64,000 bases of DNA from Escherichia phage vB_EcoM_Goslar. Of the stretch, positions 1 through 64,000 are shown piece after piece. Location of the stretch: sequence record NC_048170.1; one strand, given 5' to 3'. Position 1 is the stretch's first letter. Every line of letters begins with the position of its first letter. A model generated the notes under the pieces. That model had not been told where the DNA came from and made no database searches. It worked only from the letters and a program-made list of their open reading frames with translations. The position numbers were made by a program, and so were the translations under genes.

Positions 1-406
1 CTGAATACCTGTAACTTTTTTACCATATCGAGCGAAAGCCGCTATCGCATACACTTCGTTGAAGGATTCAATATCCTCTATTTCACGCACGTCAAGACGC
101 AAGGTTTCACCCGTACCTTTCAGAGTTAGATTGCCATCGAACGCGCCTAACGGGATGGTCTTTGCCTTCACCATGAAGTTACCCAGTTTGTTGATTGCTG
201 AACCGAGAGCAGGGCAATAACCGGATACGAAGATTTCCGGCATTCCGTGTTCGGTTAGACCAACAGTATACATAAAGCCAGGCTCGTCGCTTCCCTCATC
301 AGGAGCGACACTGATAATAGCCCACTGCTTTTTCTCGATATATTCTTCGATAAAATCGTCCAGTTTTGAAAAATTGTTTTCATTAAGTTTAACTGTGTTA
401 CTCATG
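1..406 (-). CDS. hypothetical protein, 5' part only (gene runs off the window start)
   Basis: ATG at 406-404 on minus strand; frame stays open to position 1 (MSNTVKLNENNFSKLDDFIEEY...). Absent from ORF track because truncated. Confidence 0.35.
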
Positions 407-679
407 TTCTTTATCCTTTAATGCGTTTTCTAACCAGCGGACATAACTTTCACGATAAAGGTGAATATGTCTTTTACCGTCGCGAAAGTTAGGGTCAATA
501 AGATGAATCGCAGCATGGGTTGAGGTCGTCGCATGCTGTAAATGTTTTCGTGTTAATCGCCCAAGTTTTACCCAACGTTGAATATACCGTGCGTCTGCCG
601 CTAAACAGGTACGTTCATCGATGAAAGGTACCAATACCTGAACGATACTACCGTAATACACCATCGAACTGTTGAACAT
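398..679 (-). CDS. hypothetical protein
   Basis: 93-aa ORF in the minus-strand gene train; no recognisable motif. Confidence 0.35.
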   Translation of the reverse strand: MFNSSMVYYGSIVQVLVPFIDERTCLAADARYIQRWVKLGRLTRKHLQHATTSTHAAIHLIDPNFRDGKRHIHLYRESYVRWLENALKDKEHE

Positions 680-709
680 CTGCGTCTCCGTGCAAATGGA
701 TGGGGCGGA

Positions 710-1018
710 TTAGTGAAGAATTACCGTTTGCGATCCGTTCTCGTATTCGGTAAGTAACTCGTCGTACCGACGATCGACTGCCTTGATTGCATTATCAATC
801 TCCGACGTGTCTGATACAACAGATCGTTTCGCTTCCAGTCGATATACTAACGCATCACGCATACCCTCGGCTGCAGCGAGTTCACAGGTTGCTTGATGTT
901 TATTATCCGAAAAGACGAAGAATGGTTTGTTCTCTTCATCAGCCAAGAAGTAGTTACGAATCTCAACCAGCCTTTCATCTGGAACCAGGTTACAACTGTT
1001 TTCGTTCATTCTCATCAT
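710..1018 (-). CDS. hypothetical protein
   Basis: 102-aa ORF, co-directional tight packing. Confidence 0.4.
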   Translation of the reverse strand: MMRMNENSCNLVPDERLVEIRNYFLADEENKPFFVFSDNKHQATCELAAAEGMRDALVYRLEAKRSVVSDTSEIDNAIKAVDRRYDELLTEYENGSQTVILH

Positions 1019-1023
1019 CTCTC

Positions 1024-1356
1024 TTAAAGTTTTAACGTATTGACGCCGCTTATAAAGGCGTTGATTTCATTGTCGATGTTACCGGTTTGCTCGATAATCT
1101 TCTCCACCATCAATCTTGGTTTGTTATAAGCAATACTTACAGCATCGGGACCATTCCCATACATGCTCGCCACGTAAATTCGAAGTTCTTTTAAACGATC
1201 AAGTAACAACTGCGCGATTTCCAGAACTTCTTCTGTGGCGGTCTGTACATTGCATTCGCGTAACTTGTGCTCTAACAGCGATGTCGCGGCATCGAGCATG
1301 GATGTGTATTTACGGTAGTTATAAATATCAATTATAGCTGTCTGATTCATATACAC
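1024..1356 (-). CDS. hypothetical protein
   Basis: 110-aa ORF, 5-nt gap to neighbour. Confidence 0.4.
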   Translation of the reverse strand: MYMNQTAIIDIYNYRKYTSMLDAATSLLEHKLRECNVQTATEEVLEIAQLLLDRLKELRIYVASMYGNGPDAVSIAYNKPRLMVEKIIEQTGNIDNEINAFISGVNTLKL

Positions 1357-1361
1357 GTTAT

Positions 1362-1730
1362 TTATTTATCGGGGTCTGGAAAATAGTAAAATCGCCAATG
1401 TAACATAGAAATCGCATTTCTTATTCGATTCGCACGAACACGACGTCCGAGAAAGGACTTGTAGCAAGAATCGCAATCCATAAACAACTCATGGCTCGAT
1501 TTCATCAGAACCACGATGTCTCTTATATACGAATTGCAGTACTCGATAAACGGATCTGTATCGTACGTATATTTCCTCGCACTACCTATCCCCAACTCCC
1601 TATTTAACTCACGACAATTTATCATGAGCTTCACATAACGGATAAGCCGAACGAAGTCACGTAAATTACGATTAAACCAATATCGATACCAAAATGACCG
1701 TATATCCCAAACAGTTCTATTTAACTTCAT
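1362..1730 (-). CDS. hypothetical protein
   Basis: 122-aa ORF; start may be internal. Confidence 0.35.
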   Translation of the reverse strand: MKLNRTVWDIRSFWYRYWFNRNLRDFVRLIRYVKLMINCRELNRELGIGSARKYTYDTDPFIEYCNSYIRDIVVLMKSSHELFMDCDSCYKSFLGRRVRANRIRNAISMLHWRFYYFPDPDK

Positions 1731-2361
1731 TGATACCTTCTATTAGTTGTACAGCAACTTCTTTTTCGGTGCTATAAAAGAACTTGCGGTGGAACTGAAC
1801 AAGAAGCTTTTCGAATTTACATTGAACGATCTTTTTGCGTTCGATGTGACCCAGGGAGAGCAAAGCACCCATGCAGCGTACCGCTTGTTCGAGAACCTGT
1901 TTCGCGGTATCGTGATCGTCCGGTAACGGTAAATCTTCCTCGTCATCTTTAGCGATAAGACGTCTAATGATATTATCGATACGTATCTCATCACCGTTAA
2001 TGAAAGCGCCTTTCTCCCATTCATCAAATCGTTGATGGATTCGACGTTGTAAGTTGGCCCTGTCTTCCATTAACTCTTTCAACTGGCTTTCTAAGTTGAA
2101 TACGGTACGGCGGTCGGTATCAGTGAAGTTTTCCGATTCTTTGTACCACCAATCATTACGCGCTTGTAAGTCACTAATGCGAGAAATCGTCCGACGACAC
2201 TCGTTAACAAACGCATCACCGTTCGATAGCTCCGTACCGAAATAGCATTTGTATTTATAACGCATAACGCGGATTAGACGTTTCGCTAGAAAACCTTGCT
2301 TTTCCAGTTTCTTCTTCAATTGCGTGTATTTCTCTTCTTTTGTTTCCGCGATATCTTTCAT
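1717..2361 (-). CDS. hypothetical protein
   Basis: 214-aa ORF; 4-nt overlap with upstream gene suggests translational coupling. Confidence 0.45.
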   Translation of the reverse strand: MKDIAETKEEKYTQLKKKLEKQGFLAKRLIRVMRYKYKCYFGTELSNGDAFVNECRRTISRISDLQARNDWWYKESENFTDTDRRTVFNLESQLKELMEDRANLQRRIHQRFDEWEKGAFINGDEIRIDNIIRRLIAKDDEEDLPLPDDHDTAKQVLEQAVRCMGALLSLGHIERKKIVQCKFEKLLVQFHRKFFYSTEKEVAVQLIEGINEVK

Positions 2362-2708
2362 GCCATATTCTCCGTTATATGCTTTAAACTGTTACGTATA
2401 CTTTTCAATCGACGATTAAATCCGGAACGATAACATTTCCGTACAACCCTTGGCGCTCGCGCTTTATTCGCCTGGTGAAGCTGTTCATTCACCTGCGACG
2501 CTATACGTAAACGTTCTAATAAAGACCTCAACCGAACGACAACCAACGGTTGTTCTTTCACCTTCTCTAGTTTGAGTAAAGAGTCAATATGAAACTTTAT
2601 ATCGATAATCTGATTCCTGTTTTTGCGGTACTGATGAATATACCAGCATCGACGAAAATAGGTGATGCTAAGCATAGGGTGGATCCTCTTCAACGCTATC
2701 TCCAACAA
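2358..2708 (-). CDS. hypothetical protein
   Basis: 116-aa ORF, ATGA-type overlap with downstream gene. Confidence 0.4.
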   Translation of the reverse strand: MLEIALKRIHPMLSITYFRRCWYIHQYRKNRNQIIDIKFHIDSLLKLEKVKEQPLVVVRLRSLLERLRIASQVNEQLHQANKARAPRVVRKCYRSGFNRRLKSIRNSLKHITENMA

Positions 2709-2893
2709 TACATCGGATTAGGTGCTTTATGGCATTTATAAATACCTACTTTCTTCTGTCTACCTTTACCTGGGCCTCGTTTAACGCGTTTGTTATAAAC
2801 ACGATCCAAATATCGAGTGGCGATAAATCGGGATGAATACACCGGGTCGATATATTCTAGCGTACCTGCTTCTGTCACTTCGAGACATTGCAT
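2696..2893 (-). CDS. hypothetical small basic protein
   Basis: 65-aa ORF, lysine/arginine rich. Confidence 0.3.
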   Translation of the reverse strand: MQCLEVTEAGTLEYIDPVYSSRFIATRYLDRVYNKRVKRGPGKGRQKKVGIYKCHKAPNPMYCWR

Positions 2894-2919
2894 TCGTAAC
2901 CTCTCTTTCCTCTAAAAAG

Positions 2920-3126
2920 TCAGTCCAACATAAGCCACGGCATCGCTTTCGCGATAGAATCCACCGCAGCATTTGCGATCCTTCGTTCAGTCGTTGGTAC
3001 CACATGCGCAACAAACCGTTTCCCTTTATTGCAACCTTTCTTGTGTTTTCCTTTGACTAAACGAACACCGATCATGTCGCTGATAACATGATTTAGTATG
3101 TGGCGCTGTAGAGAATTAATCATCAC
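2920..3126 (-). CDS. hypothetical protein
   Basis: 68-aa ORF; start overlaps stop of a small upstream ORF. Confidence 0.3.
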   Translation of the reverse strand: MMINSLQRHILNHVISDMIGVRLVKGKHKKGCNKGKRFVAHVVPTTERRIANAAVDSIAKAMPWLMLD

Positions 3127-3262
3127 TTTTACTCCAGGCTGAGAAGATTCTCGGTTTTAGTTCTATCTGTCCACATATCCAGGTGTATCTCCATTTACCT
3201 TTACGAGGACCTTTCTTATTTTTAACACCTATCAGAATACGGTAGGGGTACGACCAAGTCAT
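3116..3262 (-). CDS. hypothetical small protein (below ORF-track size cutoff)
   Basis: ATG at 3262-3260 preceded by AGGAGG (plus strand cctcct at 3270-3275); about 48 codons, stop overlaps next start. Confidence 0.25.
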   Translation of the reverse strand: MTWSYPYRILIGVKNKKGPRKGKWRYTWICGQIELKPRIFSAWSKSDD

Positions 3263-3291
3263 TCTAACCTCCTAAATAAATCTCAATGTTC

Positions 3292-3618
3292 TTAATGCAG
3301 TTGCTTCTTAAAACCTAATTTAAGAAGCGTCATTCTCTTGTCGATGGTATCTAATGCTTCCAGCAAGGATTCACGCTGTTCTTTCGTAAGCATATCGACG
3401 CGTAGACGTTCGTTAATTTCTGCTTTAAGCTGTATAGGAAGGGTTTGTGTAAGTATGCTATCAGCCTCCATCTCGTAACTATTTTTCGGTATGGGTAATG
3501 CTTCAGTAACACCAGTGAGATAAAAACCGATAGTGGTTACTCGTTCATCCATTGCTTCTAACAGTTCAGAACTTACTTCATCCACGATAGTCCTCCGTAT
3601 TAGGGTGGGCGTACCCAC
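3292..3618 (-). CDS. hypothetical protein
   Basis: 108-aa ORF between a GC hairpin (3603-3620) and thyA. Confidence 0.4.
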   Translation of the reverse strand: MGTPTLIRRTIVDEVSSELLEAMDERVTTIGFYLTGVTEALPIPKNSYEMEADSILTQTLPIQLKAEINERLRVDMLTKEQRESLLEALDTIDKRMTLLKLGFKKQLH

Positions 3619-3632
3619 CCTCAGTTGTTAAT

Positions 3633-4652
3633 TTACACCGCCACCTTAGCCTTGATAGCGGGGTGTGATTGATATCCGACGAACACAAAGTCTTCGTAAC
3701 GGTAATCCGTAATACTTTCTGGTTTACGTACGATTGTTAGCTTCGGTAATGGATACGGCTCACGACTAAGTTGTTCTTTAACCTGTTCGAAGTGGTTGTG
3801 ATAGATGTGACAATCTCCACCCGTCCACACGAACTCACCAACGTCCATATTCAGCTGTTGGGCAAGCATGTGTGTCAGCAGTGAATATGATGCGATGTTA
3901 AAGGGAGTCCCTAAAACTGTGTCCTGTGATCTTGCGAGTAGCATGCATGATAAGGCGCGTGTCGGTACGTTGTGTGTATTCAACCAAAGTTCCGTTTCAC
4001 TGTGTCGTACATCATCCGTAACCCACTGGGTTCTTAATACGTCGTTGCGTTGAACATAATCAACACGTTCATCGATCGTGAGCTCGTGGGTATAGAACTG
4101 ATAGAAACTGTGGCATGCGGGAAGCGCCATATCGTCTAAATCACCTACGTTCCATGCGCTAACGATGATCCGTCGAGAATCAGGGTCTTCTTTAAGCTGA
4201 CGCATCACGTTTGCGATTTGGTCGTGGTGTTTAACATACAAGAGATGTTTGACCATACCGGCGTCAACAACACCGCAATACTCATAGCCGCGTTGCATCA
4301 ACTCACGAGTACGTTCTGTATCGTGCGGAACAACCACTTTGTAGTCGATCCATTCCCGCCATTGTTTGCCGTAAATCGGTCCTAGATTCCCTTCTTCGTC
4401 AGCCCATTCATTCCAGATACGAACACCGTTATCTTGAAGATAAGCAACGTTTGTGTCGCCGTTAAGAAACCAGAGCAGTTCGTGGATAACGCTCTTAAGG
4501 TGAATCTTCTTGGTGGTTACCAGCGGGAATCCTTTCTTCAAGTCAAAACGCATCTGACGCCCGAATACGGAACGGGTCCCGGTGCCTGTACGATCAGCTT
4601 TATCGCGACCGTTATCCATGATGTCTTGCAAAAGGTCCAAATACTGTTTCAT
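3633..4652 (-). CDS. thyA: thymidylate synthase
   Basis: Translation carries the ThyA core: [29 protein letters not shown] (catalytic Cys), [32 protein letters not shown]. Two insertions relative to bacterial ThyA. Confidence 0.9.
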
Positions 4653-4852
4653 TTTAATCCTCTAAGTGTTTCAAGTAGTTCCTGAAATTTATAACGATAT
4701 TTAGGATCGCTTAACGTGTAGCAGCAACCATGTAACACGTTATACGCGTAATCGGCTTGTAAACCACGAACCTTCGGATCCAATGATAGATTCAACGGTG
4801 CATCATCAAAAATCCACGCTTCAATGTTCTTCTTGGATTCCTTCGTTAACAT
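4649..4852 (-). CDS. hypothetical protein
   Basis: 67-aa ORF, 4-nt overlap with thyA start. Confidence 0.35.
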
Positions 4853-5017
4853 CGTTTTTCACCTCGTCGTAAAAGTAAATAGAGTTTTGTCGAGACGCCC
4901 TAATTACTTACAACGTCGGTTCTCCCGGCTTCAGAGAATTCTTAAAATCCGTTAGTTTTGATAGATAGGGTAAGACGGCATAAAAGCCTCCCATTACGGG
5001 AGGCTCTATTAATCAGC

Positions 5018-5566
5018 TTATTTCACAAGAACAGCGAATTCGAGAACATGAATAGCTTCATCGTCCATCGGATTTGTCGTGGTATAACCGACGAAGCAAT
5101 AGCCCATATCCACGATAAACTCTCTAAGTTTATCGATGACTGATGCCCCGATACGATCGTCAACAGACAGGCGACATTTACGGGTTATGTTTTGCCCGCG
5201 AGGAACGCCAGCTAACACGGATAGGAAATGTACGATCCGGTTATTGGTTGCGAACTGCTTGAAATCATCGTAGTGCTTAAGGTCTTTCATCGCAGACTCT
5301 ACCGTCATACGACGACCAGGCGACACATACTCAGAATAAGAATAAGCTGCAATCGTGCGGCGGTCTTCAGTGAGGTAAGTATTCCCTTCGGGATGATAGC
5401 TCTCGATTGTTCCGTCTTCATAAGCGACGGTCACAACAGGTGCGCCGTACTCGTCGCGACCGAAATCAATTTTACATTTATCCGAAAGCGGTAGAACCGT
5501 GCAAGGTTTTGCGTTGTTCTCATCAGGGAGATCGTAACCACTCATCATTTTCAAGAACATAGACAT
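5018..5566 (-). CDS. hypothetical protein, member of a tandem paralog family
   Basis: 182 aa; shares NNAKP, TIAAYSYS and a C-terminal ...VLVK with 5653-6186, and its C-terminal half with 6263-6562. Confidence 0.5.
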   Translation of the reverse strand: MSMFLKMMSGYDLPDENNAKPCTVLPLSDKCKIDFGRDEYGAPVVTVAYEDGTIESYHPEGNTYLTEDRRTIAAYSYSEYVSPGRRMTVESAMKDLKHYDDFKQFATNNRIVHFLSVLAGVPRGQNITRKCRLSVDDRIGASVIDKLREFIVDMGYCFVGYTTTNPMDDEAIHVLEFAVLVK

Positions 5567-5652
5567 AATAGAACCTCATGATAATAGATAATAGAAATGA
5601 TAGATAGTACAACAAATTGAGGGGGTATTATCCCACCCCCTCGTAGGGATTA

Positions 5653-6186
5653 CTACTTAACGATCACGATGATTTTTCCGCCCGCACCAGCGTAATATGC
5701 CGTTAAATTACCAGTAAACAACTCTTGTAAAAGACGATTTACGTGACTAACAAAGTTAGGATTGTCTGATTTTACAAACTCGATATTGCGCGTTTGTTTT
5801 ATATCACGATCGATTAAGCGTATTTCCAACAACGCACAAATAAGGCGATCGTCAAGTTTACCACTTGCATCCAGCACTTCTCCATACTTCGTAGCACGGA
5901 CGTCTGCATACATACGGTCAACATCATCCTTCCCAAAACCACAGGAATAGGCGTACGTTGCGATGGTATTACCATTGTCCATCACATAAACGTTACCGCC
6001 TGGGTAATCGATGAATCGTTGATCCTTATCACCATGAGCGACGAACTCCAGTGTCGGTCTACCTAGTGAATCGCGATTGAATTCGATTGTGGTCAAACGG
6101 TCAGGCACCACATGCAATGTAAACGGTTTCGCATTGTTACGATCGCTAGTATCGCAGTTAGCCATTACTTTTACAATAACACTCAT
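5653..6186 (-). CDS. hypothetical protein, member of a tandem paralog family
   Basis: 177 aa; NNAKP, TIATYAYS, C-terminal ...VIVK. Confidence 0.5.
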   Translation of the reverse strand: MSVIVKVMANCDTSDRNNAKPFTLHVVPDRLTTIEFNRDSLGRPTLEFVAHGDKDQRFIDYPGGNVYVMDNGNTIATYAYSCGFGKDDVDRMYADVRATKYGEVLDASGKLDDRLICALLEIRLIDRDIKQTRNIEFVKSDNPNFVSHVNRLLQELFTGNLTAYYAGAGGKIIVIVK

Positions 6187-6262
6187 GTTTATTCCTTAGT
6201 AGTCCTAGTAGTAGTAGTATTGAGGAATTTCACCTCATTAGATAATCAACTTTGGTAATGTT

Positions 6263-6562
6263 TTACTGAAACAAGACATTAAATTCGACGAGATACCCAT
6301 CGGATCTATCACCACGATATCTGTTGCAGAAAACACCGAATTTCATCAAGAACGCACATAACTCTTCGGCTTTGTATAGCGGAATACGATTTTCGTCGAG
6401 CAGAGGGCACTTATGGCTAACCCGCTCCGACGAATCAACGCAACACAAATAAAGAAGGAACCGAACGATAGCCCGGTTCTTAGTGAAGCTCTCGAATTCA
6501 CCTGCAGTTCTGAACTCATCGAGGAGCTTTGTCGTTTTCTTCAATCGTTCACGATCAAGCAT
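6263..6562 (-). CDS. hypothetical protein, resembles C-terminal half of the paralog family
   Basis: KNRAIVRFLLYL...RVSHKCPLLDENRI parallels NNRIVHFLSVL...ITRKCRLSVDDRI in 5018-5566. Start placed at the internal ATG because the longer ORF start overlaps a GC hairpin. Confidence 0.4.
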   Translation of the reverse strand: MLDRERLKKTTKLLDEFRTAGEFESFTKNRAIVRFLLYLCCVDSSERVSHKCPLLDENRIPLYKAEELCAFLMKFGVFCNRYRGDRSDGYLVEFNVLFQ

Positions 6563-6626
6563 GTTAACCTCAACACGAACATAACCCTCCTCCAACCCGT
6601 AAGGGAAGGAGGAGGTGATTATGCTG

Positions 6627-6941
6627 TTATTCTGTTTTAGGTGATGAGCCGTTCTTCTTGAAGTCGGATTCGTATTTCACGTTAGAATCGAGAACCTCAC
6701 GAACGGTTTTATCCGTACAGCCACGAGCGATGTATGCATTAAGATCATCACGTAATTTACGCATCGTTGTTTTATCCGCATCAGAAATATCTGACTTGGT
6801 AAGACGGAATGCGATTGCATCACGAATTTTATTCAACGTTGCTGGGTTATTACGCTGCTCTACAAATACCGCTTTGATGAATGTACCGCTATCTTTCGAA
6901 GCGATGGCTGCATCAAGAATCTCAATATGCTTTTCAGACAT
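6627..6941 (-). CDS. hypothetical protein
   Basis: 104-aa ORF. Confidence 0.4.
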   Translation of the reverse strand: MSEKHIEILDAAIASKDSGTFIKAVFVEQRNNPATLNKIRDAIAFRLTKSDISDADKTTMRKLRDDLNAYIARGCTDKTVREVLDSNVKYESDFKKNGSSPKTE

Positions 6942-6992
6942 CTTCTTTCCTTTAATAAACGATCATCGTCATATTCATTGCGCAGGACGCTA

Positions 6993-8246
6993 TCACTTCG
7001 GAAGCTTAGAGGCCGCCATGCTTCGCGCCTTCGCAACGTCATACGCATCCATGATTGCATCACCGATAGCGGTATGACGGATCAACGGAATACCCATATC
7101 TGGATACTCTTTGGTACCTAAGATGGATACCGGTTTGTCTTGATATGCGGCAATCATCGAACGGATATCCTGAACCTGGTTATAACGACAAACTGGCTTA
7201 AAGCCTGCTTTACGGAACCAATGCTCTAATTGAGGCCAATCTGTTTCACCGCGAGCAAGATAATAGAAGGTATCCTTACCGTAGTAATCAGTAAACACTT
7301 CACGAATTGTGTTAATAAACTCGTTTACTTCGGCGATGGCTTCTTTATAATCCATCACTTTACTATGTTGAAAACAATAGTCACGCGCTTCCTTCGGTGC
7401 TTTGGTTTGCCACCATTCTACCGTTGATTCACTGATACGACCACCGTCGGCGATTTGACCGTGAACGTCAGGGAAGATATCTATACGTGGACCGTTAGCG
7501 ATGGATTCCGGATTAGCTAGATCAAAGAACACAATACCGATTTCCAGCAGTACCCCGTTCTTTTCCAGACTGAGATTCTCAACATCCAGACAAAAAGCGG
7601 GTTTCTCTACCGTTGAAAGATCAAAACGTCCCTCATATCGTGGTGCTGGCTCGGCACCAAGGAACGTCTCTCGGATGAACTGGGAGAATGTTATATTCTC
7701 TGCTACTAAATCAATACCCAATTTACTTAACAAAGGTATAAGTTCACGATCGTTCTGCTGAATTAGCAACATTACTTGGTCGTTGACACAACAACTAATT
7801 GAGTAAAAGAGATGAACGATATCTAACGGTTTGTACGGAGCCTCAAAAATATGTGTCTGGAACGATTGGGCTAGCGCCTTATGCGTTTCTTCACGATGAT
7901 TCATCAGTTGGAAAATAGCACAGCGCAGATAATGTCGAAGTGTTATCTCGTGAAGATGCGACGTATCTTCTTGAAATAACGTCATGAAACCGTGATACGT
8001 ATAATACTCTCCTCTTTTAATTTCTTCGTGGAGTTCTTTGTTCCCCTTTATTTCTTCTGGCGTTATCGGGTCGATCTGATCACGGATAATGTTGAGTAGA
8101 TCATCGCCGTGTACCTTAAACAGTTTTTCAACGTCAAGATTAGGTAATGTCGCAATCGCCGCGTACATTAATGTTTCTGCGGGATTAAGTTCTTTATTGT
8201 CGATTGTGGTGGTTAAAGCCATTTTATTATACCTCATCGAAATCAA
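6993..8246 (-). CDS. hypothetical protein with C-terminal DnaQ-like 3'-5' exonuclease motifs
   Basis: FCLDVEN (Exo I D-x-E), LEIGIVFFD, HTAIGDAIMDAY (Exo III H-x4-D). Confidence 0.45.
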   Translation of the reverse strand: MISMRYNKMALTTTIDNKELNPAETLMYAAIATLPNLDVEKLFKVHGDDLLNIIRDQIDPITPEEIKGNKELHEEIKRGEYYTYHGFMTLFQEDTSHLHEITLRHYLRCAIFQLMNHREETHKALAQSFQTHIFEAPYKPLDIVHLFYSISCCVNDQVMLLIQQNDRELIPLLSKLGIDLVAENITFSQFIRETFLGAEPAPRYEGRFDLSTVEKPAFCLDVENLSLEKNGVLLEIGIVFFDLANPESIANGPRIDIFPDVHGQIADGGRISESTVEWWQTKAPKEARDYCFQHSKVMDYKEAIAEVNEFINTIREVFTDYYGKDTFYYLARGETDWPQLEHWFRKAGFKPVCRYNQVQDIRSMIAAYQDKPVSILGTKEYPDMGIPLIRHTAIGDAIMDAYDVAKARSMAASKLPK

Positions 8247-8266
8247 ATTAGTTCAGTTCTGGTTTA

Positions 8267-8602
8267 TCATTCCGGTCTATCAGCAGTCAGACCAAGTCCA
8301 GTCAACATCACGTAGTCGTACCAAGCTTTTACTTTTGCTTTCGCCTCATCTAAACTGAATGCGTTGATGTGTGGAAACTCATCGTTGACTGGGAAAGGTA
8401 AATCGCAGTCGTAGCTTGTATAATCCTTCCAACCTTTCCACTCGATAGTTAGAGAACCAAAAACGGTCTCAGCGACAACATGGTTATAGCGACATTCTTC
8501 ACATGGCGAGCGCTCTTCCGACCAAACAAGCTCATGCTGCGCTAAAAGTTGTTGTATGACCGATAACGGTTGCTCTTCATTAAGTTCGATGCTGTCTATC
8601 AT
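8267..8602 (-). CDS. hypothetical protein
   Basis: 111-aa ORF, 4-nt overlap with upstream gene. Confidence 0.4.
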   Translation of the reverse strand: MIDSIELNEEQPLSVIQQLLAQHELVWSEERSPCEECRYNHVVAETVFGSLTIEWKGWKDYTSYDCDLPFPVNDEFPHINAFSLDEAKAKVKAWYDYVMLTGLGLTADRPE

Positions 8603-9195
8603 CGCATACCCTCCTTTTCCTTATCGTAATCGCTGCAAATATTGACAAACGCAGTATTATCAGACAGCGTGGCGACCATCTGACGGATTGCGTCCAACGG
8701 TTCAAGTTTAGGATTGATTGATTCACCGGTCAACGCACTTATTGCTCGTGTGATCTCAACCAAATCGACGTTCGGGTCTTTGTCATCAATAATGAGTAAA
8801 CTCTTCGCCGGTTTCTGACGACGTTTGATAATTAACAGATACGTGATGAGATTCTCACGCCAAGCGTCAGAATCCAGATTGCGTATTACGGTTAACGCAC
8901 GACGTTCTTCCGCCCACGATGGTTTCTCACGGATAACAGGCATGTAAGATAACTGCTCAGCAAGCCCTTTCAAACTGACACGGTTGGTGCCACCGGGATG
9001 CTCACTAATCCGCAACATCTCGGCTAACAGACGGACATAGGCGGCTGTTGTCGAAACACCCCGCAGCGGCAGGAACACATTATGTCCTGGAACCCCATCG
9101 TGACTCAGCGGTGCGATATACGCCATGAATCGCCGAATATCATCATCGGTCTGTTCTCCAGCAACGAACTTAAACGCTTCACGTAAAACGCTCAC
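8599..9195 (-). CDS. hypothetical protein
   Basis: 198-aa ORF. Confidence 0.45.
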   Translation of the reverse strand: MSVLREAFKFVAGEQTDDDIRRFMAYIAPLSHDGVPGHNVFLPLRGVSTTAAYVRLLAEMLRISEHPGGTNRVSLKGLAEQLSYMPVIREKPSWAEERRALTVIRNLDSDAWRENLITYLLIIKRRQKPAKSLLIIDDKDPNVDLVEITRAISALTGESINPKLEPLDAIRQMVATLSDNTAFVNICSDYDKEKEGMR

Positions 9196-9481
9196 TATGA
9201 AGTCTCCTTAATGTTTCTTGCATACGTAGTCTCTTCGGCAGAAATAGACGTTTGTATAGATCAATTAACAGATAACGCATAACAGAAGCGACCACCAGGT
9301 ATTCACCTTCAGCTTCCGAATAACGTATCATGTTAATTGGGTAATTCAAATAAGAATAAGAAAAGAGATCATCGTTGGTAAGGTGATGATCTTCAAGATA
9401 CTGACGAAACAATTTTGCTAAGGCATCGTACTCCATTCCGTAGTAACACAACGACACCTGTCTTGCAGATAGTCGTTTCAT
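9179..9481 (-). CDS. hypothetical protein
   Basis: 100-aa ORF. Confidence 0.4.
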   Translation of the reverse strand: MKRLSARQVSLCYYGMEYDALAKLFRQYLEDHHLTNDDLFSYSYLNYPINMIRYSEAEGEYLVVASVMRYLLIDLYKRLFLPKRLRMQETLRRLHSERFT

Positions 9482-10320
9482 GCTGGGTTACCTTTTAGTT
9501 TTCCACGTATCATGTCGACAACGCGTGAGGGATCAGAAATAACACTGGCGATAAGATGATCGATAGGTAGGTCGAGAATGATATTCTTCAGCTGGAAAGC
9601 CGTATCTTTACGGCGCACGCCGTAGAACACGCCATCTTTAAACACAACCTCGTACGAAATGGGGAGCTGGCTAATAACCGTGTTAGCGTAATCACCCAAC
9701 CACATCGACCCCGCCATCAGATGCGCACAAACCGCATGACTAATACGCACATCTTTGTTCTTCCGGCTAACGTCTTTGGTTTTCGACATGGTAACCAGAA
9801 GCTCACCGATCTTACTCAGCATATCGTCGTATACCCCAAAGAACTTAATCAGTTGTCGGGCACCTAACGATATATATGTTTCTCGTGGTAAGACACAACA
9901 CACCTGCGGTAACGTTCCAACCCCATAGACACAACTGTGTGGTGATAATGGAAGCAAATCAGCAACCGCGTTCTTGATGTTGTTATACTCAACGATATCG
10001 TTGAACGGCGAAAGACCTTTCGTAATCGGTTTATCAATCGCCACATCGAACTCCGCGAACGTCCATGCTGCTTTACGTGGTTCCCCTTTCTGGTACGGTG
10101 GAGCCAGCACCGCGACAACACGAAGTCGATGTTCATGGGTATCACGTAGCTTAAGTTGGATACCCTCACCGTCACCCACACGCACAAGTGAGTAGCGGCT
10201 TGCGCAGTCATCACATACCACCGTTGGTTCGTGTTGACCGTATGCTGCAAGCATCGGTTTACTAAGATCTTTATCGCAGTGTTTACAGCGATGATCCTGT
10301 TCCTGATAACTGATTTTCAC
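9478..10320 (-). CDS. hypothetical zinc-ribbon protein
   Basis: N-terminal CKHCDK...CDDC cysteine pairs. Confidence 0.45.
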   Translation of the reverse strand: MKISYQEQDHRCKHCDKDLSKPMLAAYGQHEPTVVCDDCASRYSLVRVGDGEGIQLKLRDTHEHRLRVVAVLAPPYQKGEPRKAAWTFAEFDVAIDKPITKGLSPFNDIVEYNNIKNAVADLLPLSPHSCVYGVGTLPQVCCVLPRETYISLGARQLIKFFGVYDDMLSKIGELLVTMSKTKDVSRKNKDVRISHAVCAHLMAGSMWLGDYANTVISQLPISYEVVFKDGVFYGVRRKDTAFQLKNIILDLPIDHLIASVISDPSRVVDMIRGKLKGNPA

Positions 10321-10335
10321 ACCGAGACCCCTTTG

Positions 10336-11292
10336 TTAATGCAAGACACGATCTGCTGGAATTATCGAGGCATTGCTGTCGGACAGATTCGTCGCTTTAC
10401 GATCAGGACTGAATCGACGAGCGTTCTCTTCATGGTAGTTGACGGGGTTATCCTGTTTTAACAGTTCCATTGCCTCATCAAACGTTAGTTCCCGAAATCC
10501 TCTTGGATAGAGGAACAGGGGTTCATCAACATCCAACCCTTTAACAAACCCGTGCGACAACCAGACGCTACCATCAGCACTGTAAAGAACCGGCTCAACG
10601 TCATAATCCAAGACGTATTGATACCAATAATTAAACAGTTGGGCAATCCACCGATTACGTAATAAGTAATCGATCATAACCGCACTACGCACGCTGTGGC
10701 ACCAGCCGATCTTGCCATCAACTTTCTGCAACAACGTACCCTCATTTGCTTGATGAATAACCGCATTAAATAACCACGCGAGATCGGTTGCGAAAAGTGC
10801 GGCTTCTTGAATATCGCTAATGTAACGCACGGGTATCGTCAAATGTGTACGGTAATGCGACATCGCCTCTTCGTAGTTGTCTCCTTCGATGCAGAGAGTC
10901 CCGTTTGGTGACAGATGCCCCTGATTCAACGACTGACCAATATAAAGATCAGCGATCGCGTTAATATATTCGACGGTGCCCAAGGTTAACTCAGACATAA
11001 AACAATCGACATCAACAGCCATCGATGTACTGGAAACAAACGGATTGGTTGGGTGAGTTGTATTAGAGAAAATAATCGACCAAACCGCTTCATGTTTTTC
11101 ATCCGACGGCAAAAACGAAATATGGCGTTCTGCGCTATTATCGACAACAAATACCTTTACGGTTTTCAAACAGCTAGTACAAACATAGCACGTGTTCGGC
11201 AACGGCATATCCGAAAACATATCGTAACGAATCGATGCCAGCGAAATGTCATATCCGCAATGAGGGCATGTCGTATCAATAAGCGTTTTCAT
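10336..11292 (-). CDS. hypothetical zinc-ribbon protein
   Basis: CPHCGY...CYVCTSC cysteine pairs. Confidence 0.45.
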   Translation of the reverse strand: MKTLIDTTCPHCGYDISLASIRYDMFSDMPLPNTCYVCTSCLKTVKVFVVDNSAERHISFLPSDEKHEAVWSIIFSNTTHPTNPFVSSTSMAVDVDCFMSELTLGTVEYINAIADLYIGQSLNQGHLSPNGTLCIEGDNYEEAMSHYRTHLTIPVRYISDIQEAALFATDLAWLFNAVIHQANEGTLLQKVDGKIGWCHSVRSAVMIDYLLRNRWIAQLFNYWYQYVLDYDVEPVLYSADGSVWLSHGFVKGLDVDEPLFLYPRGFRELTFDEAMELLKQDNPVNYHEENARRFSPDRKATNLSDSNASIIPADRVLH

Positions 11293-11555
11293 TATTGAAT
11301 TCCTTTTGATAAGAATAACTGAATATCGGTAAACTGTTCTTCAGGAACATCGTCAGCGGCCGTTAGAACCTTAGGACCGTGTTCATTGAGGTAAGCTTCC
11401 CGTAGACAATGGTGACGTCGATTGGCCTCCTGGAACTCAGTGTCCGTCATGTAAACCAGCGTAAACTTCGAACGTTTATTCGGATTATATCTCTTATTAC
11501 GTTTCTTTGGTTTCTTCGCCATAATAGCCTCGTGAAGGTGGATGGATACACCCAT
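11292..11555 (-). CDS. hypothetical basic protein
   Basis: KKPKKRNKRYNPNKR tract; true start possibly the internal MAKK. Confidence 0.35.
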   Translation of the reverse strand: MGVSIHLHEAIMAKKPKKRNKRYNPNKRSKFTLVYMTDTEFQEANRRHHCLREAYLNEHGPKVLTAADDVPEEQFTDIQLFLSKGIQ

Positions 11556-11570
11556 CCACCTTCCTCCATG

Positions 11571-12092
11571 TTAAAGTGCGTTCAATTCTTCAGGTGTACG
11601 TACAGTACGCGTGTTGGGATCAACCATTGCTGGCACGCCCGCTGGGCATTTACGGACATCGATTCGCATCTCTGGTTCGATCGGACGAACGCGATAAGTT
11701 TTACCGTCGTCGGTTAACACCGAAATGGTCAACGCCTGATTCAATTCACTAACGAAGTTCACCAAACGCTGTTGTCCACCCTTCGACCAGAAGTTAAGAT
11801 CGGTTTCTCCATTGAAATAACTGATTCCATCAGCGGTTCCAATCGTGATTTTAACGATACCCGGATAGTCACGAAGAAGAGGTGCCTGATAACCTTCATC
11901 TTCCGTATCCAGTTTTACCCACGCGCCTCCCGTAGACAAACAGTTAACTTCCAGGGCGGTTGGTGCGCTGACTTCCGCCGATGACCAGGTATACATCGTG
12001 CCCAGTTTAGCGTGTCCGGTTTCCAGTTCGCTATAATCCCAAGCATGTGCTGATGCCGTAATAAATAAAGCCGCAAGAAACAACTTTTTCAT
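11571..12092 (-). CDS. hypothetical secreted protein
   Basis: N-terminal MKKLFLAALFITASAHA resembles a Sec signal peptide with AHA-W cleavage site. Confidence 0.5.
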   Translation of the reverse strand: MKKLFLAALFITASAHAWDYSELETGHAKLGTMYTWSSAEVSAPTALEVNCLSTGGAWVKLDTEDEGYQAPLLRDYPGIVKITIGTADGISYFNGETDLNFWSKGGQQRLVNFVSELNQALTISVLTDDGKTYRVRPIEPEMRIDVRKCPAGVPAMVDPNTRTVRTPEELNAL

Positions 12093-12147
12093 TCTTTTCG
12101 ATTCCTATTAAAAGTGACCGATTTCTGTGGTCGAGATTGCTAATAAA

Positions 12148-12609
12148 TTAATTCCGGTTTTGTTTCCGTATTGCACGGTTACGTTTACGTTCTTGGTCTT
12201 TGATGGCACCAAGAAACTTCTTTAATTCTGACGGTTCGAGCGTACCCTCACGTACCACACCGTTTTGTTCGATATGGTACGACCAATAACCAACTTCAGC
12301 CGTTAAGGATAACGTTGTCGGCTGCTCATCGGGTAACGATCTGGGTGAGAAAATAAAGAGTAATTCAAAAGGCGTTTCTCGGCTGATGGTGGGACGGATA
12401 CTAACGTCAAGCCCCTCCCATCGCTGAGGTTTAAATATTCCTCCAGCCGCGACGATTGTCTCCGAGCGTTGTTCTACAAGCTCGGCTAATTCACGATCGT
12501 CATTGAAATAAATATCGTGAAGGATATCCGTATCGATAAAAAACCCGCGATCCGAATCGTGACGAACAATGGAATTCTTCATTCTAACGCCTTTGTTGTT
12601 TGTTTTCAT
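12148..12609 (-). CDS. hypothetical protein
   Basis: 153-aa ORF. Confidence 0.45.
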   Translation of the reverse strand: MKTNNKGVRMKNSIVRHDSDRGFFIDTDILHDIYFNDDRELAELVEQRSETIVAAGGIFKPQRWEGLDVSIRPTISRETPFELLFIFSPRSLPDEQPTTLSLTAEVGYWSYHIEQNGVVREGTLEPSELKKFLGAIKDQERKRNRAIRKQNRN

Positions 12610-12656
12610 GTCCTATACGAACATGAAAAACCGTTAATTTTTACCATAGTCGTGTG

Positions 12657-12932
12657 TTAAAAATCCACACCGCGACCCGTCATCGACGAAGGAACCGCGC
12701 GATAATAGAAGTAGATGTAATGGTCACGATGGCTAAAATAGTTTTTGCAAGCATAGAACTCTCCAGATCCAATGAATGATTTAATACGTGTAACTTGAGG
12801 GTGTCGTGCGATTAACGCCCGTATAACGATTTCCATTTGGTGTGCGCTCAAGCCTGGTCGAGCGGCAACATGATAATGAAGCTCCCTAAGAAATTGTTTC
12901 CATGGGTCGGGGTGTGTCGATGATCGAGACAT
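12657..12932 (-). CDS. hypothetical protein
   Basis: 91-aa ORF. Confidence 0.4.
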   Translation of the reverse strand: MSRSSTHPDPWKQFLRELHYHVAARPGLSAHQMEIVIRALIARHPQVTRIKSFIGSGEFYACKNYFSHRDHYIYFYYRAVPSSMTGRGVDF

Positions 12933-12970
12933 CTTTATCTCCTTAACAGGTGCTGGTAACGCAGCATAAA

Positions 12971-12988
12971 CCCTCCCCGAAGGGAGGG
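12971..12988 (-). terminator. GC hairpin CCCTCCCC-GAA-GGGAGGG followed on the minus-sense RNA by UUUAUG
   Basis: Inverted repeat read directly; lies between two co-directional minus genes. Confidence 0.4.
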
Positions 12989-12998
12989 CGGTTGGCGA

Positions 12999-13556
12999 TT
13001 ACTCCATCCATACTTCTTCGTCGTAATGATTCTCTATCGCATTACGCCAAAAACGCACGGTGTCCAAACTAATCGGTGCGTAAAAATGTTGGTCAACGCC
13101 AACGTTAAGTCCGTTGGCCTTCGCTAACATACAGCGATGAATATGCCCGAATAGATTAAAGTAACCTGGGTTTCTTTCGCTGGGCTTATGGCATAGCCAG
13201 TAGGATTCGTCATTGCTAATCGGCAACACCAACGGGTGTTCATAAACAGCAGCAAACCCCATACCGAGCAGTTTATCACGCCACGCTTCGAAGCTTAATC
13301 CTGTCGCTTTGTATGCGTCTTCGTCCCAATTCCCCATTACCAATTGAACCTGGATATCAGAACGAATGGCTTCCACGAACTCAAACTTACCCCAATCACC
13401 TAAATGCCATAACACACTGTTCTTTGGAAGCTTGTTGATGGCTTTCAGCATATGCTGGTTCATATCGGCGACGCTTGCGAACGGACGGCGTGAATACGTC
13501 CATGTACGCTCGCTATCAAAATGGGTATCCGACATAAAGAAGATGGGTGGGGTCAT
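12999..13556 (-). CDS. calcineurin-like metallophosphoesterase
   Basis: FFMSDTHFD, HLGDWGK, MGNWDE, FGHIHR match metallophosphoesterase motifs I-V. Confidence 0.6.
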   Translation of the reverse strand: MTPPIFFMSDTHFDSERTWTYSRRPFASVADMNQHMLKAINKLPKNSVLWHLGDWGKFEFVEAIRSDIQVQLVMGNWDEDAYKATGLSFEAWRDKLLGMGFAAVYEHPLVLPISNDESYWLCHKPSERNPGYFNLFGHIHRCMLAKANGLNVGVDQHFYAPISLDTVRFWRNAIENHYDEEVWME

Positions 13557-14035
13557 TGATCTAATTGCTCCAGAAATGCACGACCCGATTTACTTGCTTT
13601 TAAATGCTGTTCTGCGGAAGTAAGCAGAAGATCGGTTGGCGTGTATGCAGCGCTACCTTTCCACTCTGTTTTCAGTTTACCCTCTTCGATACTGAACTGA
13701 ATCAGTTGTTGGGTGCCGAAGTTAAGCGTGTTCGTCGCAGCGCTAAATACACCACCCATCATGCTGTAACCAAAGACTTTCACGTCTTCCGTGTAGAAGT
13801 CATTGTCGATCAATTTGTTCTGGAGTTCGAGTTGGTCGGACGGCAGCAATCCCCCATCAAAGACGCTTAAAATACCCGCCAGGCGATACATACTCACCTT
13901 TCCTGAAACGCCCACCACGTAATTGCCGTACAGTGTCTCTTCCAGTTTAGCAACAACGGTGCGATCGTCGGAGGTTTTCATCGAAACCTCAATACCATCA
14001 CCAACTTCTGTTAACGTTAAATCAACGATACTCAT
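13553..14035 (-). CDS. hypothetical protein
   Basis: 160-aa ORF, 4-nt overlap with upstream gene. Confidence 0.45.
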   Translation of the reverse strand: MSIVDLTLTEVGDGIEVSMKTSDDRTVVAKLEETLYGNYVVGVSGKVSMYRLAGILSVFDGGLLPSDQLELQNKLIDNDFYTEDVKVFGYSMMGGVFSAATNTLNFGTQQLIQFSIEEGKLKTEWKGSAAYTPTDLLLTSAEQHLKASKSGRAFLEQLDQ

Positions 14036-14057
14036 TCATTATTCTCCGCTTTCATGA

Positions 14058-14744
14058 TTAACACATGATTTCACCATGTTTCTTTTCAACATACGTATAA
14101 ACGTCATCCAAATAAGCAATGAGTTTATCACGATCCGCACAGAGCGATTTAATCACCGCAATCTCTTTCATATAAAGCTGCTGACCTAACGCCGGATATG
14201 TAATCCACGCGTAGCCGTCAGGCGCAAATTTAGAAATAAGATAATCAGCGGTTTCCTGTAATGCGAACTCTTTACTCATCTGGCCGTAACGATGTTCGAT
14301 TGCGCGGATACCAAAACGTTCGCTATCGAGACGGCCCATATCTGCCAGACGAAGCACCTGAGAAGCAACCGAACTACGTGGACCAGAGTACGAGGCACGA
14401 TGTTCAGCAATAAGTACGCGTATCTCCTCGATGTCCTCCGGTGTGAAAATATGCTGCTCGTTACGAAGCAGGATAACCGACGCACGAATACCCCCGATAA
14501 GGTGGTGGTATGTTCTGTTTTCGTGGCAAGCGATATCATGCATAAAAGCAGCGGTTAATAGACGACGACGTTCCGTGGGTCTGATGATCCCAACCACATC
14601 AGCAAGTTCATTTGCCAGTTCAACAACAGCAAGCACATGTTCTTCTTGATGTGCAAGATCGTTCTTCCGAATATTTTCAATTACTTCGGTGCGTGTTTCC
14701 GGAGATAAGAAATTTAAACAATCCAACGAATATAAAGATTTCAT
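14058..14744 (-). CDS. putative HD-domain phosphohydrolase
   Basis: EEHVLAVVELA ... AAFMHDIA ... LRLADMGRLD gives an H...HD...D pattern. Confidence 0.45.
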   Translation of the reverse strand: MKSLYSLDCLNFLSPETRTEVIENIRKNDLAHQEEHVLAVVELANELADVVGIIRPTERRRLLTAAFMHDIACHENRTYHHLIGGIRASVILLRNEQHIFTPEDIEEIRVLIAEHRASYSGPRSSVASQVLRLADMGRLDSERFGIRAIEHRYGQMSKEFALQETADYLISKFAPDGYAWITYPALGQQLYMKEIAVIKSLCADRDKLIAYLDDVYTYVEKKHGEIMC

Positions 14745-14785
14745 CGCACGTACCTCTTTGAATCTATTAATAAATTTTCTTTACT

Positions 14786-14809
14786 CACGTAAGTAATATA
14801 GCCGTGAAA
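14786..14809 (-). promoter_or_regulatory. conserved promoter-like motif, copy 1
   Basis: Plus-strand cacgtaagtaatatagccgtgaaa, identical 24-mer at 38055-38078; minus-sense contains TATATTAC; 42 nt upstream of the minus gene start at 14744. Confidence 0.45.
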
Positions 14810-14888
14810 GGATTTGTGTTGGTCCGTCTCGATGCCCATCGTATTTTATGGATTGTCGAATGACGTCATTTTAAGGGACATCCCCGGC

Positions 14889-14922
14889 CTCCTCCCCAGG
14901 AAAGGTGTGGGGAGGAGTTTTT
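14889..14922 (+). terminator. intrinsic-terminator-like hairpin with U tract, plus orientation
   Basis: 10-bp stem ctcctcccca/tggggaggag, 9-nt loop, then TTTTTAT; sits 30 nt upstream of the helicase ATG with no plus-strand gene upstream. Confidence 0.4.
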
Positions 14923-14952
14923 ATCATACATTCTATTAAATCGAGCGCGATT

Positions 14953-17034
14953 ATGTTGGATAGAATCAATCGTTTAATGAACCGAATAACGGTTAAAAAT
15001 CAGAGTAACAATAGCGTGCATATCGGGGGTATCGATGCCTGGCGTCTTTCAGATGACATTCAGCGAATATGGGGTACCTCCCGATTTATGAAACATATGT
15101 TTCGTAATTTCTCTTCTAGTGGACTCAGTCTCCACAACTTTTACCTTCTCGATTTCGTTTATATTCTCGAAACGATCGTCGAAGCAAAGAATACCCGCAG
15201 TAATAAACGCATGCTGAAACACCTTATTGAGGTACTGCTGCAGGAAACCTGGTTGCAAAATACCACAATCGAGCAACCTGCAATCCTCGATAAAGCACGC
15301 ATGAACAAAATGCTAACGCTCTCCCTGTTCGATTATCAAGATGAGTTTATCGACATCTATAACCGTAACGTACCTAAATATCGACTGAAAGGATACGTGT
15401 GTGCGATGGGTGCGGGTGCTGGTAAAACAATCACCGCATTGGCTTTAAGCGCCGCAATGAACGTCGACGTATTTGTGGTCTGCTGTCCTAAGAACACCAT
15501 GCGTTCAGCATGGCAATCCGATGTAAACAAAGCCATCGTTGACCTCGCGACAGAAACCGCATTCTGGTCAGATACAATGCCACCATCACAGCTGCAGAAA
15601 AGCGATAAGTATTATTTTCTGCATTACGAGTCGATGGGTTTATTAAACGATGTAATGATCAAGCATAAACGCACCGCGAAGCGCGTGTTGATCGTGGTTG
15701 ATGAAAGCCATAACTTCAACGACAAGAACAGCCAACGTTCCCAACGACTGGTTGATCTCGTACAGACGATGCGTCAGACCATGAATGCGGATGTGCATGT
15801 CTTGTTTATGTCGGGTACGCCCGTTAAACAGATGGGTTCTGAGATGATCCCCTGTTTAGGTTGTATCGATCCGATGTTCCAAGGACAAGTGGTCGATAGC
15901 TTCAAAGCAATTTACGGTTTAACCAGCAGTCGCGCTAACGATATCCTCAGACATCGTCTTGGGTTCATGATGCATGTCGTACCTAAAGAGGCTTACCGTA
16001 AAACCCGTCCGGAAGTTCAGGATGTTTACGTGAAGCTTCCTAATGGTAGCGATTATACCATCTCGAGTATCCGCGACGACATGGCGATATTTGTACGCGA
16101 TCGGGCGAAGTATTACAAGGATAACTGGGGGCATTACAGAAAGATTTTTGATGACGCCTTGGACTACTATCGCAAGACTATTCGTACCGATGGTGAACGT
16201 AAAGAGCTATCTCGATACGAATCGATTGTTGCTCGTTTCCAGAAAGGTTACGACCCCGTCAGAGACAAAGAAGATGCGATGTTCTGCAACGTGTTTGAAA
16301 AACGAGCGATCATGCCGGTTCTTCCTTCTGATTTAAGGGTTGCTTTCAAAGACGCCAAGAGCGTCATCAAGTACGTTGGGTTGAAAATTCAGGGTGAAGC
16401 GTTGGCGCGTGTTCTAGGTGCAGCCCGCATTCGGTGTCATGTCGACATGGTGGAGTACATCGACTTCGAAGGGTACATCAACAACGCTGAAGCCAAGGTG
16501 TTGATCTTCACGTCGTACGTTCAGGTGGTTGAGCGCGTCGACAACATGCTTCGTGATGCGGGTTTCTTACCTGAACCCATTTACGGGAAGACCAACAAAA
16601 ACATCAACCAGATACTTGCTCGTCTACGCGATGATCCTGACAGCGGTCCCGCTATCGCAACATTTGATAGCTTAGCTGAAGGGGTTCCGATGCTGATGTG
16701 TAACGTCGGCCTTTTCCTGAACAATCCATGGCGCTCATCCGATGAAATCCAAGCCATCAGCCGTCTCGACCGTGTCGGGCAAACGCAGCCTGTTCGGATT
16801 TATCGTTTCATGTTGGATACAGGAAGCGAGGGTAACGTTTCTACACGTAGCCACGAAATCATGGAGTTAAGTCGACAGCTTGTTGAAGAAATCACGGGTG
16901 TCAAATATGTAGTGAACAAGCAAGACGATGTTAACTTGCAAGAAACGTTGGCGATGGAAGGATACGATCAATACGTTACCGTAAACACCACGGAATACGA
17001 TATTAAACCGCGACCTGCATTCTTGGAATGGTGA
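14953..17034 (+). CDS. SNF2-family (SF2) ATP-dependent helicase
   Basis: Walker A GAGAGKT, DExH box LIVVDESHNF, motif III MSGTP, motif VI QAISRLDRVGQ. Start set at ATG 14953 (ORF track begins at GTG 14905 inside the hairpin). Confidence 0.7.
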   Translation: MLDRINRLMNRITVKNQSNNSVHIGGIDAWRLSDDIQRIWGTSRFMKHMFRNFSSSGLSLHNFYLLDFVYILETIVEAKNTRSNKRMLKHLIEVLLQETWLQNTTIEQPAILDKARMNKMLTLSLFDYQDEFIDIYNRNVPKYRLKGYVCAMGAGAGKTITALALSAAMNVDVFVVCCPKNTMRSAWQSDVNKAIVDLATETAFWSDTMPPSQLQKSDKYYFLHYESMGLLNDVMIKHKRTAKRVLIVVDESHNFNDKNSQRSQRLVDLVQTMRQTMNADVHVLFMSGTPVKQMGSEMIPCLGCIDPMFQGQVVDSFKAIYGLTSSRANDILRHRLGFMMHVVPKEAYRKTRPEVQDVYVKLPNGSDYTISSIRDDMAIFVRDRAKYYKDNWGHYRKIFDDALDYYRKTIRTDGERKELSRYESIVARFQKGYDPVRDKEDAMFCNVFEKRAIMPVLPSDLRVAFKDAKSVIKYVGLKIQGEALARVLGAARIRCHVDMVEYIDFEGYINNAEAKVLIFTSYVQVVERVDNMLRDAGFLPEPIYGKTNKNINQILARLRDDPDSGPAIATFDSLAEGVPMLMCNVGLFLNNPWRSSDEIQAISRLDRVGQTQPVRIYRFMLDTGSEGNVSTRSHEIMELSRQLVEEITGVKYVVNKQDDVNLQETLAMEGYDQYVTVNTTEYDIKPRPAFLEW

Positions 17035-17038
17035 TTAA

Positions 17039-17068
17039 GAAGCTCTGCCTGACATCAGGCAGAGCTTC
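17039..17068 (+). terminator. intrinsic terminator of the helicase gene
   Basis: Long inverted repeat gaagctctgcctga/tcaggcagagcttc just after the stop, followed by a T-rich stretch. Confidence 0.55.
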
Positions 17069-17133
17069 ATGCTGTATTTGTTGCAAGATCGTATGACGTA
17101 TATGCGTCGTACTTATTTAATAGGACAGAATAA

Positions 17134-18585
17134 ATGAAACTCAAACAAAGCTGGAAAGACGAACTCCTTGCGCTAGTAAACAGCAAAAACAGCTTACAAC
17201 TGACGTTAGACGATGTAAAATTTGAACTGACGGCACCGGTAAGCGAAGTGCCTGGAACGGTTGTTGTTACGATCAAACCGAACGACGATAGCCGTTACTT
17301 TAACGAGCAATCTCTGACCTACGTTCGTCGAGACATCGCTAAAAACTTCACCGGGATCCCGTTACGGGTTATCGTTAAAAATGATACCGCCGTAAGGGAT
17401 ATCATCAATACGATCGCTGAACGTTACGGATTAGTATTTGACACAACCGTCGACTTCCTCGAATCCGAGCTGAATAAACAAATTACGTTCGCAGACACCG
17501 GTATTAAAGACATTACGGTTCCGGTTGCAAACACGTCTTATGTTTGGGCGGGTAATCTTCAGTTCAATATCGCTAACGATACGTTGAGCTTGATTACGAT
17601 CATCAAGCAAACCAATCTTACGAATCTGGTTTATCTGGATGGTGTTGAAGCTGACACATCGGGTTCGTTACTATTAGCAACAACCTCGGTTATCGGCGAA
17701 AACGGAAATGCCGAAACAACTGAAGGTGTCCTTGACGCCGCGTACTTCCAGAATATCCTGAACGTCATGGTTCGTTATGGTGATATTAACAGCGAACAAA
17801 TGCAACAAGCAATGCAGACAATTAACCAAAGCGAAGACGCTCGTAGAGTAGAAGTGCGGTCATACGGTGACGCCGAGTTACTGGTAACCACCAAGAAAGA
17901 TTGGGTTATCGGTAGCCTTAAGGGTGCTATGGTTGTTGGTCACGCTTCACCTAAACCGATCCAATACGTTCTTAAAACAAAAGGCGGCACCATTATATTG
18001 TCATTAGATGGTTGGACAAATGTCAATATCGATTGGGGTGATGGGAATAAGACGACGCAGGACTCAGGCGATAATGAATATCAGCACAATTATGCTGACA
18101 CTACAGAACGTACAATCGTCGCTACGGGTACCCCTACCAACACTGAAGATACAGACGTACAGCAAAGCTTCACCGGTGGTAACATCACTGAAATCGTTGA
18201 CTGGAACAACGGATTACCTAAGGCCCCATCATTCCTTGCGGCGAACAGTTTAATTAAGGTTCCCGATTATATCCCGGCATATTGGACGTCGTTAGAAAGT
18301 ATGTTTACGCGATGCAGCGCTATTAACGACGTGAGCATCACCAAATGGAACACCCGCAACGTTACTTCAATGAAGGACCTCTTCTACGGTTGCGCTACGT
18401 TCAACCAACCGATCGGTTCGTGGGATGTTTCGTCTGTTAAGAATGCAGACAATATGTTGTCTGGGTGCTTCGCGTTCAATCAGGATCTGAGTGGTTGGAC
18501 ATTCCCGGCAGGCACTTCACACATCAACTACGACGGCATGACCGCCGCATGGCAGCCTGATCACAAACCACGCTTCACCGAGTAA
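17134..18585 (+). CDS. hypothetical protein with C-terminal DUF285-like (BspA-type) repeats
   Basis: Repeats of the form F..C..FNQ.I..WDVS.V.N....LSGCFAFNQDLSGW near the C-terminus. Confidence 0.5.
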   Translation: MKLKQSWKDELLALVNSKNSLQLTLDDVKFELTAPVSEVPGTVVVTIKPNDDSRYFNEQSLTYVRRDIAKNFTGIPLRVIVKNDTAVRDIINTIAERYGLVFDTTVDFLESELNKQITFADTGIKDITVPVANTSYVWAGNLQFNIANDTLSLITIIKQTNLTNLVYLDGVEADTSGSLLLATTSVIGENGNAETTEGVLDAAYFQNILNVMVRYGDINSEQMQQAMQTINQSEDARRVEVRSYGDAELLVTTKKDWVIGSLKGAMVVGHASPKPIQYVLKTKGGTIILSLDGWTNVNIDWGDGNKTTQDSGDNEYQHNYADTTERTIVATGTPTNTEDTDVQQSFTGGNITEIVDWNNGLPKAPSFLAANSLIKVPDYIPAYWTSLESMFTRCSAINDVSITKWNTRNVTSMKDLFYGCATFNQPIGSWDVSSVKNADNMLSGCFAFNQDLSGWTFPAGTSHINYDGMTAAWQPDHKPRFTE

Positions 18586-18607
18586 AAAAAAAAATAGTTA
18601 GCATATC

Positions 18608-18639
18608 TTCCTCCCTACCCATAACGGGCGGGGAGGAAG
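18608..18639. terminator. GC hairpin between convergent genes
   Basis: cttcctccc ... gggaggaag inverted repeat followed by TTTAT; preceded by an A11 run. Confidence 0.45.
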
Positions 18640-18656
18640 GTTTATGACGATTTAAT

Positions 18657-18995
18657 TTAGAACCAGAGTTCTTTCATGAAGTAGGCTTCCACATCGTAGA
18701 TAAGCCATTCGTCAGGGATTTCTAAAGGATCGTCTTCGGTTAAGGTCAGCATGTGTAAGGCGAACGCACGCTTAATATCGTTCAGCAGTTTCTCGTCGTC
18801 GTAACCTTCTGGTAGTTTACGGTCTACCAGCTGGGTTTGTTTATAGACATCGCGGAACGCTTCAGGGTTGTGTTTATCCATCGGGAATTGTTCAGCAGCC
18901 TGAACCATCGAAAGCGTCCAGCTTACAACATTGTAACGCTCACCGTTAATTTCACTGAACTGATCATCGATTAAACAAATTTGTTGTACGTTCAT
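18657..18995 (-). CDS. hypothetical protein
   Basis: 112-aa ORF. Confidence 0.4.
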   Translation of the reverse strand: MNVQQICLIDDQFSEINGERYNVVSWTLSMVQAAEQFPMDKHNPEAFRDVYKQTQLVDRKLPEGYDDEKLLNDIKRAFALHMLTLTEDDPLEIPDEWLIYDVEAYFMKELWF

Positions 18996-19912
18996 TCATT
19001 TTCTCCATTCTTATCTTGGTCGCAATCACACTCTTCGACGTCTTTCTTACTTAAACGTAAGACACTGAGTGCAGCACGCTTAAGTTCTTGCAACGCGCTT
19101 TTCAGCTGACCTTCTTCATCGAAATCAAAATACTTCTCGTTGTAGCTTAATGCTGGAATCATATTTACGAGAGGTTCGATGGCGGGCATCAGCATTTCAA
19201 TGACGACCTTAGGATCAACAAAGCGTTCGAACCCTTCAGGAAGTTTGCTCGCTACAACCTTATCGTTTTTGATGTAGAATTTGTTCTTGAACAAATCGTC
19301 AAGAATAGCATTCTCTTCATCCGTACGTTTTGCGTGAGGACGATCGATCATCTGCACAAACACATCGCTCAACGCTTCAGGCAACGTCGGATTTTCACGA
19401 AGATAAGTTCCGGCCGGAATTTCAATATCGATCTTCGTCCACTCAACAACCTGGTGGTCTCGCGTATAGATGACGTCAACTTCCCATGCCAGGCCATCAG
19501 CGCTTTCTACGGTGTAACGTGTTTTCGCCTGGCCTTCAGGAGCCATGCGCTCGATCGCGTCAAACATCTCGACTGGGATTTCGACTTCGCTTTCCGTTGC
19601 ATCACCTGGACCACGATACACCTTCGTGGTCATGATGTATTTCGGCTCTTCGTTATCGATCTGTATCGCACGTGCGCGCACCTGACCTTTCACACCACCA
19701 ACGGCTGTGTTATCAAACAACCATTGATGTTGCACCATATGTTCGATTTTTGATGCGACTTGACGAAGACGTTCAACACCGTCTTCAGCCAGTTTACCAA
19801 AGAAGACCAGCTCACGTTCCTGCTGTGTCTCACCACTTAACATCATTAGATTGGCGATTTGTTTCACGCCTCTTACTTGTGACATACATGCTCCGGTTAT
19901 AAGGGCCTGCAT
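18992..19912 (-). CDS. hypothetical protein
   Basis: 306-aa ORF, 4-nt overlap with downstream gene. Confidence 0.45.
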   Translation of the reverse strand: MQALITGACMSQVRGVKQIANLMMLSGETQQERELVFFGKLAEDGVERLRQVASKIEHMVQHQWLFDNTAVGGVKGQVRARAIQIDNEEPKYIMTTKVYRGPGDATESEVEIPVEMFDAIERMAPEGQAKTRYTVESADGLAWEVDVIYTRDHQVVEWTKIDIEIPAGTYLRENPTLPEALSDVFVQMIDRPHAKRTDEENAILDDLFKNKFYIKNDKVVASKLPEGFERFVDPKVVIEMLMPAIEPLVNMIPALSYNEKYFDFDEEGQLKSALQELKRAALSVLRLSKKDVEECDCDQDKNGENE

Positions 19913-19953
19913 CTAGGCCCTTCATTGATTTTTGATTCCACCAAACGCTATCG

Positions 19954-21528
19954 TTACAATTCAAAATCTTCATCGATAACACGCTGGGTAAGCACCTTGT
20001 CGCTGAAGAACTCCACCTTGCGCTGATGGTATTTACGGTGCGCTTCGATAGATGTACATACCAGATACCAGAACGTTGGTGTCATTCCTTCGAACTTCCC
20101 TTTCAGCTGACGTAGGCGTCCCAATACCTGAATGTTACCGGTTCGTGACCCCATCGCTAACGTCATGAACGTCATCACCAAGTCAGGGAGGTCGATACCT
20201 GTACCTGCCGATTTCACCGTCGTAACGCTGATATCGTTATCCAACAAGACCATGAAATCTTCTTCAGCAGTATAAGGACCAATCTCTAACTCAGGAATAC
20301 GTTCACTGAGATAATGCGATAACGACTTACACATATCAACGGTTGCACAATACACCAGCATCTTCATGCCTTCCTGATACTGGTTCATGAAACCTTTGAT
20401 GATAACGGTATAGATAAAGTTGAAATAGGCGAGTTTGAGTTGCTTGTTCTTCATGATAGACTGTTCGAATATCGTGTGAGAATAAGAACCCCCAAAGCCT
20501 TTGTATCTGACTTTATCTGTACTGCGTAATCGATACGTTACCGCATTTACCGCAATGTATTTCTTGTATTCGCATTTCGCATAACGTGCTTCTTTCGGAT
20601 ACATCAAATACAACATCCGTTCGATGAACGGATCGTCGGACACTGCCGTTGCTGACAGATAGATGATTTCCGGAATATTCGCGTAACACTTCACTTTGAA
20701 CAAGAAATGCAATGCTTCGTGACATTCATCATGGATTAACAACCCAATGCCTGTTTTCTCCCAGAACTCGACAGGATGGAAAACATAAGGTGCGACACAG
20801 TTGTTCTTTTCATAATCGGTTATGTATCTCTGAAACATGTTCAGCGAGAATAACGCAATTTTGAAATCCAGCTCACCTTGTTCCACCAACGTCTGGAATT
20901 CCAGCATGCTGTAACGAGGAATGTCTGGATGTGGTGGGTCAGATTGAGCTGTGCCACGTATCTCGATAACATCGCCCGGTTCCATACCGAAGAAACTTAG
21001 CAGTGAGCTACGCCAACCAGGCATGTATCTCGGTGACAGGATAATACCCGTCCGTACACCGCGTCGGAAGGTGATCTCCTGCGACATGGCTGTTTTACCA
21101 GACCCCGTGCCTGCGGTGTTTAAGCTCATTCTGAAGGGGGTATCCTTACCCCCGTCCATGTACTCCAACCATTCTTGTTGATCTTCACGCCACGGAAACT
21201 TCCATTTCTTTACGAACTCCACTTCCTTACCTGGCACTGGATCGTGATAAACGATTTCCAACCACTCTTTTCGGATTCCTCGAGAGAAGATAAAATCCAA
21301 AAACGATTTCAACTGTTCGCGGAGTAAGTATACCTCGCTATAATCGCTTCTCGCTGCGGCATACGTGTTTATGGTATCGGTAACCATTCTCCGTGTACGA
21401 GGGTCACGCCGTTTCCTCAGATGCAAACAACGGTCTCGAAGGTAATGGCCGATAAGATGGGCAAATCGAAGTCCGTATCCGCTCAGCCTCATGCCATGCG
21501 AGAAGACGTCGATACGAGCTAACTTCAT
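19954..21528 (-). CDS. SF2 DExH-box helicase
   Basis: Walker A GTGSGKT, motif II LIHDECHEA, motif VI-like GSRTGNIQVLGRLRQ. Confidence 0.6.
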   Translation of the reverse strand: MKLARIDVFSHGMRLSGYGLRFAHLIGHYLRDRCLHLRKRRDPRTRRMVTDTINTYAAARSDYSEVYLLREQLKSFLDFIFSRGIRKEWLEIVYHDPVPGKEVEFVKKWKFPWREDQQEWLEYMDGGKDTPFRMSLNTAGTGSGKTAMSQEITFRRGVRTGIILSPRYMPGWRSSLLSFFGMEPGDVIEIRGTAQSDPPHPDIPRYSMLEFQTLVEQGELDFKIALFSLNMFQRYITDYEKNNCVAPYVFHPVEFWEKTGIGLLIHDECHEALHFLFKVKCYANIPEIIYLSATAVSDDPFIERMLYLMYPKEARYAKCEYKKYIAVNAVTYRLRSTDKVRYKGFGGSYSHTIFEQSIMKNKQLKLAYFNFIYTVIIKGFMNQYQEGMKMLVYCATVDMCKSLSHYLSERIPELEIGPYTAEEDFMVLLDNDISVTTVKSAGTGIDLPDLVMTFMTLAMGSRTGNIQVLGRLRQLKGKFEGMTPTFWYLVCTSIEAHRKYHQRKVEFFSDKVLTQRVIDEDFEL

Positions 21529-23531
21529 AACGTGATTACATCCTCCGGTTTAGGTTCTTTACGCGGTAAAAGCATGTAGTCGATCGGATGATCCGGCTTC
21601 ATGGTTGGGATATAACTGTTCGGGTTTTGGAACGCATCCAGTTGCTCTTGGTGAGCGAACTTCATACTCAAGGAGCGCATGTTCATGTTCTTCTTGAAGG
21701 TACTGAAGTATCGTGTTGTTCCCTGTTTCGGCATGCGATAATCTTTCGTGTGTGGTGAACGAATCATGCTGGCGTAGAGAATAACATCGAGATGCGAAAG
21801 GTTCATTCGCAGACGCTGGGCACACAGACGATGCCAATAGTACAGCACGTTTGCAACTTCTTCCGGTGTCGCTTCGTCTTCCGAAAGGAATCCGGCACTG
21901 AAAGAACCTTTCCCGAATTTGAATTCACGTTCGATTTCTTTTGCGTATTCCATCATGTTTTTGTGGATTAACGGCATCTGGAATAACGTACGTGAATTGT
22001 CCCAATGTTTCAAGTCGAAAATCACAATCCCGTCAGACGTCACTTCCCAGCTATGGCGTTTAAGATAACGGATAAACGCTTTACTCGGGACAACGGGACG
22101 TCCACAGAAATCGAAATTGACTTTGAGCTTACGGTAGCTTTCATCTTTCCTGTCGTAAATCTCCATATCACAAAGCGTCATGTTAAACAGGCGTTGCGGT
22201 ATCAGCGAACTGATTTCTTCCGCTTCCGCTACATCGTACAACATGTTCGCAAGACCTAACTTCATCTTAATCAGCACGTGTTTACCTTTCAGCTCACGTG
22301 CGAGTTTGATGTCGTTCATATTCTGGCTGTAGCGAAGGATATGTTGATATTCCGGTGGGATTGGTGCTGTGGATACCGTTGACGAACCATCATGGTGTTT
22401 GGTAGAAAGAATGTTCTGCGTTACCTGTTGCGAACAGGTACGCGCTGCGCCATCGCCGACATTATCGGTTAGTGCGAAGTTATGACTTAATTCACCGTAA
22501 CACGTCGTACATACCCCAGCAGGATCGGGATGATGACAATAGTTAACGGAGCGCATACGCACTGTGGTGCCGATCAATTCTTTCATGTGTGGTTGTATCG
22601 CTACCAACGAACCGTCATCGCGAATAATGAATCGACCGTGGAAGCCACGCAGGTCGGTCTCATCACGGATTGGCATCGGGATGGTCTCTTTACTACCACA
22701 ATCTCCAGGATGGAGTCGTTGTACAACCGCTGTCGCTATCTGAAGTTCACGACCGAAATATTCAGACTTCTTGATCTGCTCTTTGTTGAACAGCAACGAC
22801 TTCGCCGCAGAACGACTTTCTTTCAAGCTGTCGGGAAGAGAGATCAAACCTGCCGCGTACGACCGCATTACTGGATCACGGAATATCTCGGAGTTAATAT
22901 CGGTCAAGAATCCACGCATCCCAATACACTGCAGCACCTGCCCAATCGAAACGTGTTCGGTTCGTACCGCACGCGCAATAGGGTTTGCGTGTAACGTTTT
23001 ATCGGTGCTCAGTACCTTGGTCAGTTTCTTGTATGCGCTTTCGATACCTTCACGGGTGGGTTCCGCTTCGGCGATGATTTTCTTAACTTCAGGATGTACG
23101 GTAATCTGATAAAAATCATCCGCGCAAATAGTCGTTACGTATTCCTCCAGCGCATACGTAAAGAAGTTATATACATTGTTAAACATATCGAACAATGCTT
23201 TCCAGAGAACCTCACGATTCTCTTGTGGATAAGCATACATGCATTGACGATACGCGGCGCTTTGCAACGCAACCGACGAACCAGCAGTAAACTTGCGTTT
23301 ATCGACCAGGTTCTCTTTTGTCAATGGTGTCTCAGGATACATGCGATGCACAGACCAGTGCATGTAACTAAAGAAAATGCGTCGCGCACGCAATTCATGA
23401 ACGCCATCGTCCATCTCGATATATACACGGTCATTAGGCTGTGCCCACTCGAATACTTCATCAACCGGCCAGTGCATAAGCTCGCGTGCCCTCACACGAC
23501 GTTTCGTGGTGGTCGTCTGTGTTATAGTCAT
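21525..23531 (-). CDS. multisubunit RNA polymerase beta'-like subunit, C-terminal part
   Basis: MRSVNYCHHPDPAGVCTTCYGELS parallels bacterial beta' RSVVSCDTDFGVCAHCYG, followed by a degenerate bridge-helix region. Confidence 0.55.
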   Translation of the reverse strand: MTITQTTTTKRRVRARELMHWPVDEVFEWAQPNDRVYIEMDDGVHELRARRIFFSYMHWSVHRMYPETPLTKENLVDKRKFTAGSSVALQSAAYRQCMYAYPQENREVLWKALFDMFNNVYNFFTYALEEYVTTICADDFYQITVHPEVKKIIAEAEPTREGIESAYKKLTKVLSTDKTLHANPIARAVRTEHVSIGQVLQCIGMRGFLTDINSEIFRDPVMRSYAAGLISLPDSLKESRSAAKSLLFNKEQIKKSEYFGRELQIATAVVQRLHPGDCGSKETIPMPIRDETDLRGFHGRFIIRDDGSLVAIQPHMKELIGTTVRMRSVNYCHHPDPAGVCTTCYGELSHNFALTDNVGDGAARTCSQQVTQNILSTKHHDGSSTVSTAPIPPEYQHILRYSQNMNDIKLARELKGKHVLIKMKLGLANMLYDVAEAEEISSLIPQRLFNMTLCDMEIYDRKDESYRKLKVNFDFCGRPVVPSKAFIRYLKRHSWEVTSDGIVIFDLKHWDNSRTLFQMPLIHKNMMEYAKEIEREFKFGKGSFSAGFLSEDEATPEEVANVLYYWHRLCAQRLRMNLSHLDVILYASMIRSPHTKDYRMPKQGTTRYFSTFKKNMNMRSLSMKFAHQEQLDAFQNPNSYIPTMKPDHPIDYMLLPRKEPKPEDVITL

Positions 23532-23676
23532 TATTGCTTTCCGATTTAAATGGTTTTATCATACGGTTTACCAAATCCGTTGGACTTTACTATCGTTGTG
23601 ATAGCATTGGGAATCCCTTCCCTTAGGTTATGTAGGTGTTAATATATCTCCACTGCTGACCTTTATGTCGGCAGCA

Positions 23677-24162
23677 TTATCCAGCTTTCTGTTGTAAAGC
23701 GTATGGATCCATAGCGTCTGACATATCCGCAAAAACGGTGAGAATAAACCCCTTTATCTGTCTCACCTCGGTTACACGAAGCCCTTTATCATTGCGATAT
23801 ACGTTTTCTTCACCGACTAACTTTGGTCGAATAACATAAACTCCATCAACAAGCGGGAATGTCGGATACGGATAAATACCAATACGAATGATGTTTGGGC
23901 GATCGCCTAGAAGGTCACGTCCAAACTTATCGACTCGACCATAAATCGCCCCATCCGCACCTTCCACCTCAATGAGATCGTTTCGAATATCCTGAAATAG
24001 CTGCTCTAACGTGTCGGCGGGATACGCATATGCGACGCCTAACGCTGGATCCTCAATGGTTTTGACACTGAATCCGTTAAGCCAAACAATCCGTTCATCC
24101 GCCCATGTTTCTTCATATACCGTTAATCCATCGCCGTATATGTTGGCGTGTGCTATCTCCAT
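23677..24162 (-). CDS. hypothetical protein
   Basis: 161-aa ORF. Confidence 0.45.
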   Translation of the reverse strand: MEIAHANIYGDGLTVYEETWADERIVWLNGFSVKTIEDPALGVAYAYPADTLEQLFQDIRNDLIEVEGADGAIYGRVDKFGRDLLGDRPNIIRIGIYPYPTFPLVDGVYVIRPKLVGEENVYRNDKGLRVTEVRQIKGFILTVFADMSDAMDPYALQQKAG

Positions 24163-24319
24163 AATCTCATTTCCTCTTATACGTTAGGATAGATGACATG
24201 TTTGATATACGTTGCCTTTGCATATATTGCTTTATTTCCGTCAGAAATAACGGAAAATAAAAACAACGACATAGTTCCCTCCCACCTCCACATGGGAGAG
24301 GGAGGGCTATTCGTGTTTA

Positions 24320-24682
24320 TTACTCTATGCTGTCTTCTTCAGCACAATCCTCTTCTGAACCATCGAACGTTTTCTGCACTGCAGTGGTATCCCAGTTGGC
24401 AGCGTAATCAGCCATCGCTTCGCGCAGTGCTTCCTCACCAGCATCACCGGCCAGGTCAAGTACAACCAAACCTTGCGCGACGTTTTGAGCGACAGTATCA
24501 ATAACGGTCGCATCTTCTTCAAAACTACGTACCGGTTCAATGGTGCCTACATCAACAGCATAGTTCGTGGTCGCTGTAAGCACGGCGACTTGTAGCGCAT
24601 CACTATCTTCATCGTGCAATGCTGCTTCAATACCGATTGGACGGGCCAGTTCTTGTAGTGTTAATTTGCGAATTAAGTTCAT
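24320..24682 (-). CDS. hypothetical acidic protein
   Basis: 120-aa ORF, Asp/Glu rich. Confidence 0.4.
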   Translation of the reverse strand: MNLIRKLTLQELARPIGIEAALHDEDSDALQVAVLTATTNYAVDVGTIEPVRSFEEDATVIDTVAQNVAQGLVVLDLAGDAGEEALREAMADYAANWDTTAVQKTFDGSEEDCAEEDSIE

Positions 24683-24704
24683 TATGTTTTTCCTCAGGTG
24701 AATG

Positions 24705-25055
24705 TTAGCAATCGTTTAAAACTTTTTCGATACGATGGTTGACGAATTCATTGAACGACTCTTCGGCTTGTTCGATAATTTCATCAACATCGATATCTAA
24801 TTGTTGGGGTTGGATGACATGCTCTTTCATGGTTTCTAGCCAGTATTCGGCTTTAACCATAACGTTAGCGACTTGTTCGACCTGACTGCGTATGTCGACG
24901 ATCTGGCAATCAGGATTGTTAATATCGATGATGTGTCCGTGGTGTTTGATAAACCCTAACTTATTCGACGCCCTTACCGCATCGCGGGCAAGCTCTTGCA
25001 AGATTAAATTATTTACATAGTTCACTGCTATGGAACGACTTTCTTTATCACTCAT
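24705..25055 (-). CDS. hypothetical protein
   Basis: 116-aa ORF. Confidence 0.4.
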   Translation of the reverse strand: MSDKESRSIAVNYVNNLILQELARDAVRASNKLGFIKHHGHIIDINNPDCQIVDIRSQVEQVANVMVKAEYWLETMKEHVIQPQQLDIDVDEIIEQAEESFNEFVNHRIEKVLNDC

Positions 25056-25174
25056 ACCAGGGATCCTCTTTTAAGTGTTCACATTCTAGTGTTAAGCAGT
25101 TAAAATAAACCGTCCCTTTAATCAGCATAAACATCCTCCTCCCACCACATGGGCAGGAGGAGGCGTAATATGCA

Positions 25175-25585
25175 TCAGAAAGGAGGACGATCTTTAAATT
25201 CTAACAACGTGTCTTCGAAGCAAGCGATGAGTTCAGACTGTAATTCGGTACGGCCTTGTTCACCGAAGAGTTCCAGCAACATTAACCCCCGAGCGGTCTT
25301 CGTAGCAACCTCTTCGCAGATGCGGAGATCGTGAACTTCATCATCGTTGACATCTTTACGCAACTGTGCCGCAATGGGCTTAAGATTGCCGTTTTCATCG
25401 TGTTCGTCACGAAATGCATCATAAGCCGCATCGATGTTCGCGATCCGTGTCAATCCTTCAGAATCCCGCCAATCTCGATATAATCCAAGAAGACGATTAT
25501 GATTCTTCGTTTTGACGTTCGGTGCTGGAAGGTTGCGCAACAGATGTGGCGTAATCATTGCTATCACGCTATCCGAATGATTCAT
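25175..25585 (-). CDS. hypothetical protein
   Basis: 136-aa ORF. Confidence 0.4.
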   Translation of the reverse strand: MNHSDSVIAMITPHLLRNLPAPNVKTKNHNRLLGLYRDWRDSEGLTRIANIDAAYDAFRDEHDENGNLKPIAAQLRKDVNDDEVHDLRICEEVATKTARGLMLLELFGEQGRTELQSELIACFEDTLLEFKDRPPF

Positions 25586-25596
25586 CGTATACCTCG

Positions 25597-27765
25597 TTAG
25601 CTTTCGCAGTCATCTGCGTCGATGATTTGTCCGCCAGCAACGTTCAGCTGATGATACAGAATCCTCAACGCACGGTTGCCACCAATGGGATACTTCTCGA
25701 AGTTGGTTGCAATAGGAATCGCTGACGGCTTATCGGTCGCATAGATACTTTCAGTGATGCTATCCACCTGTTTTGGATTGTTCGCATAATCCATAAAGAC
25801 GCTTGCGAACCATCCGCCAGCAAAGGCGGTAACTTCGCGATGTTCAGATTCGCCACAGTAACGAGTTGGTTGCTCTTTACCCGGAGAACTGTATTTATCG
25901 CTATTACTGAGTTTCGACGGTAATCCATGCGCTTGCAATTTAGGAATACCCACAGCCGACCAATCGTTCGCCGTCTTCTCCAACATCATGATGTACGTGT
26001 CACCGATCGCAATATCGTTCTTGGTTGTCCGCCACTGCCCAGAACGCCCACGGTATCGTACAGGACCTTTCTTCAACGGGAACTCACGAATCAGATTCTC
26101 CATACGTTCTGAACCTGCTGCGATACTGTCCGTCGGGATATAAACTTCCGTACCGTGGCGTTGTACATACCGTAAATGATCCCATTTATCCTCATCCGTG
26201 ATACAGTATTTTTCAACAACCTGTTCCACGAATTCAGGACTGACGATATAGTAGTAACGCATTAGTGTGTTCCAAGCGGTCTCCAGATCGCCTGCATCCA
26301 TCACTGGTTTCAGTTCACGCATGATCTGATCGCCAACACCGTTGATGTAAGGTGCATTAACACGACTTAAACTCATCCTTTTGATTACCGTGCTATCGTC
26401 AAACATAAAGTCTGCAACGTTACCCCATTGGTCAACCGGCATCTCATCATCTTCCATGATGTCGGTTACGACGAATTTATCACCCGCCATACCAGTGAAT
26501 TTAAACCCGATACCTGGAACAACGTCGTACGTGTACGTGATGGTCACACGCCAATCATCGAGATTCTCTTTGCGGTAATCGCGGGTCGGTAACACATGAC
26601 GTAGCTGTCCATTAGGATTGCGGATATCAATACCATGTTCAGCATCAGCCAGGTTCAACCACCACATCACCGTTTGATGATGACGTATCGGCGTACCAAC
26701 GCGTTCACGTTCATACTTACGAACAGCATCCTGAATTCGGGTGTAAAGCAAACCGATTGCGTTCTCGTATTTCAGGAATTGACGATACGGAGGACGCATC
26801 TTCTCTTCCATCATAATCGCACGCTCGCGGGCTTGACGTCCAGAACGACGATGCCGGTCGCTGACAACATCGATATCCGTTACACGCGCATTCGGTTCAG
26901 CGTAAGTGAGGTCATCGTAAACATAATCCACACGCTGAAGATTACACGTCATCATGTCAACAACGCTGAGGATAGGATCTATTTCGCGTGTTGCTGCAAG
27001 TAACCCATCTTTACGAATACGCTCACCGTTCTCGGGTATTGCTTGATATACCTCATCATCGCCGTAGAGATTGATTGGGTATCGCGATTTACCTGATGTG
27101 ATTGTTCGCTTCTCAATGCCGGTACTGGTGAAATGTTTCAATACACCACGACGGGCAACACCACCATCCTCGATACACTGATAGAAGCTACCGAAACACA
27201 CTTTACAATCGCGACCGTAACCCCACTCGCGTGTTTCTTGATTGATCGCTGGGCTTTCCATCAAACGAGAATATCGCGGTACGATCTGGCCTCGACGGAG
27301 GGAATGGAACAAGTTGGTTGGTCGAAAACGGAAACCGTACTGCTGATGCATGATGTGATGCTCAGGCACTTCAAGCAAGCGTAGTTCGTGGCGGTTACCA
27401 TCCTCTTGGTTTTCATACAGCACGTAATGCATCGTGTTTGTTTTGATGCTGTTTGCTGTATGCCCCGGTTGGAAACGTGGGATGATATCTATGATGCGAG
27501 ATTCGACTGGAAACTCTACTGACCAAGTGTTCTGTCCGTACTGGTATTCAATCCCCGTCGTTAGTCGGGACGGTTTCGCATCTTTGATAACCAACGCTTG
27601 GCTAAGATGTCCACCAAACATCGCAGCGCGCTGTGCTGAGTTATAATGCAATAGCCCGTTAAGTCCAGTCCCTACGCCAGTATACTCCTGTTTAATGGGA
27701 ATGATTTTACCTTCAGCGATTGCCTGCTTCACAGATTCATAAAGAGGTTTTTCTTTATAATGCAT
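25597..27765 (-). CDS. multisubunit RNA polymerase beta-like subunit, C-terminal part
   Basis: GDKFVVTDIMEDDEMPVDQWGNVADFMF parallels beta GDKMAGRHGNKGV...EDMPYDENGTPVDIVLNP; YIMMLEK/GESEHREVTAF parallels YMYMLKL/GEMEVWALEAY. Start set at MHYKEK (ATG 27765, AGGAAG upstream) rather than the Ser/Arg-rich extension to 27930. Confidence 0.55.
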   Translation of the reverse strand: MHYKEKPLYESVKQAIAEGKIIPIKQEYTGVGTGLNGLLHYNSAQRAAMFGGHLSQALVIKDAKPSRLTTGIEYQYGQNTWSVEFPVESRIIDIIPRFQPGHTANSIKTNTMHYVLYENQEDGNRHELRLLEVPEHHIMHQQYGFRFRPTNLFHSLRRGQIVPRYSRLMESPAINQETREWGYGRDCKVCFGSFYQCIEDGGVARRGVLKHFTSTGIEKRTITSGKSRYPINLYGDDEVYQAIPENGERIRKDGLLAATREIDPILSVVDMMTCNLQRVDYVYDDLTYAEPNARVTDIDVVSDRHRRSGRQARERAIMMEEKMRPPYRQFLKYENAIGLLYTRIQDAVRKYERERVGTPIRHHQTVMWWLNLADAEHGIDIRNPNGQLRHVLPTRDYRKENLDDWRVTITYTYDVVPGIGFKFTGMAGDKFVVTDIMEDDEMPVDQWGNVADFMFDDSTVIKRMSLSRVNAPYINGVGDQIMRELKPVMDAGDLETAWNTLMRYYYIVSPEFVEQVVEKYCITDEDKWDHLRYVQRHGTEVYIPTDSIAAGSERMENLIREFPLKKGPVRYRGRSGQWRTTKNDIAIGDTYIMMLEKTANDWSAVGIPKLQAHGLPSKLSNSDKYSSPGKEQPTRYCGESEHREVTAFAGGWFASVFMDYANNPKQVDSITESIYATDKPSAIPIATNFEKYPIGGNRALRILYHQLNVAGGQIIDADDCES

Positions 27766-27796
27766 AGGACTTCCTATTATCGAATTGAGGTACGTC

Positions 27797-28150
27797 ATGT
27801 CTAACACGCCCCTGAACGACTTTCTTAAGACAAACCCCGATGACCTCATCCACGATCTTGATTTCAGGAACGTTGTTGAGATGCATCTGGAATATTTCAA
27901 AAATGCCGGACTGGTCTCTACGATAGACATACCACCCGAACGCGCCTACGAATTCGATGGTAACTTTTATGGATTGTGTCGTGTTCTGCTCGGCGAGGGT
28001 AGCGAACCAATGCACTGGATCACCCTGAGACTCAATGGTTATCGCGACCCTACGGAATACACCGCCGATGTTCTAACCATGAAGATTGTCGATACAAGCG
28101 CAATCAACACATTAAAACAACAGTACCGCACAATCCACTACAGCGCTTAA
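27797..28150 (+). CDS. hypothetical protein
   Basis: ATG 27797 with GAGGT 6 nt upstream; 117 aa; followed by GC hairpin. Confidence 0.4.
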   Translation: MSNTPLNDFLKTNPDDLIHDLDFRNVVEMHLEYFKNAGLVSTIDIPPERAYEFDGNFYGLCRVLLGEGSEPMHWITLRLNGYRDPTEYTADVLTMKIVDTSAINTLKQQYRTIHYSA

Positions 28151-28155
28151 GATAA

Positions 28156-28184
28156 CCCTCCCGCAACGTAAGGCGTAGGGAGGG
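28156..28184. terminator. GC hairpin between convergent genes
   Basis: ccctccc ... gggaggg inverted repeat followed by catttatg. Confidence 0.45.
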
Positions 28185-28215
28185 CATTTATGCCGTCGTT
28201 CGATGACTTAATACA

Positions 28216-29496
28216 TCAGAAACGATTTACAGTACGTCCTGTCCACGCGCTCAGGATGTTGTTACGTTCCATCTCAGCACGACGACGTAAACCGTTTGGC
28301 GACTGCGGTGCTGGCGGCATCCCCCATCCGGCAGGTTGCATGCCCATGCCCGGCCAAGCAGCATTATTGAACATCGTACCGTTACGTTCCGCAACACGGT
28401 TCATCAACGCATCAAACGTGCTATTACCTGCCGGTTGGTTACCACCACTTTCCCACTGATTAGGTTGGACAGGTGCGGTTTTACCTAACAGGTTATCGAT
28501 CACACTGCCTGTTGCAGCAGGACGCGGTTGCATACCTTCATGTGCGGCTGCCGATGGATTTGGCTTAACCGTCGGCTGTGGACGACTGTTCAGCGTTACA
28601 CCCATGTTGTATTTCGCTGGCGGAATCTGACCACGATGCTGATTAATCGGTTCAAAATCCTCGACCCAGGTAACATCGCAATAACCGTTCTCTTTACCGT
28701 CGTACTTATCACCAAACAGTTTGATGAGATTGTTCAGCGGTTCCATCAGCTTAGCGAAGCTGTGGATAAGACAGTCGAAATACGGAGCATGGGGATCGCT
28801 TGACCCAGCGTTGTACGTTTCGCTTACTTCACCCGCGTGCGGGATAACATACTCAACCAGGTTTCTCAGCATGTTAAGATCTTTCTTGGAAATCTCAACA
28901 CCACACCAATACGTTTTCTTATCTTTCGTGCTGATGTGTTCTTCTTCCATGAACGGGAAAGTAACGACCGCAACGCGGGTCATCTTCTTACCCATGTAGG
29001 TTGCACCAGTACGACGAAGATAAATTTTGGACAGCGTATACGGCGTATCACGTTTCAGCCAAACGGTGACCAGTTTGCCCAGGGTCGTTAGTGTTTTATC
29101 GCTGGCGTCCGCAAGGATGTTGAAGAACTCTTTTTGCTTCGGCCCGAAACGTTTTGCTTCTTTAGGATTGATTGCGGTTTCAACCATCCAAATCAGCATG
29201 GAGCATAGCGTGGCATTAAAACGAACAACCATCGCACGACGCAGGAACTGAAGGACTTCCGATTCGCCGTTCATCACGTCTTCACTTAGCGGATGGAACA
29301 ACACGCGTTCAGCTAACTGATTTCCGGTACGAACTTCAGAAACCGGCATCAACAACGGCATGCTTTCCACGGTAGCGGCAACTGCAACAACTTTACCATC
29401 CCCATCCGTAAAACGATATTCTAATTCGTGGGCGTCATTCTCAAAATAGTTAACGCTCTGTAGTGCTTTGCGATAAGCTTCGATAAGCTTCGACAT
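28216..29496 (-). CDS. hypothetical protein
   Basis: 426-aa ORF with Gly/Pro/Met-rich C-terminal region. Confidence 0.5.
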   Translation of the reverse strand: MSKLIEAYRKALQSVNYFENDAHELEYRFTDGDGKVVAVAATVESMPLLMPVSEVRTGNQLAERVLFHPLSEDVMNGESEVLQFLRRAMVVRFNATLCSMLIWMVETAINPKEAKRFGPKQKEFFNILADASDKTLTTLGKLVTVWLKRDTPYTLSKIYLRRTGATYMGKKMTRVAVVTFPFMEEEHISTKDKKTYWCGVEISKKDLNMLRNLVEYVIPHAGEVSETYNAGSSDPHAPYFDCLIHSFAKLMEPLNNLIKLFGDKYDGKENGYCDVTWVEDFEPINQHRGQIPPAKYNMGVTLNSRPQPTVKPNPSAAAHEGMQPRPAATGSVIDNLLGKTAPVQPNQWESGGNQPAGNSTFDALMNRVAERNGTMFNNAAWPGMGMQPAGWGMPPAPQSPNGLRRRAEMERNNILSAWTGRTVNRF

Positions 29497-29551
29497 ATTG
29501 TATTTCCTTTTCTTTACGTCAACGGTCCCCCTACAACAGGGGACCTATGGA

Positions 29552-31138
29552 TTAGAAGTTGCCTTTGGTAGTTACCGCATCCACCAGGTTAAACAAATCA
29601 ACACTCAGCTTATACACCTCCTGCTGGCTACGGTTGAGCAGCGGGCTGTATGCGGATGGGTTGATGTTCGGCATGGTGTACGGAATAGGTGCAGAGCCGT
29701 CAACGCTGATCTTGAACTGGCTGTCCAGGAACAGGTTAATCGCGCCGCTCACCATAACCGCATTCGGGTTGTTACCCAACATGGAGGGTAGGATATTGGT
29801 AATCATGTCAGAACGCATTTGTTCAGCAGCACGGTTACAATCGTATCCTTTAATGAACGGTACAGCGTCGGTAACCGCAACCGCCCACTGACCAGGCATG
29901 ATACCGAGTTCTGGGTGACCATGGTTGTCAGCAATGAAACGGAACGACTCCAACATGCGATACGTCATCGCAGCAGGCATCATCGCAGCAAGCGATGAGC
30001 AATACAGCGTTGGATAATCGATCACGTCCCAGCTCTGGCTGTCGGTCGGCATCCAACCAAACTCGGTGGTTGCTGATGTACCACGACGAGCTTCCACATA
30101 CGGGAATAACGTTAAGACGTCACGGATATGTTCACCGAACATCCGTTTCATGTCAGCCCAACTCAGGCTGCCGCTGAAAGCGAATCCTTCATCACGCATA
30201 ATCGCACCGAATACCGGATGTGCAACCAGCGGTTCTTCACGAACAGCTTGAGCGGCTTCTACGTAAATATCCTCGTTCTCTGCGCTACCTGGATGAGACC
30301 CGCTTTCGTACGTCTGACGAATAGCCCCAACATTATCGAAGGCTTTTCTCAGATAGATGGTTGGGATGTTCGTATCGGCACTAGCTGGTTTGATTTTCTC
30401 TGTTGCGAAACACATTGCTGCTTCCACACCACGGAAAACCGGTTCCGGTTGCGGTGGGTAGGATGTACGATGAACCACGTCAGCGTAGGCGGGATCGAAC
30501 TGCTGCATTACGTTCTGCATGGCTGGGTCCATGAACTGGTTATCAAAACCACCATTGCCCACCCAACGTGCTGTCGATGCATAAGTCAGCGTATCCTGAA
30601 CACGAGTACTGAACTGAACATCGCGATTAACAGGGTCGTACGCACCGGTCAAAAGGTTCGTTGCGTCCATCGGGGTCGCGCGAACGATTTGCTTACCGAA
30701 CATGTCCGTTGTGGTTGTTTCGGTTACCTGGATTACGTTCGTGAAGAAGAACACCAGTTCATTCGGCAGATCGATAGCACGCGTTGTAAACGCATCGAGG
30801 CTTACAGAATGGTCGGTGTATCCAGAAATGTAATGGACACGCTTGGTTCCTGGTGCAAGGGCCAAGGATTCTTCTACAGCCATCATGAAATGGAAACGAC
30901 GTGTGCCCCAACCATTCGCAATCTCCGAAACCCCCTCAGGTTCTGCAGACTGCTGCAACAAACCGGTTGCAAGCTTATTGATTGCTGATGGTGTTGTTGC
31001 CGTACCGAACCGCGTCGTGTTAATAAAGTCTTCGATGCTACGCATGCTATCTGCGTGGAATCGTAGTGGACGACGTTGTACGTTGTTGTACGGTGCGGTT
31101 TCAACCATCAGTATTTCACGAACATTCATCGGGATCAT
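29552..31138 (-). CDS. hypothetical protein
   Basis: 528-aa ORF. Confidence 0.5.
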   Translation of the reverse strand: MIPMNVREILMVETAPYNNVQRRPLRFHADSMRSIEDFINTTRFGTATTPSAINKLATGLLQQSAEPEGVSEIANGWGTRRFHFMMAVEESLALAPGTKRVHYISGYTDHSVSLDAFTTRAIDLPNELVFFFTNVIQVTETTTTDMFGKQIVRATPMDATNLLTGAYDPVNRDVQFSTRVQDTLTYASTARWVGNGGFDNQFMDPAMQNVMQQFDPAYADVVHRTSYPPQPEPVFRGVEAAMCFATEKIKPASADTNIPTIYLRKAFDNVGAIRQTYESGSHPGSAENEDIYVEAAQAVREEPLVAHPVFGAIMRDEGFAFSGSLSWADMKRMFGEHIRDVLTLFPYVEARRGTSATTEFGWMPTDSQSWDVIDYPTLYCSSLAAMMPAAMTYRMLESFRFIADNHGHPELGIMPGQWAVAVTDAVPFIKGYDCNRAAEQMRSDMITNILPSMLGNNPNAVMVSGAINLFLDSQFKISVDGSAPIPYTMPNINPSAYSPLLNRSQQEVYKLSVDLFNLVDAVTTKGNF

Positions 31139-31139
31139 T

Positions 31140-32726
31140 TTATTTTTTTCCTCTTAAATTTACTACGTGTTCATTTAATCGAACAACTAATTGCACAAGC
31201 TGCTGACGGATATCTGCTGGACAAAGCATCAATCCTTTACGGTCAGCTGGGACTTTCTCAAGGATTTCCGGGCCTGCTGCTGAAACATCCCAGTCCCATT
31301 CACAAAACGCATCGGCCACCATGTTAATACCGACAACCGGTAAAGTTGTACGTTCATCTTCATACATGGCGTGTGGATACAATTTATTGACAGTAATGAT
31401 CTCCTGTGGTTTTAATTGGTGGATAATCTGATAAACATCGTCGCGTTTAACCTGGATACCTACGGTCAGCGCTGCCAGTTGAGGAAAACCCCAATGGTCT
31501 AATAAGCAAGCTGCAATCGCTAACGCTTTTGCTTGATGCACGGCTTCAATCGGTGCCAGACTTCTCGCCGGAAGATGGCTATCAAGCAACCATTGTGCCA
31601 GTGCTCGGCATCCGCGGTTGATTGGTTTTAACTCAACGGTGTCATCATGTTTAGCGTACGTGTATCCGTCGTAACGTTTTGCGATACGCGCATACATGTC
31701 TTCAACTTTACCGTAAGGTGCTGTTTCGTCGACGTCGTGTAACACACGTTCCATCTGGGTAAGATACGCGATGTCAAGAATGAGTACACGCGGTGAACGT
31801 TTATCTTTCACCATCAACGCATCAATCACGCCTTGACTGTCTTCATCTTGCGCGTTCCCTCGTGGGGTTTTCTCACGAATCGGTCCGCTGAAACGTCGTT
31901 CCGTACAAAGGTTATTCACGTAGCTAAAGATCAGTGTTACCAGATGCGTACAACTCACCAACACCCCATCTTTAACGACAGGCTGTACGGCTTGGTCCAA
32001 ATCGCGTACGGCGAGACGGCGGACGATGGCTTGTGAACGCAACCAGCCGGGCACTTTCTCCGTCGACATGTAATCCACGGTCATCGACAGCGTGATCTTT
32101 TTATCACCCGTCTGTGCGCGGATATAGTCTTCCAGTCGGTCGTAAGCGGCGATATCATGAATGCATGTTTTATACATCAACGACATAGCCACTTCTTCTT
32201 TACGGACTGTCCCGTACGTTTTCCCTGCGTCAATCAGAAACTCCGCCCAAATCGGCACCATCAGACGGACGTAGATCGCTAACGCCGTTAACTCAACGTA
32301 ATCATTTCGTAAATAGGTTTTCTCAGGTATGTCATCCTCACCTAATGTTGTTTTCATGTCCGGTGGTAATTTTACCCAACCTGGGGTATTACACAACGCC
32401 AGAATCTCTTCATACACAACCGGTTTGTAAATTTCACCAACAGCGCGACTCAACTCCTCCATTTGTTGTTGTGGAGCAATGTAGTTATCCATCGCTTCAC
32501 GTGCTTTAACGAACCCTTCGAAGATGTCGTCAATTCGACGTGGGTTCTTTTGTTCTATCCAGGCGAGATACTTGTTAATCTCCCGCATCTGATTGCTAGC
32601 CATATCCCCATCAATCTTGATGTAACCCTGGCCTGAAAATTCCACAGTACGTCCATCACGATGTTTGATGAGATAGTGATCCAGCTTTTCTTTTCCTTGC
32701 GTCGTAATGACGGGCACTATGTGCAT
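31140..32726 (-). CDS. hypothetical protein
   Basis: Start set at ATG 32726 (MHIVPV...) preceded by AGAGG; the longer ORF to 32861 has an Arg-rich extension. Confidence 0.5.
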   Translation of the reverse strand: MHIVPVITTQGKEKLDHYLIKHRDGRTVEFSGQGYIKIDGDMASNQMREINKYLAWIEQKNPRRIDDIFEGFVKAREAMDNYIAPQQQMEELSRAVGEIYKPVVYEEILALCNTPGWVKLPPDMKTTLGEDDIPEKTYLRNDYVELTALAIYVRLMVPIWAEFLIDAGKTYGTVRKEEVAMSLMYKTCIHDIAAYDRLEDYIRAQTGDKKITLSMTVDYMSTEKVPGWLRSQAIVRRLAVRDLDQAVQPVVKDGVLVSCTHLVTLIFSYVNNLCTERRFSGPIREKTPRGNAQDEDSQGVIDALMVKDKRSPRVLILDIAYLTQMERVLHDVDETAPYGKVEDMYARIAKRYDGYTYAKHDDTVELKPINRGCRALAQWLLDSHLPARSLAPIEAVHQAKALAIAACLLDHWGFPQLAALTVGIQVKRDDVYQIIHQLKPQEIITVNKLYPHAMYEDERTTLPVVGINMVADAFCEWDWDVSAAGPEILEKVPADRKGLMLCPADIRQQLVQLVVRLNEHVVNLRGKK

Positions 32727-32930
32727 AACAACCTCTTTTCGCGGTTCCCTGTTAAAACGTCTTCTGTGACGTCTACCACAAAGGTAATATAAGCGTGAAT
32801 AATTTTGGATTCCGGCTGAGTTATCGCTCAGCATGCAAGGCATCCCGCCGAAGCGAGACACCTTGCACTAACGGAAAATATTCGCGTTACCTTCTGAATC
32901 GAAGACTCAGAATGCGATGCTAAAGCATTA

Positions 32931-33719
32931 TTAGAACGCTAAGCCATCAAAGGCTACGGACGGATCATCATCGTCGTTTGCGCTTGGCGCATCCCAACGG
33001 GTATCAGGGGCCGCTGAAGCCGAACTTGATGCGTTAGAGTTACCGTTGTACTGGCCGTTACCAGCATTACGGTTACCGCCGCCGTTGTTATTGTTACGGT
33101 TATAGCTATTGTTGCCATTACTTACGCTACGGCTTTCACCGTCGAAATTGGTTGCGAGGATGCTCGGCAACACCGCACGATGAATACGTACAAATTCCAA
33201 CGCACAAAGCGGAGAAACAACCCCGATCTGTAAAGGTTGCCCAGACTCATCAACCAGAGCGTGGAAGCGCGGTGGCTTGAATACGAATTGGATGTTCGGT
33301 TTTTGGTACGCCGTTACAGCGATATATACCGAACCATCATCGTTCTTACCAACCCATGTTGTACTTTCGGTAATCTGTTTCTTCTTACCTGGGTTATTGC
33401 GATCGTCGATAACCTTTTCGTTCTTCATCGCAAAACGTTGGCCTGGTTTACCCTTAGCAACCTGCTCGAGGATCGCAAGCAGGTTATAGAACGCGTATGA
33501 GCTCATGCGTGCCCAAATGCTTTCAGCGCGACCCTGCTGGTCTTTACGACCGGTGTAAACCGTGATACGCGGTTGATTCTTAGCAACGCTAATTTTCAAT
33601 GAGGGGATTGAATTACCGCCCTCAACCTTTTCGTCCGCCCACAGTTTCCAGTTGTTGTCGTCATACGCTGTAGGAATAATGTTTCCTTGTGGTTTACTGC
33701 CCGAATTCCAATTGCTCAT
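32931..33719 (-). CDS. putative single-stranded DNA-binding protein
   Basis: Asn/Gly-rich disordered C-terminal tail ending in an acidic tip (...SANDDDDPSVAFDGLAF), reminiscent of SSB tails; N-terminal domain not matched by eye. Confidence 0.4.
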   Translation of the reverse strand: MSNWNSGSKPQGNIIPTAYDDNNWKLWADEKVEGGNSIPSLKISVAKNQPRITVYTGRKDQQGRAESIWARMSSYAFYNLLAILEQVAKGKPGQRFAMKNEKVIDDRNNPGKKKQITESTTWVGKNDDGSVYIAVTAYQKPNIQFVFKPPRFHALVDESGQPLQIGVVSPLCALEFVRIHRAVLPSILATNFDGESRSVSNGNNSYNRNNNNGGGNRNAGNGQYNGNSNASSSASAAPDTRWDAPSANDDDDPSVAFDGLAF

Positions 33720-33791
33720 TTTCAGCCTCGTTACGTAGTTGAATCAATTTCTGGTTCAGATGATAGTTAATATTAGTTAAAAATTACAGCC

Positions 33792-34625
33792 TCAGCGGAA
33801 CATGTCCAACAGAAAACGTTTTGCAAAGGGGTCGCGTAACTGGTTGACACCGAAGCGTGTACGGTCTTCCGTTGTTAATGGATTCCACTGACTCTGTTTC
33901 GCAAGATCTAACAGCATCCTTTTTATTTTCACCGGCCCACTGTTAAACTGTACGGCTTGGTCACCGAACGTTCCCAAGGTCATCTTTGTAAATGGAAGAT
34001 TCGCAACCTCTGGACGATCCCCACCAGTAAGTTTAGTCGACCACTGATGTTTTCGTTTCAAGGTTCCGGTATGGCTCTCTACCAAAATAAGTTCACCAAA
34101 ACCGGTTCTTGCCAACAAGTCAGAAACATAGTGCGTGGTGATATACGATGTCTTGGTTATCGCGGGTAATTTACAATCCATCGATTCGATATTAGGGAGT
34201 CGATCTACAGACGCCATCAACCCACGATAAAGTGTAGCGAGTCCTTTTTGTTTTTCGGTGTGTGGCTCCTTATGTATAGCGTGCGGATAAACACGCTTTA
34301 TTGACGCATAGGTTGGCGCATATATCCGCAAGCGAATGTGGGGAACGAGTTCATTCACCAACTGTCTTAGCTGCAGTAACTCGTTTTGAAAATCCCCTGT
34401 TATCATCGATAACGGTAATTTATGTTGTTCAACGTCTTCAAAGCTTTCAACGAAATTGCGTGCTAAAGTACGCAGGTTGAACAACCAATCCATCGGTGTT
34501 TCTGGCTGTTGCTGTACTGCTGATAATGTTGCTGACGTCCCTACCGATAAAGGATAATCACCTAACGTGCGGGCGTACATATCGCTCATACCCCACAACT
34601 CCTTCTTATCATGGCAACGTATCAA
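33792..34625 (-). CDS. hypothetical protein
   Basis: 277-aa ORF overlapping the end of the Mre11-like gene. Confidence 0.45.
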   Translation of the reverse strand: MIRCHDKKELWGMSDMYARTLGDYPLSVGTSATLSAVQQQPETPMDWLFNLRTLARNFVESFEDVEQHKLPLSMITGDFQNELLQLRQLVNELVPHIRLRIYAPTYASIKRVYPHAIHKEPHTEKQKGLATLYRGLMASVDRLPNIESMDCKLPAITKTSYITTHYVSDLLARTGFGELILVESHTGTLKRKHQWSTKLTGGDRPEVANLPFTKMTLGTFGDQAVQFNSGPVKIKRMLLDLAKQSQWNPLTTEDRTRFGVNQLRDPFAKRFLLDMFR

Positions 34626-35751
34626 GCCAAGCAGAAACCTTTAAGGCATCAACGTTCGGGTATTTATTACGAATGCGTTCGACCAACAAACGCTTAACGT
34701 TGTCCTTTGTCAAGTCTCCACCTTTCTCGATAACGTTATTGACAAAACTGTTCTTTAATAGCGACTGGTTGTTCTTGGCATCCGTTTTAATTGACCAGAC
34801 AAAACCTGGATACAAAGAAGGAATAGAACGAAACGTTTTCGCCGCATCGTCTTCCTTATCGCAGCGTATTCGAATATGATCGCCCTTCTTCAGTGGAGCC
34901 AATTCCCGTTCCAACACACGGACAATTTCATCTCCAACAAGACCATGCAGTTTTATCGTCTTATAGACATCTGCTTTCTTGTTCTCAACAAATTCCCACT
35001 GGTCGTTAAACGATTCTGTTAACGTATAACGGAGATACCCCTTTGGACCTTCTTCGCCGTGCGCCAAGCGACCAAACGAACCGCCAACCATGATACGTCC
35101 TTTCTGGGATTGTAAGTGGATGTGCCCGCTCACAATCCATCCCTGGGTCTTCTCTACCATTGCGTTATACGCATCACTGCTATGAACACATGTTGCTTTT
35201 AACGCTTCTGGTGGAAGCTGATATTCGAACGCGCCATGCATCAGAATAAAGTCTGGCGATCCCTTCTCATCAATAAGTCGGTTCACGGCCGACAACGTCA
35301 CATCCGGATCGTGGCTGTAGTTATCTGGAAGATAAAGCACTTTTAAACCAAAGTCTTCATCAACCATGCAGAGGTCATCGTAATAACGAACTTTCGCTCC
35401 TATCTCCATGACCTCGTTCTGTTCAACGAACCACTGACTTTGCTTCTGGTCGTGTAAATTGGTACCCTCAAGAAAGATCAACGTAATATCGTGTTTTCTC
35501 GCATACCGTAACAACCAGGTACCCCAGGCACGAACAGCAACCACATCACTCGTCACAAATGTCGTAATACGATCGAAGACATCGCCACTGAACGTAATCA
35601 CATCAAGCAGCGCAGGATCTTCTTTTGTAATGTAATAACGCAGTTGGCTAATCAGGTTTACTGTCGGTGTTTGACGATGGATAAAGTGAATATCCGACAA
35701 ATTGATTCCACGTAATACCCCAGGCGTTTTATTTCGACTGAAGTCTCGCAT
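34609..35751 (-). CDS. Mre11/SbcD-like metallophosphoesterase nuclease
   Basis: INLSDIHF, FSGDVFD, GTNLHD, MHGAFE, SGHIH phosphoesterase motifs. Confidence 0.6.
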   Translation of the reverse strand: MRDFSRNKTPGVLRGINLSDIHFIHRQTPTVNLISQLRYYITKEDPALLDVITFSGDVFDRITTFVTSDVVAVRAWGTWLLRYARKHDITLIFLEGTNLHDQKQSQWFVEQNEVMEIGAKVRYYDDLCMVDEDFGLKVLYLPDNYSHDPDVTLSAVNRLIDEKGSPDFILMHGAFEYQLPPEALKATCVHSSDAYNAMVEKTQGWIVSGHIHLQSQKGRIMVGGSFGRLAHGEEGPKGYLRYTLTESFNDQWEFVENKKADVYKTIKLHGLVGDEIVRVLERELAPLKKGDHIRIRCDKEDDAAKTFRSIPSLYPGFVWSIKTDAKNNQSLLKNSFVNNVIEKGGDLTKDNVKRLLVERIRNKYPNVDALKVSAWLDTLP

Positions 35752-36533
35752 CAGAATTCCTCTAGGTTGCTGCTGCTAATAGTCCCCGTCGTAGACGGCA
35801 TGTTTCTACTGCTCGCTGACGCTGTTGTTGAAGAAGTTCTGGCTAGATTCAATCCATTTAATAACCCACGCTCTTTTACCGTACGACGTGAACCATCACG
35901 AACGTCGTAAAGGGGTACGTTATAATGGTCAAAAATCCGAAGCCATTGCACGTAATCAGCAACAACATGGTCTTTGCTTTCATTCGGGGCAAAGCGATCA
36001 AGCTGATGGTCGACGTAAGCTTTAGCGCTTTCAGGATTGAAGTTATACTGTCGACGTGCTTTGTCCACCATCGCGAGGAAACATGTGTTGGGGTCACGAT
36101 TGATGTATGAACGTGTCCGGATAAAGATAGCCGGTACCGTAAACAGAACCTTGTTGTTATTCCCATCAGCAACGATGTTAACCGCGCGATGTGGTTGGCC
36201 TGCTATCTTGCACCAATCGTGAACAATGGTACTATTACTCAGCATCTCCGCGTATTCAGGATCCTGTGAAAACATTCCTGCGAACGGATACAAGAAATGT
36301 TTAACAAACAGCGACTCAGGCAGGATGTTGGGACGCGTCATCTCTTGTAAACCTTTTCGTAGAAGCTCGCTGTTGTCTACCAGCTCCTGCCACATGTCTG
36401 GTCGTGTTTTCGGGATGGACGGATCCTGAGCGCGGCGAATGCGCTCTTCCTCATTTACAACCACTACCCCAGCCGGATACCCCAATAAATCCGTTCCTTC
36501 GCTAACGTTGCTGTTAGTTTGGCGCGCCTTCAT
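35751..36533 (-). CDS. hypothetical protein
   Basis: 260-aa ORF; stop/start overlap with the nuclease gene. Confidence 0.45.
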   Translation of the reverse strand: MKARQTNSNVSEGTDLLGYPAGVVVVNEEERIRRAQDPSIPKTRPDMWQELVDNSELLRKGLQEMTRPNILPESLFVKHFLYPFAGMFSQDPEYAEMLSNSTIVHDWCKIAGQPHRAVNIVADGNNNKVLFTVPAIFIRTRSYINRDPNTCFLAMVDKARRQYNFNPESAKAYVDHQLDRFAPNESKDHVVADYVQWLRIFDHYNVPLYDVRDGSRRTVKERGLLNGLNLARTSSTTASASSRNMPSTTGTISSSNLEEF

Positions 36534-36921
36534 TTACTTCCTCCTGCCACTTGATAAAATTACCACGCTCGGATCGCAGAACACCACCCAAATCGTACGA
36601 TATACCTTTCTCTGTGACAATCCCACCAATCTGGAGATCAACACGTTCCGTCGTCGGATCGATATACTTGACGCGGACTTTCAATTCCACGCGATCGTAA
36701 TAACGCATTAAATAATCATACAACATCCGGTATGTCGCATCTTCCAATTTGGGTGCGCTATACTGCGATGTTGCAATGAGGTACGGTAATGAAACGATAG
36801 AGCCTTGGTAGCAATACGACTGGGAATAATTCGATATTGCAAAATTGGTCATTAACCCATCCAGCTTTTTTCCCGACGCGGTTAAAAAGCTTGACAGCCC
36901 AGGTAATGGATTCGATGCCAT
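36514..36921 (-). CDS. hypothetical protein
   Basis: 135-aa ORF. Confidence 0.4.
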   Translation of the reverse strand: MASNPLPGLSSFLTASGKKLDGLMTNFAISNYSQSYCYQGSIVSLPYLIATSQYSAPKLEDATYRMLYDYLMRYYDRVELKVRVKYIDPTTERVDLQIGGIVTEKGISYDLGGVLRSERGNFIKWQEEVNEGAPN

Positions 36922-36934
36922 GAGGAACTCCTCT

Positions 36935-37408
36935 TTAAGCGTAATTCATTCCAACCAATCTATCGTAGTTAGGCATATGTCCTAACTCCAGTTCGACAGG
37001 CATGGATACATTGGTGCGCGGCGCGTAAAATGTTCGCGTATGCATATCGATATACCCACAGTCCAAATAAACAATATCGGACAACTCCGTCGGATGTTTA
37101 GGCGCGGGAATCTTTAATCGATTATAACACTCAAGCTGCCACCAGGCGTGAAAAAAGTTATTGTAGGCGTACGATTTACTGTTAGCAATTTTAAGACCGT
37201 AGATCACCCATAACGCCGCCATGAAGTTGGTCGCGTTAATTCGCATCGGTTGTTCATTATTGAGCATGTACGTGTAGGTAAATAACGGTGTGTTACCATC
37301 ACCGAAACGTCCGACCAGGGTATTGTTCGTGTGTTCGACCTCAAAGGAAAAATGCTGGCTGCTATTGCCATCAAAATGGATCATTCCGTTCTCCTCAAGC
37401 TTTTTCAT
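36935..37408 (-). CDS. hypothetical protein
   Basis: Start set at internal MKKLEE because the longer ORF overlaps the GC hairpin at 37464-37490. Confidence 0.4.
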   Translation of the reverse strand: MKKLEENGMIHFDGNSSQHFSFEVEHTNNTLVGRFGDGNTPLFTYTYMLNNEQPMRINATNFMAALWVIYGLKIANSKSYAYNNFFHAWWQLECYNRLKIPAPKHPTELSDIVYLDCGYIDMHTRTFYAPRTNVSMPVELELGHMPNYDRLVGMNYA

Positions 37409-37503
37409 TTCATAGAGTGGTGGAAATTCGTAGAAAGTTACAAAAATAAAAAAGAATGGGCAGCCCCTCCCCACCCGAAGGTAGGGAGGGACCGCAAATA
37501 TAC

Positions 37504-37989
37504 TTAAACCAAAGCTGCGATAACGTCGTTAACATTACGGCCTCGCAACTCTGCCGCTAAACGAATAACTTCATCCAGGGAACGGTTTGTACGAATCTTG
37601 GCCACTTTCCAATTTTCAGGATACTGTTCGAAGTTAAGCAACCAAGTCATTACCTTTGCTTGTTCCATACCGTTGAGTTTGATTGTCGTGCGCGGATTGG
37701 CTTTGAACCACTTCTTGCTCAGCTGTGCCATACGGCGAACAGGGTAAGCGTAAGCGCGAGTCCAGTCTTTGGACAGATTGTCGAGTAATTCACAGTAGCT
37801 GTTGTCGTAGTCTTTGTTGATACGACGTAATAACCAGTTGGCGGTCATCTGATAAAGTTTATCATCTTCACGTAACCGCATACCCGCTACTGCTAAATAA
37901 ACGATAAGACCTGCGCCCAGGATGAGAGACAGGATAAACAGAATTTGGGTTTCTTGTGCTAAAGTCATTTTACTATCCTCGGATTTCAT
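37504..37989 (-). CDS. hypothetical membrane protein
   Basis: Predicted transmembrane helix ILFILSLILGAGLIVYLAVAG near the N-terminus. Confidence 0.45.
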   Translation of the reverse strand: MKSEDSKMTLAQETQILFILSLILGAGLIVYLAVAGMRLREDDKLYQMTANWLLRRINKDYDNSYCELLDNLSKDWTRAYAYPVRRMAQLSKKWFKANPRTTIKLNGMEQAKVMTWLLNFEQYPENWKVAKIRTNRSLDEVIRLAAELRGRNVNDVIAALV

Positions 37990-38054
37990 TAGGATTTAAT
38001 TTCCAATATAAGGGCAATGTGATATGCCTTATACAGTCGATTGATGTTGTACAT

Positions 38055-38078
38055 CACGTAAGTAATATAGCCGTGAAA
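38055..38078 (-). promoter_or_regulatory. conserved promoter-like motif, copy 2
   Basis: Identical 24-mer to 14786-14809; 66 nt upstream of the minus gene start at 37989. Confidence 0.45.
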
Positions 38079-38087
38079 AATGTTGGA

Positions 38088-38924
38088 TTAACGTGTTCTC
38101 CTATCACGATGCGTATACGACTGAAGACCGATGTCCATATGCGGTAACGTCAGCGTCTGCCAGATCTGTCGTGCGTAACGATCGAGCGTATGATCATCAG
38201 TAACACAATCGACGGGTTCGATGAGGTGAGTCGTATACTGGCTTTTCTCAGAGAAAGGTTCGATGTTAGCTGTATCTCCTAATCCGCTTTTCACCGTGAA
38301 GACAAGACGTGTGACTACCATCGCCTTATGCTGCTGTTCATTATAGCGAAGGCTACGATATACCGCATAGCTCCCTCCTTTTAGGCTTCGGGTATAACGA
38401 AGGTCGGAGGTCGTCTCGGAAATCTGATACAGCATCCAGTCCAACGTATCACGCCAGTACGCATCATCCACATCAGGAACTGTAATACCATACCGCGTAG
38501 GCAGCAGTTCTAAAAGCAATTTATAAAGTCCGCGACGCAAGCCATGCTCTTCTGTTTCCGATAAACCGTTTCCAACATAACGTGAAATACGCGTACGTAA
38601 ATACGTACGGATGAACATATTCGCCATCAGTGTTTTCACTCTGCTACTGGTATCCTCAAAGCGATCAACGCTGAAACTCGTTTCAATCAGCCGTCCATTA
38701 AAATACAATGCGGCAACATACATCGCATTACTGCTATCACGTTCAATGTTTAAACGTCCGCAGATATTGGCTGCGTCGTTCATGGTAAATTCTAACTTAT
38801 CGTGTTCGATACGATAGATAATATCCTCTTGGGTTGCTAGGCTCGCAATACGACGATAGCCCGGAGAAGTACGTTTTACACTCATGATTGTCCTCGTTTT
38901 CAATTTTAAGATTGCATGCGGCAT
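38088..38924 (-). CDS. hypothetical protein
   Basis: 278-aa ORF. Confidence 0.45.
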   Translation of the reverse strand: MPHAILKLKTRTIMSVKRTSPGYRRIASLATQEDIIYRIEHDKLEFTMNDAANICGRLNIERDSSNAMYVAALYFNGRLIETSFSVDRFEDTSSRVKTLMANMFIRTYLRTRISRYVGNGLSETEEHGLRRGLYKLLLELLPTRYGITVPDVDDAYWRDTLDWMLYQISETTSDLRYTRSLKGGSYAVYRSLRYNEQQHKAMVVTRLVFTVKSGLGDTANIEPFSEKSQYTTHLIEPVDCVTDDHTLDRYARQIWQTLTLPHMDIGLQSYTHRDRRTR

Positions 38925-38967
38925 AAACCCTCCCCGCCTTATGCAGGGAGGGTAGCCATTAAATGGA

Positions 38968-39606
38968 TTAACCTAATTTACCACCGGCGATGTTGGTGAA
39001 ATCTTCGCCATCAGGAACTTGCAGTAGGATACGTGCCATGTCCCAGTTGGTTAATGTGATTGCTTTATCATCGATACTCAGTTCTGGTAGGTCGAGTTCA
39101 TGATCATCAAACTCGTAGGAAATACTCCACGTTTCGTCTGTTTTAGGATCGGTTATCAACACACCGTCTGTTACACGCATGTAGTCCGGATGCAGTTCAT
39201 TACTGAATGTGCTGAACGGATCGGTGTAACATTCAGCATACCCCTCGATCTGCTGACGCTGTGCCTTCGTACGTAATTCAGGGCATGCCATGATCAGTTG
39301 TCGAGATATGCCGTTTGCGGCACGGAAGTCTTCCACGGTGTTACATGGCATAACCACATCGTCATGGAAGATGTTCTCCGATTGTCTCAGCAAAGTCTTA
39401 CGGAGTTCAGCATAGTTTATCTGATTGAATGCATCGAACGTTGCTAACGATTCAGCGTAAAAATGCTTTACGTGTTCGCTTGCACCGCCGAGACTATTCA
39501 TCAACTTGTGACCGTACTCCATGAAACTTTTATCGAGACCGGAGGACATTTCTCCGAACCTCAGTGCACGATAACTGTCTCGTCCACCTGTAAATATTTG
39601 CGCCAT
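38968..39606 (-). CDS. hypothetical protein
   Basis: 212-aa ORF with AGGAGG RBS, directly downstream of beta'-N exon 3. Confidence 0.45.
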   Translation of the reverse strand: MAQIFTGGRDSYRALRFGEMSSGLDKSFMEYGHKLMNSLGGASEHVKHFYAESLATFDAFNQINYAELRKTLLRQSENIFHDDVVMPCNTVEDFRAANGISRQLIMACPELRTKAQRQQIEGYAECYTDPFSTFSNELHPDYMRVTDGVLITDPKTDETWSISYEFDDHELDLPELSIDDKAITLTNWDMARILLQVPDGEDFTNIAGGKLG

Positions 39607-39621
39607 TACAGGCGTCCTCCT

Positions 39622-39846
39622 TTAGCAATGGGTGTTAGTTGCTTCTATTTCGTCAAGATAAGGTTCTACGTCATCGCCCTCCACGAATTCGTTGAACCAG
39701 CAGTCAATGGTAGAAATAACCGGTGACTGGTGTTCACATTTCTTAGATACCTTAAAAGGTACGTTATTATCCATCATACCGAGTTCGGGTCGAAAACGCC
39801 CGAAATGTTTCGCAGTCCAAATGTCTGGGACGATATGGTTGTTCAT
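39622..39846 (-). CDS. RNA polymerase beta'-like N-terminal subunit, proposed exon 3
   Basis: Begins MNNHIVPD, aligning with beta' QMAVHVPL right after the catalytic DFDGD; in frame with proposed exons 1 and 2. The exact 3' splice site is uncertain. Confidence 0.45.
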   Translation of the reverse strand: MNNHIVPDIWTAKHFGRFRPELGMMDNNVPFKVSKKCEHQSPVISTIDCWFNEFVEGDDVEPYLDEIEATNTHC

Positions 39847-40201
39847 CGTGGTGTTCAGCATGAGTCGCTACCTCATACCCGCAGCTTTACCTGCAGCTTC
39901 CGGTGTTACCGGAATGTCCAGAATACATCTTATCCATATTCCAAATGGAACGTAGGACTTCCGCGCTGGATCTCGCTTGAGACCACGTATTCGTTGAACG
40001 TTCTCCTGAACGGAGCTTCGCTGCTGATCGAACATTGTCGCGTACGGTAGGCGTCCCCGAAGGGATTGTCATTGAAGCCGCGTACATCCGCTACCTTGTT
40101 TCTACCTTATCGGTTCCTCTTACGAGGCGTAGCGGCCTTAGCCCTTCCCAGCAATTCACGGAATCCAAGCTCTTCCTTTCGGAAGGCAGGGCCTATGATT
40201 A
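39847..40201 (-). ncRNA. putative group I intron 2 (ORF-less)
   Basis: Minus-sense elements in canonical order: P-like GAATTGCTGGGAAGGG (40157-40142), Q-like CAGCAGCGAAGC (40026-40015), R-like GTTCAACGAATACG (39999-39986), S-like AAGATGTATTCTGG (39931-39918). R/S pair as GAATAC/GTATTC. GAAA and UUCG tetraloop hairpins; ends in G at 39847. Confidence 0.5.
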
Positions 40202-40214
40202 AGCGTCACCGTCG
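40202..40214 (-). CDS. RNA polymerase beta'-like N-terminal subunit, proposed 13-nt mini-exon (encodes D-G-D-A)
   Basis: Minus-sense CGACGGTGACGCT supplies GAC GGT GAC; joined to exon 1 (...GAC TT) it restores NADFDGD. Confidence 0.4.
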
Positions 40215-41654
40215 CTTACGTGCACCGACGTTTATTAACTCATGGTTATCCACTGAAATACGGCGTTAGGGAAATAATCCTTCTTGCCGCGTTTTGAGAT
40301 TTGCAATGCCATATTACTCGGAGACAATCTGTAATGCCATGCTGCTTCATCGATAGAACTAAACTTCTTTGTTTCACCGTTATCAAAGATGATTTTCAAC
40401 GCCAGTTTAGGTAAATCGTCTTCCGTTTCTACTAATTCGAAAGAATCGATATTCTCTGCCAGCGTCAACGGATCAACTGGTAATATCAGCCAACCAGCAC
40501 GCTGCAATCCTCCACGTAGACTAATTTGTTTATTCAACGCAGGGGTAGCCATGCCAACTAACTTAGCAGCCAGCTTGCGGTCTTTAATATAAAGACGATA
40601 ATCTCCGGTATTATTAATAGCATACACACCAAAGTTATTGAACGATACCTTTCCAGCATCGGAACTAGTAAAGCCTACAAAGTCGTGGCTGTCGGTAGCC
40701 ACGTCGTATTTAAATGCTAATGGCTTGTTTCGACTGCCGCTAAGATACTTCTTGGCTGTAGATACCGATATGTTGAGATATCGTCCAATAGCATTCAAAC
40801 TTTCTAGTTCGATGATTTCTCCTGTCAATATGTCCTTTAACCGAACATTACCCATCGGTATTGGTGGTTTACCGACATAACCCAATTCACGATATGCGTG
40901 TTTCAAGTTATCTGAATCAGTAGCCCATTCCAAATTTTCTAGTCTGTTATCCCAACGCACCCCATTAAGATGATTAGGGACACGACGGATTATACCTGAC
41001 GTCGGATCTGGGTTAAATGTTTCAAGGACAATCTGATGATGGTATTTCACTTTATTGTTCCTAGTGAAAGCGCGATAGTTGTTTTTGCCCGACTTGGGTG
41101 GTTCAGTACGAAACAACACTGTCAGACTAGACACATCTACTATCGTACCGTTCTTATTAACAACGATACCATCAAAACCATTAACAGGACGATAATCAGA
41201 CAAACAATCTTCAGAAATTGCCTGTCCAACTAAAGGTTCACTCAATTTGACCTCCTTTATAAAAGAAGTCGGTGCACGTAATTATCGACTATATCTTCAT
41301 CCTCGTTGCGAGGAGTCTCCCGTTTTGGTCTGTGTTTAACAGAGCCTACTCTACTCGACATCGCGTCTTTCGATAGTCTGTGAGCACACATCTTAACGAA
41401 CATTCGTGGATTCCTAAACAGGTGAACGTTCTTGTTGAGATGCTTCGCTGCGGATTATTCCCGTCCTACCTCTTTTACCCTACCCAGTTCATTACGCTGG
41501 CCCTCATCTGTGTCACCACGATGAGTTGGTGTGTAGTCCGATTACAGAAACTTCCCGTCAATTAGAGAGTTTTAACTACGTTCCTGTTACCAGAAACCCG
41601 ACTCCGACGATATCAATAAATCAACGTAAGTTATTGATTTAATTGAAGAAACTG
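40215..41654 (-). mobile_element. putative group I intron 1 carrying an HNH homing endonuclease gene
   Basis: Minus-sense P AATTGACGGGAAG (41563-41551), Q AATCCGCAGC (41456-41447), R CTCACAGACTATCG (41384-41371), S AAGATATAGTCGA (41297-41285). Candidate internal guide GAGTCGG (41604-41598) pairs with the exon 1 end CCGACTT with G-U at the splice site. 14-bp inverted repeat (41268-41281 and 40216-40229) encloses the ORF; terminal G at 40215. Confidence 0.6.
40235..41245 (-). CDS. HNH homing endonuclease (intron-encoded)
   Basis: KYHHQIV...VPNHLNGVRWDNRLENLEWATDSDNLKH matches the HNH motif; C-terminal helix-turn-helix-like regions; TTG start 5 nt after AAAGGAGGT. Confidence 0.75.
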   Translation of the reverse strand: MSEPLVGQAISEDCLSDYRPVNGFDGIVVNKNGTIVDVSSLTVLFRTEPPKSGKNNYRAFTRNNKVKYHHQIVLETFNPDPTSGIIRRVPNHLNGVRWDNRLENLEWATDSDNLKHAYRELGYVGKPPIPMGNVRLKDILTGEIIELESLNAIGRYLNISVSTAKKYLSGSRNKPLAFKYDVATDSHDFVGFTSSDAGKVSFNNFGVYAINNTGDYRLYIKDRKLAAKLVGMATPALNKQISLRGGLQRAGWLILPVDPLTLAENIDSFELVETEDDLPKLALKIIFDNGETKKFSSIDEAAWHYRLSPSNMALQISKRGKKDYFPNAVFQWITMS

Positions 41655-42910
41655 AAGTCGGCATTATAACCTTTGAGGATCATCACGCTTAACCCGATGG
41701 TGTTATCCTGCGGATCGCGTTTAACCTTGGTGATTTCAAGACATTGGTTACTGCTTCGGTCAAGTGATGGGTTTCGAACAAAGCCACACACAATCCCATC
41801 GAACGGTGTATCAGCAATAAGCTCATCGTGCAGCTCGCTCATCATCGGATGATAATTACGGACATGTTCCGCAACGAACGCACGTGCTGCTCTCGGTGAA
41901 TAACCACGATGGAATAACTTGGATTGGATATGTTCTTTATTGGTTAAAGTAAATGGTGCGTATGGGAAATGCAGATGATAATAACGATGGTTCGCTGTTA
42001 TCGAACTGATTACAGTACGCGTGGTGAATGGATGTAATGTACCTAATATGTTTTTACGTGTAATACCTTTCTTCTTACCGATGAACTCATCGAAAATCGC
42101 CGCGTGGTATTGCAGCAGCTTCAATTGCACTTTCGCCATCCAGTTTTCTTTCTTTCTGGCGCTCAAAGGTGTTGTTGGATGATAGATACTATTCAACGTA
42201 CCGATAGCATCGATCGCACCTTCCATTTTGCTATCTGCATAACGACCGGTCGGCGTATTTTCGATAACGAACATCATGGCCGCAGGAAAGCTGATATACT
42301 GACTGAAGAACTTATCACGATGGATTCGGATGAATTCTCGTAGCGTGTCAACTTTCTCCGTGTTCTTCGGTCCACGTAACGTAGGTCCTTTATACAAGAT
42401 CTCCATGATGCGATCGAAGTTCTGTATAAAGCTATTTACGCCACGACGTATCCCGAATACATCGAATTGCTGCTCCAGATAGTTCTTGAGTTCGATGGGT
42501 CGTTTTACATTTGGACGGTAACTGGCATCAATGAGCCACGTCATCGTTTCAAAGCTTTTGATATTCAACTCGCTTGCCAGCACGAGATGGACCAACGGGT
42601 TAATGAACGCATCGATTCCTTCAGGAACACGCGCCCAAACCGTCGAACGAATCTCTTGTTCTGCTGGGTAGGTTACAACCGTTTTACAGTTTGGACACAC
42701 CGTGCCGAGTAGCTCACCACGATTGTAGAAACCACAACCACATTGTGGTGTGATATCCAACGTATCGCTGGAATAAACACGGGTGATAAAACTGTTTAAT
42801 TTCTTCTTCTCTTCGACGACTTTTGTATCGTAATCGTTCAACAAAATCGGCGTAAAAGGAAGTTCTGCGAGCTGTCTATCGAAACTCACGATATCGAGCA
42901 TGATGGCCAT
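41655..42910 (-). CDS. RNA polymerase beta'-like N-terminal subunit, exon 1
   Basis: Zinc ribbon CGCGFYN...CPNC; GITRKNILGTLHPFTTRTVI parallels [20 protein letters not shown]; ends ...LKGYNADF. The unspliced ORF then reads SFFN-stop. Confidence 0.7.
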
Positions 42911-42952
42911 GGGGTATCTCCTACAAATGAAAAAGAACGTTAGGACGTATAA

Positions 42953-42976
42953 GGGAGGGAGGTTGCCCTCCCTCCC
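42953..42976 (-). terminator. GC hairpin downstream of the 631-aa gene
   Basis: Perfect 10-bp inverted repeat gggagggagg/cctccctccc with 4-nt loop. Confidence 0.5.
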
Positions 42977-43002
42977 GTCAGATTACATCGAACGTTCTTC
43001 CA

Positions 43003-44898
43003 TTAGAACAGGTTGAATGCCCCACCCATGTTGTTAACGCCAACATTCGGACGATCGCTACGTGCGTAGATGTTACCGGAGATGTTACCCAGACCACGAG
43101 CACGTGCTGCCATGTTACCACGAACAGCGGTACCTGCCAGATGCTGGATGTTCTCAGGACGGATGGTGAAGCCAGCATCAGCAGCGGCTTCGATCAGCGC
43201 CTGCAGTGCTAACGGATCGAAGTCGTAACGCATTGCCCAGCCGGTTTGTTCCCAGCTACCAGACAGAACACGATCGATGATTTCGTGACGAGCGACAACA
43301 CGCTGAGACATCGTCATATCGGTACGGTCGAAGCTGTCTTCCCAAGCTTCTACGGTATCCGGGTTAGTGATGTTCATCATGTACAGATCGTCCATATCAC
43401 GAATATCGTGACGGTGACCATCCTGGTGGTTGTAGTGACCCAGCGGGATACGGTTACCGGTAGCGTAGACCAGCGGTAAGCCGTATTGATATTTCTTGCT
43501 GAAGCAACCCAGGGTAACATCATCGAACGCACGGTAAAGCGCTTTGTAACCTTCGGAGATTTCACGGACTTCACCTTCAACTTTGCCCGTATAGATCTTC
43601 TCAGCCGCCGGGATCATACGCAGCAGCCAGCTGTACTCACCTTCTTCCGGTACGTCGATAGAAATCAGCAGAGACGGATACAGTACCTGTTGCAGGAACT
43701 TGTAAATCTGCTCGTTGGTTTGAGTGGACAGATCCAGCGGTGCGGTAACTTCCGGATCCAGTACCATCGCCAGAGCACCCGGGTTATGCGGACCAATACC
43801 ACGGGCAGCGTTGCTGATTAAAGACTGTGCCCACGCCATACCGCTGTTCAGCGTAGCGATGGTGCCAATCAGCCCCAACACGAAAGTGTTCGGCGTGAAC
43901 GCATCCAGCTCCAGCGGGTAAGCGCTGGTCATCACGTAACGCGGCTGGTATTGTACAGTCGGCGGTACCGGATAACCGTTAACCAGAACAGGGCCTTGGT
44001 TGAAGGTCGGGTTCTGCGGGCTGTAGGTCAGGTCGATGTAACCGGTGGTGGCGACCAGACGCTGTTGACTATCGTAATCGCTCATCGCTTGACGGATACG
44101 GTTAGAGATAGTTACAGTGATGTCAGAACGCACAGGGTTACCAACAATATCGCTGTCCTGCATACCGCTGGTGTTATACTGAACGCTGCTGATTGGCTGA
44201 TCGCTTGCCATCATGCCCAGGTTGAACTGCGGCAGACCCAGTTTATCACCGAGACGGATTTCGATCGCGGTTTGGATTGCGTTATCTGCAGCAGACAGCA
44301 GGGTGGTTGCCAGATGCGCAGATTCAGCGGTGATTTCATTGGTCACCACAGCCAGACCAGCGATACGAGCAGTACCATTAGACTTACCGCCAATAGCTGC
44401 ATACATTGCCGCCATGACTTCGTTGATGAACGTACCGTTCAGGTTATCAACCCAGGTACGCGGTACCAGAATGTTACCATGCGGACCTTGTTCTTCACGA
44501 CGCGGCAGCGGAGCCAAACCGGCAACCAGCGGAAGCACATAACCAAAGAAGTGGTTATGGTCACCAACTTTTGCACCACTCATAACGACCAGGGTCGGAT
44601 ACGGTACGCTGTACTGGTTCGGGTCAACCGCAACAAAGATGAAGTCGTCTTTGAACCGGGTATCTTCCAGATATTTCTCCATCAGACGACGGAGATTCAG
44701 TACCTGCTCGGAGCCAGTATTACGGCTAATACGACGGCTCAGTGTACGGTTGATCGTACGCATCGTATGAGTTACTTTAGGCTGGCCAGCAAAATCTGCA
44801 GCGGTTTCCAGCGCCTCATCAGCACGTTGTGCGGTGCGGGTTTCAGCTGCACGAATTTCTACATTATCGTTACCGTTATTACGTACGTCTAAGCCCAT
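43003..44898 (-). CDS. abundant structural protein candidate: chimallin-like nuclear-shell protein (alternative: capsid or sheath protein)
   Basis: 631-aa ORF with codon usage that looks strongly biased; promoter-like motif 67 nt upstream; sits immediately upstream of the beta'-N gene, the arrangement I recall for the phiKZ shell-protein and RNAP genes. No diagnostic motif seen by eye. Confidence 0.45.
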   Translation of the reverse strand: MGLDVRNNGNDNVEIRAAETRTAQRADEALETAADFAGQPKVTHTMRTINRTLSRRISRNTGSEQVLNLRRLMEKYLEDTRFKDDFIFVAVDPNQYSVPYPTLVVMSGAKVGDHNHFFGYVLPLVAGLAPLPRREEQGPHGNILVPRTWVDNLNGTFINEVMAAMYAAIGGKSNGTARIAGLAVVTNEITAESAHLATTLLSAADNAIQTAIEIRLGDKLGLPQFNLGMMASDQPISSVQYNTSGMQDSDIVGNPVRSDITVTISNRIRQAMSDYDSQQRLVATTGYIDLTYSPQNPTFNQGPVLVNGYPVPPTVQYQPRYVMTSAYPLELDAFTPNTFVLGLIGTIATLNSGMAWAQSLISNAARGIGPHNPGALAMVLDPEVTAPLDLSTQTNEQIYKFLQQVLYPSLLISIDVPEEGEYSWLLRMIPAAEKIYTGKVEGEVREISEGYKALYRAFDDVTLGCFSKKYQYGLPLVYATGNRIPLGHYNHQDGHRHDIRDMDDLYMMNITNPDTVEAWEDSFDRTDMTMSQRVVARHEIIDRVLSGSWEQTGWAMRYDFDPLALQALIEAAADAGFTIRPENIQHLAGTAVRGNMAARARGLGNISGNIYARSDRPNVGVNNMGGAFNLF

Positions 44899-44964
44899 TT
44901 GGGATTCCTCTTTTCTTAAACTTTATTAAATGACGTCATTGAATCAGCTTCTACTCGCTCATTC

Positions 44965-44988
44965 ACCTAGGTAATATAACCCTGAAAT
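44965..44988 (-). promoter_or_regulatory. conserved promoter-like motif, copy 3
   Basis: cacctaggtaatataaccctgaaa, 20/24 identical to copies 1 and 2; 67 nt upstream of the gene start at 44898. Confidence 0.4.
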
Positions 44989-45152
44989 TTTTTTCAATAT
45001 TGGTGTAACCACATTGAACGATATAAACCCCTAGGCGAACGCTGCCGAGAAGCAACATTCTTTCTACATATAATCAGGATATGTCTGTAAACTTTTACTT
45101 CTCTTATTGAGAGTAATGTCATATCCGTTTACTACCTTCTTACGGAGTTCGT

Positions 45153-46247
45153 ATGTTTCGTGTTTTAAATAACCTCCCGCGAACATCATCGGGTGTGCAA
45201 CCCGTCCCTCAGAAAGACTATCTAATACGCGAAGTTCAAAGAAACCTACAGACAATCCAGAACCACTATCAAGGTTTTACCTTCGCGGTTCAGAGCGATC
45301 ACATCCTTGCGTTGCTGCTCGCACAGCTCCCTATGAGATACGACATCTCAGTACAAACTTACTACGACATGATTCTCGATCTTACCCCAGAATTGGGTAA
45401 TCGTGTCAAGTTGACAACATCAAGATACGCGGGTAAGTTATTCGACGGTGCTTTCTATCCGGGACTGCACGAAGCTATTATCGCAACCGGTGAAAGTCGT
45501 CTTATTTCACGTGATGTTCTTGACAACTGGCGTAATTGGTCACCAGTTAGAATCGTGACGCACCCATACGCAAATCTTCGTTACATTCCTCTTCACCAAA
45601 AGCAGGTTGAAGAAGGACGAGGTTTTGCGGTCATTATGGTTGATGTGCCTTTGTTAGCGCTACAGTATCGAATGTGGTCTTTGGTCATGGGTCATAACGT
45701 CGACGGTAAATGGGTGGTTAAAGAACCGGTTACAAGCTTCCTTGCGAGTTTTCCGTTGGTTAACGCATTATACTCACACAACGATGTTGTTATACGCAAT
45801 CGTTGTTTGTGGGTATCACCGGCTAAGAATCCACTCAAATCACCAATTTACGTTAACGACCTTGATAACGTATTCAGCCAAGTCGTTCTGTCCGTACAGC
45901 ATCATTTATTACGAAGAAGACGAAGCTACACCGATATGCTTAAACAGATACCGAGTTTATACGGGGATCAGTACCAAGCAACCCGAATGGGTTACACCGT
46001 CGATCTTCGACAAACACGATGGGCAAGGGATCTGGGTTGTCTGTCATTATGGCAACAACTCGTCACATTGCAAAACGTATCTGAAAGCGTCGGGTTCAGC
46101 AGTCAAATCGATAACGACCTGTACCGTGCTGCTGACCGTAGTCTAAAAGAAGGTAACTGGGAGTCCTCTCCGTTACCTGGCGATTTAAGACGTGAAGTTA
46201 TCGCACAGGTTGCCGACCTCTTAAAAATTCTTCCCGCCGGTGCATAA
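45153..46247 (+). CDS. hypothetical protein
   Basis: 364-aa plus-strand ORF followed by a GC hairpin (about 46256-46300). Confidence 0.5.
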   Translation: MFRVLNNLPRTSSGVQPVPQKDYLIREVQRNLQTIQNHYQGFTFAVQSDHILALLLAQLPMRYDISVQTYYDMILDLTPELGNRVKLTTSRYAGKLFDGAFYPGLHEAIIATGESRLISRDVLDNWRNWSPVRIVTHPYANLRYIPLHQKQVEEGRGFAVIMVDVPLLALQYRMWSLVMGHNVDGKWVVKEPVTSFLASFPLVNALYSHNDVVIRNRCLWVSPAKNPLKSPIYVNDLDNVFSQVVLSVQHHLLRRRRSYTDMLKQIPSLYGDQYQATRMGYTVDLRQTRWARDLGCLSLWQQLVTLQNVSESVGFSSQIDNDLYRAADRSLKEGNWESSPLPGDLRREVIAQVADLLKILPAGA

Positions 46248-46313
46248 TCACCCCCCTCTTCCCTTGCATCCTCCCAACCCGTAAGGGAAGGGAGGATGGG
46301 GTGGTGGGTTATG

Positions 46314-48467
46314 TTATTCTGCGGTTTCTTGCTTCGGTAAATAACTTGCTGCAATGTCTTGGGCTAACAATGTATTGTTTTTATTCGAGATGAAAATACC
46401 GTAACTTTCCATTAACGCGTAATACGAACGAACGAGCGTAGAGATCAATCGACGAATATCCATACCTTGAATAAAGATATCAGGAAGCCCGGAGGCTTCG
46501 ATCACCGGTAATGGTATCGTTAAGTTGCTTATCGTTTTCTTATCGTTACGTACAATCCAATCACGGAAACGTTGTTGTAACCCTTTATCCTCCCAGGAAT
46601 CAATCCAATCGTTAAGAAGCGTTTTGTTCTTCGTCGCCAACGGCACACGAACCCCAACATAGGGCGGTTCCTGGCAATGGCCGTACGATTGAGCAAACAC
46701 CTCTTCCCACATATCGTAAGACTGTTTCGTTACCGCAACATGTGGCTTCACTTTAACACGTGTTAAGAAATCGGGATCACCTCGTTTCATGGACTCAACG
46801 ATTTCGTTTTCTAACGAGATAATATCATCAAGAACCAATCGAATGCTGATCTTCTCGTTACGTAACAGCTTATCCATGATACCACACATCATGCGTTCAA
46901 CACGTTTGACGATCATTTTTGGTGCTGACGCGTCACGCATAACCGGACCTTTCAATTCCAGCTTCGGTGGGTTGATAGGAACCCCCTCACGCATGGTCAT
47001 GTAACCGTAATAGTTTTTACCCATCGAGGTTAACGACAGAATCAAGAACATATATTCGTTCTTCATTTCCATCACGTACATATGCTCTTTCGCTACACCG
47101 ATATTACCAGAACACATCGCCATCAGATGAACCGTAATCTGCGTAACCAGATAGATAAGCGTATTTGCTAAGCGCGTCGAAACTGGATTGATCTCCATAT
47201 TTCCAAATCGCCACTGCACCCACTCCTGGCAGGTAAACACCGTCGAGTCGGTATCAGACAACACACCCACTTCACGGATTGCTGATGGGAAAGCATAAAC
47301 GCCAGCCGGTTGGTTCTCGGTACGCCAGAATGCCATAATCAAATCTGCGTAGCTTTGAATACGCTGTAGCATTAATTTTGTCGTCGCCGCAGTAAGACGA
47401 TAACCAAGTTCATTTCCTTTTTCTAGCGCTACGTAAATCGCTTCCCCGTTCAAGAACTCCGTGCATTGTGCTGTAATCCAAGCGACCGTGTTGTTATCCA
47501 TGGAAGCAATAATGGCTTTAGCCTCTTCCATCGTTTCAACAGGTTCGGATGCCAGCTCACATAACGAGTCAAGAAAATCTCGAACAAATTCAGGATTAAG
47601 CTCACGTAACGAGTACAGGTTATTGCTGTACATGTAGCAGGCACGTTCCAACGGTGTTAAACCGGTAATTAACTCCCGGATAGTCAGTTCTTTCTCTGGG
47701 TCGAAAGTATATCGATGCAAGCATTTCGATACGTTAGCCCAAACCTCTTCCGGCGTAGGGTAATGTAGTTTGTATTTTACCATTACCTGCTCAATGGCTT
47801 TGCGATCGCTGTTACGAACAATACTTACGATGTTTTCAATTGCGATATCACAATCGTAATAATGGAAATTGCCCGCAAGGAAGCGTTCGTTGTTCGCATT
47901 GGCTGAACCTGAAGCACAGCGACATGTTGTCGTTAAACTTGGATGCGCGATCGGATTATAAAAAGGGTTAAACTTGGACGCCTGGGTTCCTGACAAACTG
48001 TTGTTGTCTAACTTGGTGTTGGTTTGTCGTTTATCGTGTAACTCAGCTTCGTCTTTACGTCCGTGTGCTTGCGCTATCGACATTTGTTTCTTTTGTTTCT
48101 TACGCAACTTACCGTTTTCAACCGCGAAGTCGCTTAGCACACTGGAACGTGTTTCACGTGGATAACAGTTAGCCCATACCGGCGTGATAATTAAATTATT
48201 TTCTTTAATATCATTGAAGTATTGGCTGAACTTGATGACTTCTTTTTCACGATTTCCTTCGGTACGCTGTGTTAATACAAGACAGTCGGGATCAACCATC
48301 CCGTATTTTCCACCGGGACGAACCGTATCAAGGACAAACTGCAACGCTTCCTGCTGTGATATCCCACGCATGCGCATTAAGAACAGGGTATAATCCTGTA
48401 CCGCTTCTTTGGTCATATCCAACGTACGACCATATCCGTTTTCATCGTAAAAGAACGGATTTTCCAT
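46314..48467 (-). CDS. hypothetical large protein
   Basis: 717-aa ORF; contains VLSDTDS, superficially like a polymerase motif C, but no other polymerase motifs confirmed. Confidence 0.5.
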   Translation of the reverse strand: MENPFFYDENGYGRTLDMTKEAVQDYTLFLMRMRGISQQEALQFVLDTVRPGGKYGMVDPDCLVLTQRTEGNREKEVIKFSQYFNDIKENNLIITPVWANCYPRETRSSVLSDFAVENGKLRKKQKKQMSIAQAHGRKDEAELHDKRQTNTKLDNNSLSGTQASKFNPFYNPIAHPSLTTTCRCASGSANANNERFLAGNFHYYDCDIAIENIVSIVRNSDRKAIEQVMVKYKLHYPTPEEVWANVSKCLHRYTFDPEKELTIRELITGLTPLERACYMYSNNLYSLRELNPEFVRDFLDSLCELASEPVETMEEAKAIIASMDNNTVAWITAQCTEFLNGEAIYVALEKGNELGYRLTAATTKLMLQRIQSYADLIMAFWRTENQPAGVYAFPSAIREVGVLSDTDSTVFTCQEWVQWRFGNMEINPVSTRLANTLIYLVTQITVHLMAMCSGNIGVAKEHMYVMEMKNEYMFLILSLTSMGKNYYGYMTMREGVPINPPKLELKGPVMRDASAPKMIVKRVERMMCGIMDKLLRNEKISIRLVLDDIISLENEIVESMKRGDPDFLTRVKVKPHVAVTKQSYDMWEEVFAQSYGHCQEPPYVGVRVPLATKNKTLLNDWIDSWEDKGLQQRFRDWIVRNDKKTISNLTIPLPVIEASGLPDIFIQGMDIRRLISTLVRSYYALMESYGIFISNKNNTLLAQDIAASYLPKQETAE

Positions 48468-48530
48468 AAATCCTCCAAAAGTTATTTAGTCTGTCTACAT
48501 CATCTCGTATATCTGTTAAAAAAGAAGGAC

Positions 48531-48570
48531 GGCATAAAAAAGAACCGATCCAGCCGAAGCCAGATCGGTT
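48531..48570 (-). terminator. rho-independent terminator, minus orientation
   Basis: Stem aaccgatc/gatcggtt; minus-sense RNA continues UCUUUUUUAUGCC. Confidence 0.55.
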
Positions 48571-48765
48571 AAAAAGGATAATAACTGACAGAAAGATATC
48601 GATGATGTTCGTGAAACAAGATCTTCTCTCGTGTACAATGATGCTAGATCAGAGGGAGGTTGTAACACGAGAGGTGGTTCGCCAAAGAAGGAATAAAAAC
48701 ACGAACCTATCTTATTTCACTGATGGCACTAACCACTCAAAATATATAGTACTGTATGTAAAAGT

Positions 48766-49179
48766 TTACTGATTAATCAAGTCGTTAGCAACAATCTTGG
48801 TGTAACCTGCCTGATTAAGAATCTGATTAATTTTCGTTACGTCGGTCGCATCCTCAATAACGATGCTGGGTTTATAGATCAGCGTCTTGGTAACGACGAT
48901 TGTACTCTCCTTAATCCAAGGAATCCCTAGAATCACATACTCGCCATCGGCTGTAATGACCTCGACGTAATTGTATTTCGTCGGATCGTTCGGTACACTA
49001 GACGGGAGCCGGGAATAAATCTGTTGGTGAATGGCGTCTACATCACGGCCGTTGCGCACAGCCGTACGATAGTTGTACACGGCGCTAATTTCTACTCCGT
49101 TGAAGTTAACCCCAAGTTCTGGGGCGTATACATCAAAACTCACAACAGAGCCAATCTTTTCTAAATCAGAAGCTGGCAT
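48766..49179 (-). CDS. hypothetical protein
   Basis: 137-aa ORF. Confidence 0.45.
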   Translation of the reverse strand: MPASDLEKIGSVVSFDVYAPELGVNFNGVEISAVYNYRTAVRNGRDVDAIHQQIYSRLPSSVPNDPTKYNYVEVITADGEYVILGIPWIKESTIVVTKTLIYKPSIVIEDATDVTKINQILNQAGYTKIVANDLINQ

Positions 49180-49190
49180 AATAGCATCCT

Positions 49191-49712
49191 TTATTTAAAA
49201 ATGTATTCGTATCCGAAGGTCGTCGCCGACCAGACCCGGATAGATGATAGTGTTCCGCCACGATAAAACGTTTTTGTGAATTCCATATCCTGGGCAACAC
49301 GATAATAAACACGTCCGATAATACGCACGATAAGGTTTCGTGATAACGATCTCTCCTCGCAGTATTCATCGATAAAGTCATCGTCGATATCCGATAAGAC
49401 AACATCCGCAATTTCTTGCAGTAGGTTCCTCATCAGCATCTGCCTTCCTTCGGTACCCCACCCAGACAAACAGTAATCGTCTTCTGCCTGACTATAGATG
49501 TCGTTAACCGCCTGTTCGAGCAGTTGCTCAAGATAGTAGTCATCGCGTTTTATAACGTGGCGACGGCGCTCAGTGGCGTATTTTTCCATCCTGTGTTTCT
49601 CTTGTTCGGCGTATGTATTAACGACGCCACAGTCTTTTCTGGATCGTCCCACAATGCACGACGAAAACTGGATACTACCATAACGGTAGGATAGATTTGT
49701 ACAACCTCCCAT
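49191..49712 (-). CDS. hypothetical protein (start uncertain)
   Basis: 173-aa ORF; overlaps the next ORF by about 160 nt, so the true start is probably internal. Confidence 0.4.
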   Translation of the reverse strand: MGGCTNLSYRYGSIQFSSCIVGRSRKDCGVVNTYAEQEKHRMEKYATERRRHVIKRDDYYLEQLLEQAVNDIYSQAEDDYCLSGWGTEGRQMLMRNLLQEIADVVLSDIDDDFIDEYCEERSLSRNLIVRIIGRVYYRVAQDMEFTKTFYRGGTLSSIRVWSATTFGYEYIFK

Positions 49713-50038
49713 CCGTAACGATGTGCGTTAGTCGTACGTCCGACATTGAACAGACATAGCTGATTTAAGAAACAGAGCTGCATCTTCGTAAACAACACCA
49801 TGTCTTCACGTTTAACGTATCCGAGGATATACGCATTCTCGAACGCCTCGCGTGACAAGACGGGACGATTAAGATACCGCAACGACAGTACCAACAACGT
49901 TGTTATGCGCAACGGATCTTCTGGGTCATTCATGGTGCTCAGCTCTGCTTGTAACCAGTCAGGGATAGTAACCGTCAGACGATAGGTATCTGTTCCACGA
50001 TCAACCACATTCAATGTTGAAAAAGGCAACATATCCAT
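49550..50038 (-). CDS. hypothetical protein
   Basis: 162-aa ORF. Confidence 0.4.
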   Translation of the reverse strand: MDMLPFSTLNVVDRGTDTYRLTVTIPDWLQAELSTMNDPEDPLRITTLLVLSLRYLNRPVLSREAFENAYILGYVKREDMVLFTKMQLCFLNQLCLFNVGRTTNAHRYGWEVVQIYPTVMVVSSFRRALWDDPEKTVASLIHTPNKRNTGWKNTPLSAVATL

Positions 50039-50576
50039 GAATTCCTTCTAGCTCGAGGTTGTTCTCGCCGGTCTTCGGTAATAACCCACTGGCCGTTAAC
50101 ATCTGCGTCATCGAGTAGTCAAAGCACGGAAATATCAGGTTAACGGTTTCCTGGATCGCGTCAACATAACTATAAATGGCTTCATAATACTCACCGTCAT
50201 GATCTACGCTAACCAGTTCCTGACACAGTTCTTCGCTTATCATTTCATATACCGGTGGATACCACGATTGAAATGGTCGCTGCATACGTAACGACCAATA
50301 CTCGTACGTCGTATACTGAAGCACGTCATAAGCCGATACGTTAATGCGGTCGAAGAAAGCATACTTGTCCATATGCTGATACAACATCGCCAGCACGGTT
50401 TCCAAGCACACCGATATCCGCACGCCGTCATCTTTCCCGTTAAGAAAATTAGGTTTCTGCCGATAACGCACAAATGCCGACGGCTTTGATTGCATTATTC
50501 CACCACCAACCATAACGTCATACTCGTATCTAACGTAAAATTGAAATGCCACCAATCTTCTACACGTGGAATCCAC
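50001..50576 (-). CDS. hypothetical protein
   Basis: 191-aa ORF. Confidence 0.4.
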   Translation of the reverse strand: MDSTCRRLVAFQFYVRYEYDVMVGGGIMQSKPSAFVRYRQKPNFLNGKDDGVRISVCLETVLAMLYQHMDKYAFFDRINVSAYDVLQYTTYEYWSLRMQRPFQSWYPPVYEMISEELCQELVSVDHDGEYYEAIYSYVDAIQETVNLIFPCFDYSMTQMLTASGLLPKTGENNLELEGIHGYVAFFNIECG

Positions 50577-51046
50577 GTACGAAGGATTTGGTTAACTTCG
50601 CTTCGCATCACCGATAAACGACAACGAAAATCGAACTTCTCATCATGACCGTAGTCTTCATGCATGAAAACTTCATCCAAAACGAACTCAAGTTGCATGT
50701 CGACATCACGGCCAGAGATATTCCGTTTGTACAAATACAACTCAATCGTGTCGTAAAGCAACGTATGAATATCATAATTTCCGTTCGGTGAGAAATAAGG
50801 TAATCGCTCATCGAGCATCGAAAACAGATATTCACTGTAGTTTAATAACGGGATGATGTACCGACGCCCTGTCTGTGGTGTGCGAATATGTATCGAAACC
50901 TGACTTGGGCGCGGAATAACCGACGGCTTAGAATCGTCTCTCTGAAATTGCTCTAAAGATCGCAACAAAGGTGGCCGCATTGTAACTCTCCAACGCCCAA
51001 TTGTAAGGCCCTTCCAACATGTGTTCCCATACGTGAATAAACTCAC
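50495..51046 (-). CDS. hypothetical protein (start probably internal, near MRPPLL at about 50980)
   Basis: 183-aa ORF. Confidence 0.4.
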   Translation of the reverse strand: MSLFTYGNTCWKGLTIGRWRVTMRPPLLRSLEQFQRDDSKPSVIPRPSQVSIHIRTPQTGRRYIIPLLNYSEYLFSMLDERLPYFSPNGNYDIHTLLYDTIELYLYKRNISGRDVDMQLEFVLDEVFMHEDYGHDEKFDFRCRLSVMRSEVNQILRTWIPRVEDWWHFNFTLDTSMTLWLVVE

Positions 51047-51557
51047 TACCGAAGACAGGCTCTAGTGCCATAGTGAGATTCGTAAGTTCTGACGCGGCCG
51101 CATGGTAAGCATCAACATGTCTTTCCATTGACGGATCGTCTTCATTGAAAATACGTTCTGTATCGCCAGCGCGCTCAATAAGTTCGGTAATGAGATCTGT
51201 CCATGTCTCGTGACACGTCATCATTTCCTGTTCTCGACTTAGTATGCCGATGTCTGCGTGGACGCTGGACTCGAACCGGTCTAAAAGGACCCGAAGAACG
51301 TGCACCTTGTCGATGTATTTCACCGTTATCCAGGAAAGCGGTTGCCACCGACTCAGCATCCATCCGGTACTCGGGAACCCCAAACTCATATAGTACGGGT
51401 TGCACCGGACCGAAGACGGAGCGACGTTGTTTAAATCGCTCCTTAAGGGCAAGGCCTTGTTTAATATAAACGGGTTCATTGGCGAGCTGTTCCGCTTTTC
51501 GTTTTGCGTGAGCCAATCGAAGTTCTTCCAATTGCCCAAGCCATTCAAATTGTTCAT
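50928..51557 (-). CDS. hypothetical protein (start uncertain)
   Basis: 209-aa ORF overlapping its upstream neighbour by about 380 nt in another frame. Confidence 0.35.
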   Translation of the reverse strand: MNNLNGLGNWKNFDWLTQNEKRNSSPMNPFILNKALPLRSDLNNVAPSSVRCNPYYMSLGFPSTGWMLSRWQPLSWITVKYIDKVHVLRVLLDRFESSVHADIGILSREQEMMTCHETWTDLITELIERAGDTERIFNEDDPSMERHVDAYHAAASELTNLTMALEPVFGSEFIHVWEHMLEGPYNWALESYNAATFVAIFRAISERRF

Positions 51558-52152
51558 CTGTTAGCTCCTGGGGACGTTCAACAATCGCGCCAGATGGGCA
51601 GACATTGATCGTGATGTTAATTGACGGCATCGCCATCACTCGAGGATTACTATTACGTACGCGGACAACGTGTTCGGTTGCTGATTTACGATCGACGCAA
51701 TACTCTGTTTCTTGGAACTCAAATGCTTTTAACGGTGTTGGTTTTGTTTGACGTTTAGGAACGCGGCCAAGATCGACAATATAGGCATAATCGCACACAC
51801 GTTCTATTCCGTAAATACGGTTATCCGACCAGTTCTTACCAAACAGCTTGTTGTGATGATAAGACAAATATTCGGTTACCATACCCTGGACAACATCGAA
51901 GTCTTCTCGAAATTCAGGTTGGTACCAAATCGGGCCGAGAATATCTGCGAACGATTCATGACGATATCGAGGATCATGTCGAGTCCAGGTCATTCTCTGA
52001 TTAAGATCGAAATCCACCAACAACTCGGTTAATTGCAATTTTTCCTTCGGAGAAAGCTGGCGTTGATGATGCAAACTCAGGCAATCGATAAGCGGTAATG
52101 AAACCCACGATGCTAATGTGTACAAATCGATCCTGGCTAATCTCTTGGTCAT
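51175..52152 (-). CDS. hypothetical protein
   Basis: 325-aa ORF; C-terminal about 40 residues Arg/Ser-rich and overlapping the next ORF. Confidence 0.4.
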   Translation of the reverse strand: MTKRLARIDLYTLASWVSLPLIDCLSLHHQRQLSPKEKLQLTELLVDFDLNQRMTWTRHDPRYRHESFADILGPIWYQPEFREDFDVVQGMVTEYLSYHHNKLFGKNWSDNRIYGIERVCDYAYIVDLGRVPKRQTKPTPLKAFEFQETEYCVDRKSATEHVVRVRNSNPRVMAMPSINITINVCPSGAIVERPQELTDEQFEWLGQLEELRLAHAKRKAEQLANEPVYIKQGLALKERFKQRRSVFGPVQPVLYEFGVPEYRMDAESVATAFLDNGEIHRQGARSSGPFRPVRVQRPRRHRHTKSRTGNDDVSRDMDRSHYRTY

Positions 52153-52243
52153 ACTCTTTTCCTAAGTCCCCATTGTTTATACACACGATATCTGGGAATA
52201 GTTAAAATATACGGCGTAAAACGAAGCAGGAGAGTTTCTGACG

Positions 52244-52564
52244 TCATTTTCTCCCTCTTCGAATACCACCGATACCTCTTTCGTCTAAGACGTCCCAAGC
52301 ACGCTTTATTTCATCCTCCGTTGCTCTGGTATCTGGAGGGACAACCATAACACAGTCGTGGAATGGCCAATGTGTAGGTCTGGGGTTAGCGAACAAATCA
52401 TCCCATTCAAATGTCCATTCTTTCTTTGAGCGATTGTAGTAGAGCGTAAGGTACGTGTTGGTATACGCCGGATAACCACGCATAACTTCAATATCCTTAC
52501 GATCTTGCCGTTCCTGATTCCAATCGTTAAACCGCTTTCTTATTTTCTCCCACCACTTTCCCAT
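52244..52564 (-). CDS. hypothetical protein
   Basis: 106-aa ORF. Confidence 0.4.
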   Translation of the reverse strand: MGKWWEKIRKRFNDWNQERQDRKDIEVMRGYPAYTNTYLTLYYNRSKKEWTFEWDDLFANPRPTHWPFHDCVMVVPPDTRATEDEIKRAWDVLDERGIGGIRRGRK

Positions 52565-52617
52565 GCTTTCTCCTACACGGCATAAAAGCCTGCCCCGAAG
52601 GACAGGCTCGATAGAAC

Positions 52618-52818
52618 TTAATAACCATCCAATTTCAATGAAGGATGGTTGACGATATGTGCGTGTTTTGCTGGGTCATATAGCTGATATGGAAAATAGC
52701 CATGCCATTGACGGCCTTGGCATTTCGTACACAGGAACTGACCAACACCTTGTCGATTCTCGTAAGCGAGTTCGGTACTATCAACATGTCCGCAACGTTC
52801 GCAGATAAACAGCGACAT
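52618..52818 (-). CDS. hypothetical zinc-ribbon protein
   Basis: CERCGH...CTKCQG cysteine pairs. Confidence 0.4.
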   Translation of the reverse strand: MSLFICERCGHVDSTELAYENRQGVGQFLCTKCQGRQWHGYFPYQLYDPAKHAHIVNHPSLKLDGY

Positions 52819-52855
52819 AGCGCATCCCCATTCACTTGAACCTTTTGGTTCGGCA

Positions 52856-53836
52856 TTAGAAAAGCAAGAAACCGCTATTCTTCGCTTCCGCTACAGTTTC
52901 GTCACCAACTTTCGGTGCTTGTTGACGTGCGTTACGATGTTCGATGTAACGTTTCGCTTCGTCAGCGATTTGTTTGATAATACCCCCTAAACGATCGGTA
53001 CTTAAAACAAACGACGTCGCTTCACGAATCGGGCTGCTTTCAGGCACAAAACCATCACAGCTATAAATAGCGCTAACACCCATGACTTTTGTCGCGTCTT
53101 TCGGATAAAGCGTACAGAAAGCAATCGGGCTATCGTTCTCTTTCGTCCATTCGTATCCCATGAACGTATTCAGTTCGGTGATCGTCGGTTCCAAACCGGT
53201 AACACGTGGATGGTTTAAGAAGTTTTCCAGGTCGGCGCTGTCAAGACGACGGTTCTCGCCAGAAAACAGAACACAAAGCTGGCTAATAACAACCTGCACG
53301 TCCAGGTTGACATCCTGCTCCGATTTCCCATTTTCGCCATTCATGTGATAGCTAACAATCACTGGACGTTTCAACCCTTCTGCAGCCGCCATCAGTCCTT
53401 TGAAGGTGCGATCGGCGTTGATCGTCTGGCGCTCATCATCGAACGAGGCAACGATACAACACACCACACGTTCACCGCGTTCCAGCAGGTTAGCAACCAA
53501 CGCAGGACCGGCAACAGAACCTGAACCACCGCTCAAACTAAAGACCACGATATTAAATTTACCTGGCGTATGCTTATTGAGAATACCTGGGATTTGTGAA
53601 CAGATCAGTTCAGCGTTCTCATCACGCTTCTTACCAGAACCGTCTAACTCACGACCAGCTGCATCTTTAAAGATGTAAATATGATCGTCGCCCAGTGTGC
53701 TATCGCGTAGGTTAGCGCGGCTGGTATCAACATACGTCATGCTGTGTAATCCTTTCGCGACTTCGCCTTCAAATGCTGAGCCGATTTCGCCACCACAACC
53801 ACCGACAGCCCAAATATGTACTTGGTTCTCTTGCAT
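52856..53836 (-). CDS. phuZ: tubulin/FtsZ-like GTPase, PhuZ-like
   Basis: N-terminal VHIWAVGGCGGEIG (FtsZ GVGGGGxN-like) and FSLSGGSGSVAGPALV (tubulin signature GGGTGSG-like); about 326 aa with an acidic C-terminal tail. Confidence 0.65.
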   Translation of the reverse strand: MQENQVHIWAVGGCGGEIGSAFEGEVAKGLHSMTYVDTSRANLRDSTLGDDHIYIFKDAAGRELDGSGKKRDENAELICSQIPGILNKHTPGKFNIVVFSLSGGSGSVAGPALVANLLERGERVVCCIVASFDDERQTINADRTFKGLMAAAEGLKRPVIVSYHMNGENGKSEQDVNLDVQVVISQLCVLFSGENRRLDSADLENFLNHPRVTGLEPTITELNTFMGYEWTKENDSPIAFCTLYPKDATKVMGVSAIYSCDGFVPESSPIREATSFVLSTDRLGGIIKQIADEAKRYIEHRNARQQAPKVGDETVAEAKNSGFLLF

Positions 53837-53900
53837 GTGAACTCCTAATTTAATATGTATTTAACGCACAATGAATCTTTCTTTGCTAAAGGGGTGACCC

Positions 53901-54743
53901 ATGGGTGCTATTGACTACAGTGTAGATCGTATCTGTCGTACAATACCGGCAGACATCCTACAGTATTGCTATATCGATCGCTACGACTGGCGTAATCGCT
54001 ATCCTCGTTCCGTAGAAGACATCATTACCGATTGGGTAATCCGTAAACGGGTTATCGGCGACATCGATATCTACGGGGGACTACAAACCGTTATTCCCCT
54101 TGATGATGCCGGTGTCACTATCGAAGAAGTCACCATCAACTGTTATGTTTTCCACATTCCGTTGGAAGCCACGCAGGGACGTTATATCACGTCTGCATTA
54201 TCCATTATCTCAGGGAGCGTGAACAACTACGGAATAAACTATAACGGGCAATGGGGCGCTTTCAACCAAACCCAATTTCAACGTCAGCTTTGTGGGTGGA
54301 ACCCCGCAAGCAACACGTTACAGCAAGGGATGAACGCGTTCGGTCCCATGAACGTTCTTAGTACAGCCAACGTTGATATCATCGCACCTAACACCATCAT
54401 GGTGAACAACGTCACGCCGGTACAATTTCCCCTGAGCCTACGCTGTTTCCTTGCCCACGATCCGGAACTTACCAACCTCAGCATGGAGGTTTGGAACGAC
54501 TTCTACAAACTCTGTTTATACGCCACACAAAGTGACATCTACAACAGAACCGTTATCCGTCTCGATAGAGGTGTTACAGCACAAGGACAAGAAGTCGGTG
54601 CATTCAAGGAATACATCGATCGCTTTGCCGATGCTGAAAACACATATCAGGAATTCCTGAACGAAACGTGGGCTGGCGTTGCTGCCTGGAACGATCCACA
54701 AACTAAACGTCGCGCCATTCGACTACAAACCGGTTACTTCTGA
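53901..54743 (+). CDS. hypothetical protein
   Basis: 280-aa plus-strand ORF followed by hairpin plus T tract. Confidence 0.45.
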   Translation: MGAIDYSVDRICRTIPADILQYCYIDRYDWRNRYPRSVEDIITDWVIRKRVIGDIDIYGGLQTVIPLDDAGVTIEEVTINCYVFHIPLEATQGRYITSALSIISGSVNNYGINYNGQWGAFNQTQFQRQLCGWNPASNTLQQGMNAFGPMNVLSTANVDIIAPNTIMVNNVTPVQFPLSLRCFLAHDPELTNLSMEVWNDFYKLCLYATQSDIYNRTVIRLDRGVTAQGQEVGAFKEYIDRFADAENTYQEFLNETWAGVAAWNDPQTKRRAIRLQTGYF

Positions 54744-55351
54744 TTAACGACAGCTTCCTCCCTCGGCGTTTTCGAGGGAGGTATTTGCCGTTTGAACACT
54801 TTCAGCATGTTCGCAAAATCAGCAGCAATAATACAGGCCGAGCTTGATAGCTTATTGCTGAAAATGAGATCGTCCGGTAAACAATCGAACTGAATACCGT
54901 ATTGCGTCTTTGTCTCATCAACGATCAATGATGGTGTCGATCTTGTCTTCGCGATGTCGGTGATATACAAACGTAAAAATAATTCACCGTCTTCGCTATC
55001 CATAAAACGATAAGCGTTACCAGAAAACGCAGCATGCGGCGTAACGATAAATTGAACACGATCGTCGGTCGGATGGATATTTAACCAACGTTCGATATCA
55101 TTACTACTCACATTTCGCATATTTACTACGGTAAAAGCAAATAGCGTATCGTGATGTTTGGAATAATGCAGCACATACGCCGCATCTTTCTTTCCGTGAA
55201 TCCCTTCAATGTATTCTATTGTCGTATAGCCGGATTTATATAGCTTTACTTGCGGTTTATCACTCATCATAACAACCCTTCCCGTTTCATCGCGGCACGC
55301 ATACTTGCGTAAAGCGCATTCTTCATTGCACCCGGACGCAACGGATAACAA
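54734..55351 (-). CDS. hypothetical protein
   Basis: 205-aa ORF. Confidence 0.4.
   Translation of the reverse strand: MLSVASGCNEECALRKYACRDETGRVVMMSDKPQVKLYKSGYTTIEYIEGIHGKKDAAYVLHYSKHHDTLFAFTVVNMRNVSSNDIERWLNIHPTDDRVQFIVTPHAAFSGNAYRFMDSEDGELFLRLYITDIAKTRSTPSLIVDETKTQYGIQFDCLPDDLIFSNKLSSSACIIAADFANMLKVFKRQIPPSKTPREEAVVNQK
54758..54781 (+). terminator. hairpin terminator of the plus-strand gene
   Basis: 9-bp stem cctccctcg/cgagggagg followed by TATTTG; overlaps the last codons of the convergent minus ORF. Confidence 0.45.
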
Positions 55352-55566
55352 ATCTCATATCGACGTCCTTGTTTTACAGCAATTTTCCTTCCGTTCAGAA
55401 ACAACGTGCCGTTATCCAGCAACAACTCACCTTGTAGTACCATGAGTCCTGCTTTAACATGACGTCCTTCTTCTTTAGTTAAGACCTTATAGCCGTGTTT
55501 ATCCAATAACCACAATTCGTAGATACCGTGCGCAGCCTTCGGCATTACTTTCTTCTTCGTCGTCAT
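55267..55566 (-). CDS. hypothetical protein
   Basis: 99-aa ORF. Confidence 0.35.
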   Translation of the reverse strand: MTTKKKVMPKAAHGIYELWLLDKHGYKVLTKEEGRHVKAGLMVLQGELLLDNGTLFLNGRKIAVKQGRRYEICYPLRPGAMKNALYASMRAAMKREGLL

Positions 55567-55578
55567 GGAAGATCCTCC

Positions 55579-55953
55579 TTAAACTCCTTGTCGGATCATC
55601 ACCAACCGGAGCATGTTGTATTCCAATGTAGCGCTTTCTAATTCGAATTCATATCGATACCAGAAATTCGGCTCTAATTGACCTACAACACATTTACGAA
55701 CATCTGTCTGCACCTTCCTCGACAACACCTGTAACAGTTGTGTTATCTCCGGCTTGAAGTAATACGCCAAACCTAACTGATCAGAATAAAACAGGCCACA
55801 ATCAAAGATGGCCTGTAAAATAACATATTCAACCATCAGGTGACGCGCATCGGGGTCAGGGAATGGCGAACGTAAAGCGAGGTCTAACACATCGACAATT
55901 GGGCCGACATAAATGGCGGCACGGTACTCACGAATAACACTGATGTTATCCAT
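55579..55953 (-). CDS. hypothetical protein
   Basis: 124-aa ORF. Confidence 0.4.
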   Translation of the reverse strand: MDNISVIREYRAAIYVGPIVDVLDLALRSPFPDPDARHLMVEYVILQAIFDCGLFYSDQLGLAYYFKPEITQLLQVLSRKVQTDVRKCVVGQLEPNFWYRYEFELESATLEYNMLRLVMIRQGV

Positions 55954-55966
55954 GATAACCTATTCG

Positions 55967-56791
55967 TTAACTGTCGCTTTCTGATGTATCGACGTAGTTG
56001 AAAATACGATCCCGTAAACACTCGTAACGAGGCAACGCACTAAGAATGATCATCTTCAGCTGCATCGCGATCGATACACGTTCTTCATCCGACGCATCGT
56101 CTCCCCATTTACCCGGCTTAACCTGAATGGGTTCGTGCGGATCCTGCGGGAATATAAAACTTAACAACAGATAATCCGTACGGAACTCCCATACTTCTCG
56201 ACCGTCGTTATCGGTTTCTTTACGCAACGTGAAGAGTTGGCGTTCGGTGGTTGGATCCAGCATCAGCGGTCGGCCACGAACAATCTCCAGTTTACGTGGG
56301 CTGACGAACGTCGTACGTTCAGGAAGGTATTTTTCAACATCATCCGTATCCAACAAGAACAAAATGATATCGTCGAAATACTTCGGTGCGTACGTGTGTA
56401 TCGGTTCGCCGTCGCTATACGAAGAGATCTCTTGAAGTATTGGTGTCTTACACGAAAAGTTCTGGCACGAACCACGGGTTATCGGTAAGGTGGTCCATTG
56501 ATGTTCTGTAGACAATTCAACAGGCACCAACGGATAATCATCGATGAAGACCACGCACGTTGTACTAATGGGTATTCTTCCATCATTACCTGGTTCAAAA
56601 ACCAAACGTATCTTACCGGTAATCAGCGCCATCTCATCTGGCATTAAATGGCTTGCTGAACGAGCAAGTCTGAAACCGCTCGCCTGTTTATAAGGTTCGG
56701 GTTTATAGCCACGGACAATAAGAGAGACATCCGCAAGTTCAACGCTCACGAATACATCTTTGGTGTCTTCATTGTTCGTCGTTAACGTCAT
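55967..56791 (-). CDS. hypothetical protein
   Basis: 274-aa ORF. Confidence 0.45.
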   Translation of the reverse strand: MTLTTNNEDTKDVFVSVELADVSLIVRGYKPEPYKQASGFRLARSASHLMPDEMALITGKIRLVFEPGNDGRIPISTTCVVFIDDYPLVPVELSTEHQWTTLPITRGSCQNFSCKTPILQEISSYSDGEPIHTYAPKYFDDIILFLLDTDDVEKYLPERTTFVSPRKLEIVRGRPLMLDPTTERQLFTLRKETDNDGREVWEFRTDYLLLSFIFPQDPHEPIQVKPGKWGDDASDEERVSIAMQLKMIILSALPRYECLRDRIFNYVDTSESDS

Positions 56792-57806
56792 TGTTCATTT
56801 TCTCCATTGCAACAAATCGTTCAAGCTCGCGTAATAAACGCTCTTTTAACGCAGTATCAACTTCCGGAGCATGTTTATCACGATACCACTCTGTCCCGTT
56901 GTATTGCAGGCTAACGTGCCATGTTCCTAACGGGCTTTCCTCTGCAGCAGCAATGAAATTCTTAACGCCGGTTTTGGTAGGATACTCCATGATAGGAACA
57001 GCCTGCTTCAGATCCATTACGGTAAGATCCTGGAAGTTATAATCCAGAAGCGTTAATGCACGTTTGTCGCGTAACAGTAACCCGCAATCTAAGATAGTGA
57101 AATCGATACCCCAAAATTGTAGCTTACCACCCGTACTGATAGGAATATGACCGCGATAGACCGCGAGATAGATCTCCCCTTTATCGGTTTCTTTATTGTA
57201 TCCTGCGATGAATGCTGCGGTAATTAACGGCTGATCGCCTTTCGCAAAGAAAACAGGATGCGTACGATAAAGCCAATCATTACGAATTAAATCTGATACT
57301 TGACCTAAACGTGCCGTAGGCACCATTGTCGATCCTAAGTCACCATTACTAACTTCGAATTGGTAATATTCAAACAGAACACCGTCGACTTCTTCTTTGG
57401 CGTATGGCTCACGAGCCGGGTTAGCGAGTAGGTAACGCAACTTGCTATCGATTTCGGTTACGCGTTCCTCATGGGTATCCATACGACTAGCGACGACGAA
57501 AGCGGCCAGATTACGTACGCTAAGGAACACGTCGTCTTTCTCTTGGTCAGTTAGCCCTTCTTCATCTGCTATCGTTGTCCAATGCAGTGGTCCCTCCACC
57601 ATCTTTAACCATTTGTCTTCACGTTCTGGGTAAACAAAGGGTTTATGTACAGGAACATTGGTATGCTGAACGCGCAATAGTAACGAACAAGGGGATTGCA
57701 TTATCGACTCCCATGGCACTATACCACTCGTGACAGCGATGACGTGACGATTAAGAACAAGAGAAGCTGAATAGGTGATGTTATCTAATCCTGGTAATTG
57801 ATCCAT
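56769..57806 (-). CDS. hypothetical protein
   Basis: 345-aa ORF preceded by a 300-bp AT-rich intergenic region. Confidence 0.45.
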   Translation of the reverse strand: MDQLPGLDNITYSASLVLNRHVIAVTSGIVPWESIMQSPCSLLLRVQHTNVPVHKPFVYPEREDKWLKMVEGPLHWTTIADEEGLTDQEKDDVFLSVRNLAAFVVASRMDTHEERVTEIDSKLRYLLANPAREPYAKEEVDGVLFEYYQFEVSNGDLGSTMVPTARLGQVSDLIRNDWLYRTHPVFFAKGDQPLITAAFIAGYNKETDKGEIYLAVYRGHIPISTGGKLQFWGIDFTILDCGLLLRDKRALTLLDYNFQDLTVMDLKQAVPIMEYPTKTGVKNFIAAAEESPLGTWHVSLQYNGTEWYRDKHAPEVDTALKERLLRELERFVAMEKMNNDVNDEQ

Positions 57807-58061
57807 GATAGGAATCCTTAGTATGTTTGATATGTTGTTTAATTGACATATTAAGTTTAAAAGAGGTTATGTTTTACGTAATGTTAATAACGTATTCTTA
57901 TCTCTATTAAGTTATGTTCTATCTAAAGATAGTAAACAGATATAATGCTCCCCACCTCCCCATTCTCCCAAGTAATACTGGCCTACCGGCCCTCTCCTTT
58001 TTAAGGGAGAGAGTAAGCATTCAGTATTGCTCAAATGAATAAGCAAAACAGTATAAACTTA

Positions 58062-58085
58062 CCGTCTCGAGACAACTCGAGACGG
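58062..58085. terminator. perfect 10-bp hairpin ccgtctcgag-acaa-ctcgagacgg
   Basis: Inverted repeat read directly, downstream of minus gene 58115-58468. Confidence 0.4.
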
Positions 58086-58114
58086 CGTAGTAGTATCTGT
58101 TTATCTCTTTTATG

Positions 58115-58468
58115 CTAACAGCCTATTTCTGCATGAACCTTTAACGATTCGAATACATCTTCCTTCTTTGTCATCGTCTTGTATAAACGCGATTGAGCGA
58201 TGATCTTTATCCATTGTTGGGGATCGTGTAAATTCACATTTTCAAAACGGGGTGGGGTATTATCTCCGTCGAGTCGGATATACCCTAAGAGCAATCCTTC
58301 ATGGTCTCCTCGACGGATTTCGATATGTGGTTTGAGGAAGACACGATTGTCTGGTGGATACCAGCTTACGGTGTAGTAATGGTTTCCTGAAACAACGAAT
58401 TCGTGAACGATTTTTGTCTCATCGTCAATGACCGCATTTACGCTGGGAATCATTAATTTTTGAAGCAT
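58115..58468 (-). CDS. hypothetical protein
   Basis: 117-aa ORF. Confidence 0.4.
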   Translation of the reverse strand: MLQKLMIPSVNAVIDDETKIVHEFVVSGNHYYTVSWYPPDNRVFLKPHIEIRRGDHEGLLLGYIRLDGDNTPPRFENVNLHDPQQWIKIIAQSRLYKTMTKKEDVFESLKVHAEIGC

Positions 58469-59052
58469 GGGACATAAACCTCCATCAACATCGCATAAAG
58501 CGCACCAAGCCCATGCAGGACTTGGTTAGGTGCAAAGGTCGGAGTGTAACATACTTGTTCGGTTGGTGCTTGTTGACGTAAGTCTAACGGATCTCCGTTG
58601 ATAAGCATCTGCAGGAGATCAGCATCATCTTGCAATGTGTCTTCATCGATATACGCATCAACACAAAGCAGTCGGTGTAACTGTTCGGGTTTAATTGAAA
58701 TACCTACAACCATGCAGTTGTTGTAGGTGGCGTTGTCCAGAAAGAAGTGGATGACGCCTGCTTGAGGATCGCCACCGTAGTGAAGCCAACGCGTAAAACC
58801 AGCCGACATCATCCATAGCGGGTTGTGTTGTAACGCACTGACGACACGGGTCTCGAAATCCAAACCAAACTTCTGGAAGATTGCACCCATCTGGAAACGA
58901 TCTTCATCGAGACGGTAGCGGAATATACAGGCATCCGATCCCGTTGAGTTATCGTACACCGAAAGATACCCACGATGGATTTCCACGGTAACATTGTTAT
59001 CGTCAAGCGTAGCGCTCGCAACGCCGTTAGAAAAGGTTGGAACAAAGCTCAT
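58453..59052 (-). CDS. hypothetical protein
   Basis: 199-aa ORF. Confidence 0.45.
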   Translation of the reverse strand: MSFVPTFSNGVASATLDDNNVTVEIHRGYLSVYDNSTGSDACIFRYRLDEDRFQMGAIFQKFGLDFETRVVSALQHNPLWMMSAGFTRWLHYGGDPQAGVIHFFLDNATYNNCMVVGISIKPEQLHRLLCVDAYIDEDTLQDDADLLQMLINGDPLDLRQQAPTEQVCYTPTFAPNQVLHGLGALYAMLMEVYVPCFKN

Positions 59053-59600
59053 CTTGTAATCCTTAATTTACCTGAATGAATTATCGTTGATGGGTCCACG
59101 ACGCGACCATATTTCGCGTTACGTAATACACGATGCCCAAAGAAGTCAGCGGTTTCCAAAACAACCGTATAACAACCCAGCTGATGTTGATGTCCCCAAA
59201 ACCGTTCAATGGGAATCCAGCAGGGCGACATGCCTTTGTGTCGCCAATCCGTAACACAGCCGAATTCAGCAAACTGTTCAGTAAACCACTCGTCAATGTC
59301 GGTATCCGTAAAGAGAAACACGTGGTTTTTAACCAGATAAGCGAACCCAGGATAAAAAAGCTGAGGGTCATCTGGGTCACGGAGATAAACACGAAGTTTG
59401 TCTAGCGTACCCTCGACAACGATCGTATCGGGTAATCCCGGCGGCGTGAACCGAAGTTGGAAGTTATCCTCGTTTGCCGAGGCGTTAACCAAATACCCCA
59501 ATTGAAGGGGCCGATGCAATTCGAAAAGGTTAAACGTTAATGCATATTCGATATACTCTAATCCTATATTCATGTCTGACCTATGTGGTATGGACGGCAT
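59049..59600 (-). CDS. hypothetical protein
   Basis: 183-aa ORF, 4-nt overlap with downstream gene. Confidence 0.45.
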   Translation of the reverse strand: MPSIPHRSDMNIGLEYIEYALTFNLFELHRPLQLGYLVNASANEDNFQLRFTPPGLPDTIVVEGTLDKLRVYLRDPDDPQLFYPGFAYLVKNHVFLFTDTDIDEWFTEQFAEFGCVTDWRHKGMSPCWIPIERFWGHQHQLGCYTVVLETADFFGHRVLRNAKYGRVVDPSTIIHSGKLRITR

Positions 59601-59705
59601 TGCATTGCCTTCCGCGAGTGTAATCAGGAAGGTAATGTAGGTTTATTTTAATCTCCATTTCGCGATGATATGACAGTCTTTATTACGTTTACCATCTGAG
59701 GGAGC

Positions 59706-60950
59706 ATGCTCATGTCTTCTATTTTACAGGTGTTTAATGCGCATGCGGAAGGCATTGACATCGACGAGTATTTTGTTAATCAGGTTATCCGTTACGCGAC
59801 ACGCTTCCGTACGCAAGACCAAGAACACATGCGTTTTTTCGGTGGGGTTCTGTTAGGTGTACAGAAAATCCGATTCACAACAAGACATAACGATACATGG
59901 TTTTCAGACGTCTTGATGATGGATGAAGAAAGCTTACGACGCGATTTGAGTAAACTACCCTTCTACAATACGCAGACCAACCGTGTTGCCTCAAACGCCT
60001 TTAACCTAAGTTGCTGTTGGTTGCTTTATGCGATCTTCCACAGCAAACAAATCAAAAAAGAAAAGGTTCGTGAAGCCGGGATGCTTGCAGCAATGCAAGT
60101 CCTCCATTATAAATTCATTTGCGGTCTGGTAGCACGACGTTATCCTTATAACGCTGATCCGGCTATCGCTATTAAAGCGTACGATGAGTTAACCCTCAAA
60201 TCAGGCATCAAGCGCATGAATAGCTGGAATGAGTACATCGACGAACGCTGTAATGCCATCATTGCGCGTAATAGTACACATTTCAGTCGTTGGTCAACCC
60301 TGGAACCTGATAGCGTCGCCGAACGTTTTGTGCGTGATGTGAATACCGGAATCCGTAAGGTTATCAACCGTATCACCGATACGTACTACGCGATGTACGA
60401 AGAAGGTAAGAAGATAGGCACGTCTTCTCAAACTGTAGAGTTAGACGATGGTCTCGCTGTCCGCGATATTAAACGCAACGAAACCACTTATCGTCAATAT
60501 CTGTTCGAAATCGCTTATGACCGAACGAGTTTCGTTAAACGCGAACTCATGGTCGTCATCCTTGACGTACACCATACTACCAATCTTTTATCCCTTGAGC
60601 GAGCGTTAAGCTATATCAGCGCTAACGTAGAACGACCGACAAGAGACGGAAAACAGGTCTCTCAGATGTTGCGGCTTGTAATGGAGCATGCTATCGAGTA
60701 TATCATCTTGAATAAGGTCGATATGCGCGATCTTACGTTCTTATTCTACATGCGTAACGTGTACACGTCTAACCGCACTAGCAACCCGAAACTGTTAGAA
60801 CTGCGTAAAATTGGCTCTGAAGTCATTAAGAAAGCAACCAATGCGAGAAATGACGCTGAGGCTGCGGCGACACGCACCGGTGTCTTTCTGTATATCCTGC
60901 TTCGTGTGTTTAGCCGTAACTATTACGTTCGACGTGCGATGTCACGTTAA
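59706..60950 (+). CDS. hypothetical protein
   Basis: 414-aa plus-strand ORF. Confidence 0.45.
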   Translation: MLMSSILQVFNAHAEGIDIDEYFVNQVIRYATRFRTQDQEHMRFFGGVLLGVQKIRFTTRHNDTWFSDVLMMDEESLRRDLSKLPFYNTQTNRVASNAFNLSCCWLLYAIFHSKQIKKEKVREAGMLAAMQVLHYKFICGLVARRYPYNADPAIAIKAYDELTLKSGIKRMNSWNEYIDERCNAIIARNSTHFSRWSTLEPDSVAERFVRDVNTGIRKVINRITDTYYAMYEEGKKIGTSSQTVELDDGLAVRDIKRNETTYRQYLFEIAYDRTSFVKRELMVVILDVHHTTNLLSLERALSYISANVERPTRDGKQVSQMLRLVMEHAIEYIILNKVDMRDLTFLFYMRNVYTSNRTSNPKLLELRKIGSEVIKKATNARNDAEAAATRTGVFLYILLRVFSRNYYVRRAMSR

Positions 60951-61143
60951 CAATGTAACGGTAAAACTTTACTGACGTTGGTTATTATTTGAAGCATAGG
61001 GCTTCACCCAGGAGTACCATCCCTTTAAGTCGTTTGTCCTCTCCTGGTTAACTGTCGTTCTCTCACAGTGCTCGACAGACCAAAAATGCTCAGGCCTCAT
61101 AGCCTCCTCTGGGAATGGAACCCAGAGGAGGACTATGTTTGCC

Positions 61144-61464
61144 TTAAAATTCAATGCGACCTTTTGTCGTAAACAATACACCTCTTTGCCAACAGAAAAG
61201 ATCCTCCGATTGAGCGCAAACACGAATACCCGCATCGAATAGATGTTTTGTTCTAGCGCTTAAACAATCAGGATCTTCTACATACAACAGAAGACGTTGG
61301 CATTTATTTTGAATGCGTTCGACAAGGATGTTCTTATCGCTTAAAATAAAATGCGCGTTATCTGTTAAGTTATCGTCGGTTTCCAGCTGCTTGACAAGTT
61401 TGATTAAAATACGTAATTGCTCAAGTGTGTCATGATCAAGTGAATCACCCATGGCGTACCTCAA
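61144..61464 (-). CDS. hypothetical protein
   Basis: 106-aa ORF immediately downstream of the terminase gene. Confidence 0.4.
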   Translation of the reverse strand: MRYAMGDSLDHDTLEQLRILIKLVKQLETDDNLTDNAHFILSDKNILVERIQNKCQRLLLYVEDPDCLSARTKHLFDAGIRVCAQSEDLFCWQRGVLFTTKGRIEF

Positions 61465-61537
61465 CGTTATACGTCGTTTGTATTATAATACGCTATCGTC
61501 TCCCCGCCTGTATTAACGGGGAGTCTGCAAACTACTC

Positions 61538-63769
61538 TTAGAAAAAACCGCCCGGACGGTATTGACCCATCGTCATCCACGCATTACGAGAAATATTCCG
61601 TTCATTCGAAGAGCGGCTTATTTGACGATAAGTATTCGCTCGTTCCTCCCTTGCTTTCGTGATCATCGCATCAATAGAAACAGCCGCTGAATCTTCCCCA
61701 CGTATTTTTCCTTTATACGTAAGAAGCTCTGCCTCCAATCGATCCAAGATAAGGCCGTTGGTTTCGGTCTTAAGCAACTCATAGATTTCAGCAACGCGTT
61801 GACGAAGCTTCGCCTGCTGTTGGTTAAGATAAGCTTCATACGGATCGATTTCACCCGTCACAGATGCCGGTAAACGACTCATGACTTTAAGCGGATCGAT
61901 ACCATAATGAATCTGTTTCTTAGCGCGCTTGATGAACCACATCGCTAACATCCAGGCGAACGTCATGTCGTCGTGCATTCCATCCTGGTGATCGACACGC
62001 CCATCTTTGATAACCAATCCAAGGATCTCGGAACACAACATCTTATCACGTAATTGCCCGCGGGTTTCTACAATACCTTCCATCAAGATGTCGGAATACA
62101 ACTCCATACGTTTGCGTGCATCCGTTGTGAAGCCCAAATGCCGTTTACGTTGAGCATACCAACTTTCATCACGCATGCTCAATGGTAATTTCAGGTCTTC
62201 GAACATCGCTGGGTTATCAGCATGTCTGTCCACAATTGTGTTGTATACGCGTTTGAATACGTCGATGCCCGCTTGTCTCAGGAACTCTTCAATTGCGTCT
62301 AACAACATGATTGCGCTGCTTTTACGTTCAGGAATCAACGTAACGTTCTTAAAACGCATCATGAAGTTGGCCATCCAACGAGCAAAAGAAAGCAAGCTCA
62401 GTTTATTAAAACGTCCTGTCGCAACAACTTCTGCTGTTTCTACATCCACCATCACCAAACCGATAGCGTCACGACCTATTGCATCGCTGGTGTCTAAACC
62501 AGCAACCACCTTATTGTTCTGCATGTATGTCTCGATTTGACCTCGAGGTATATACCAGTTAATGCAGTAGCCTTCAGGTGAGATCTCGATGTGGTCGATT
62601 TCACGTTGTCCTGCCATGATCATCTCAACCATCTCAGCGGTTAACGGGCTTTCTGCTGAACCGTTGGTCCAGATGTTCATGTAGTCGCGGTCTTTCTGAA
62701 GTTTATCACCTTCCGTTTCGTTCATGGTTTTTGCTAACCATTCATCACTGAATCCCAACTGAGCATGGTTCCATTGTGCCCCGATCCTGACGGTCGCTTT
62801 GCTGAGCTCGCACGGTACGTTGTTCAATACCGTCTGATGCAGATGCTTTTCGTTACGGCAGTCAAAGAAACTTTCAGAGAACGGCGCGGAACGCATGAAA
62901 ACTTCATAAGCCCATTTGCCTTCGCGTTTATCCAATTCACCTGCTGTTGTCGTATAGATGATACTTGTCAGGTCGCCGTTGCTTAATGCTTCATCGCGTG
63001 CCGCACCCATCGCACCGATACCAGCAGGAACAATAATTTCGATGTATTTCGTAAACGCGGTTTCGTCGCTATGGAATAGCGGGGTTGTTAGACCACGGCC
63101 GATGTTTGTTGCTTGTTTCTTATCCGAACGTGGAATCTTTACCGATAACTTGTTCTTGAAACGTGTGTAGGTTACGTTCTCTTTGTTCGATGAATCCCGA
63201 CTATCCAGCGTCCAGAGATACGCAGGTAACAGATCGCGTATACTACGCACGTCTTCTACCGTTTTCGTACGGGCGTCACCGTCTTTTGTTAATTGAATAA
63301 CCTCGGTGTTTCGACTACGAACATAGGTTAGATAACAGAACAGTCCTAACATGGTCATGGATTTACCGGTCTGACGTATCTGTATCTGATACCAGTTCGT
63401 TCGGGTAAATATCCCCCAGAGCATCGGAATGTTACCGCGGTTAGCACGGAATGAAATTTTGTTATCACCCGCTTTAGCCGGAACACGCATCACTTCACGG
63501 AAGAAGTACCATGGATTAAGATAGCATTCCGCACTGATCATCTGAATCTGTTCTGACGTCAAATTCGGTGCGTGGGGATCAACACCAATCAATCTTGGGT
63601 TTAATAACGCCATGAAAAACGCAGAGTTCCGGACACCGAATTCACGACGATACAAGATCGCTAAATCACGCCAACTTGTGTTTGTTGTTTCCCAGTGTGG
63701 AACAGCCTGAGGAAAATAATCCCAATCTTCCTCAAACAGGATGATTTTCTTCGGATCGACAATCGACAT
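61538..63769 (-). CDS. terminase large subunit
   Basis: Walker A-like IQIRQTGKS, Walker B-like LFHSDETAF, C-terminal acidic nuclease-type motifs (LVMVDVETAE, DHQDGMHDDMTFAW). Confidence 0.6.
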   Translation of the reverse strand: MSIVDPKKIILFEEDWDYFPQAVPHWETTNTSWRDLAILYRREFGVRNSAFFMALLNPRLIGVDPHAPNLTSEQIQMISAECYLNPWYFFREVMRVPAKAGDNKISFRANRGNIPMLWGIFTRTNWYQIQIRQTGKSMTMLGLFCYLTYVRSRNTEVIQLTKDGDARTKTVEDVRSIRDLLPAYLWTLDSRDSSNKENVTYTRFKNKLSVKIPRSDKKQATNIGRGLTTPLFHSDETAFTKYIEIIVPAGIGAMGAARDEALSNGDLTSIIYTTTAGELDKREGKWAYEVFMRSAPFSESFFDCRNEKHLHQTVLNNVPCELSKATVRIGAQWNHAQLGFSDEWLAKTMNETEGDKLQKDRDYMNIWTNGSAESPLTAEMVEMIMAGQREIDHIEISPEGYCINWYIPRGQIETYMQNNKVVAGLDTSDAIGRDAIGLVMVDVETAEVVATGRFNKLSLLSFARWMANFMMRFKNVTLIPERKSSAIMLLDAIEEFLRQAGIDVFKRVYNTIVDRHADNPAMFEDLKLPLSMRDESWYAQRKRHLGFTTDARKRMELYSDILMEGIVETRGQLRDKMLCSEILGLVIKDGRVDHQDGMHDDMTFAWMLAMWFIKRAKKQIHYGIDPLKVMSRLPASVTGEIDPYEAYLNQQQAKLRQRVAEIYELLKTETNGLILDRLEAELLTYKGKIRGEDSAAVSIDAMITKAREERANTYRQISRSSNERNISRNAWMTMGQYRPGGFF

Positions 63770-63780
63770 ATAAACTCCTC

Positions 63781-63808
63781 CGATGGAGGGTGCCGGGCAC
63801 CCTCCATC
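63781..63808 (-). other. 14-bp-stem GC hairpin immediately 5' of the terminase RBS
   Basis: cgatggagggtgcc/ggcaccctccatcg inverted repeat; minus-sense RNA continues GGAGGAGUUUAUAUG. Confidence 0.4.
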
Positions 63809-63819
63809 GTTGTATTACC

Positions 63820-64000
63820 TTATGCGACTTTACTAATAACGACTGCAGTGATACCAAGATGTAGGTCGACGCCATTCTGTACTTTAATCCAGCGGATATA
63901 CAGGTTAGCGTTATCCTGTCCCGTACCACCTGGGACGTTATTGTTCCTATTCCATTGCGAGATTTCGAAACGTTTCTGCACGTTAGGACCAACCATGATT
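63820..64000 (-). CDS. hypothetical protein, 3' part only (gene starts beyond the window end)
   Basis: Frame open from the window edge to TAA at 63822-63820 (...NANLYIRWIKVQNGVDLHLGITAVVISKVA). Confidence 0.35.
   Translation of the reverse strand, partial: IMVGPNVQKRFEISQWNRNNNVPGGTGQDNANLYIRWIKVQNGVDLHLGITAVVISKVA

What the first reader, a model, noticed from the sequence alone, without database searches (positions are those of the whole stretch)
43003..44898. 631-aa gene upstream of beta'-N is a chimallin (nuclear shell) candidate
Its size is about what I recall for chimallins (roughly 70 kDa), its codon usage looks strongly biased, and it has the promoter-like motif upstream and a strong hairpin downstream. 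It sits immediately 5' of the RNAP beta'-N gene, which is the gene order I recall for the phiKZ shell protein and the adjacent nvRNAP subunit. The sequence alone cannot exclude a capsid or sheath protein.
Basis: inference. Interest (0 to 1): 0.55.

Follow-up and report, generated by a model that had tools for sequence, protein, structure and literature searches.

The report
Known phage nuclear shell protein, chimallin

Summary
The ORF at 43003..44898 (minus strand, 631 aa, 69.6 kDa) is 100% identical over its full length to PDB 7SQT/7SQU/7SQV. An exact-sequence look-up matches it to YP_009820873.1 / UniProt CHMA_BPGOS, chimallin gp189 of Escherichia phage vB_EcoM_Goslar. It passes the Pfam chimallin model (88 bits against a cut-off of 27) and the PHROG "nuclear shell protein" family (4e-52).

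- **Codon bias:** it is the most biased gene in the window (Nc 34.9 against a median of 50; E. coli CAI 0.61, rank 1 of 66).
- **Promoter motif:** a 24-nt motif containing TATATTAC, the published phiKZ/201phi2-1 promoter core, ends 64 nt before the ATG. It occurs four times in the window, where none are expected by chance.
- **Hairpin:** a strong hairpin (-41 kcal/mol, z = -6) follows the stop codon.
- **Neighbour:** the next gene is the nvRNAP beta'-N subunit, in the same order as in PhiPA3 (whose annotation links it to phiKZ gp54-gp55) and Eowyn.

Capsid and sheath readings are excluded. The gene is already known and of low interest.

One thing seen in passing may be new. The neighbouring beta'-N gene appears to be split by two group I introns around a 13-nt micro-exon that encodes the catalytic DGD residues.

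The parts
43003..44898 (-). chmA coding sequence (631 codons plus TAA): chimallin, the phage nuclear shell protein, identical to Goslar gp189
   Evidence: ORF list and translation. 100% identity to PDB 7SQT. Exact match to YP_009820873.1 / CHMA_BPGOS. Pfam PF25677 at 88.2 bits against a cut-off of 27, and PHROG 4795 at 4.3e-52.
44963..44986 (-). Early-promoter-like motif TTCAGGGTTATATTACCTAGGTGA, preceded by an A/T-rich tract. It contains the TATATTAC-N4-GTG core listed in a compilation of predicted promoters for phiKZ and 201phi2-1.
   Evidence: Four copies in the window, all on the minus strand and none expected by chance. Published promoter table in PMC7058600. The upstream 120 nt are 100% identical in two relatives whose chmA coding sequence differs by 2.5-4.5%. 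Promoter function is inferred and was not tested.
44906..44912 (-). Ribosome-binding site AAGAGGA, 7 nt upstream of the ATG
   Evidence: Read directly from the sequence.
42926..43004 (-). Long 3' hairpin that overlaps the stop codon. Its core is a 10-bp G+C stem with a GCAA loop at 42953-42976, and TTTTTCATTT follows the whole stem. It looks like a terminator or an mRNA-stabilising element.
   Evidence: RNA fold of -41.1 kcal/mol, z = -6.05. Nearly invariant in two relatives. The simple terminator scan did not flag it. Function is inferred.
41655..42910 (-). Context: exon 1 of the nvRNAP beta'-N subunit gene, immediately downstream of chmA
   Evidence: PHROG 2987 at 2.3e-117. phiKZ gp55 chain 7ogp_A at 5e-62. 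Same position relative to chimallin in PhiPA3 and Eowyn.
45153..46247 (+). Context: divergently transcribed 364-aa gene of unknown function (PHROG 3938). It occupies the same position as the opposite-strand genes PhiPA3 gp051 (annotated as similar to phiKZ gp052) and Eowyn ORF052.
   Evidence: The correspondence rests on position and orientation only; the sequences were not compared.
46314..48467 (-). Context: divergent family B DNA polymerase, upstream of the chmA block
   Evidence: Pfam PF20286 at 2.4e-204 and PHROG 2927.

Best explanation
The ORF encodes chimallin (ChmA), the major protein of the phage nucleus of a Goslar-type E. coli jumbo phage (Chimalliviridae).

**How it works, from published work on this exact protein and on its 201phi2-1 homologue:**
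- It is made early and in large amounts.
- The roughly 70-kDa protomer has a two-domain core: an N-terminal alpha/beta domain and a GCN5-related acetyltransferase-like C-terminal domain that lacks catalytic residues.
- An N-terminal segment docks on a neighbouring protomer to form tetramers. Two C-terminal segments on flexible linkers tie tetramers together.
- The result is a one-protein-thick, flexible square lattice that closes around the replicating phage DNA.
- Its pores are about 1.4 nm wide on average and reach about 2.3 nm. They pass metabolites, and perhaps single-stranded mRNA, but exclude folded proteins. This keeps restriction enzymes and CRISPR nucleases away from the genome and separates transcription from translation.

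**Inferred from the window sequence:**
- The gene is transcribed from an early promoter of the phiKZ type (TATATTAC), probably read by the virion RNA polymerase.
- Its codon usage is tuned to E. coli for very high translation.
- Its transcript ends, or is stabilised, at a strong 3' hairpin. Some read-through may feed the downstream nvRNAP beta'-N gene.
For: - **Identity (shown):** 100% identity over 631 aa to the PDB 7SQT/7SQU/7SQV chimallin chains, which the authors list as Goslar models. Exact-sequence match to Goslar_00189 / YP_009820873.1 / CHMA_BPGOS on a 237,307-bp contig. Two IMG/VR relatives with 95.5-97.5% nucleotide identity were examined; one already differs by 12 residues, so an exact match points to Goslar itself or a near-clone.
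- **Family (shown):** Pfam PF25677 at 88.2 bits against a cut-off of 27, covering residues 22-595. PHROG 4795 'nuclear shell protein' at 4.3e-52, covering residues 18-629. Other PDB matches are PhiPA3 PhuN at 1.5e-20 and 201phi2-1 chimallin at 1.1e-09.
- **Context (shown):** nvRNAP beta'-N lies directly downstream. A divergent family B DNA polymerase lies upstream. PhuZ tubulin lies at 52856..53836. The chimallin-then-beta'-N order is the same in PhiPA3 and Eowyn, and the polymerase / opposite-strand gene arrangement upstream also matches Eowyn.
- **Function (literature):** GFP-gp189 forms the shell around Goslar DNA in infected E. coli (PMC9891218). In situ cryo-ET, a 2.3 Å protomer structure, self-assembly data and pore sizes are reported in PMC9365700. 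ChmA is reported as essential by knockdown in a Chimalliviridae phage (abstract of PMC10541120); a review figure legend places the ChmA-inhibition work in Goslar.
- **Expression signals (shown as sequence features, function inferred):** the promoter motif, the codon bias, the hairpin, and flanks that are more conserved than the coding sequence.
Against: Nothing argues against the identification.

- The source genome and its close relatives are missing from the 'phages' and 'E. coli genomes' collections. Identity to Goslar therefore rests on the protein, not on a whole-genome DNA alignment.
- Promoter and terminator functions were not tested here. The generic sigma-70 and terminator scans find nothing special, which is expected if phage RNA polymerases read these signals.
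- The CAI weights were recalled from memory. Nc is independent of them.
Confidence: 0.98

Rival explanations
1. It is a virion structural protein: a major capsid protein with an HK97 fold, or a tail sheath protein. The first reader could not exclude this.
For: Only its size, its high-expression signature, and the detection of chimallin by mass spectrometry in Goslar virion preparations.
Against: No capsid or sheath family matches in Pfam or PHROGs at E up to 0.01. The protein is identical to a solved structure whose family has a GNAT-like C-terminal domain, described for the 201phi2-1 protomer with which Goslar superposes at 1.8 Å. The Goslar major capsid protein is gp41. Chimallin is not described as a virion component in the virion study, whose authors attribute its MS signal to co-purified nucleus fragments.
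Confidence: 0.005
2. It is an active GNAT-type acetyltransferase or toxin, like AtaT, rather than a structural shell protein.
For: The C-terminal domain of chimallin has a GCN5-related N-acetyltransferase fold closest to AtaT, and CTS1 binds where the antitoxin AtaR binds AtaT (PMC9365700).
Against: The same paper states that the acetyltransferase active-site residues are absent. No acetyltransferase Pfam family matches at E up to 0.01. The protein is observed as the lattice itself, both in situ and in vitro.
Confidence: 0.01
3. The window comes from a very close relative of Goslar, not from Goslar itself, with an identical chimallin.
For: The 90% cluster has 249 members on contigs of about 235-260 kb from E. 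coli and Salmonella assemblies. No whole-genome DNA comparison with Goslar was possible.
Against: The look-up lists the exact sequence only under the Goslar accessions, seen on a single 237,307-bp contig. A relative at 97.5% nucleotide identity already has 12 amino-acid changes. This rival does not change what the gene is.
Confidence: 0.1

Closest known systems
Chimallin ChmA gp189 of Escherichia phage vB_EcoM_Goslar (YP_009820873.1, UniProt CHMA_BPGOS, PDB 7SQT/7SQU/7SQV)
   Same: Identical sequence, all 631 residues.
   Different: Nothing detectable. The 2026 virion paper calls the same protein gp246 under another numbering.
Chimallin gp105 of Pseudomonas phage 201phi2-1 (PDB 7SQQ-7SQS)
   Same: Same length (631 aa), same fold (protomer r.m.s.d. 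1.8 Å) and the same NTS/CTS1/CTS2 tail-swapping assembly, according to PMC9365700. The phmmer match is 1.1e-09 over residues 62-596.
   Different: Only about 19-21% sequence identity. CTS2 is shorter in Goslar and makes different contacts. The host is different.
PhuN / chimallin gp053 of Pseudomonas phage PhiPA3 (PDB 8FNE, 8FV5), and by annotation phiKZ gp054
   Same: Homologous over about 85% of its length (phmmer 1.5e-20; tblastn 21.6% identity). Same position directly upstream of the nvRNAP beta'-N gene.
   Different: Low identity. In vitro, PhiPA3 chimallin assembles mainly as an oblique p2 lattice.
Nuclear shell protein of Klebsiella phage vB_KvM-Eowyn (YP_010644571.1)
   Same: One of the two best full-length matches in the phage collection, with Serratia phage KpHz_2 (23.0% identity over 91%). 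The four-gene order is identical: polymerase, opposite-strand gene, shell protein, beta'-N.
   Different: Very divergent in sequence. Its beta'-N gene is annotated as one uninterrupted 519-aa ORF, whereas the window's copy is split.

Membership tests
Chimallin / ChmA (Pfam PF25677, PHROG 4795) | Near full-length match to the family profile above the curated threshold | tested here: met
   PF25677 at 88.2 bits against a cut-off of 27, residues 22-595 on profile positions 13-591 of 627. PHROG 4795 at 4.3e-52, residues 18-629.
Chimallin / ChmA (Pfam PF25677, PHROG 4795) | Chimallin protomer architecture: alpha/beta N-domain, GNAT-like C-domain, and NTS, CTS1 and CTS2 segments that bind neighbouring protomers | tested here: met
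   Met by sequence identity (100% over 631 aa) to the experimentally solved Goslar chimallin 7SQT/7SQU/7SQV. The architecture is described in PMC9365700. No new structure prediction was needed.
Chimallin / ChmA (Pfam PF25677, PHROG 4795) | Self-assembles into the closed shell around replicating phage DNA in infected cells | not testable with these tools
   Shown experimentally for this exact protein: a GFP-gp189 shell in infected E. coli, and in situ cryo-ET plus in vitro cubic assemblies.
Chimallin / ChmA (Pfam PF25677, PHROG 4795) | Encoded in a genome with other hallmark genes of nucleus-forming phages (split multisubunit RNAP, PhuZ tubulin, divergent family B DNA polymerase) | tested here: met
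   nvRNAP beta'-N at 41655..42910. PhuZ at 52856..53836, 1.9e-68. divDNApol at 2.4e-204.
Chimallin / ChmA (Pfam PF25677, PHROG 4795) | Conserved position immediately upstream of the nvRNAP beta'-N gene (the phiKZ gp54-gp55 order) | tested here: met
   Same order in PhiPA3, whose annotation cross-references phiKZ gp054/gp055, and in Eowyn.
Chimallin / ChmA (Pfam PF25677, PHROG 4795) | Early, abundant expression | tested here: inconclusive
   A phiKZ-type TATATTAC motif lies upstream, and the gene has the strongest codon bias in the window. Both fit early, abundant expression, but expression itself was not measured here. The literature calls chimallin early-expressed.
HK97-fold major capsid protein, or tail sheath protein | Match to a capsid or sheath family, and being a major ordered virion component | tested here: not met
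   No such Pfam or PHROG hit. The Goslar major capsid protein is gp41, and chimallin in virion preparations is attributed to nucleus fragments.
GCN5-related N-acetyltransferases (AtaT-like toxins) | Acetyltransferase profile match and catalytic residues | tested here: not met
   No acetyltransferase Pfam family at E up to 0.01. Active-site residues are reported absent. Only the fold of the C-terminal domain resembles this family.

The most novel reading that the evidence does not exclude
Nothing about chmA itself is new. The most novel reading left open at this locus concerns the neighbour named in the finding, the nvRNAP beta'-N gene.

- In this window the gene appears to be split into three exons by two group I introns, one of which carries an HNH endonuclease.
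- The introns flank a 13-nt micro-exon (40202-40214) that supplies the Mg-binding DGD of the NADFDGD catalytic loop.
- Close relatives carry other intron combinations, at four different insertion points within about 25 nt.

This would make the catalytic-loop codons an intron-homing hot spot, possibly used in competition between co-infecting Goslar-like phages. Introns in phiKZ gp55 are already known. The tandem micro-exon arrangement and its polymorphism did not appear in one full-text search of the held library.
Probability: 0.5. Interest if true: 0.4.

Novelty: already known. Interest (0 to 1): 0.1.

Why it matters
Chimallin is one of the more striking recent discoveries in phage biology. 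It is a single protein that builds a nucleus-like compartment and shields phage DNA from restriction and CRISPR systems. This particular protein, however, already has a 2.3 Å structure, in situ tomography, localisation data and knockdown evidence, so re-identifying it adds no new biology.

The result is useful as a calibration. A reader working from size, codon bias, flanking motifs and gene order alone reached the right answer. It also anchors the whole window as a Goslar-type chimallivirus, which helps interpret other findings from the same window: the TATATTAC motif, PhuZ, the RNAP subunits and the introns.

Tried and rejected
- **DNA searches for the source genome:** megablast of the gene against the phage collection and of 39500-45200 against complete E. 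coli genomes found nothing. The source genome and its near relatives are evidently not in those collections. tblastn found only distant chimallins of 25% identity or less at full length, and about 30% over partial matches.
- **Exact-protein contig look-up:** nothing was on record, so relatives were fetched through the beta'-N protein in IMG/VR instead.
- **Generic signal scans:** the sigma-70 scan gave 7 sites against 9.6 expected, and the terminator scan gave 5 against 5.3 expected. Neither flagged the real motif or the hairpin. This fits signals read by phage RNA polymerases, and a T-run that follows the outer stem rather than the inner one.
- **TATATTAC on its own:** the 8-mer is not significantly enriched (4 against 2.6 expected). 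A loose 15-mer with 2 mismatches is at chance level (20 against 20). Only the extended 24-nt motif is significant.
- **Structure prediction and fold search:** considered and not run, because an experimental structure of the identical sequence exists.
- **The two large protein-database searches:** not used, because the answer did not need them.
- **Biopython's built-in E. coli codon index:** not available, so the weights were entered by hand.

Full report
**1. The observation**

The ORF exists exactly as described: 43003..44898 on the minus strand, ATG start, 631 codons. The protein has a calculated mass of 69.6 kDa and a pI of 5.2. An AAGAGGA ribosome-binding site lies 7 nt before the ATG.

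- **Codon usage.** Among 66 crude ORF calls in the window, this gene has the lowest effective number of codons. Its Nc is 34.9, against a median of 50.2 (sd 4.1) for the 33 genes of at least 200 aa. It also has the highest codon adaptation index against E. coli highly expressed genes, 0.61 against a median of 0.29. Its G+C content is higher than its surroundings. The CAI weights were entered from memory of Sharp & Li 1987, because the library table was unavailable. Nc does not depend on them.
- **Upstream motif.** TTCAGGGTTATATTACCTAGGTGA lies at 44963-44986 on the minus strand, preceded by an A/T-rich run, and ends 64 nt before the ATG. The 24-nt consensus occurs four times in the window (14785, 32776, 38054, 44963). 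All four are on the coding strand, and none occurred in 100 shuffles. At least three of the four visibly precede a ribosome-binding site and ATG. The bare 8-mer is not significant by itself.
- **Downstream hairpin.** A 10-bp G+C stem with a GCAA loop (42953-42976) is nested in a longer stem (42926-43004) that is followed by TTTTTCATTT. The fold energy is -41.1 kcal/mol, z = -6.05.

**2. What it is**

The protein is 100% identical over all 631 residues to the chimallin chains of PDB entries 7SQT, 7SQU and 7SQV. The data-availability statement of Laughlin et al. (Nature 2022, PMC9365700) lists these as the Goslar chimallin models. The same paper names Goslar chimallin as gp189, 631 aa, YP_009820873.1.

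An exact-sequence look-up returns QBO63981.1 / YP_009820873.1 / UniProt CHMA_BPGOS on a 237,307-bp contig. Profile searches agree independently. Pfam PF25677 (Chimallin_Phikzvirus) scores 88.2 bits against a cut-off of 27. PHROG 4795, 'nuclear shell protein', scores 4.3e-52. Both matches are nearly end to end, and no other family matches.

Two IMG/VR relatives whose chmA coding sequence is 95.5-97.5% identical at the nucleotide level were examined. One already shows 12 amino-acid changes, so exact identity points to Goslar itself or a near-clone. The source genome is absent from the phage and E. coli collections provided, so no whole-genome DNA confirmation was possible.

**3. Context**

- The gene 92 nt downstream (42910..41639) is the N-terminal part of the non-virion RNA polymerase beta' subunit. 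It matches PHROG 2987 at 2.3e-117 and phiKZ gp55 chain 7ogp_A at 5e-62.
- Upstream lie a divergently transcribed gene of unknown function (45153..46247) and the divergent family B DNA polymerase (46314..48467).
- PhuZ tubulin lies at 52856..53836.
- The same polymerase / opposite-strand gene / shell protein / beta'-N order is annotated in Klebsiella phage Eowyn. The shell-then-beta'-N order is also annotated in PhiPA3, whose notes cross-reference phiKZ gp054 and gp055.

**4. How it works**

What follows is published work, not my computation. GFP-gp189 forms the shell around the DNA mass in Goslar-infected E. coli (PMC9891218). [quoted passage not shown]

The protomer has an alpha/beta N-domain and a GCN5-related acetyltransferase-like C-domain that lacks catalytic residues. 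An N-terminal segment links protomers into tetramers, and two flexibly tethered C-terminal segments link tetramers together. The result is a flexible square lattice whose pores are about 1.4 nm wide on average and at most about 2.3 nm. Metabolites, and perhaps single-stranded mRNA, can pass, but folded proteins cannot. Goslar chimallin superposes on the 201phi2-1 protomer at 1.8 Å despite about 19% identity. ChmA is reported as essential by knockdown (abstract of PMC10541120).

The following is my inference from the sequence. The TATATTAC-N4-GTG core is the same as the predicted promoter strings tabulated for phiKZ and 201phi2-1 (PMC7058600 Table 2). Early promoters of this group are well conserved (PMC11512511). 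The gene is therefore probably transcribed early, by the injected virion RNA polymerase.

The extreme E. coli-like codon bias fits a protein needed quickly and in thousands of copies. The upstream 120 nt are 100% identical, and the hairpin nearly so, in relatives whose coding sequence has diverged by 2.5-4.5%. This argues that both flanks are functional. In 201phi2-1, the only early promoter found near the beta' gene gp107 lies about 3 kb upstream of it. That would fit partial read-through of the hairpin feeding beta'-N here too, but this is a guess.

**5. Rivals**

- **Capsid or sheath.** No family match. The solved chimallin structure has a GNAT-like C-terminal domain. The Goslar major capsid protein is gp41, and chimallin in virion preparations is ascribed to co-purified nucleus fragments.
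- **Active acetyltransferase.** There is fold resemblance only, and the active site is absent.

**6. Novelty and score**

This is an exact rediscovery of a structurally and functionally characterised protein, so the verdict is 'already known' and interest is low.

**7. Seen in passing: the beta'-N neighbour appears to be split**

The 423-aa ORF stops at ...GYNADFSFFN*, in the middle of the universal NADFDGD catalytic loop.

- Rfam's group I intron model matches full length at 41269-41645. The score is 46.9 bits, just below the gathering score of 50, with E = 8.5e-10.
- An HNH endonuclease ORF follows at 41245..40235.
- Right after it comes C GAC GGT GAC GCT (40214-40202), then about 355 nt with a weak partial group I match (16.7 bits), then an ORF segment starting MNNHIVPD (39846..39622).
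- Both proposed introns start after a T and end in G.
- Joining the three exons gives a 497-aa protein that aligns without gaps across both junctions to phiKZ gp55/56.1. NADFDGDAMNNHIVPDIW aligns to NADFDGDQLNLTLMPDVY. The score rises from 213 to 255 bits, and cellular beta'/RPB1 subunits now also match.
- Two IMG/VR relatives differ. One has the first intron without the HNH cassette, plus a third group-I-like insert just before YNADF. The other lacks the first intron but has a different insert after GYNA.
- Introns in phiKZ gp55 and in other chimallivirus RNAP genes are known. I found no paper describing this tandem micro-exon arrangement in Goslar. Splicing was not tested.

Noticed in passing
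window 39622-42910 (minus strand): The nvRNAP beta'-N gene appears to be split into three exons. Exon 1 is 42910..41655. Intron A is 41654..40215, with a group I core at 41269-41645 (46.9 bits). A 13-nt micro-exon at 40214..40202 encodes the end of F plus DGDA. Intron B is 40201..39847, with a weak group I match. Exon 3 is 39846..39622. The spliced 497-aa product restores NADFDGD and aligns without gaps to phiKZ gp55/56.1 (255 bits against 213 for exon 1 alone).
   Followed up: partly
window 40235-41245 (minus strand): An HNH/NUMOD homing-endonuclease ORF (336 aa, TTG start) sits at the 3' end of intron A. The whole cassette (window 40217-41281) is missing from relative L004, which keeps the intron core. 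The endonuclease therefore looks like a separately mobile insertion.
   Followed up: partly
L003 7236-7960 and L004 7242-8400 (IMG/VR relatives): Close relatives carry different group-I-like inserts in the same roughly 25 nt that code for GYNADFDGDA. L004 has three: one before YNADF, one after NADF, and one after DGDA. L003 has two: one after GYNA and one after DFDGDA. That makes four distinct insertion points, an apparent intron-homing hot spot at the RNAP active site.
   Followed up: partly
window 14785-14808, 32776-32799, 38054-38077 (all minus strand): Three further copies of the 24-nt TTCACGGNTATATTACNTANGTGA motif. Those at 14785 and 32776 each lie upstream of a ribosome-binding site and ATG, and the one at 38054 lies upstream of the ORF 37504..37989. 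They are candidate early (vRNAP) promoters. In two copies the motif arms TCACG and CGTGA are reverse complements.
   Followed up: partly
window 52856-53836 (minus strand): PhuZ tubulin homologue (PHROG 4733, 1.9e-68), another hallmark gene of nucleus-forming phages, about 8 kb upstream of chmA.
   Followed up: no
window 31140-32843 (minus strand): The longest ATG-started ORF here runs over the promoter-like motif at 32776-32799. A ribosome-binding site and ATG lie about 70 nt downstream of the motif, so the true start is probably near 32707 rather than 32843.
   Followed up: no
window 42911-43002 and 44899-45018, compared with L003 and L004: The non-coding flanks of chmA (120 nt upstream; the hairpin downstream) are 99-100% identical in relatives whose chmA coding sequence is only 95.5-97.5% identical. 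In L004, 30 codons carry synonymous changes and 12 carry non-synonymous changes.
   Followed up: yes

Follow-up and report, generated by a model that had tools for sequence, protein, structure and literature searches.

A divergent family-B DNA polymerase subunit of a nucleus-forming jumbo phage, with a palm probably completed by its exonuclease partner

The window analyzed here, a 64-kb stretch of phage DNA, encodes the nuclear shell protein chimallin, the tubulin PhuZ and split beta-type subunits of a multisubunit RNA polymerase (Table 1), together with SbcD, helicases and the large terminase, and is unmistakably that of a nucleus-forming jumbo phage (Chimalliviridae). The order of its genes (SH3 gene, polymerase, a virion gene on the opposite strand, nuclear shell, RNAP beta and, further along, SbcD) matches that of gp20 to gp30 in phage EL. 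By exact-protein look-up, the 10-kb flank to the left of the window carries small ORFs and an NAD-dependent ligase, and the 10-kb flank to the right carries tail and virion genes and a 577-aa protein adjoining the terminase. Megablast of the element gave no match among INPHARED phages, complete E. coli genomes and PLSDB plasmids, and no relatives were found among the GTDB representative genomes. Contigs of ~235-238 kb that represent the same phage recur in several metagenomes and in IMG/VR, and also in two NCBI assemblies of bacterial isolates; the polymerase gene is present on two IMG/VR contigs.

The gene under study encodes a 717-aa protein, the translation of which includes REVGVLSDTDSTVF. 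It is preceded by a ribosome-binding site and, further upstream, by the gene of an SH3-fold protein of the Pfam family SH3DP, described as "SH3 fold domain associated with phage DNA polymerases". A terminator-like hairpin sits between the two genes and is, from its sequence, a putative intrinsic terminator. The SH3DP protein is homologous to EL gp20, which has the equivalent position in EL, and the SH3DP-polymerase neighborhood has been described before (Iyer et al. 2021, PMC7824862). We consider the SH3DP protein a conserved neighbor and a candidate accessory subunit of the polymerase.

Table 1. Coordinates of the polymerase locus, its motifs and the marker genes around it in the 64-kb window
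Feature	Position	Strand	Remarks
Split multisubunit-RNAP beta-type subunits (beta/beta' pieces)	21525..23531, 25597..27930, 41639..42910
Chimallin (nuclear shell protein)	43003..44898
Polymerase-subunit gene, 717 aa	46314..48467	minus	ATG start; ORF listing matches exactly
Fingers, C-terminal palm and thumb, subunit of the divergent family-B DNA polymerase of chimalliviruses	46314..48467	-
C-terminal thumb region, ~residues 510-717, ending in an L-x-x-x-D704 tail	46317..46940	-
KxY motif K484-N-Y486, then E494-G495	47010..47018 (K484-N-Y486)	-	K484, Y486 and E494 invariant
Motif C, S404-D405-T406-D407-S408 (VLSDTDS)	47244..47258	-	Palm catalytic beta-hairpin
Family-specific all-helical insert, ~200 residues (roughly 200-397)	47277..47870	-	After the T179-x3-R183 helix, before motif C
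Motif B, K152-L-D-N-N156-S-L-S-G160 (KLDNNSLSG, KxxxNSxSG), residues 152-160	47988..48014	-
R122-K-K-Q-K126, first finger helix	48090..48104	-	R122 and K126 invariant (63/63)
Ribosome-binding site GGAGG, 4 nt 5' of the polymerase ATG	48472..48476	-	Sequence inspection
Intrinsic-terminator-like hairpin: 12-bp stem, TTCG loop, T-run	48543..48570	-	Consensus scan and sequence
SH3-fold protein, 137 aa, Pfam SH3DP, upstream of the polymerase gene	48766..49179	-	PF20287, E 1.3e-36
PhuZ tubulin	52856..53836

The 717-aa protein matches the Pfam family PF20286, divDNApol ("Divergent Family B DNA polymerase"), with 681 bits against a cut-off of 25.7 (E 2.4e-204). The match is full length, residues 9-705 covering positions 3-704 of the 705 in the profile, as is that to PHROG 2927, 'DNA polymerase' (E 2.5e-206). 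Homologues were found by tblastn in 304 phage records, almost all of them from jumbo phages that infect Pseudomonas, Erwinia, Salmonella, Vibrio, Serratia, Aeromonas, Klebsiella and Ralstonia; they include the proteins of SPN3US and EL and gp83 of 201phi2-1, the last annotated as similar to phiKZ gp50 and EL gp21. As judged by sequence comparison, the protein is the orthologue of phiKZ gp50, EL gp21, 201phi2-1 gp83 and SPN3US gp18, which are like it from end to end, share its invariant residues and its ~200-residue insert before motif C, and also have no fused exonuclease, an SH3DP gene upstream and a nuclear-shell neighborhood. The family was found computationally and named 'PolBrPhiKZ' (Kazlauskas & Venclovas 2011, PMC3201878), and its long helical insert, its SH3 neighbor and its lack of a fused exonuclease have been noted (Iyer et al. 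2021, PMC7824862). Every PF20286 feature that can be assessed within the sequence is present here, i.e. the full-length match, DTDS, the insert before motif C, the absence of a fused exonuclease, SH3DP and the chimallivirus context, and the gene can be annotated with confidence as a core replication gene, ordinary for a jumbo phage.

Identity to any phage polymerase in GenBank or INPHARED is at most 36%, and for this reason we place the protein in a deep-branching, divergent lineage of the PF20286 family. Its nearest public relatives are metagenomic, with 99%, 64% and 58% identity. The homologue alignment used here comprises 63 diverse sequences of 24-64% identity, and the lineage-specific changes at usually conserved columns are a shift at C101/Y102, F201, N283, N485, V579 and I664. 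A decayed, non-catalytic relic of a polymerase, kept for a structural or regulatory role, finds only these few substitutions and the divergence from classical PolB in its favor, and is scarcely credible: the catalytic and dNTP-binding residues that are invariant in the family are all intact, the ORF runs to full length behind a good ribosome-binding site, and between independent metagenomic copies of the phage the polymerase shows 99% conservation, its 9 substitutions all falling outside the invariant columns.

A sequence-only reading of this DNA had singled out VLSDTDS for its likeness to motif C of family-B polymerases, and the motif is borne out by its conservation: D405, T406, D407 and S408 are invariant in 63/63 homologues and S404 is kept in 62/63, with short strands flanking the motif on both sides in the AlphaFold2 model. 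DTDS occurs a single time in the six-frame translation of the window. Note that the tetrapeptide by itself is weak evidence, since ~0.27 occurrences are expected from composition over all long ORFs (~0.01 per 717-aa protein); SDTDS is more than chance because it is conserved across the 63 diverse homologues. Motif B, which that reading had not recognized, is clear at residues 152-160. Its K152, N156 and G160 are invariant, and S157 and S159 are found in 58/63 and 61/63 homologues, respectively. HMMER aligned this region to RB69 554-570 (TAQINRKLLINSLYGAL), where K560, N564, Y567 and G568, within the equivalent segment K560-G568, correspond to K152, N156, S159 and G160, and also to residues 627-696 of the poxvirus polymerase. 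The classical Tyr of motif B (RB69 Y567) is thus replaced by Ser (S159).

Upstream of motif B, R122 and K126 align to RB69 R482 and K486 (HMMER alignment to RB69 437-505), and downstream of motif C, K484, Y486, E494 and G495 align to RB69 K706, Y708, E716 and G717 (HMMER, RB69 705-758; E 8e-6 for the chain). In RB69, residues of these motifs serve as triphosphate contacts, metal ligands and steric gate, and R122 and K126, as equivalents of R482 and K486, are putative triphosphate contacts. T179 is likewise invariant among the 63 homologues. R183 and D405 are separated by ~220 residues, which are wholly helical and confidently modeled, whereas in classical enzymes no more than a few tens of residues lie between the corresponding helix and motif C; a long multi-helical insert before the motif-C strand is a feature of the PF20286 family (PMC7824862). 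The thumb region contains helices and strands from 517 to 709 in the model, with D704 kept in 54/63 homologues, and its L-x-x-x-D tail has been discussed as a possible clamp-binding-like motif (Kazlauskas & Venclovas, PMC3201878). At the other end, the chain starts ~120 residues before the fingers, and its first ~77 residues, which form two helices and a hairpin and include the conserved F5, Y12 and R14, are without counterpart in RB69.

The structure prediction proposed as a check by the sequence-only reading gave a polymerase-like fold. The AlphaFold2 model, built on the 63-sequence alignment, has a mean pLDDT of 91.3 and a pTM of 0.87, and the best 50 Foldseek matches are all PolB, with TM-scores that are low because of the insert and the domain arrangement. 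The other high-scoring fold matches cover less than 150 residues each; these are bundles of helices that correspond to the insert. When compared to the PDB, the 63-sequence profile matched RB69 (E 8e-6), poxvirus (3e-5) and Pol zeta/delta (~4e-4) polymerases. The 717-aa protein thus combines the fold of palm, fingers and thumb with motifs B, C and KxY and this, together with the PF20286 and PHROG 2927 matches, supports the diverged family-B polymerase that had been one of the options of that reading. Its other options, a primase-type enzyme or something unrelated, gained no support. A protein acting mainly as primase or primase-polymerase would explain why no DnaG or AEP primase is present, and Iyer et al. 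suggest that group-1 jumbo-phage polymerases may act as primpols, no primase being detectable (PMC7824862). We nevertheless hold this to be very improbable as the main function, given that all significant matches are elongating family-B polymerases and that there is no similarity to AEP or DnaG primases in Pfam, PHROG, PDB sequences or fold. De novo priming may be an additional activity of the polymerase.

Where the sequence-only reading had found neither motif A nor exonuclease motifs, it was right. N-terminal of E194, acidic residues reach 85% conservation in none of the columns of the 63-homologue alignment; the 717-aa ORF contains no exonuclease motif and has no match to a Pfam exonuclease family; and no D-x4-Y-P in a motif-A context was found in any frame of the window or of its 10-kb flanks. 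The protein truly lacks the N-terminal domain, a 3'-5' exonuclease and palm strand 1, the strand of motif A (DxxSLYPS in classical PolB) that would hold the first catalytic Asp and the steric-gate Tyr, probably because these parts lie on a second polypeptide in the PF20286 family. The first catalytic Asp had been placed at D229 of EL gp21, and another at D398, the equivalent of D407 here (Kazlauskas & Venclovas 2011, PMC3201878). The column of EL D229 (D221 here) holds Asp in only 36/63 homologues and follows motif B, where the helical insert begins; we rejected it as the motif-A Asp on account of this poor conservation and of a position that breaks the order of a PolB palm.

The second polypeptide is represented by EL gp51 (601 aa), a member of a family of ~600-aa proteins encoded apart from the polymerase, and has been treated in the literature as a stand-alone proofreading exonuclease. 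Homologues of EL gp51 are found in 289 phage records, as compared to 304 with the polymerase subunit, and the two sets are essentially the same; in the six relatives checked, the distance from the polymerase gene downstream to the exonuclease gene is 30-54 kb. We aligned eight exonuclease subunits (from EL, OBP, phiKZ-like, SPN3US-like, Psa21, Moabite, RP31 and pEa_SNUABM_48 phages). All eight have the three DEDD exonuclease motifs and, near the C-terminus, an invariant block D-x-D-[VIL]-x2-[AST]-Y-P-x6-N-x4-T, which corresponds to D491, D493, Y498, P499, N506 and T511 in EL gp51. HMMER puts this block on RB69 407-430, which is motif A, with D411, Y416, P417, N424 and T429 of RB69 as equivalents at identical spacing, and the block is collinear with Exo I/II (RB69 106-230) and Exo III (RB69 281-347). 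Note that the motif-A stretch compared to RB69 alone scores ~0 bits, below the HMMER threshold; the assignment carries weight because of the collinear order, the exact spacing and the invariance.

When 1.84 billion representative proteins were searched exhaustively by HMM, 962 clusters of exonuclease subunits came up. Among the matches listed (149 representatives, from the best 150 of the 962 clusters, with less than 50% mutual identity), D-x-D-x4-Y-P is carried by all 143 representatives that reach the region, the other 6 being C-terminally truncated proteins, and 108 of the 149 have the full strict motif. A broad database search with the exonuclease alignment returned only relatives of the EL clade. 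The partner family thus holds an N-terminal domain, an exonuclease domain and motif A, followed by ~90 residues without counterpart in RB69. We find it quite likely that motif A resides on the exonuclease subunit across the family, contrary to the 2011 assignment.

The best explanation, to which we give a probability of about 0.8, is that the 717-aa protein is the polymerase subunit of a two-polypeptide divergent family-B replicative polymerase, in which the partner completes the palm and supplies proofreading. Since motif A sits in the C-terminal part of the exonuclease subunit, collinear with RB69, the two proteins most likely form an obligate heterodimer whose active site is composite. It is also probable that its palm is split at a position unreported among other natural split PolBs and that the assignment of EL gp21 D229 is wrong. 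The two subunits would join to form a single enzyme, with the palm sheet completed beside D405 and D407 by the motif-A segment from the C-terminal end of the exonuclease subunit, so that the two-metal active site and the sugar gate would be built from both chains; proofreading would be carried out by the DEDD site of the exonuclease partner. The ~77 N-terminal residues of the polymerase subunit and the ~90 residues that follow motif A in the partner are candidates for the interface, which is speculation. Low pLDDT may also stem from simple disorder, and this counts against the two-chain reading. The SH3DP protein and the helical insert may be considered as candidates for DNA binding or processivity, a hypothesis of Iyer et al. 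(PMC7824862), because these phages have no known sliding clamp (PMC3201878).

The opposite view, in which all catalytic residues reside in the 717-aa chain and the exonuclease is only a loosely associated proofreader, follows the published descriptions: the EL protein was said to hold all polymerase domains except the N-terminal/exonuclease region, with D229 and D398 as Asps (PMC3201878), and a complete RRM palm with an insert was described by Iyer et al. 2021 (PMC7824862). The monomer model, which AlphaFold2 predicts confidently, might be read in the same sense. We regard such a self-sufficient polymerase as unlikely, given that D229 falls after motif B, inside the insert, in a column with Asp in little more than half of the homologues, that there is no further conserved acidic residue ahead of motif B, and that a textbook motif A with its steric-gate Tyr is invariant on the partner, which is unexplained for a mere exonuclease. 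The two-chain reading refines these two descriptions of a protein with all polymerase domains. On the basis of its sequence, the protein belongs to the split chimallivirus subfamily of family-B replicases, because it has neither a motif A in its own chain nor a fused exonuclease, both of them features of classical PolB.

Compared to RB69/T4 gp43, which is a single chain, the enzyme would be cut between motif A and the next palm strands; it also differs by the ~200-residue insert before motif C, by Ser in place of Y567 and by shorter fingers (26 residues from K126 to K152, against 74 in RB69), and no clamp is known from these phages (PMC3201878). Split PolBs occur naturally in T4-like phages (gp43A/gp43B of 44RR, 25, 31, 65 and 133), in Methanobacterium thermoautotrophicum and in Rhodothermus phage RM378, where two polypeptides must combine. 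The cut lies elsewhere in these enzymes, whereas here it would come after motif A and before the fingers, with genes 30-54 kb apart in relatives. Split PolBs, whether natural or engineered, are active once the pair is reconstituted, and the engineered split Pfu regains full activity (PMC3061061). For the fingers and motif B, the best profile match is the poxvirus polymerase E9/F8 (E 3e-5), and NCLDV polymerases are the closest relatives by profile comparison according to Iyer et al. (PMC7824862). The poxvirus enzyme is also a PolB with lineage-specific inserts and a solution for processivity other than PCNA, but it is a single chain with a fused exonuclease, and its inserts are located elsewhere and are non-homologous.

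If motif A lies on the partner, both subunits are needed for expression and modeling, and mutations for fidelity or sugar selectivity belong in the partner. Such a placement corrects the literature assignment of the first catalytic Asp. Replication takes place inside the phage nucleus without known clamp or primase, and reconstitution of the replisome will first require that its subunits be mapped correctly. The sequence itself is of modest value in that the polymerase is at most 36% identical to those of sequenced phages, yet the phage recurs in many metagenomes.

We searched for the exonuclease partner in this phage. The exonuclease-subunit HMM, run with filters off on the six frames of the window, gave no match below E = 1, and the subunit was not found within the 10 kb beyond either end. 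The locus is rearranged relative to that of the six relatives, since the region 30-54 kb downstream of the polymerase gene holds other genes here. Several candidates were rejected. A 417-aa exonuclease encoded at 6993..8246 belongs to the DexA/Rv2179c-type DEDD enzymes (PF16473) and turned up in only 19 phage records, most of them not chimalliviruses. The conserved core ORFs of the window labeled 'unknown' matched neither Pfam nor the exonuclease HMM. The 577-aa protein adjacent to the terminase has no exonuclease or motif-A signature and scored negatively against two exonuclease HMMs. DNA patterns of motif A, which cover only ~86% of the family, revealed no exonuclease locus on the two IMG/VR contigs of this phage among the matches listed, a negative result that says little. 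A further, less likely possibility is that this deep lineage has an atypical exonuclease partner. The same patterns recovered more than 350 chimallivirus exonuclease loci in IMG/VR, none of them from a close relative (neighboring genes at most 39% identical). In ~12 of the IMG/VR relatives, the exonuclease and terminase genes are adjacent.

Motif B of the polymerase subunit (positions 47988-48014) reads NSxSG throughout the family, and the position of S159 in the window protein is a serine in 61 of the 63 diverse homologues aligned. RB69 polymerase differs here, with Y567 at the position taken by S159, a minor-groove tyrosine that checks fidelity. A serine at this position may bear on fidelity or on the tolerance of modified bases. 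We also considered D229 of EL gp21, the phage EL orthologue (locus L003, 2490-4592), which was proposed as the first catalytic aspartate (Kazlauskas & Venclovas, 2011). This residue, which corresponds to D221 in the protein studied here, lies past motif B within a helical insert, and the position is not conserved, with aspartate in only 36 of the 63 sequences; we therefore rejected it, and the 2011 assignment seems to have arisen as an artefact of the alignment.

The polymerase and SH3DP genes are neighbourhood partners, and judging from the sequence they may not be simply co-transcribed, because a strong terminator-like hairpin is located between them (see the table). Upstream of the SH3DP gene lies a series of overlapping open reading frames, whose starts are called slightly differently among related contigs.

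Features of the window, in window positions
Feature	Position	Strand	Remark
417-aa protein	6993..8246	minus	DexA/Rv2179c-like 3'-5' exonuclease in the C-terminal half (residues 219-401)
HNH endonuclease ORF	40235..41245	minus	inside the 1,065-bp segment 40217-41281
Terminator-like hairpin, strong	48543-48570	minus	12-bp stem, TTCG loop, T-run; between the SH3DP and polymerase genes
Run of mutually overlapping ORFs	49191..51557	minus	160-210 aa each, no family assignment; upstream of the SH3DP gene

The segment carrying the HNH gene is missing from metagenomic copies of the phage that are otherwise 97-99% identical. These HNH-less copies hold instead 367 bp without counterpart in the window, at site 41668/41669, i.e. 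at the 3' end of the adjoining RNAP beta-type gene, whose product is 423 aa long in the window compared to 449 aa in the HNH-less copies. The arrangement looks like the insertion of a free-standing homing endonuclease together with a replacement of sequence close by.

The relatives of the 417-aa exonuclease-like protein are restricted to 19 phage records, chiefly from Stenotrophomonas and Xanthomonas phages, and its N-terminal extension of 217 residues matched nothing.

At the DNA level, no match to the phage was found among INPHARED phages, PLSDB and complete E. coli genomes. The same phage of ~235-238 kb (loci L011-L024) was found repeatedly in metagenome assemblies from ENA, JGI and Logan. 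It also forms a single contig in each of two assemblies of bacterial isolates at NCBI, namely AASYRG010000004.1 in GCA_012646185.1 and AAJPOR010000002.1 in GCA_008101945.1. For its terminase protein, the index points to 283 collection blocks. The phage is an abundant chimallivirus.

Copies of the phage also gave access to the genes just outside the window. The gene of the exo subunit, the separately encoded partner of the pol subunit, adjoins the large-terminase gene in ~12 IMG/VR chimalliviruses (L251, L279, L276, L126 and others). In the phage studied here, by contrast, the terminase neighbour is an unrelated 577-aa protein without family match, just beyond the right edge (right-flank locus L020, 8217-9950). 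On the other side, an NAD-dependent DNA ligase of 691 aa that includes a BRCT domain is encoded ~6-8 kb past the left edge (left-flank locus L017, 16197-18272). Downstream of the ligase, likewise outside the window, a run of small proteins shows faint matches to sigma-70 region 4 and HTH domains.

Follow-up and report, generated by a model that had tools for sequence, protein, structure and literature searches.

Does the open reading frame at 52856–53836 of the Escherichia phage vB_EcoM_Goslar sequence analyzed here (64,000 nucleotides of record NC_048170.1; hereafter, the window) encode a phage tubulin, and what does such a gene say about the phage that carries it? A first-pass annotation had proposed a Tubulin/FtsZ-like PhuZ of about 326 aa from two short glycine motifs, and had read the gene as the mark of a nucleus-forming jumbo phage in which PhuZ spindles position the phage nucleus. 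We find, with a probability of about 98%, that the ORF encodes PhuZ (gp201) of Goslar, a phage tubulin of the tubulin/FtsZ superfamily.

The ORF at 52856–53836 encodes Goslar PhuZ

The coding sequence occupies 52856–53836 on the minus strand and runs from an ATG to a TAA stop over 326 aa, in agreement with the first-pass annotation, as given by both the ORF list and the exact identity of its product. A Shine-Dalgarno sequence, AGGAG (53842–53846, minus strand), can be read 5 nt 5′ of the ATG. A megablast search with 50000–58000 of the window had no match in a phage collection, which evidently lacks the source genome. An exact-sequence look-up returned Goslar_00201, ‘tubulin PhuZ’ (QBO63993.1 / YP_009820885.1), identical over all 326 residues, and a PDB sequence search returned entries 9pm9 and 9pmk at 100% identity over residues 2–326. 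The former, titled ‘PhuZ Tubulin from phage Goslar (locally refined monomer)’, has a release date of 2025-12-24; literature text searches found no paper describing it, the Avs5 paper that names PhuZ being unrelated. The gene is therefore the same as that of Goslar gp201 (QBO63993.1; 9pm9/9pmk), with no difference, and the protein is already known, having been published, experimentally characterized, and structurally solved. The identity to Goslar_00201 and to 9pm9 bears out the call of a Tubulin/FtsZ-like PhuZ.

A scan of the surroundings of the gene for sigma-70 promoters and terminators returned about as many as chance alone would give, which is unsurprising because the phage uses its own RNA polymerases. 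Downstream of PhuZ, across a 37-nt gap, a minus-strand ORF of 66 aa (52618–52818) carries two CxxC pairs (CERC...CTKC) and is zinc-ribbon-like; it had no PHROG match. A second co-oriented downstream ORF (52244–52564, minus strand, 106 aa) matches PHROG 5903, a family of unknown function, with an E value of 2.2e-18. The minus-strand stretch at 49550–52152 holds a run of ORFs of 162, 191, 183, 209, and 325 aa, none with a PHROG match, whose mutual overlaps are mostly about 40–80 nt. Two of these, 50928–51557 and 51175–52152, overlap in different frames by about 380 nt, which means that a start is mis-set in at least one of them or that one of the ORFs is spurious.

Goslar PhuZ is a divergent member of the PhuZ family

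At the level of sequence families, the protein matches PHROG 4733, ‘tubulin PhuZ’, with an E value of 1.9e-68, residues 1–323 aligning to profile positions 1–321 of 323. The PDB sequence search also recovered PhuZ from phiKZ (3zbp, E 5e-29, residues 5–292) and from 201phi2-1 (3r4v, 3rb8, and 3j5v, E about 4e-15). With tblastn, 171 phage records gave homologues, none of which reaches 60% identity; the records are mostly those of jumbo phages of 218–322 kb, from Pseudomonas, Erwinia, Serratia, Klebsiella, Ralstonia, and Vibrio, and in many of them the homologue is annotated as tubulin or PhuZ. A homologue search yielded 23 relatives at 29–97% identity, giving an alignment (A1) of 24 sequences that we used for conservation and for modeling.

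Pfam matches are weaker. The Tubulin family PF00091 is matched by Goslar PhuZ at an E value of 8.3e-7 and 29.9 bits, below the 33-bit gathering score, with VGGCGGEIG aligned to the N-terminal part of the profile; all 24 family sequences match it (best 3.6e-12). The phage tubulin C-terminal domain PF22334 (TubZ_C_2) is matched by 19 of 24 relatives and has no match in Goslar PhuZ at E values up to 10. Since the C-terminal region of the model still superposes on PhuZ structures, the missing match reflects sequence divergence and not absence of the domain. This also fits the published account, in which Goslar PhuZ is a ‘divergent homolog’ that shares 26.96% identity with 201phi2-1 gp59 (PMC9891218). 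Taken together, the sub-threshold Pfam score, the missing PF22334 match, a tail less acidic than those of relatives, and the low identity are those of a divergent PhuZ and not of a non-member.

Many assemblies of E. coli, Shigella, and Salmonella also contain proteins at least 90% identical to Goslar PhuZ and to its chimallin, carried by contigs of about 235–259 kb, which indicates that complete Goslar-like jumbo phage genomes sit in bacterial assembly records. A paper on ‘bacterial assembly-associated phage sequences’ is consistent with this.

The GTPase loops are intact and conserved

In tubulin/FtsZ proteins, a set of conserved loops binds GTP, and the T7 loop activates hydrolysis across the longitudinal interface. 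We assigned these loops in Goslar PhuZ on the basis of established superfamily features, and A1 shows how far their residues are conserved. The two motifs singled out by the first-pass annotation are both present. The glycine box VGGCGGEIG (aa 11–19, 53780–53806, minus strand) corresponds to the phosphate-binding T1 loop, with conservation of 90% or higher at G12, G13, and G15 across the 24 sequences. The tubulin-signature-like GGSGSVAGP (aa 103–111, 53504–53530, minus strand) corresponds to T4; G103, G104, and V108 are invariant, conservation at S105, G106, S107, and P111 is 90% or higher, and its GGSGS aligns with GGASGS of phiKZ PhuZ and GGGSGS of 201phi2-1 PhuZ.

Three further motifs, all on the minus strand, share this pattern. 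DTSRAN (aa 37–42, 53711–53728) has D37, T38, S39, and N42 invariant. In DGSGKKR (aa 65–71, 53624–53644), which is T3-like by its position among tubulin/FtsZ loops, G66, G68, and R71 are invariant. The T7-like loop RRLDSAD (aa 196–202, 53231–53251) bears the catalytic aspartates D199 and D202, both invariant, as are N140, Y163, and N166 elsewhere in the protein. The nucleotide-binding and catalytic loop residues of Goslar PhuZ are thus all intact. The catalytic T7 aspartate is D190 in 201phi2-1 PhuZ and D202 in Goslar PhuZ.

The predicted fold is closest to solved PhuZ structures

The first-pass annotation had named a structure prediction as a check, with failure to find a tubulin/FtsZ fold as the outcome that would count against it. 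AlphaFold2 run from the single sequence gave a pLDDT of 38.6, which is unusable. Run from alignment A1, it gave a model with a mean pLDDT of 86.5 and a pTM of 0.86, in which an N-terminal half of alternating strands and helices is followed by another domain, of mixed structure, and then by a long helix (aa 281–306) and a poorly ordered tail of low pLDDT at the C terminus. A Foldseek search of the PDB placed 9pm9 first (TM 0.91, 100% identity), with phiKZ PhuZ (3zbq/3zbp, TM 0.77–0.84; 0.81–0.84 for 3zbq) and 201phi2-1 PhuZ (3r4v/3rb8, TM 0.80–0.84) next. These were followed, at probability 1.00 and E values of 1e-13 to 1e-9, by c-st TubZ, CetZ, many FtsZ structures, Bacillus thuringiensis TubZ, and eukaryotic tubulin. 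The model thus predicts the two-domain tubulin/FtsZ fold, with the solved PhuZ structures as its closest neighbors.

The comparison extends to details. Goslar PhuZ has in common with phiKZ gp039 (3zbp/3zbq) and 201phi2-1 gp59 (3r4v, 3j5v) the fold, loops T1, T4, and T7, and the extended helix and tail at the C terminus, yet identity in the structural alignments is only about 22–27%, and the Goslar protein differs in its missing PF22334 match and its nearly neutral tail. With TubZ, CetZ, FtsZ, and eukaryotic tubulin it has in common the GTPase fold and the signature loops, but at TM values of 0.55–0.71 and identities of 11–17%, and the biology of those proteins (plasmid segregation, cell shape, cytokinesis, and microtubules) is unlike that of PhuZ.

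The ranking bears on a rival reading in which the protein is a segregation tubulin of the TubZ type. With TubR as its adaptor and a centromere, such a protein would partition the genome of a plasmid or prophage and would have no action on a phage nucleus. TubZ structures do match the model significantly (TubZ of Clostridium phage c-st, 4xcq and 3v3t, and B. thuringiensis TubZ, 2xka, at E values of 1e-13 to 1e-10), the phiKZ homologue 3zbq was deposited under the name ‘TubZ’, and 3 of 24 relatives weakly match PF13809 (Tubulin_2). However, TM values are 0.56–0.65 to TubZ against 0.80–0.91 to PhuZ structures, and the neighboring ORFs have no TubR-like or DNA-binding PHROG match, showing only PHROGs of unknown function or nothing. 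The genome, moreover, is that of a lytic, chimallin-encoding phage, and published imaging of filaments around the nucleus that drive its rotation (PMC9891218) effectively refutes a partition role. We regard a TubZ-type partition tubulin as extremely improbable, and the identification as PhuZ stands.

The C-terminal tail is nearly neutral

The first-pass annotation had also described an acidic tail, a feature that the sequence does not bear out, even though the whole protein is acidic (pI 5.1). The tail, APKVGDETVAEAKNSGFLLF (aa 307–326, 52859–52918, minus strand), follows the long helix in the model and is of low pLDDT there. Its 20 residues include 3 D/E and 2 K/R, for a net charge of –1, and the last 30 residues include 4 of each, for a net charge of 0. 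With respect to an extended acidic tail that binds the next subunit, then, the model, which is of a monomer, provides the helix and the tail but the charge is close to neutral. In relatives, the net charge of the last 20 residues is typically –2 to –4, and the sequence closes with D-x-G-[LMV]-[VLI]-[LFIY]; the terminal glycine and three hydrophobic residues are kept in Goslar PhuZ, and conservation of G322 in A1 is at least 90%. The nearest two members of its clade (P0031 and P0032, 61% and 56% identical) have tails of net charge –1, as in Goslar PhuZ.

In phiKZ PhuZ, R230 is part of a salt bridge that is reported as needed for self-assembly and as not conserved in phage RAY. In a pairwise alignment, Tyr228 of Goslar PhuZ lies opposite R230, a placement that passes through a weakly conserved loop and serves as a lead only.

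Filament dynamics and the phage nucleus

The function of Goslar PhuZ has been addressed in infected cells, where a GFP-gp201 fusion forms a vortex (PMC9891218). The published GTP-hydrolysis mutant, D202A, needs far less induction to assemble, has a lower critical concentration, and is dominant negative (PMC9891218). It abolishes the vortex and lowers the share of rotating nuclei from 97% to 29%, while the position of the nucleus is unaffected (PMC9891218; reviewed in PMC12908238). The lower critical concentration and the dominant-negative effect imply that wild-type Goslar PhuZ hydrolyzes GTP.

These observations also weigh on a reading in which the protein is a degenerate tubulin fold that neither hydrolyzes GTP nor polymerizes dynamically, its role being that of a static scaffold or a decoy for host FtsZ: the sub-threshold Pfam score, the lack of a PF22334 match, and the atypical, nearly neutral tail would be in keeping with it, but the invariance of the intact loop residues across relatives and the behavior of D202A (PMC9891218) leave it next to no credence.

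For an active PhuZ, the following mechanism can be proposed, in which we infer the roles of the individual loops and of the tail by homology. The N-terminal Rossmann-like domain would bind GTP through T1 (GGCGG), T3 (DGSGKKR), and T4 (GGSGS), and subunits would stack head to tail such that T7 (LDSAD, with D199 and D202) completes the GTPase site of the next subunit. Hydrolysis of GTP would make the filaments dynamic, and, as other PhuZ proteins do, the protein would contact the neighboring subunit through its long C-terminal helix and tail. During infection of E. coli, the filaments form a vortex-like array around the chimallin-walled phage nucleus, push against the membrane, and rotate the nucleus, a motion that presumably distributes docking capsids across the nucleus surface.

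Both phiKZ and 201phi2-1 are, like Goslar, chimallin phages, and their PhuZ proteins mutated at the catalytic aspartate are dominant negative (PMC9891218; PMC12908238). They differ in the array, which is a bipolar spindle in phiKZ and 201phi2-1 and a vortex turning the nucleus but not centering it in Goslar (PMC9891218; PMC12908238). The view that PhuZ spindles position the phage nucleus is accordingly sound for phiKZ-like phages but does not carry over to Goslar, where D202A leaves nuclear position unchanged.

Chimallin, not PhuZ, marks the nucleus-forming phage

The window also encodes the chimallin ChmA (Goslar gp189), at 43003–44898 on the minus strand, 12 gene numbers (about 8 kb) away from PhuZ. 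This ORF of 631 aa is Goslar_00189, exactly identical to QBO63981.1 / CHMA_BPGOS and identical to PDB entry 7sqt, ‘Chimallin’ (1434 bits), and it matches PHROG 4795, ‘nuclear shell protein’. Its exact sequence is found on one contig, of 237,307 bp. Chimallin is the nuclear shell protein on which PhuZ filaments act.

Beta/beta-prime-like subunits of a split multisubunit RNA polymerase are encoded by three genes (21525–23531, 25597–27930, and 41639–42910, all on the minus strand), which match PHROGs 3015, 3295, and 2987 at E values of 1e-117 to 1e-180, and such genes are typical of phiKZ-like/Chimalliviridae phages. The window further holds genes for a DNA polymerase (46314–48467), helicases (14905–17034 and 19954–21528), an SbcD-like nuclease (34609–35751), a thymidylate synthase, and a terminase large subunit. 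Its content fits Chimalliviridae.

The type of phage proposed by the first-pass annotation is thus independently confirmed by chimallin and by the RNA polymerase genes, whereas the use of PhuZ as the family marker is not. PhuZ is an accessory gene that is absent from about a third of Chimalliviridae, for which chimallin is the defining gene (PMC12908238). Of these two genes, both encoded in the window, the true marker is thus chimallin.

Other genes in the window

Several other genes in the window have unusual features. The thymidylate synthase ORF (3633–4652, minus strand, 339 aa) matches PHROG 160 with residues 1–339 over profile positions 33–308 only, and another ThyA profile aligns as two separate segments; taken together, the matches suggest, from the sequence, an insertion relative to typical phage ThyA. 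In the terminase large subunit ORF (61538–63769, minus strand, 743 aa), the large subunit profiles (PHROG 2 and PHROG 32359) match the N-terminal ~210 residues only, and the remaining ~530 residues have no PHROG match at an E value of 1e-5.

About 390 nt downstream of the gene for the nvRNAP beta-prime-like subunit (41639–42910), there is an HNH endonuclease ORF (40235–41245, minus strand, 336 aa) that matches PHROG 59 with an E value of 2.9e-23. The arrangement recalls phiPA3, in which an RNAP gene has an intron-encoded HNH endonuclease (PMC12908238). We considered an intron-like interruption of the Goslar RNAP gene by the HNH ORF and rejected it, as the alignments of relatives run through to the C terminus of the 423-aa product. 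An Rfam search found no group I intron in the window, and no exon-like continuation of the RNAP gene was evident in the stop-to-stop translation. The HNH endonuclease looks free-standing.

Implications

The cell biology of Goslar PhuZ was already public (Birkholz et al. 2022, Cell Rep), and the structures 9pm9 and 9pmk were released in December 2025. The identification of PhuZ at this locus accordingly brings no new biology, and its value is one of validation: a divergent phage tubulin and a nucleus-forming jumbo phage were correctly recognized from two short glycine motifs. The PhuZ proteins of the Goslar clade stand apart from other PhuZs in their PF22334-divergent C-terminal domain, their nearly neutral tail ending in G-F-L-L-F, and an apparent tyrosine in place of R230; as a tentative and on balance unlikely proposal, these differences would bear on why one array is a vortex and the other a spindle. 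PDB entry 9pmk may already hold the answer.
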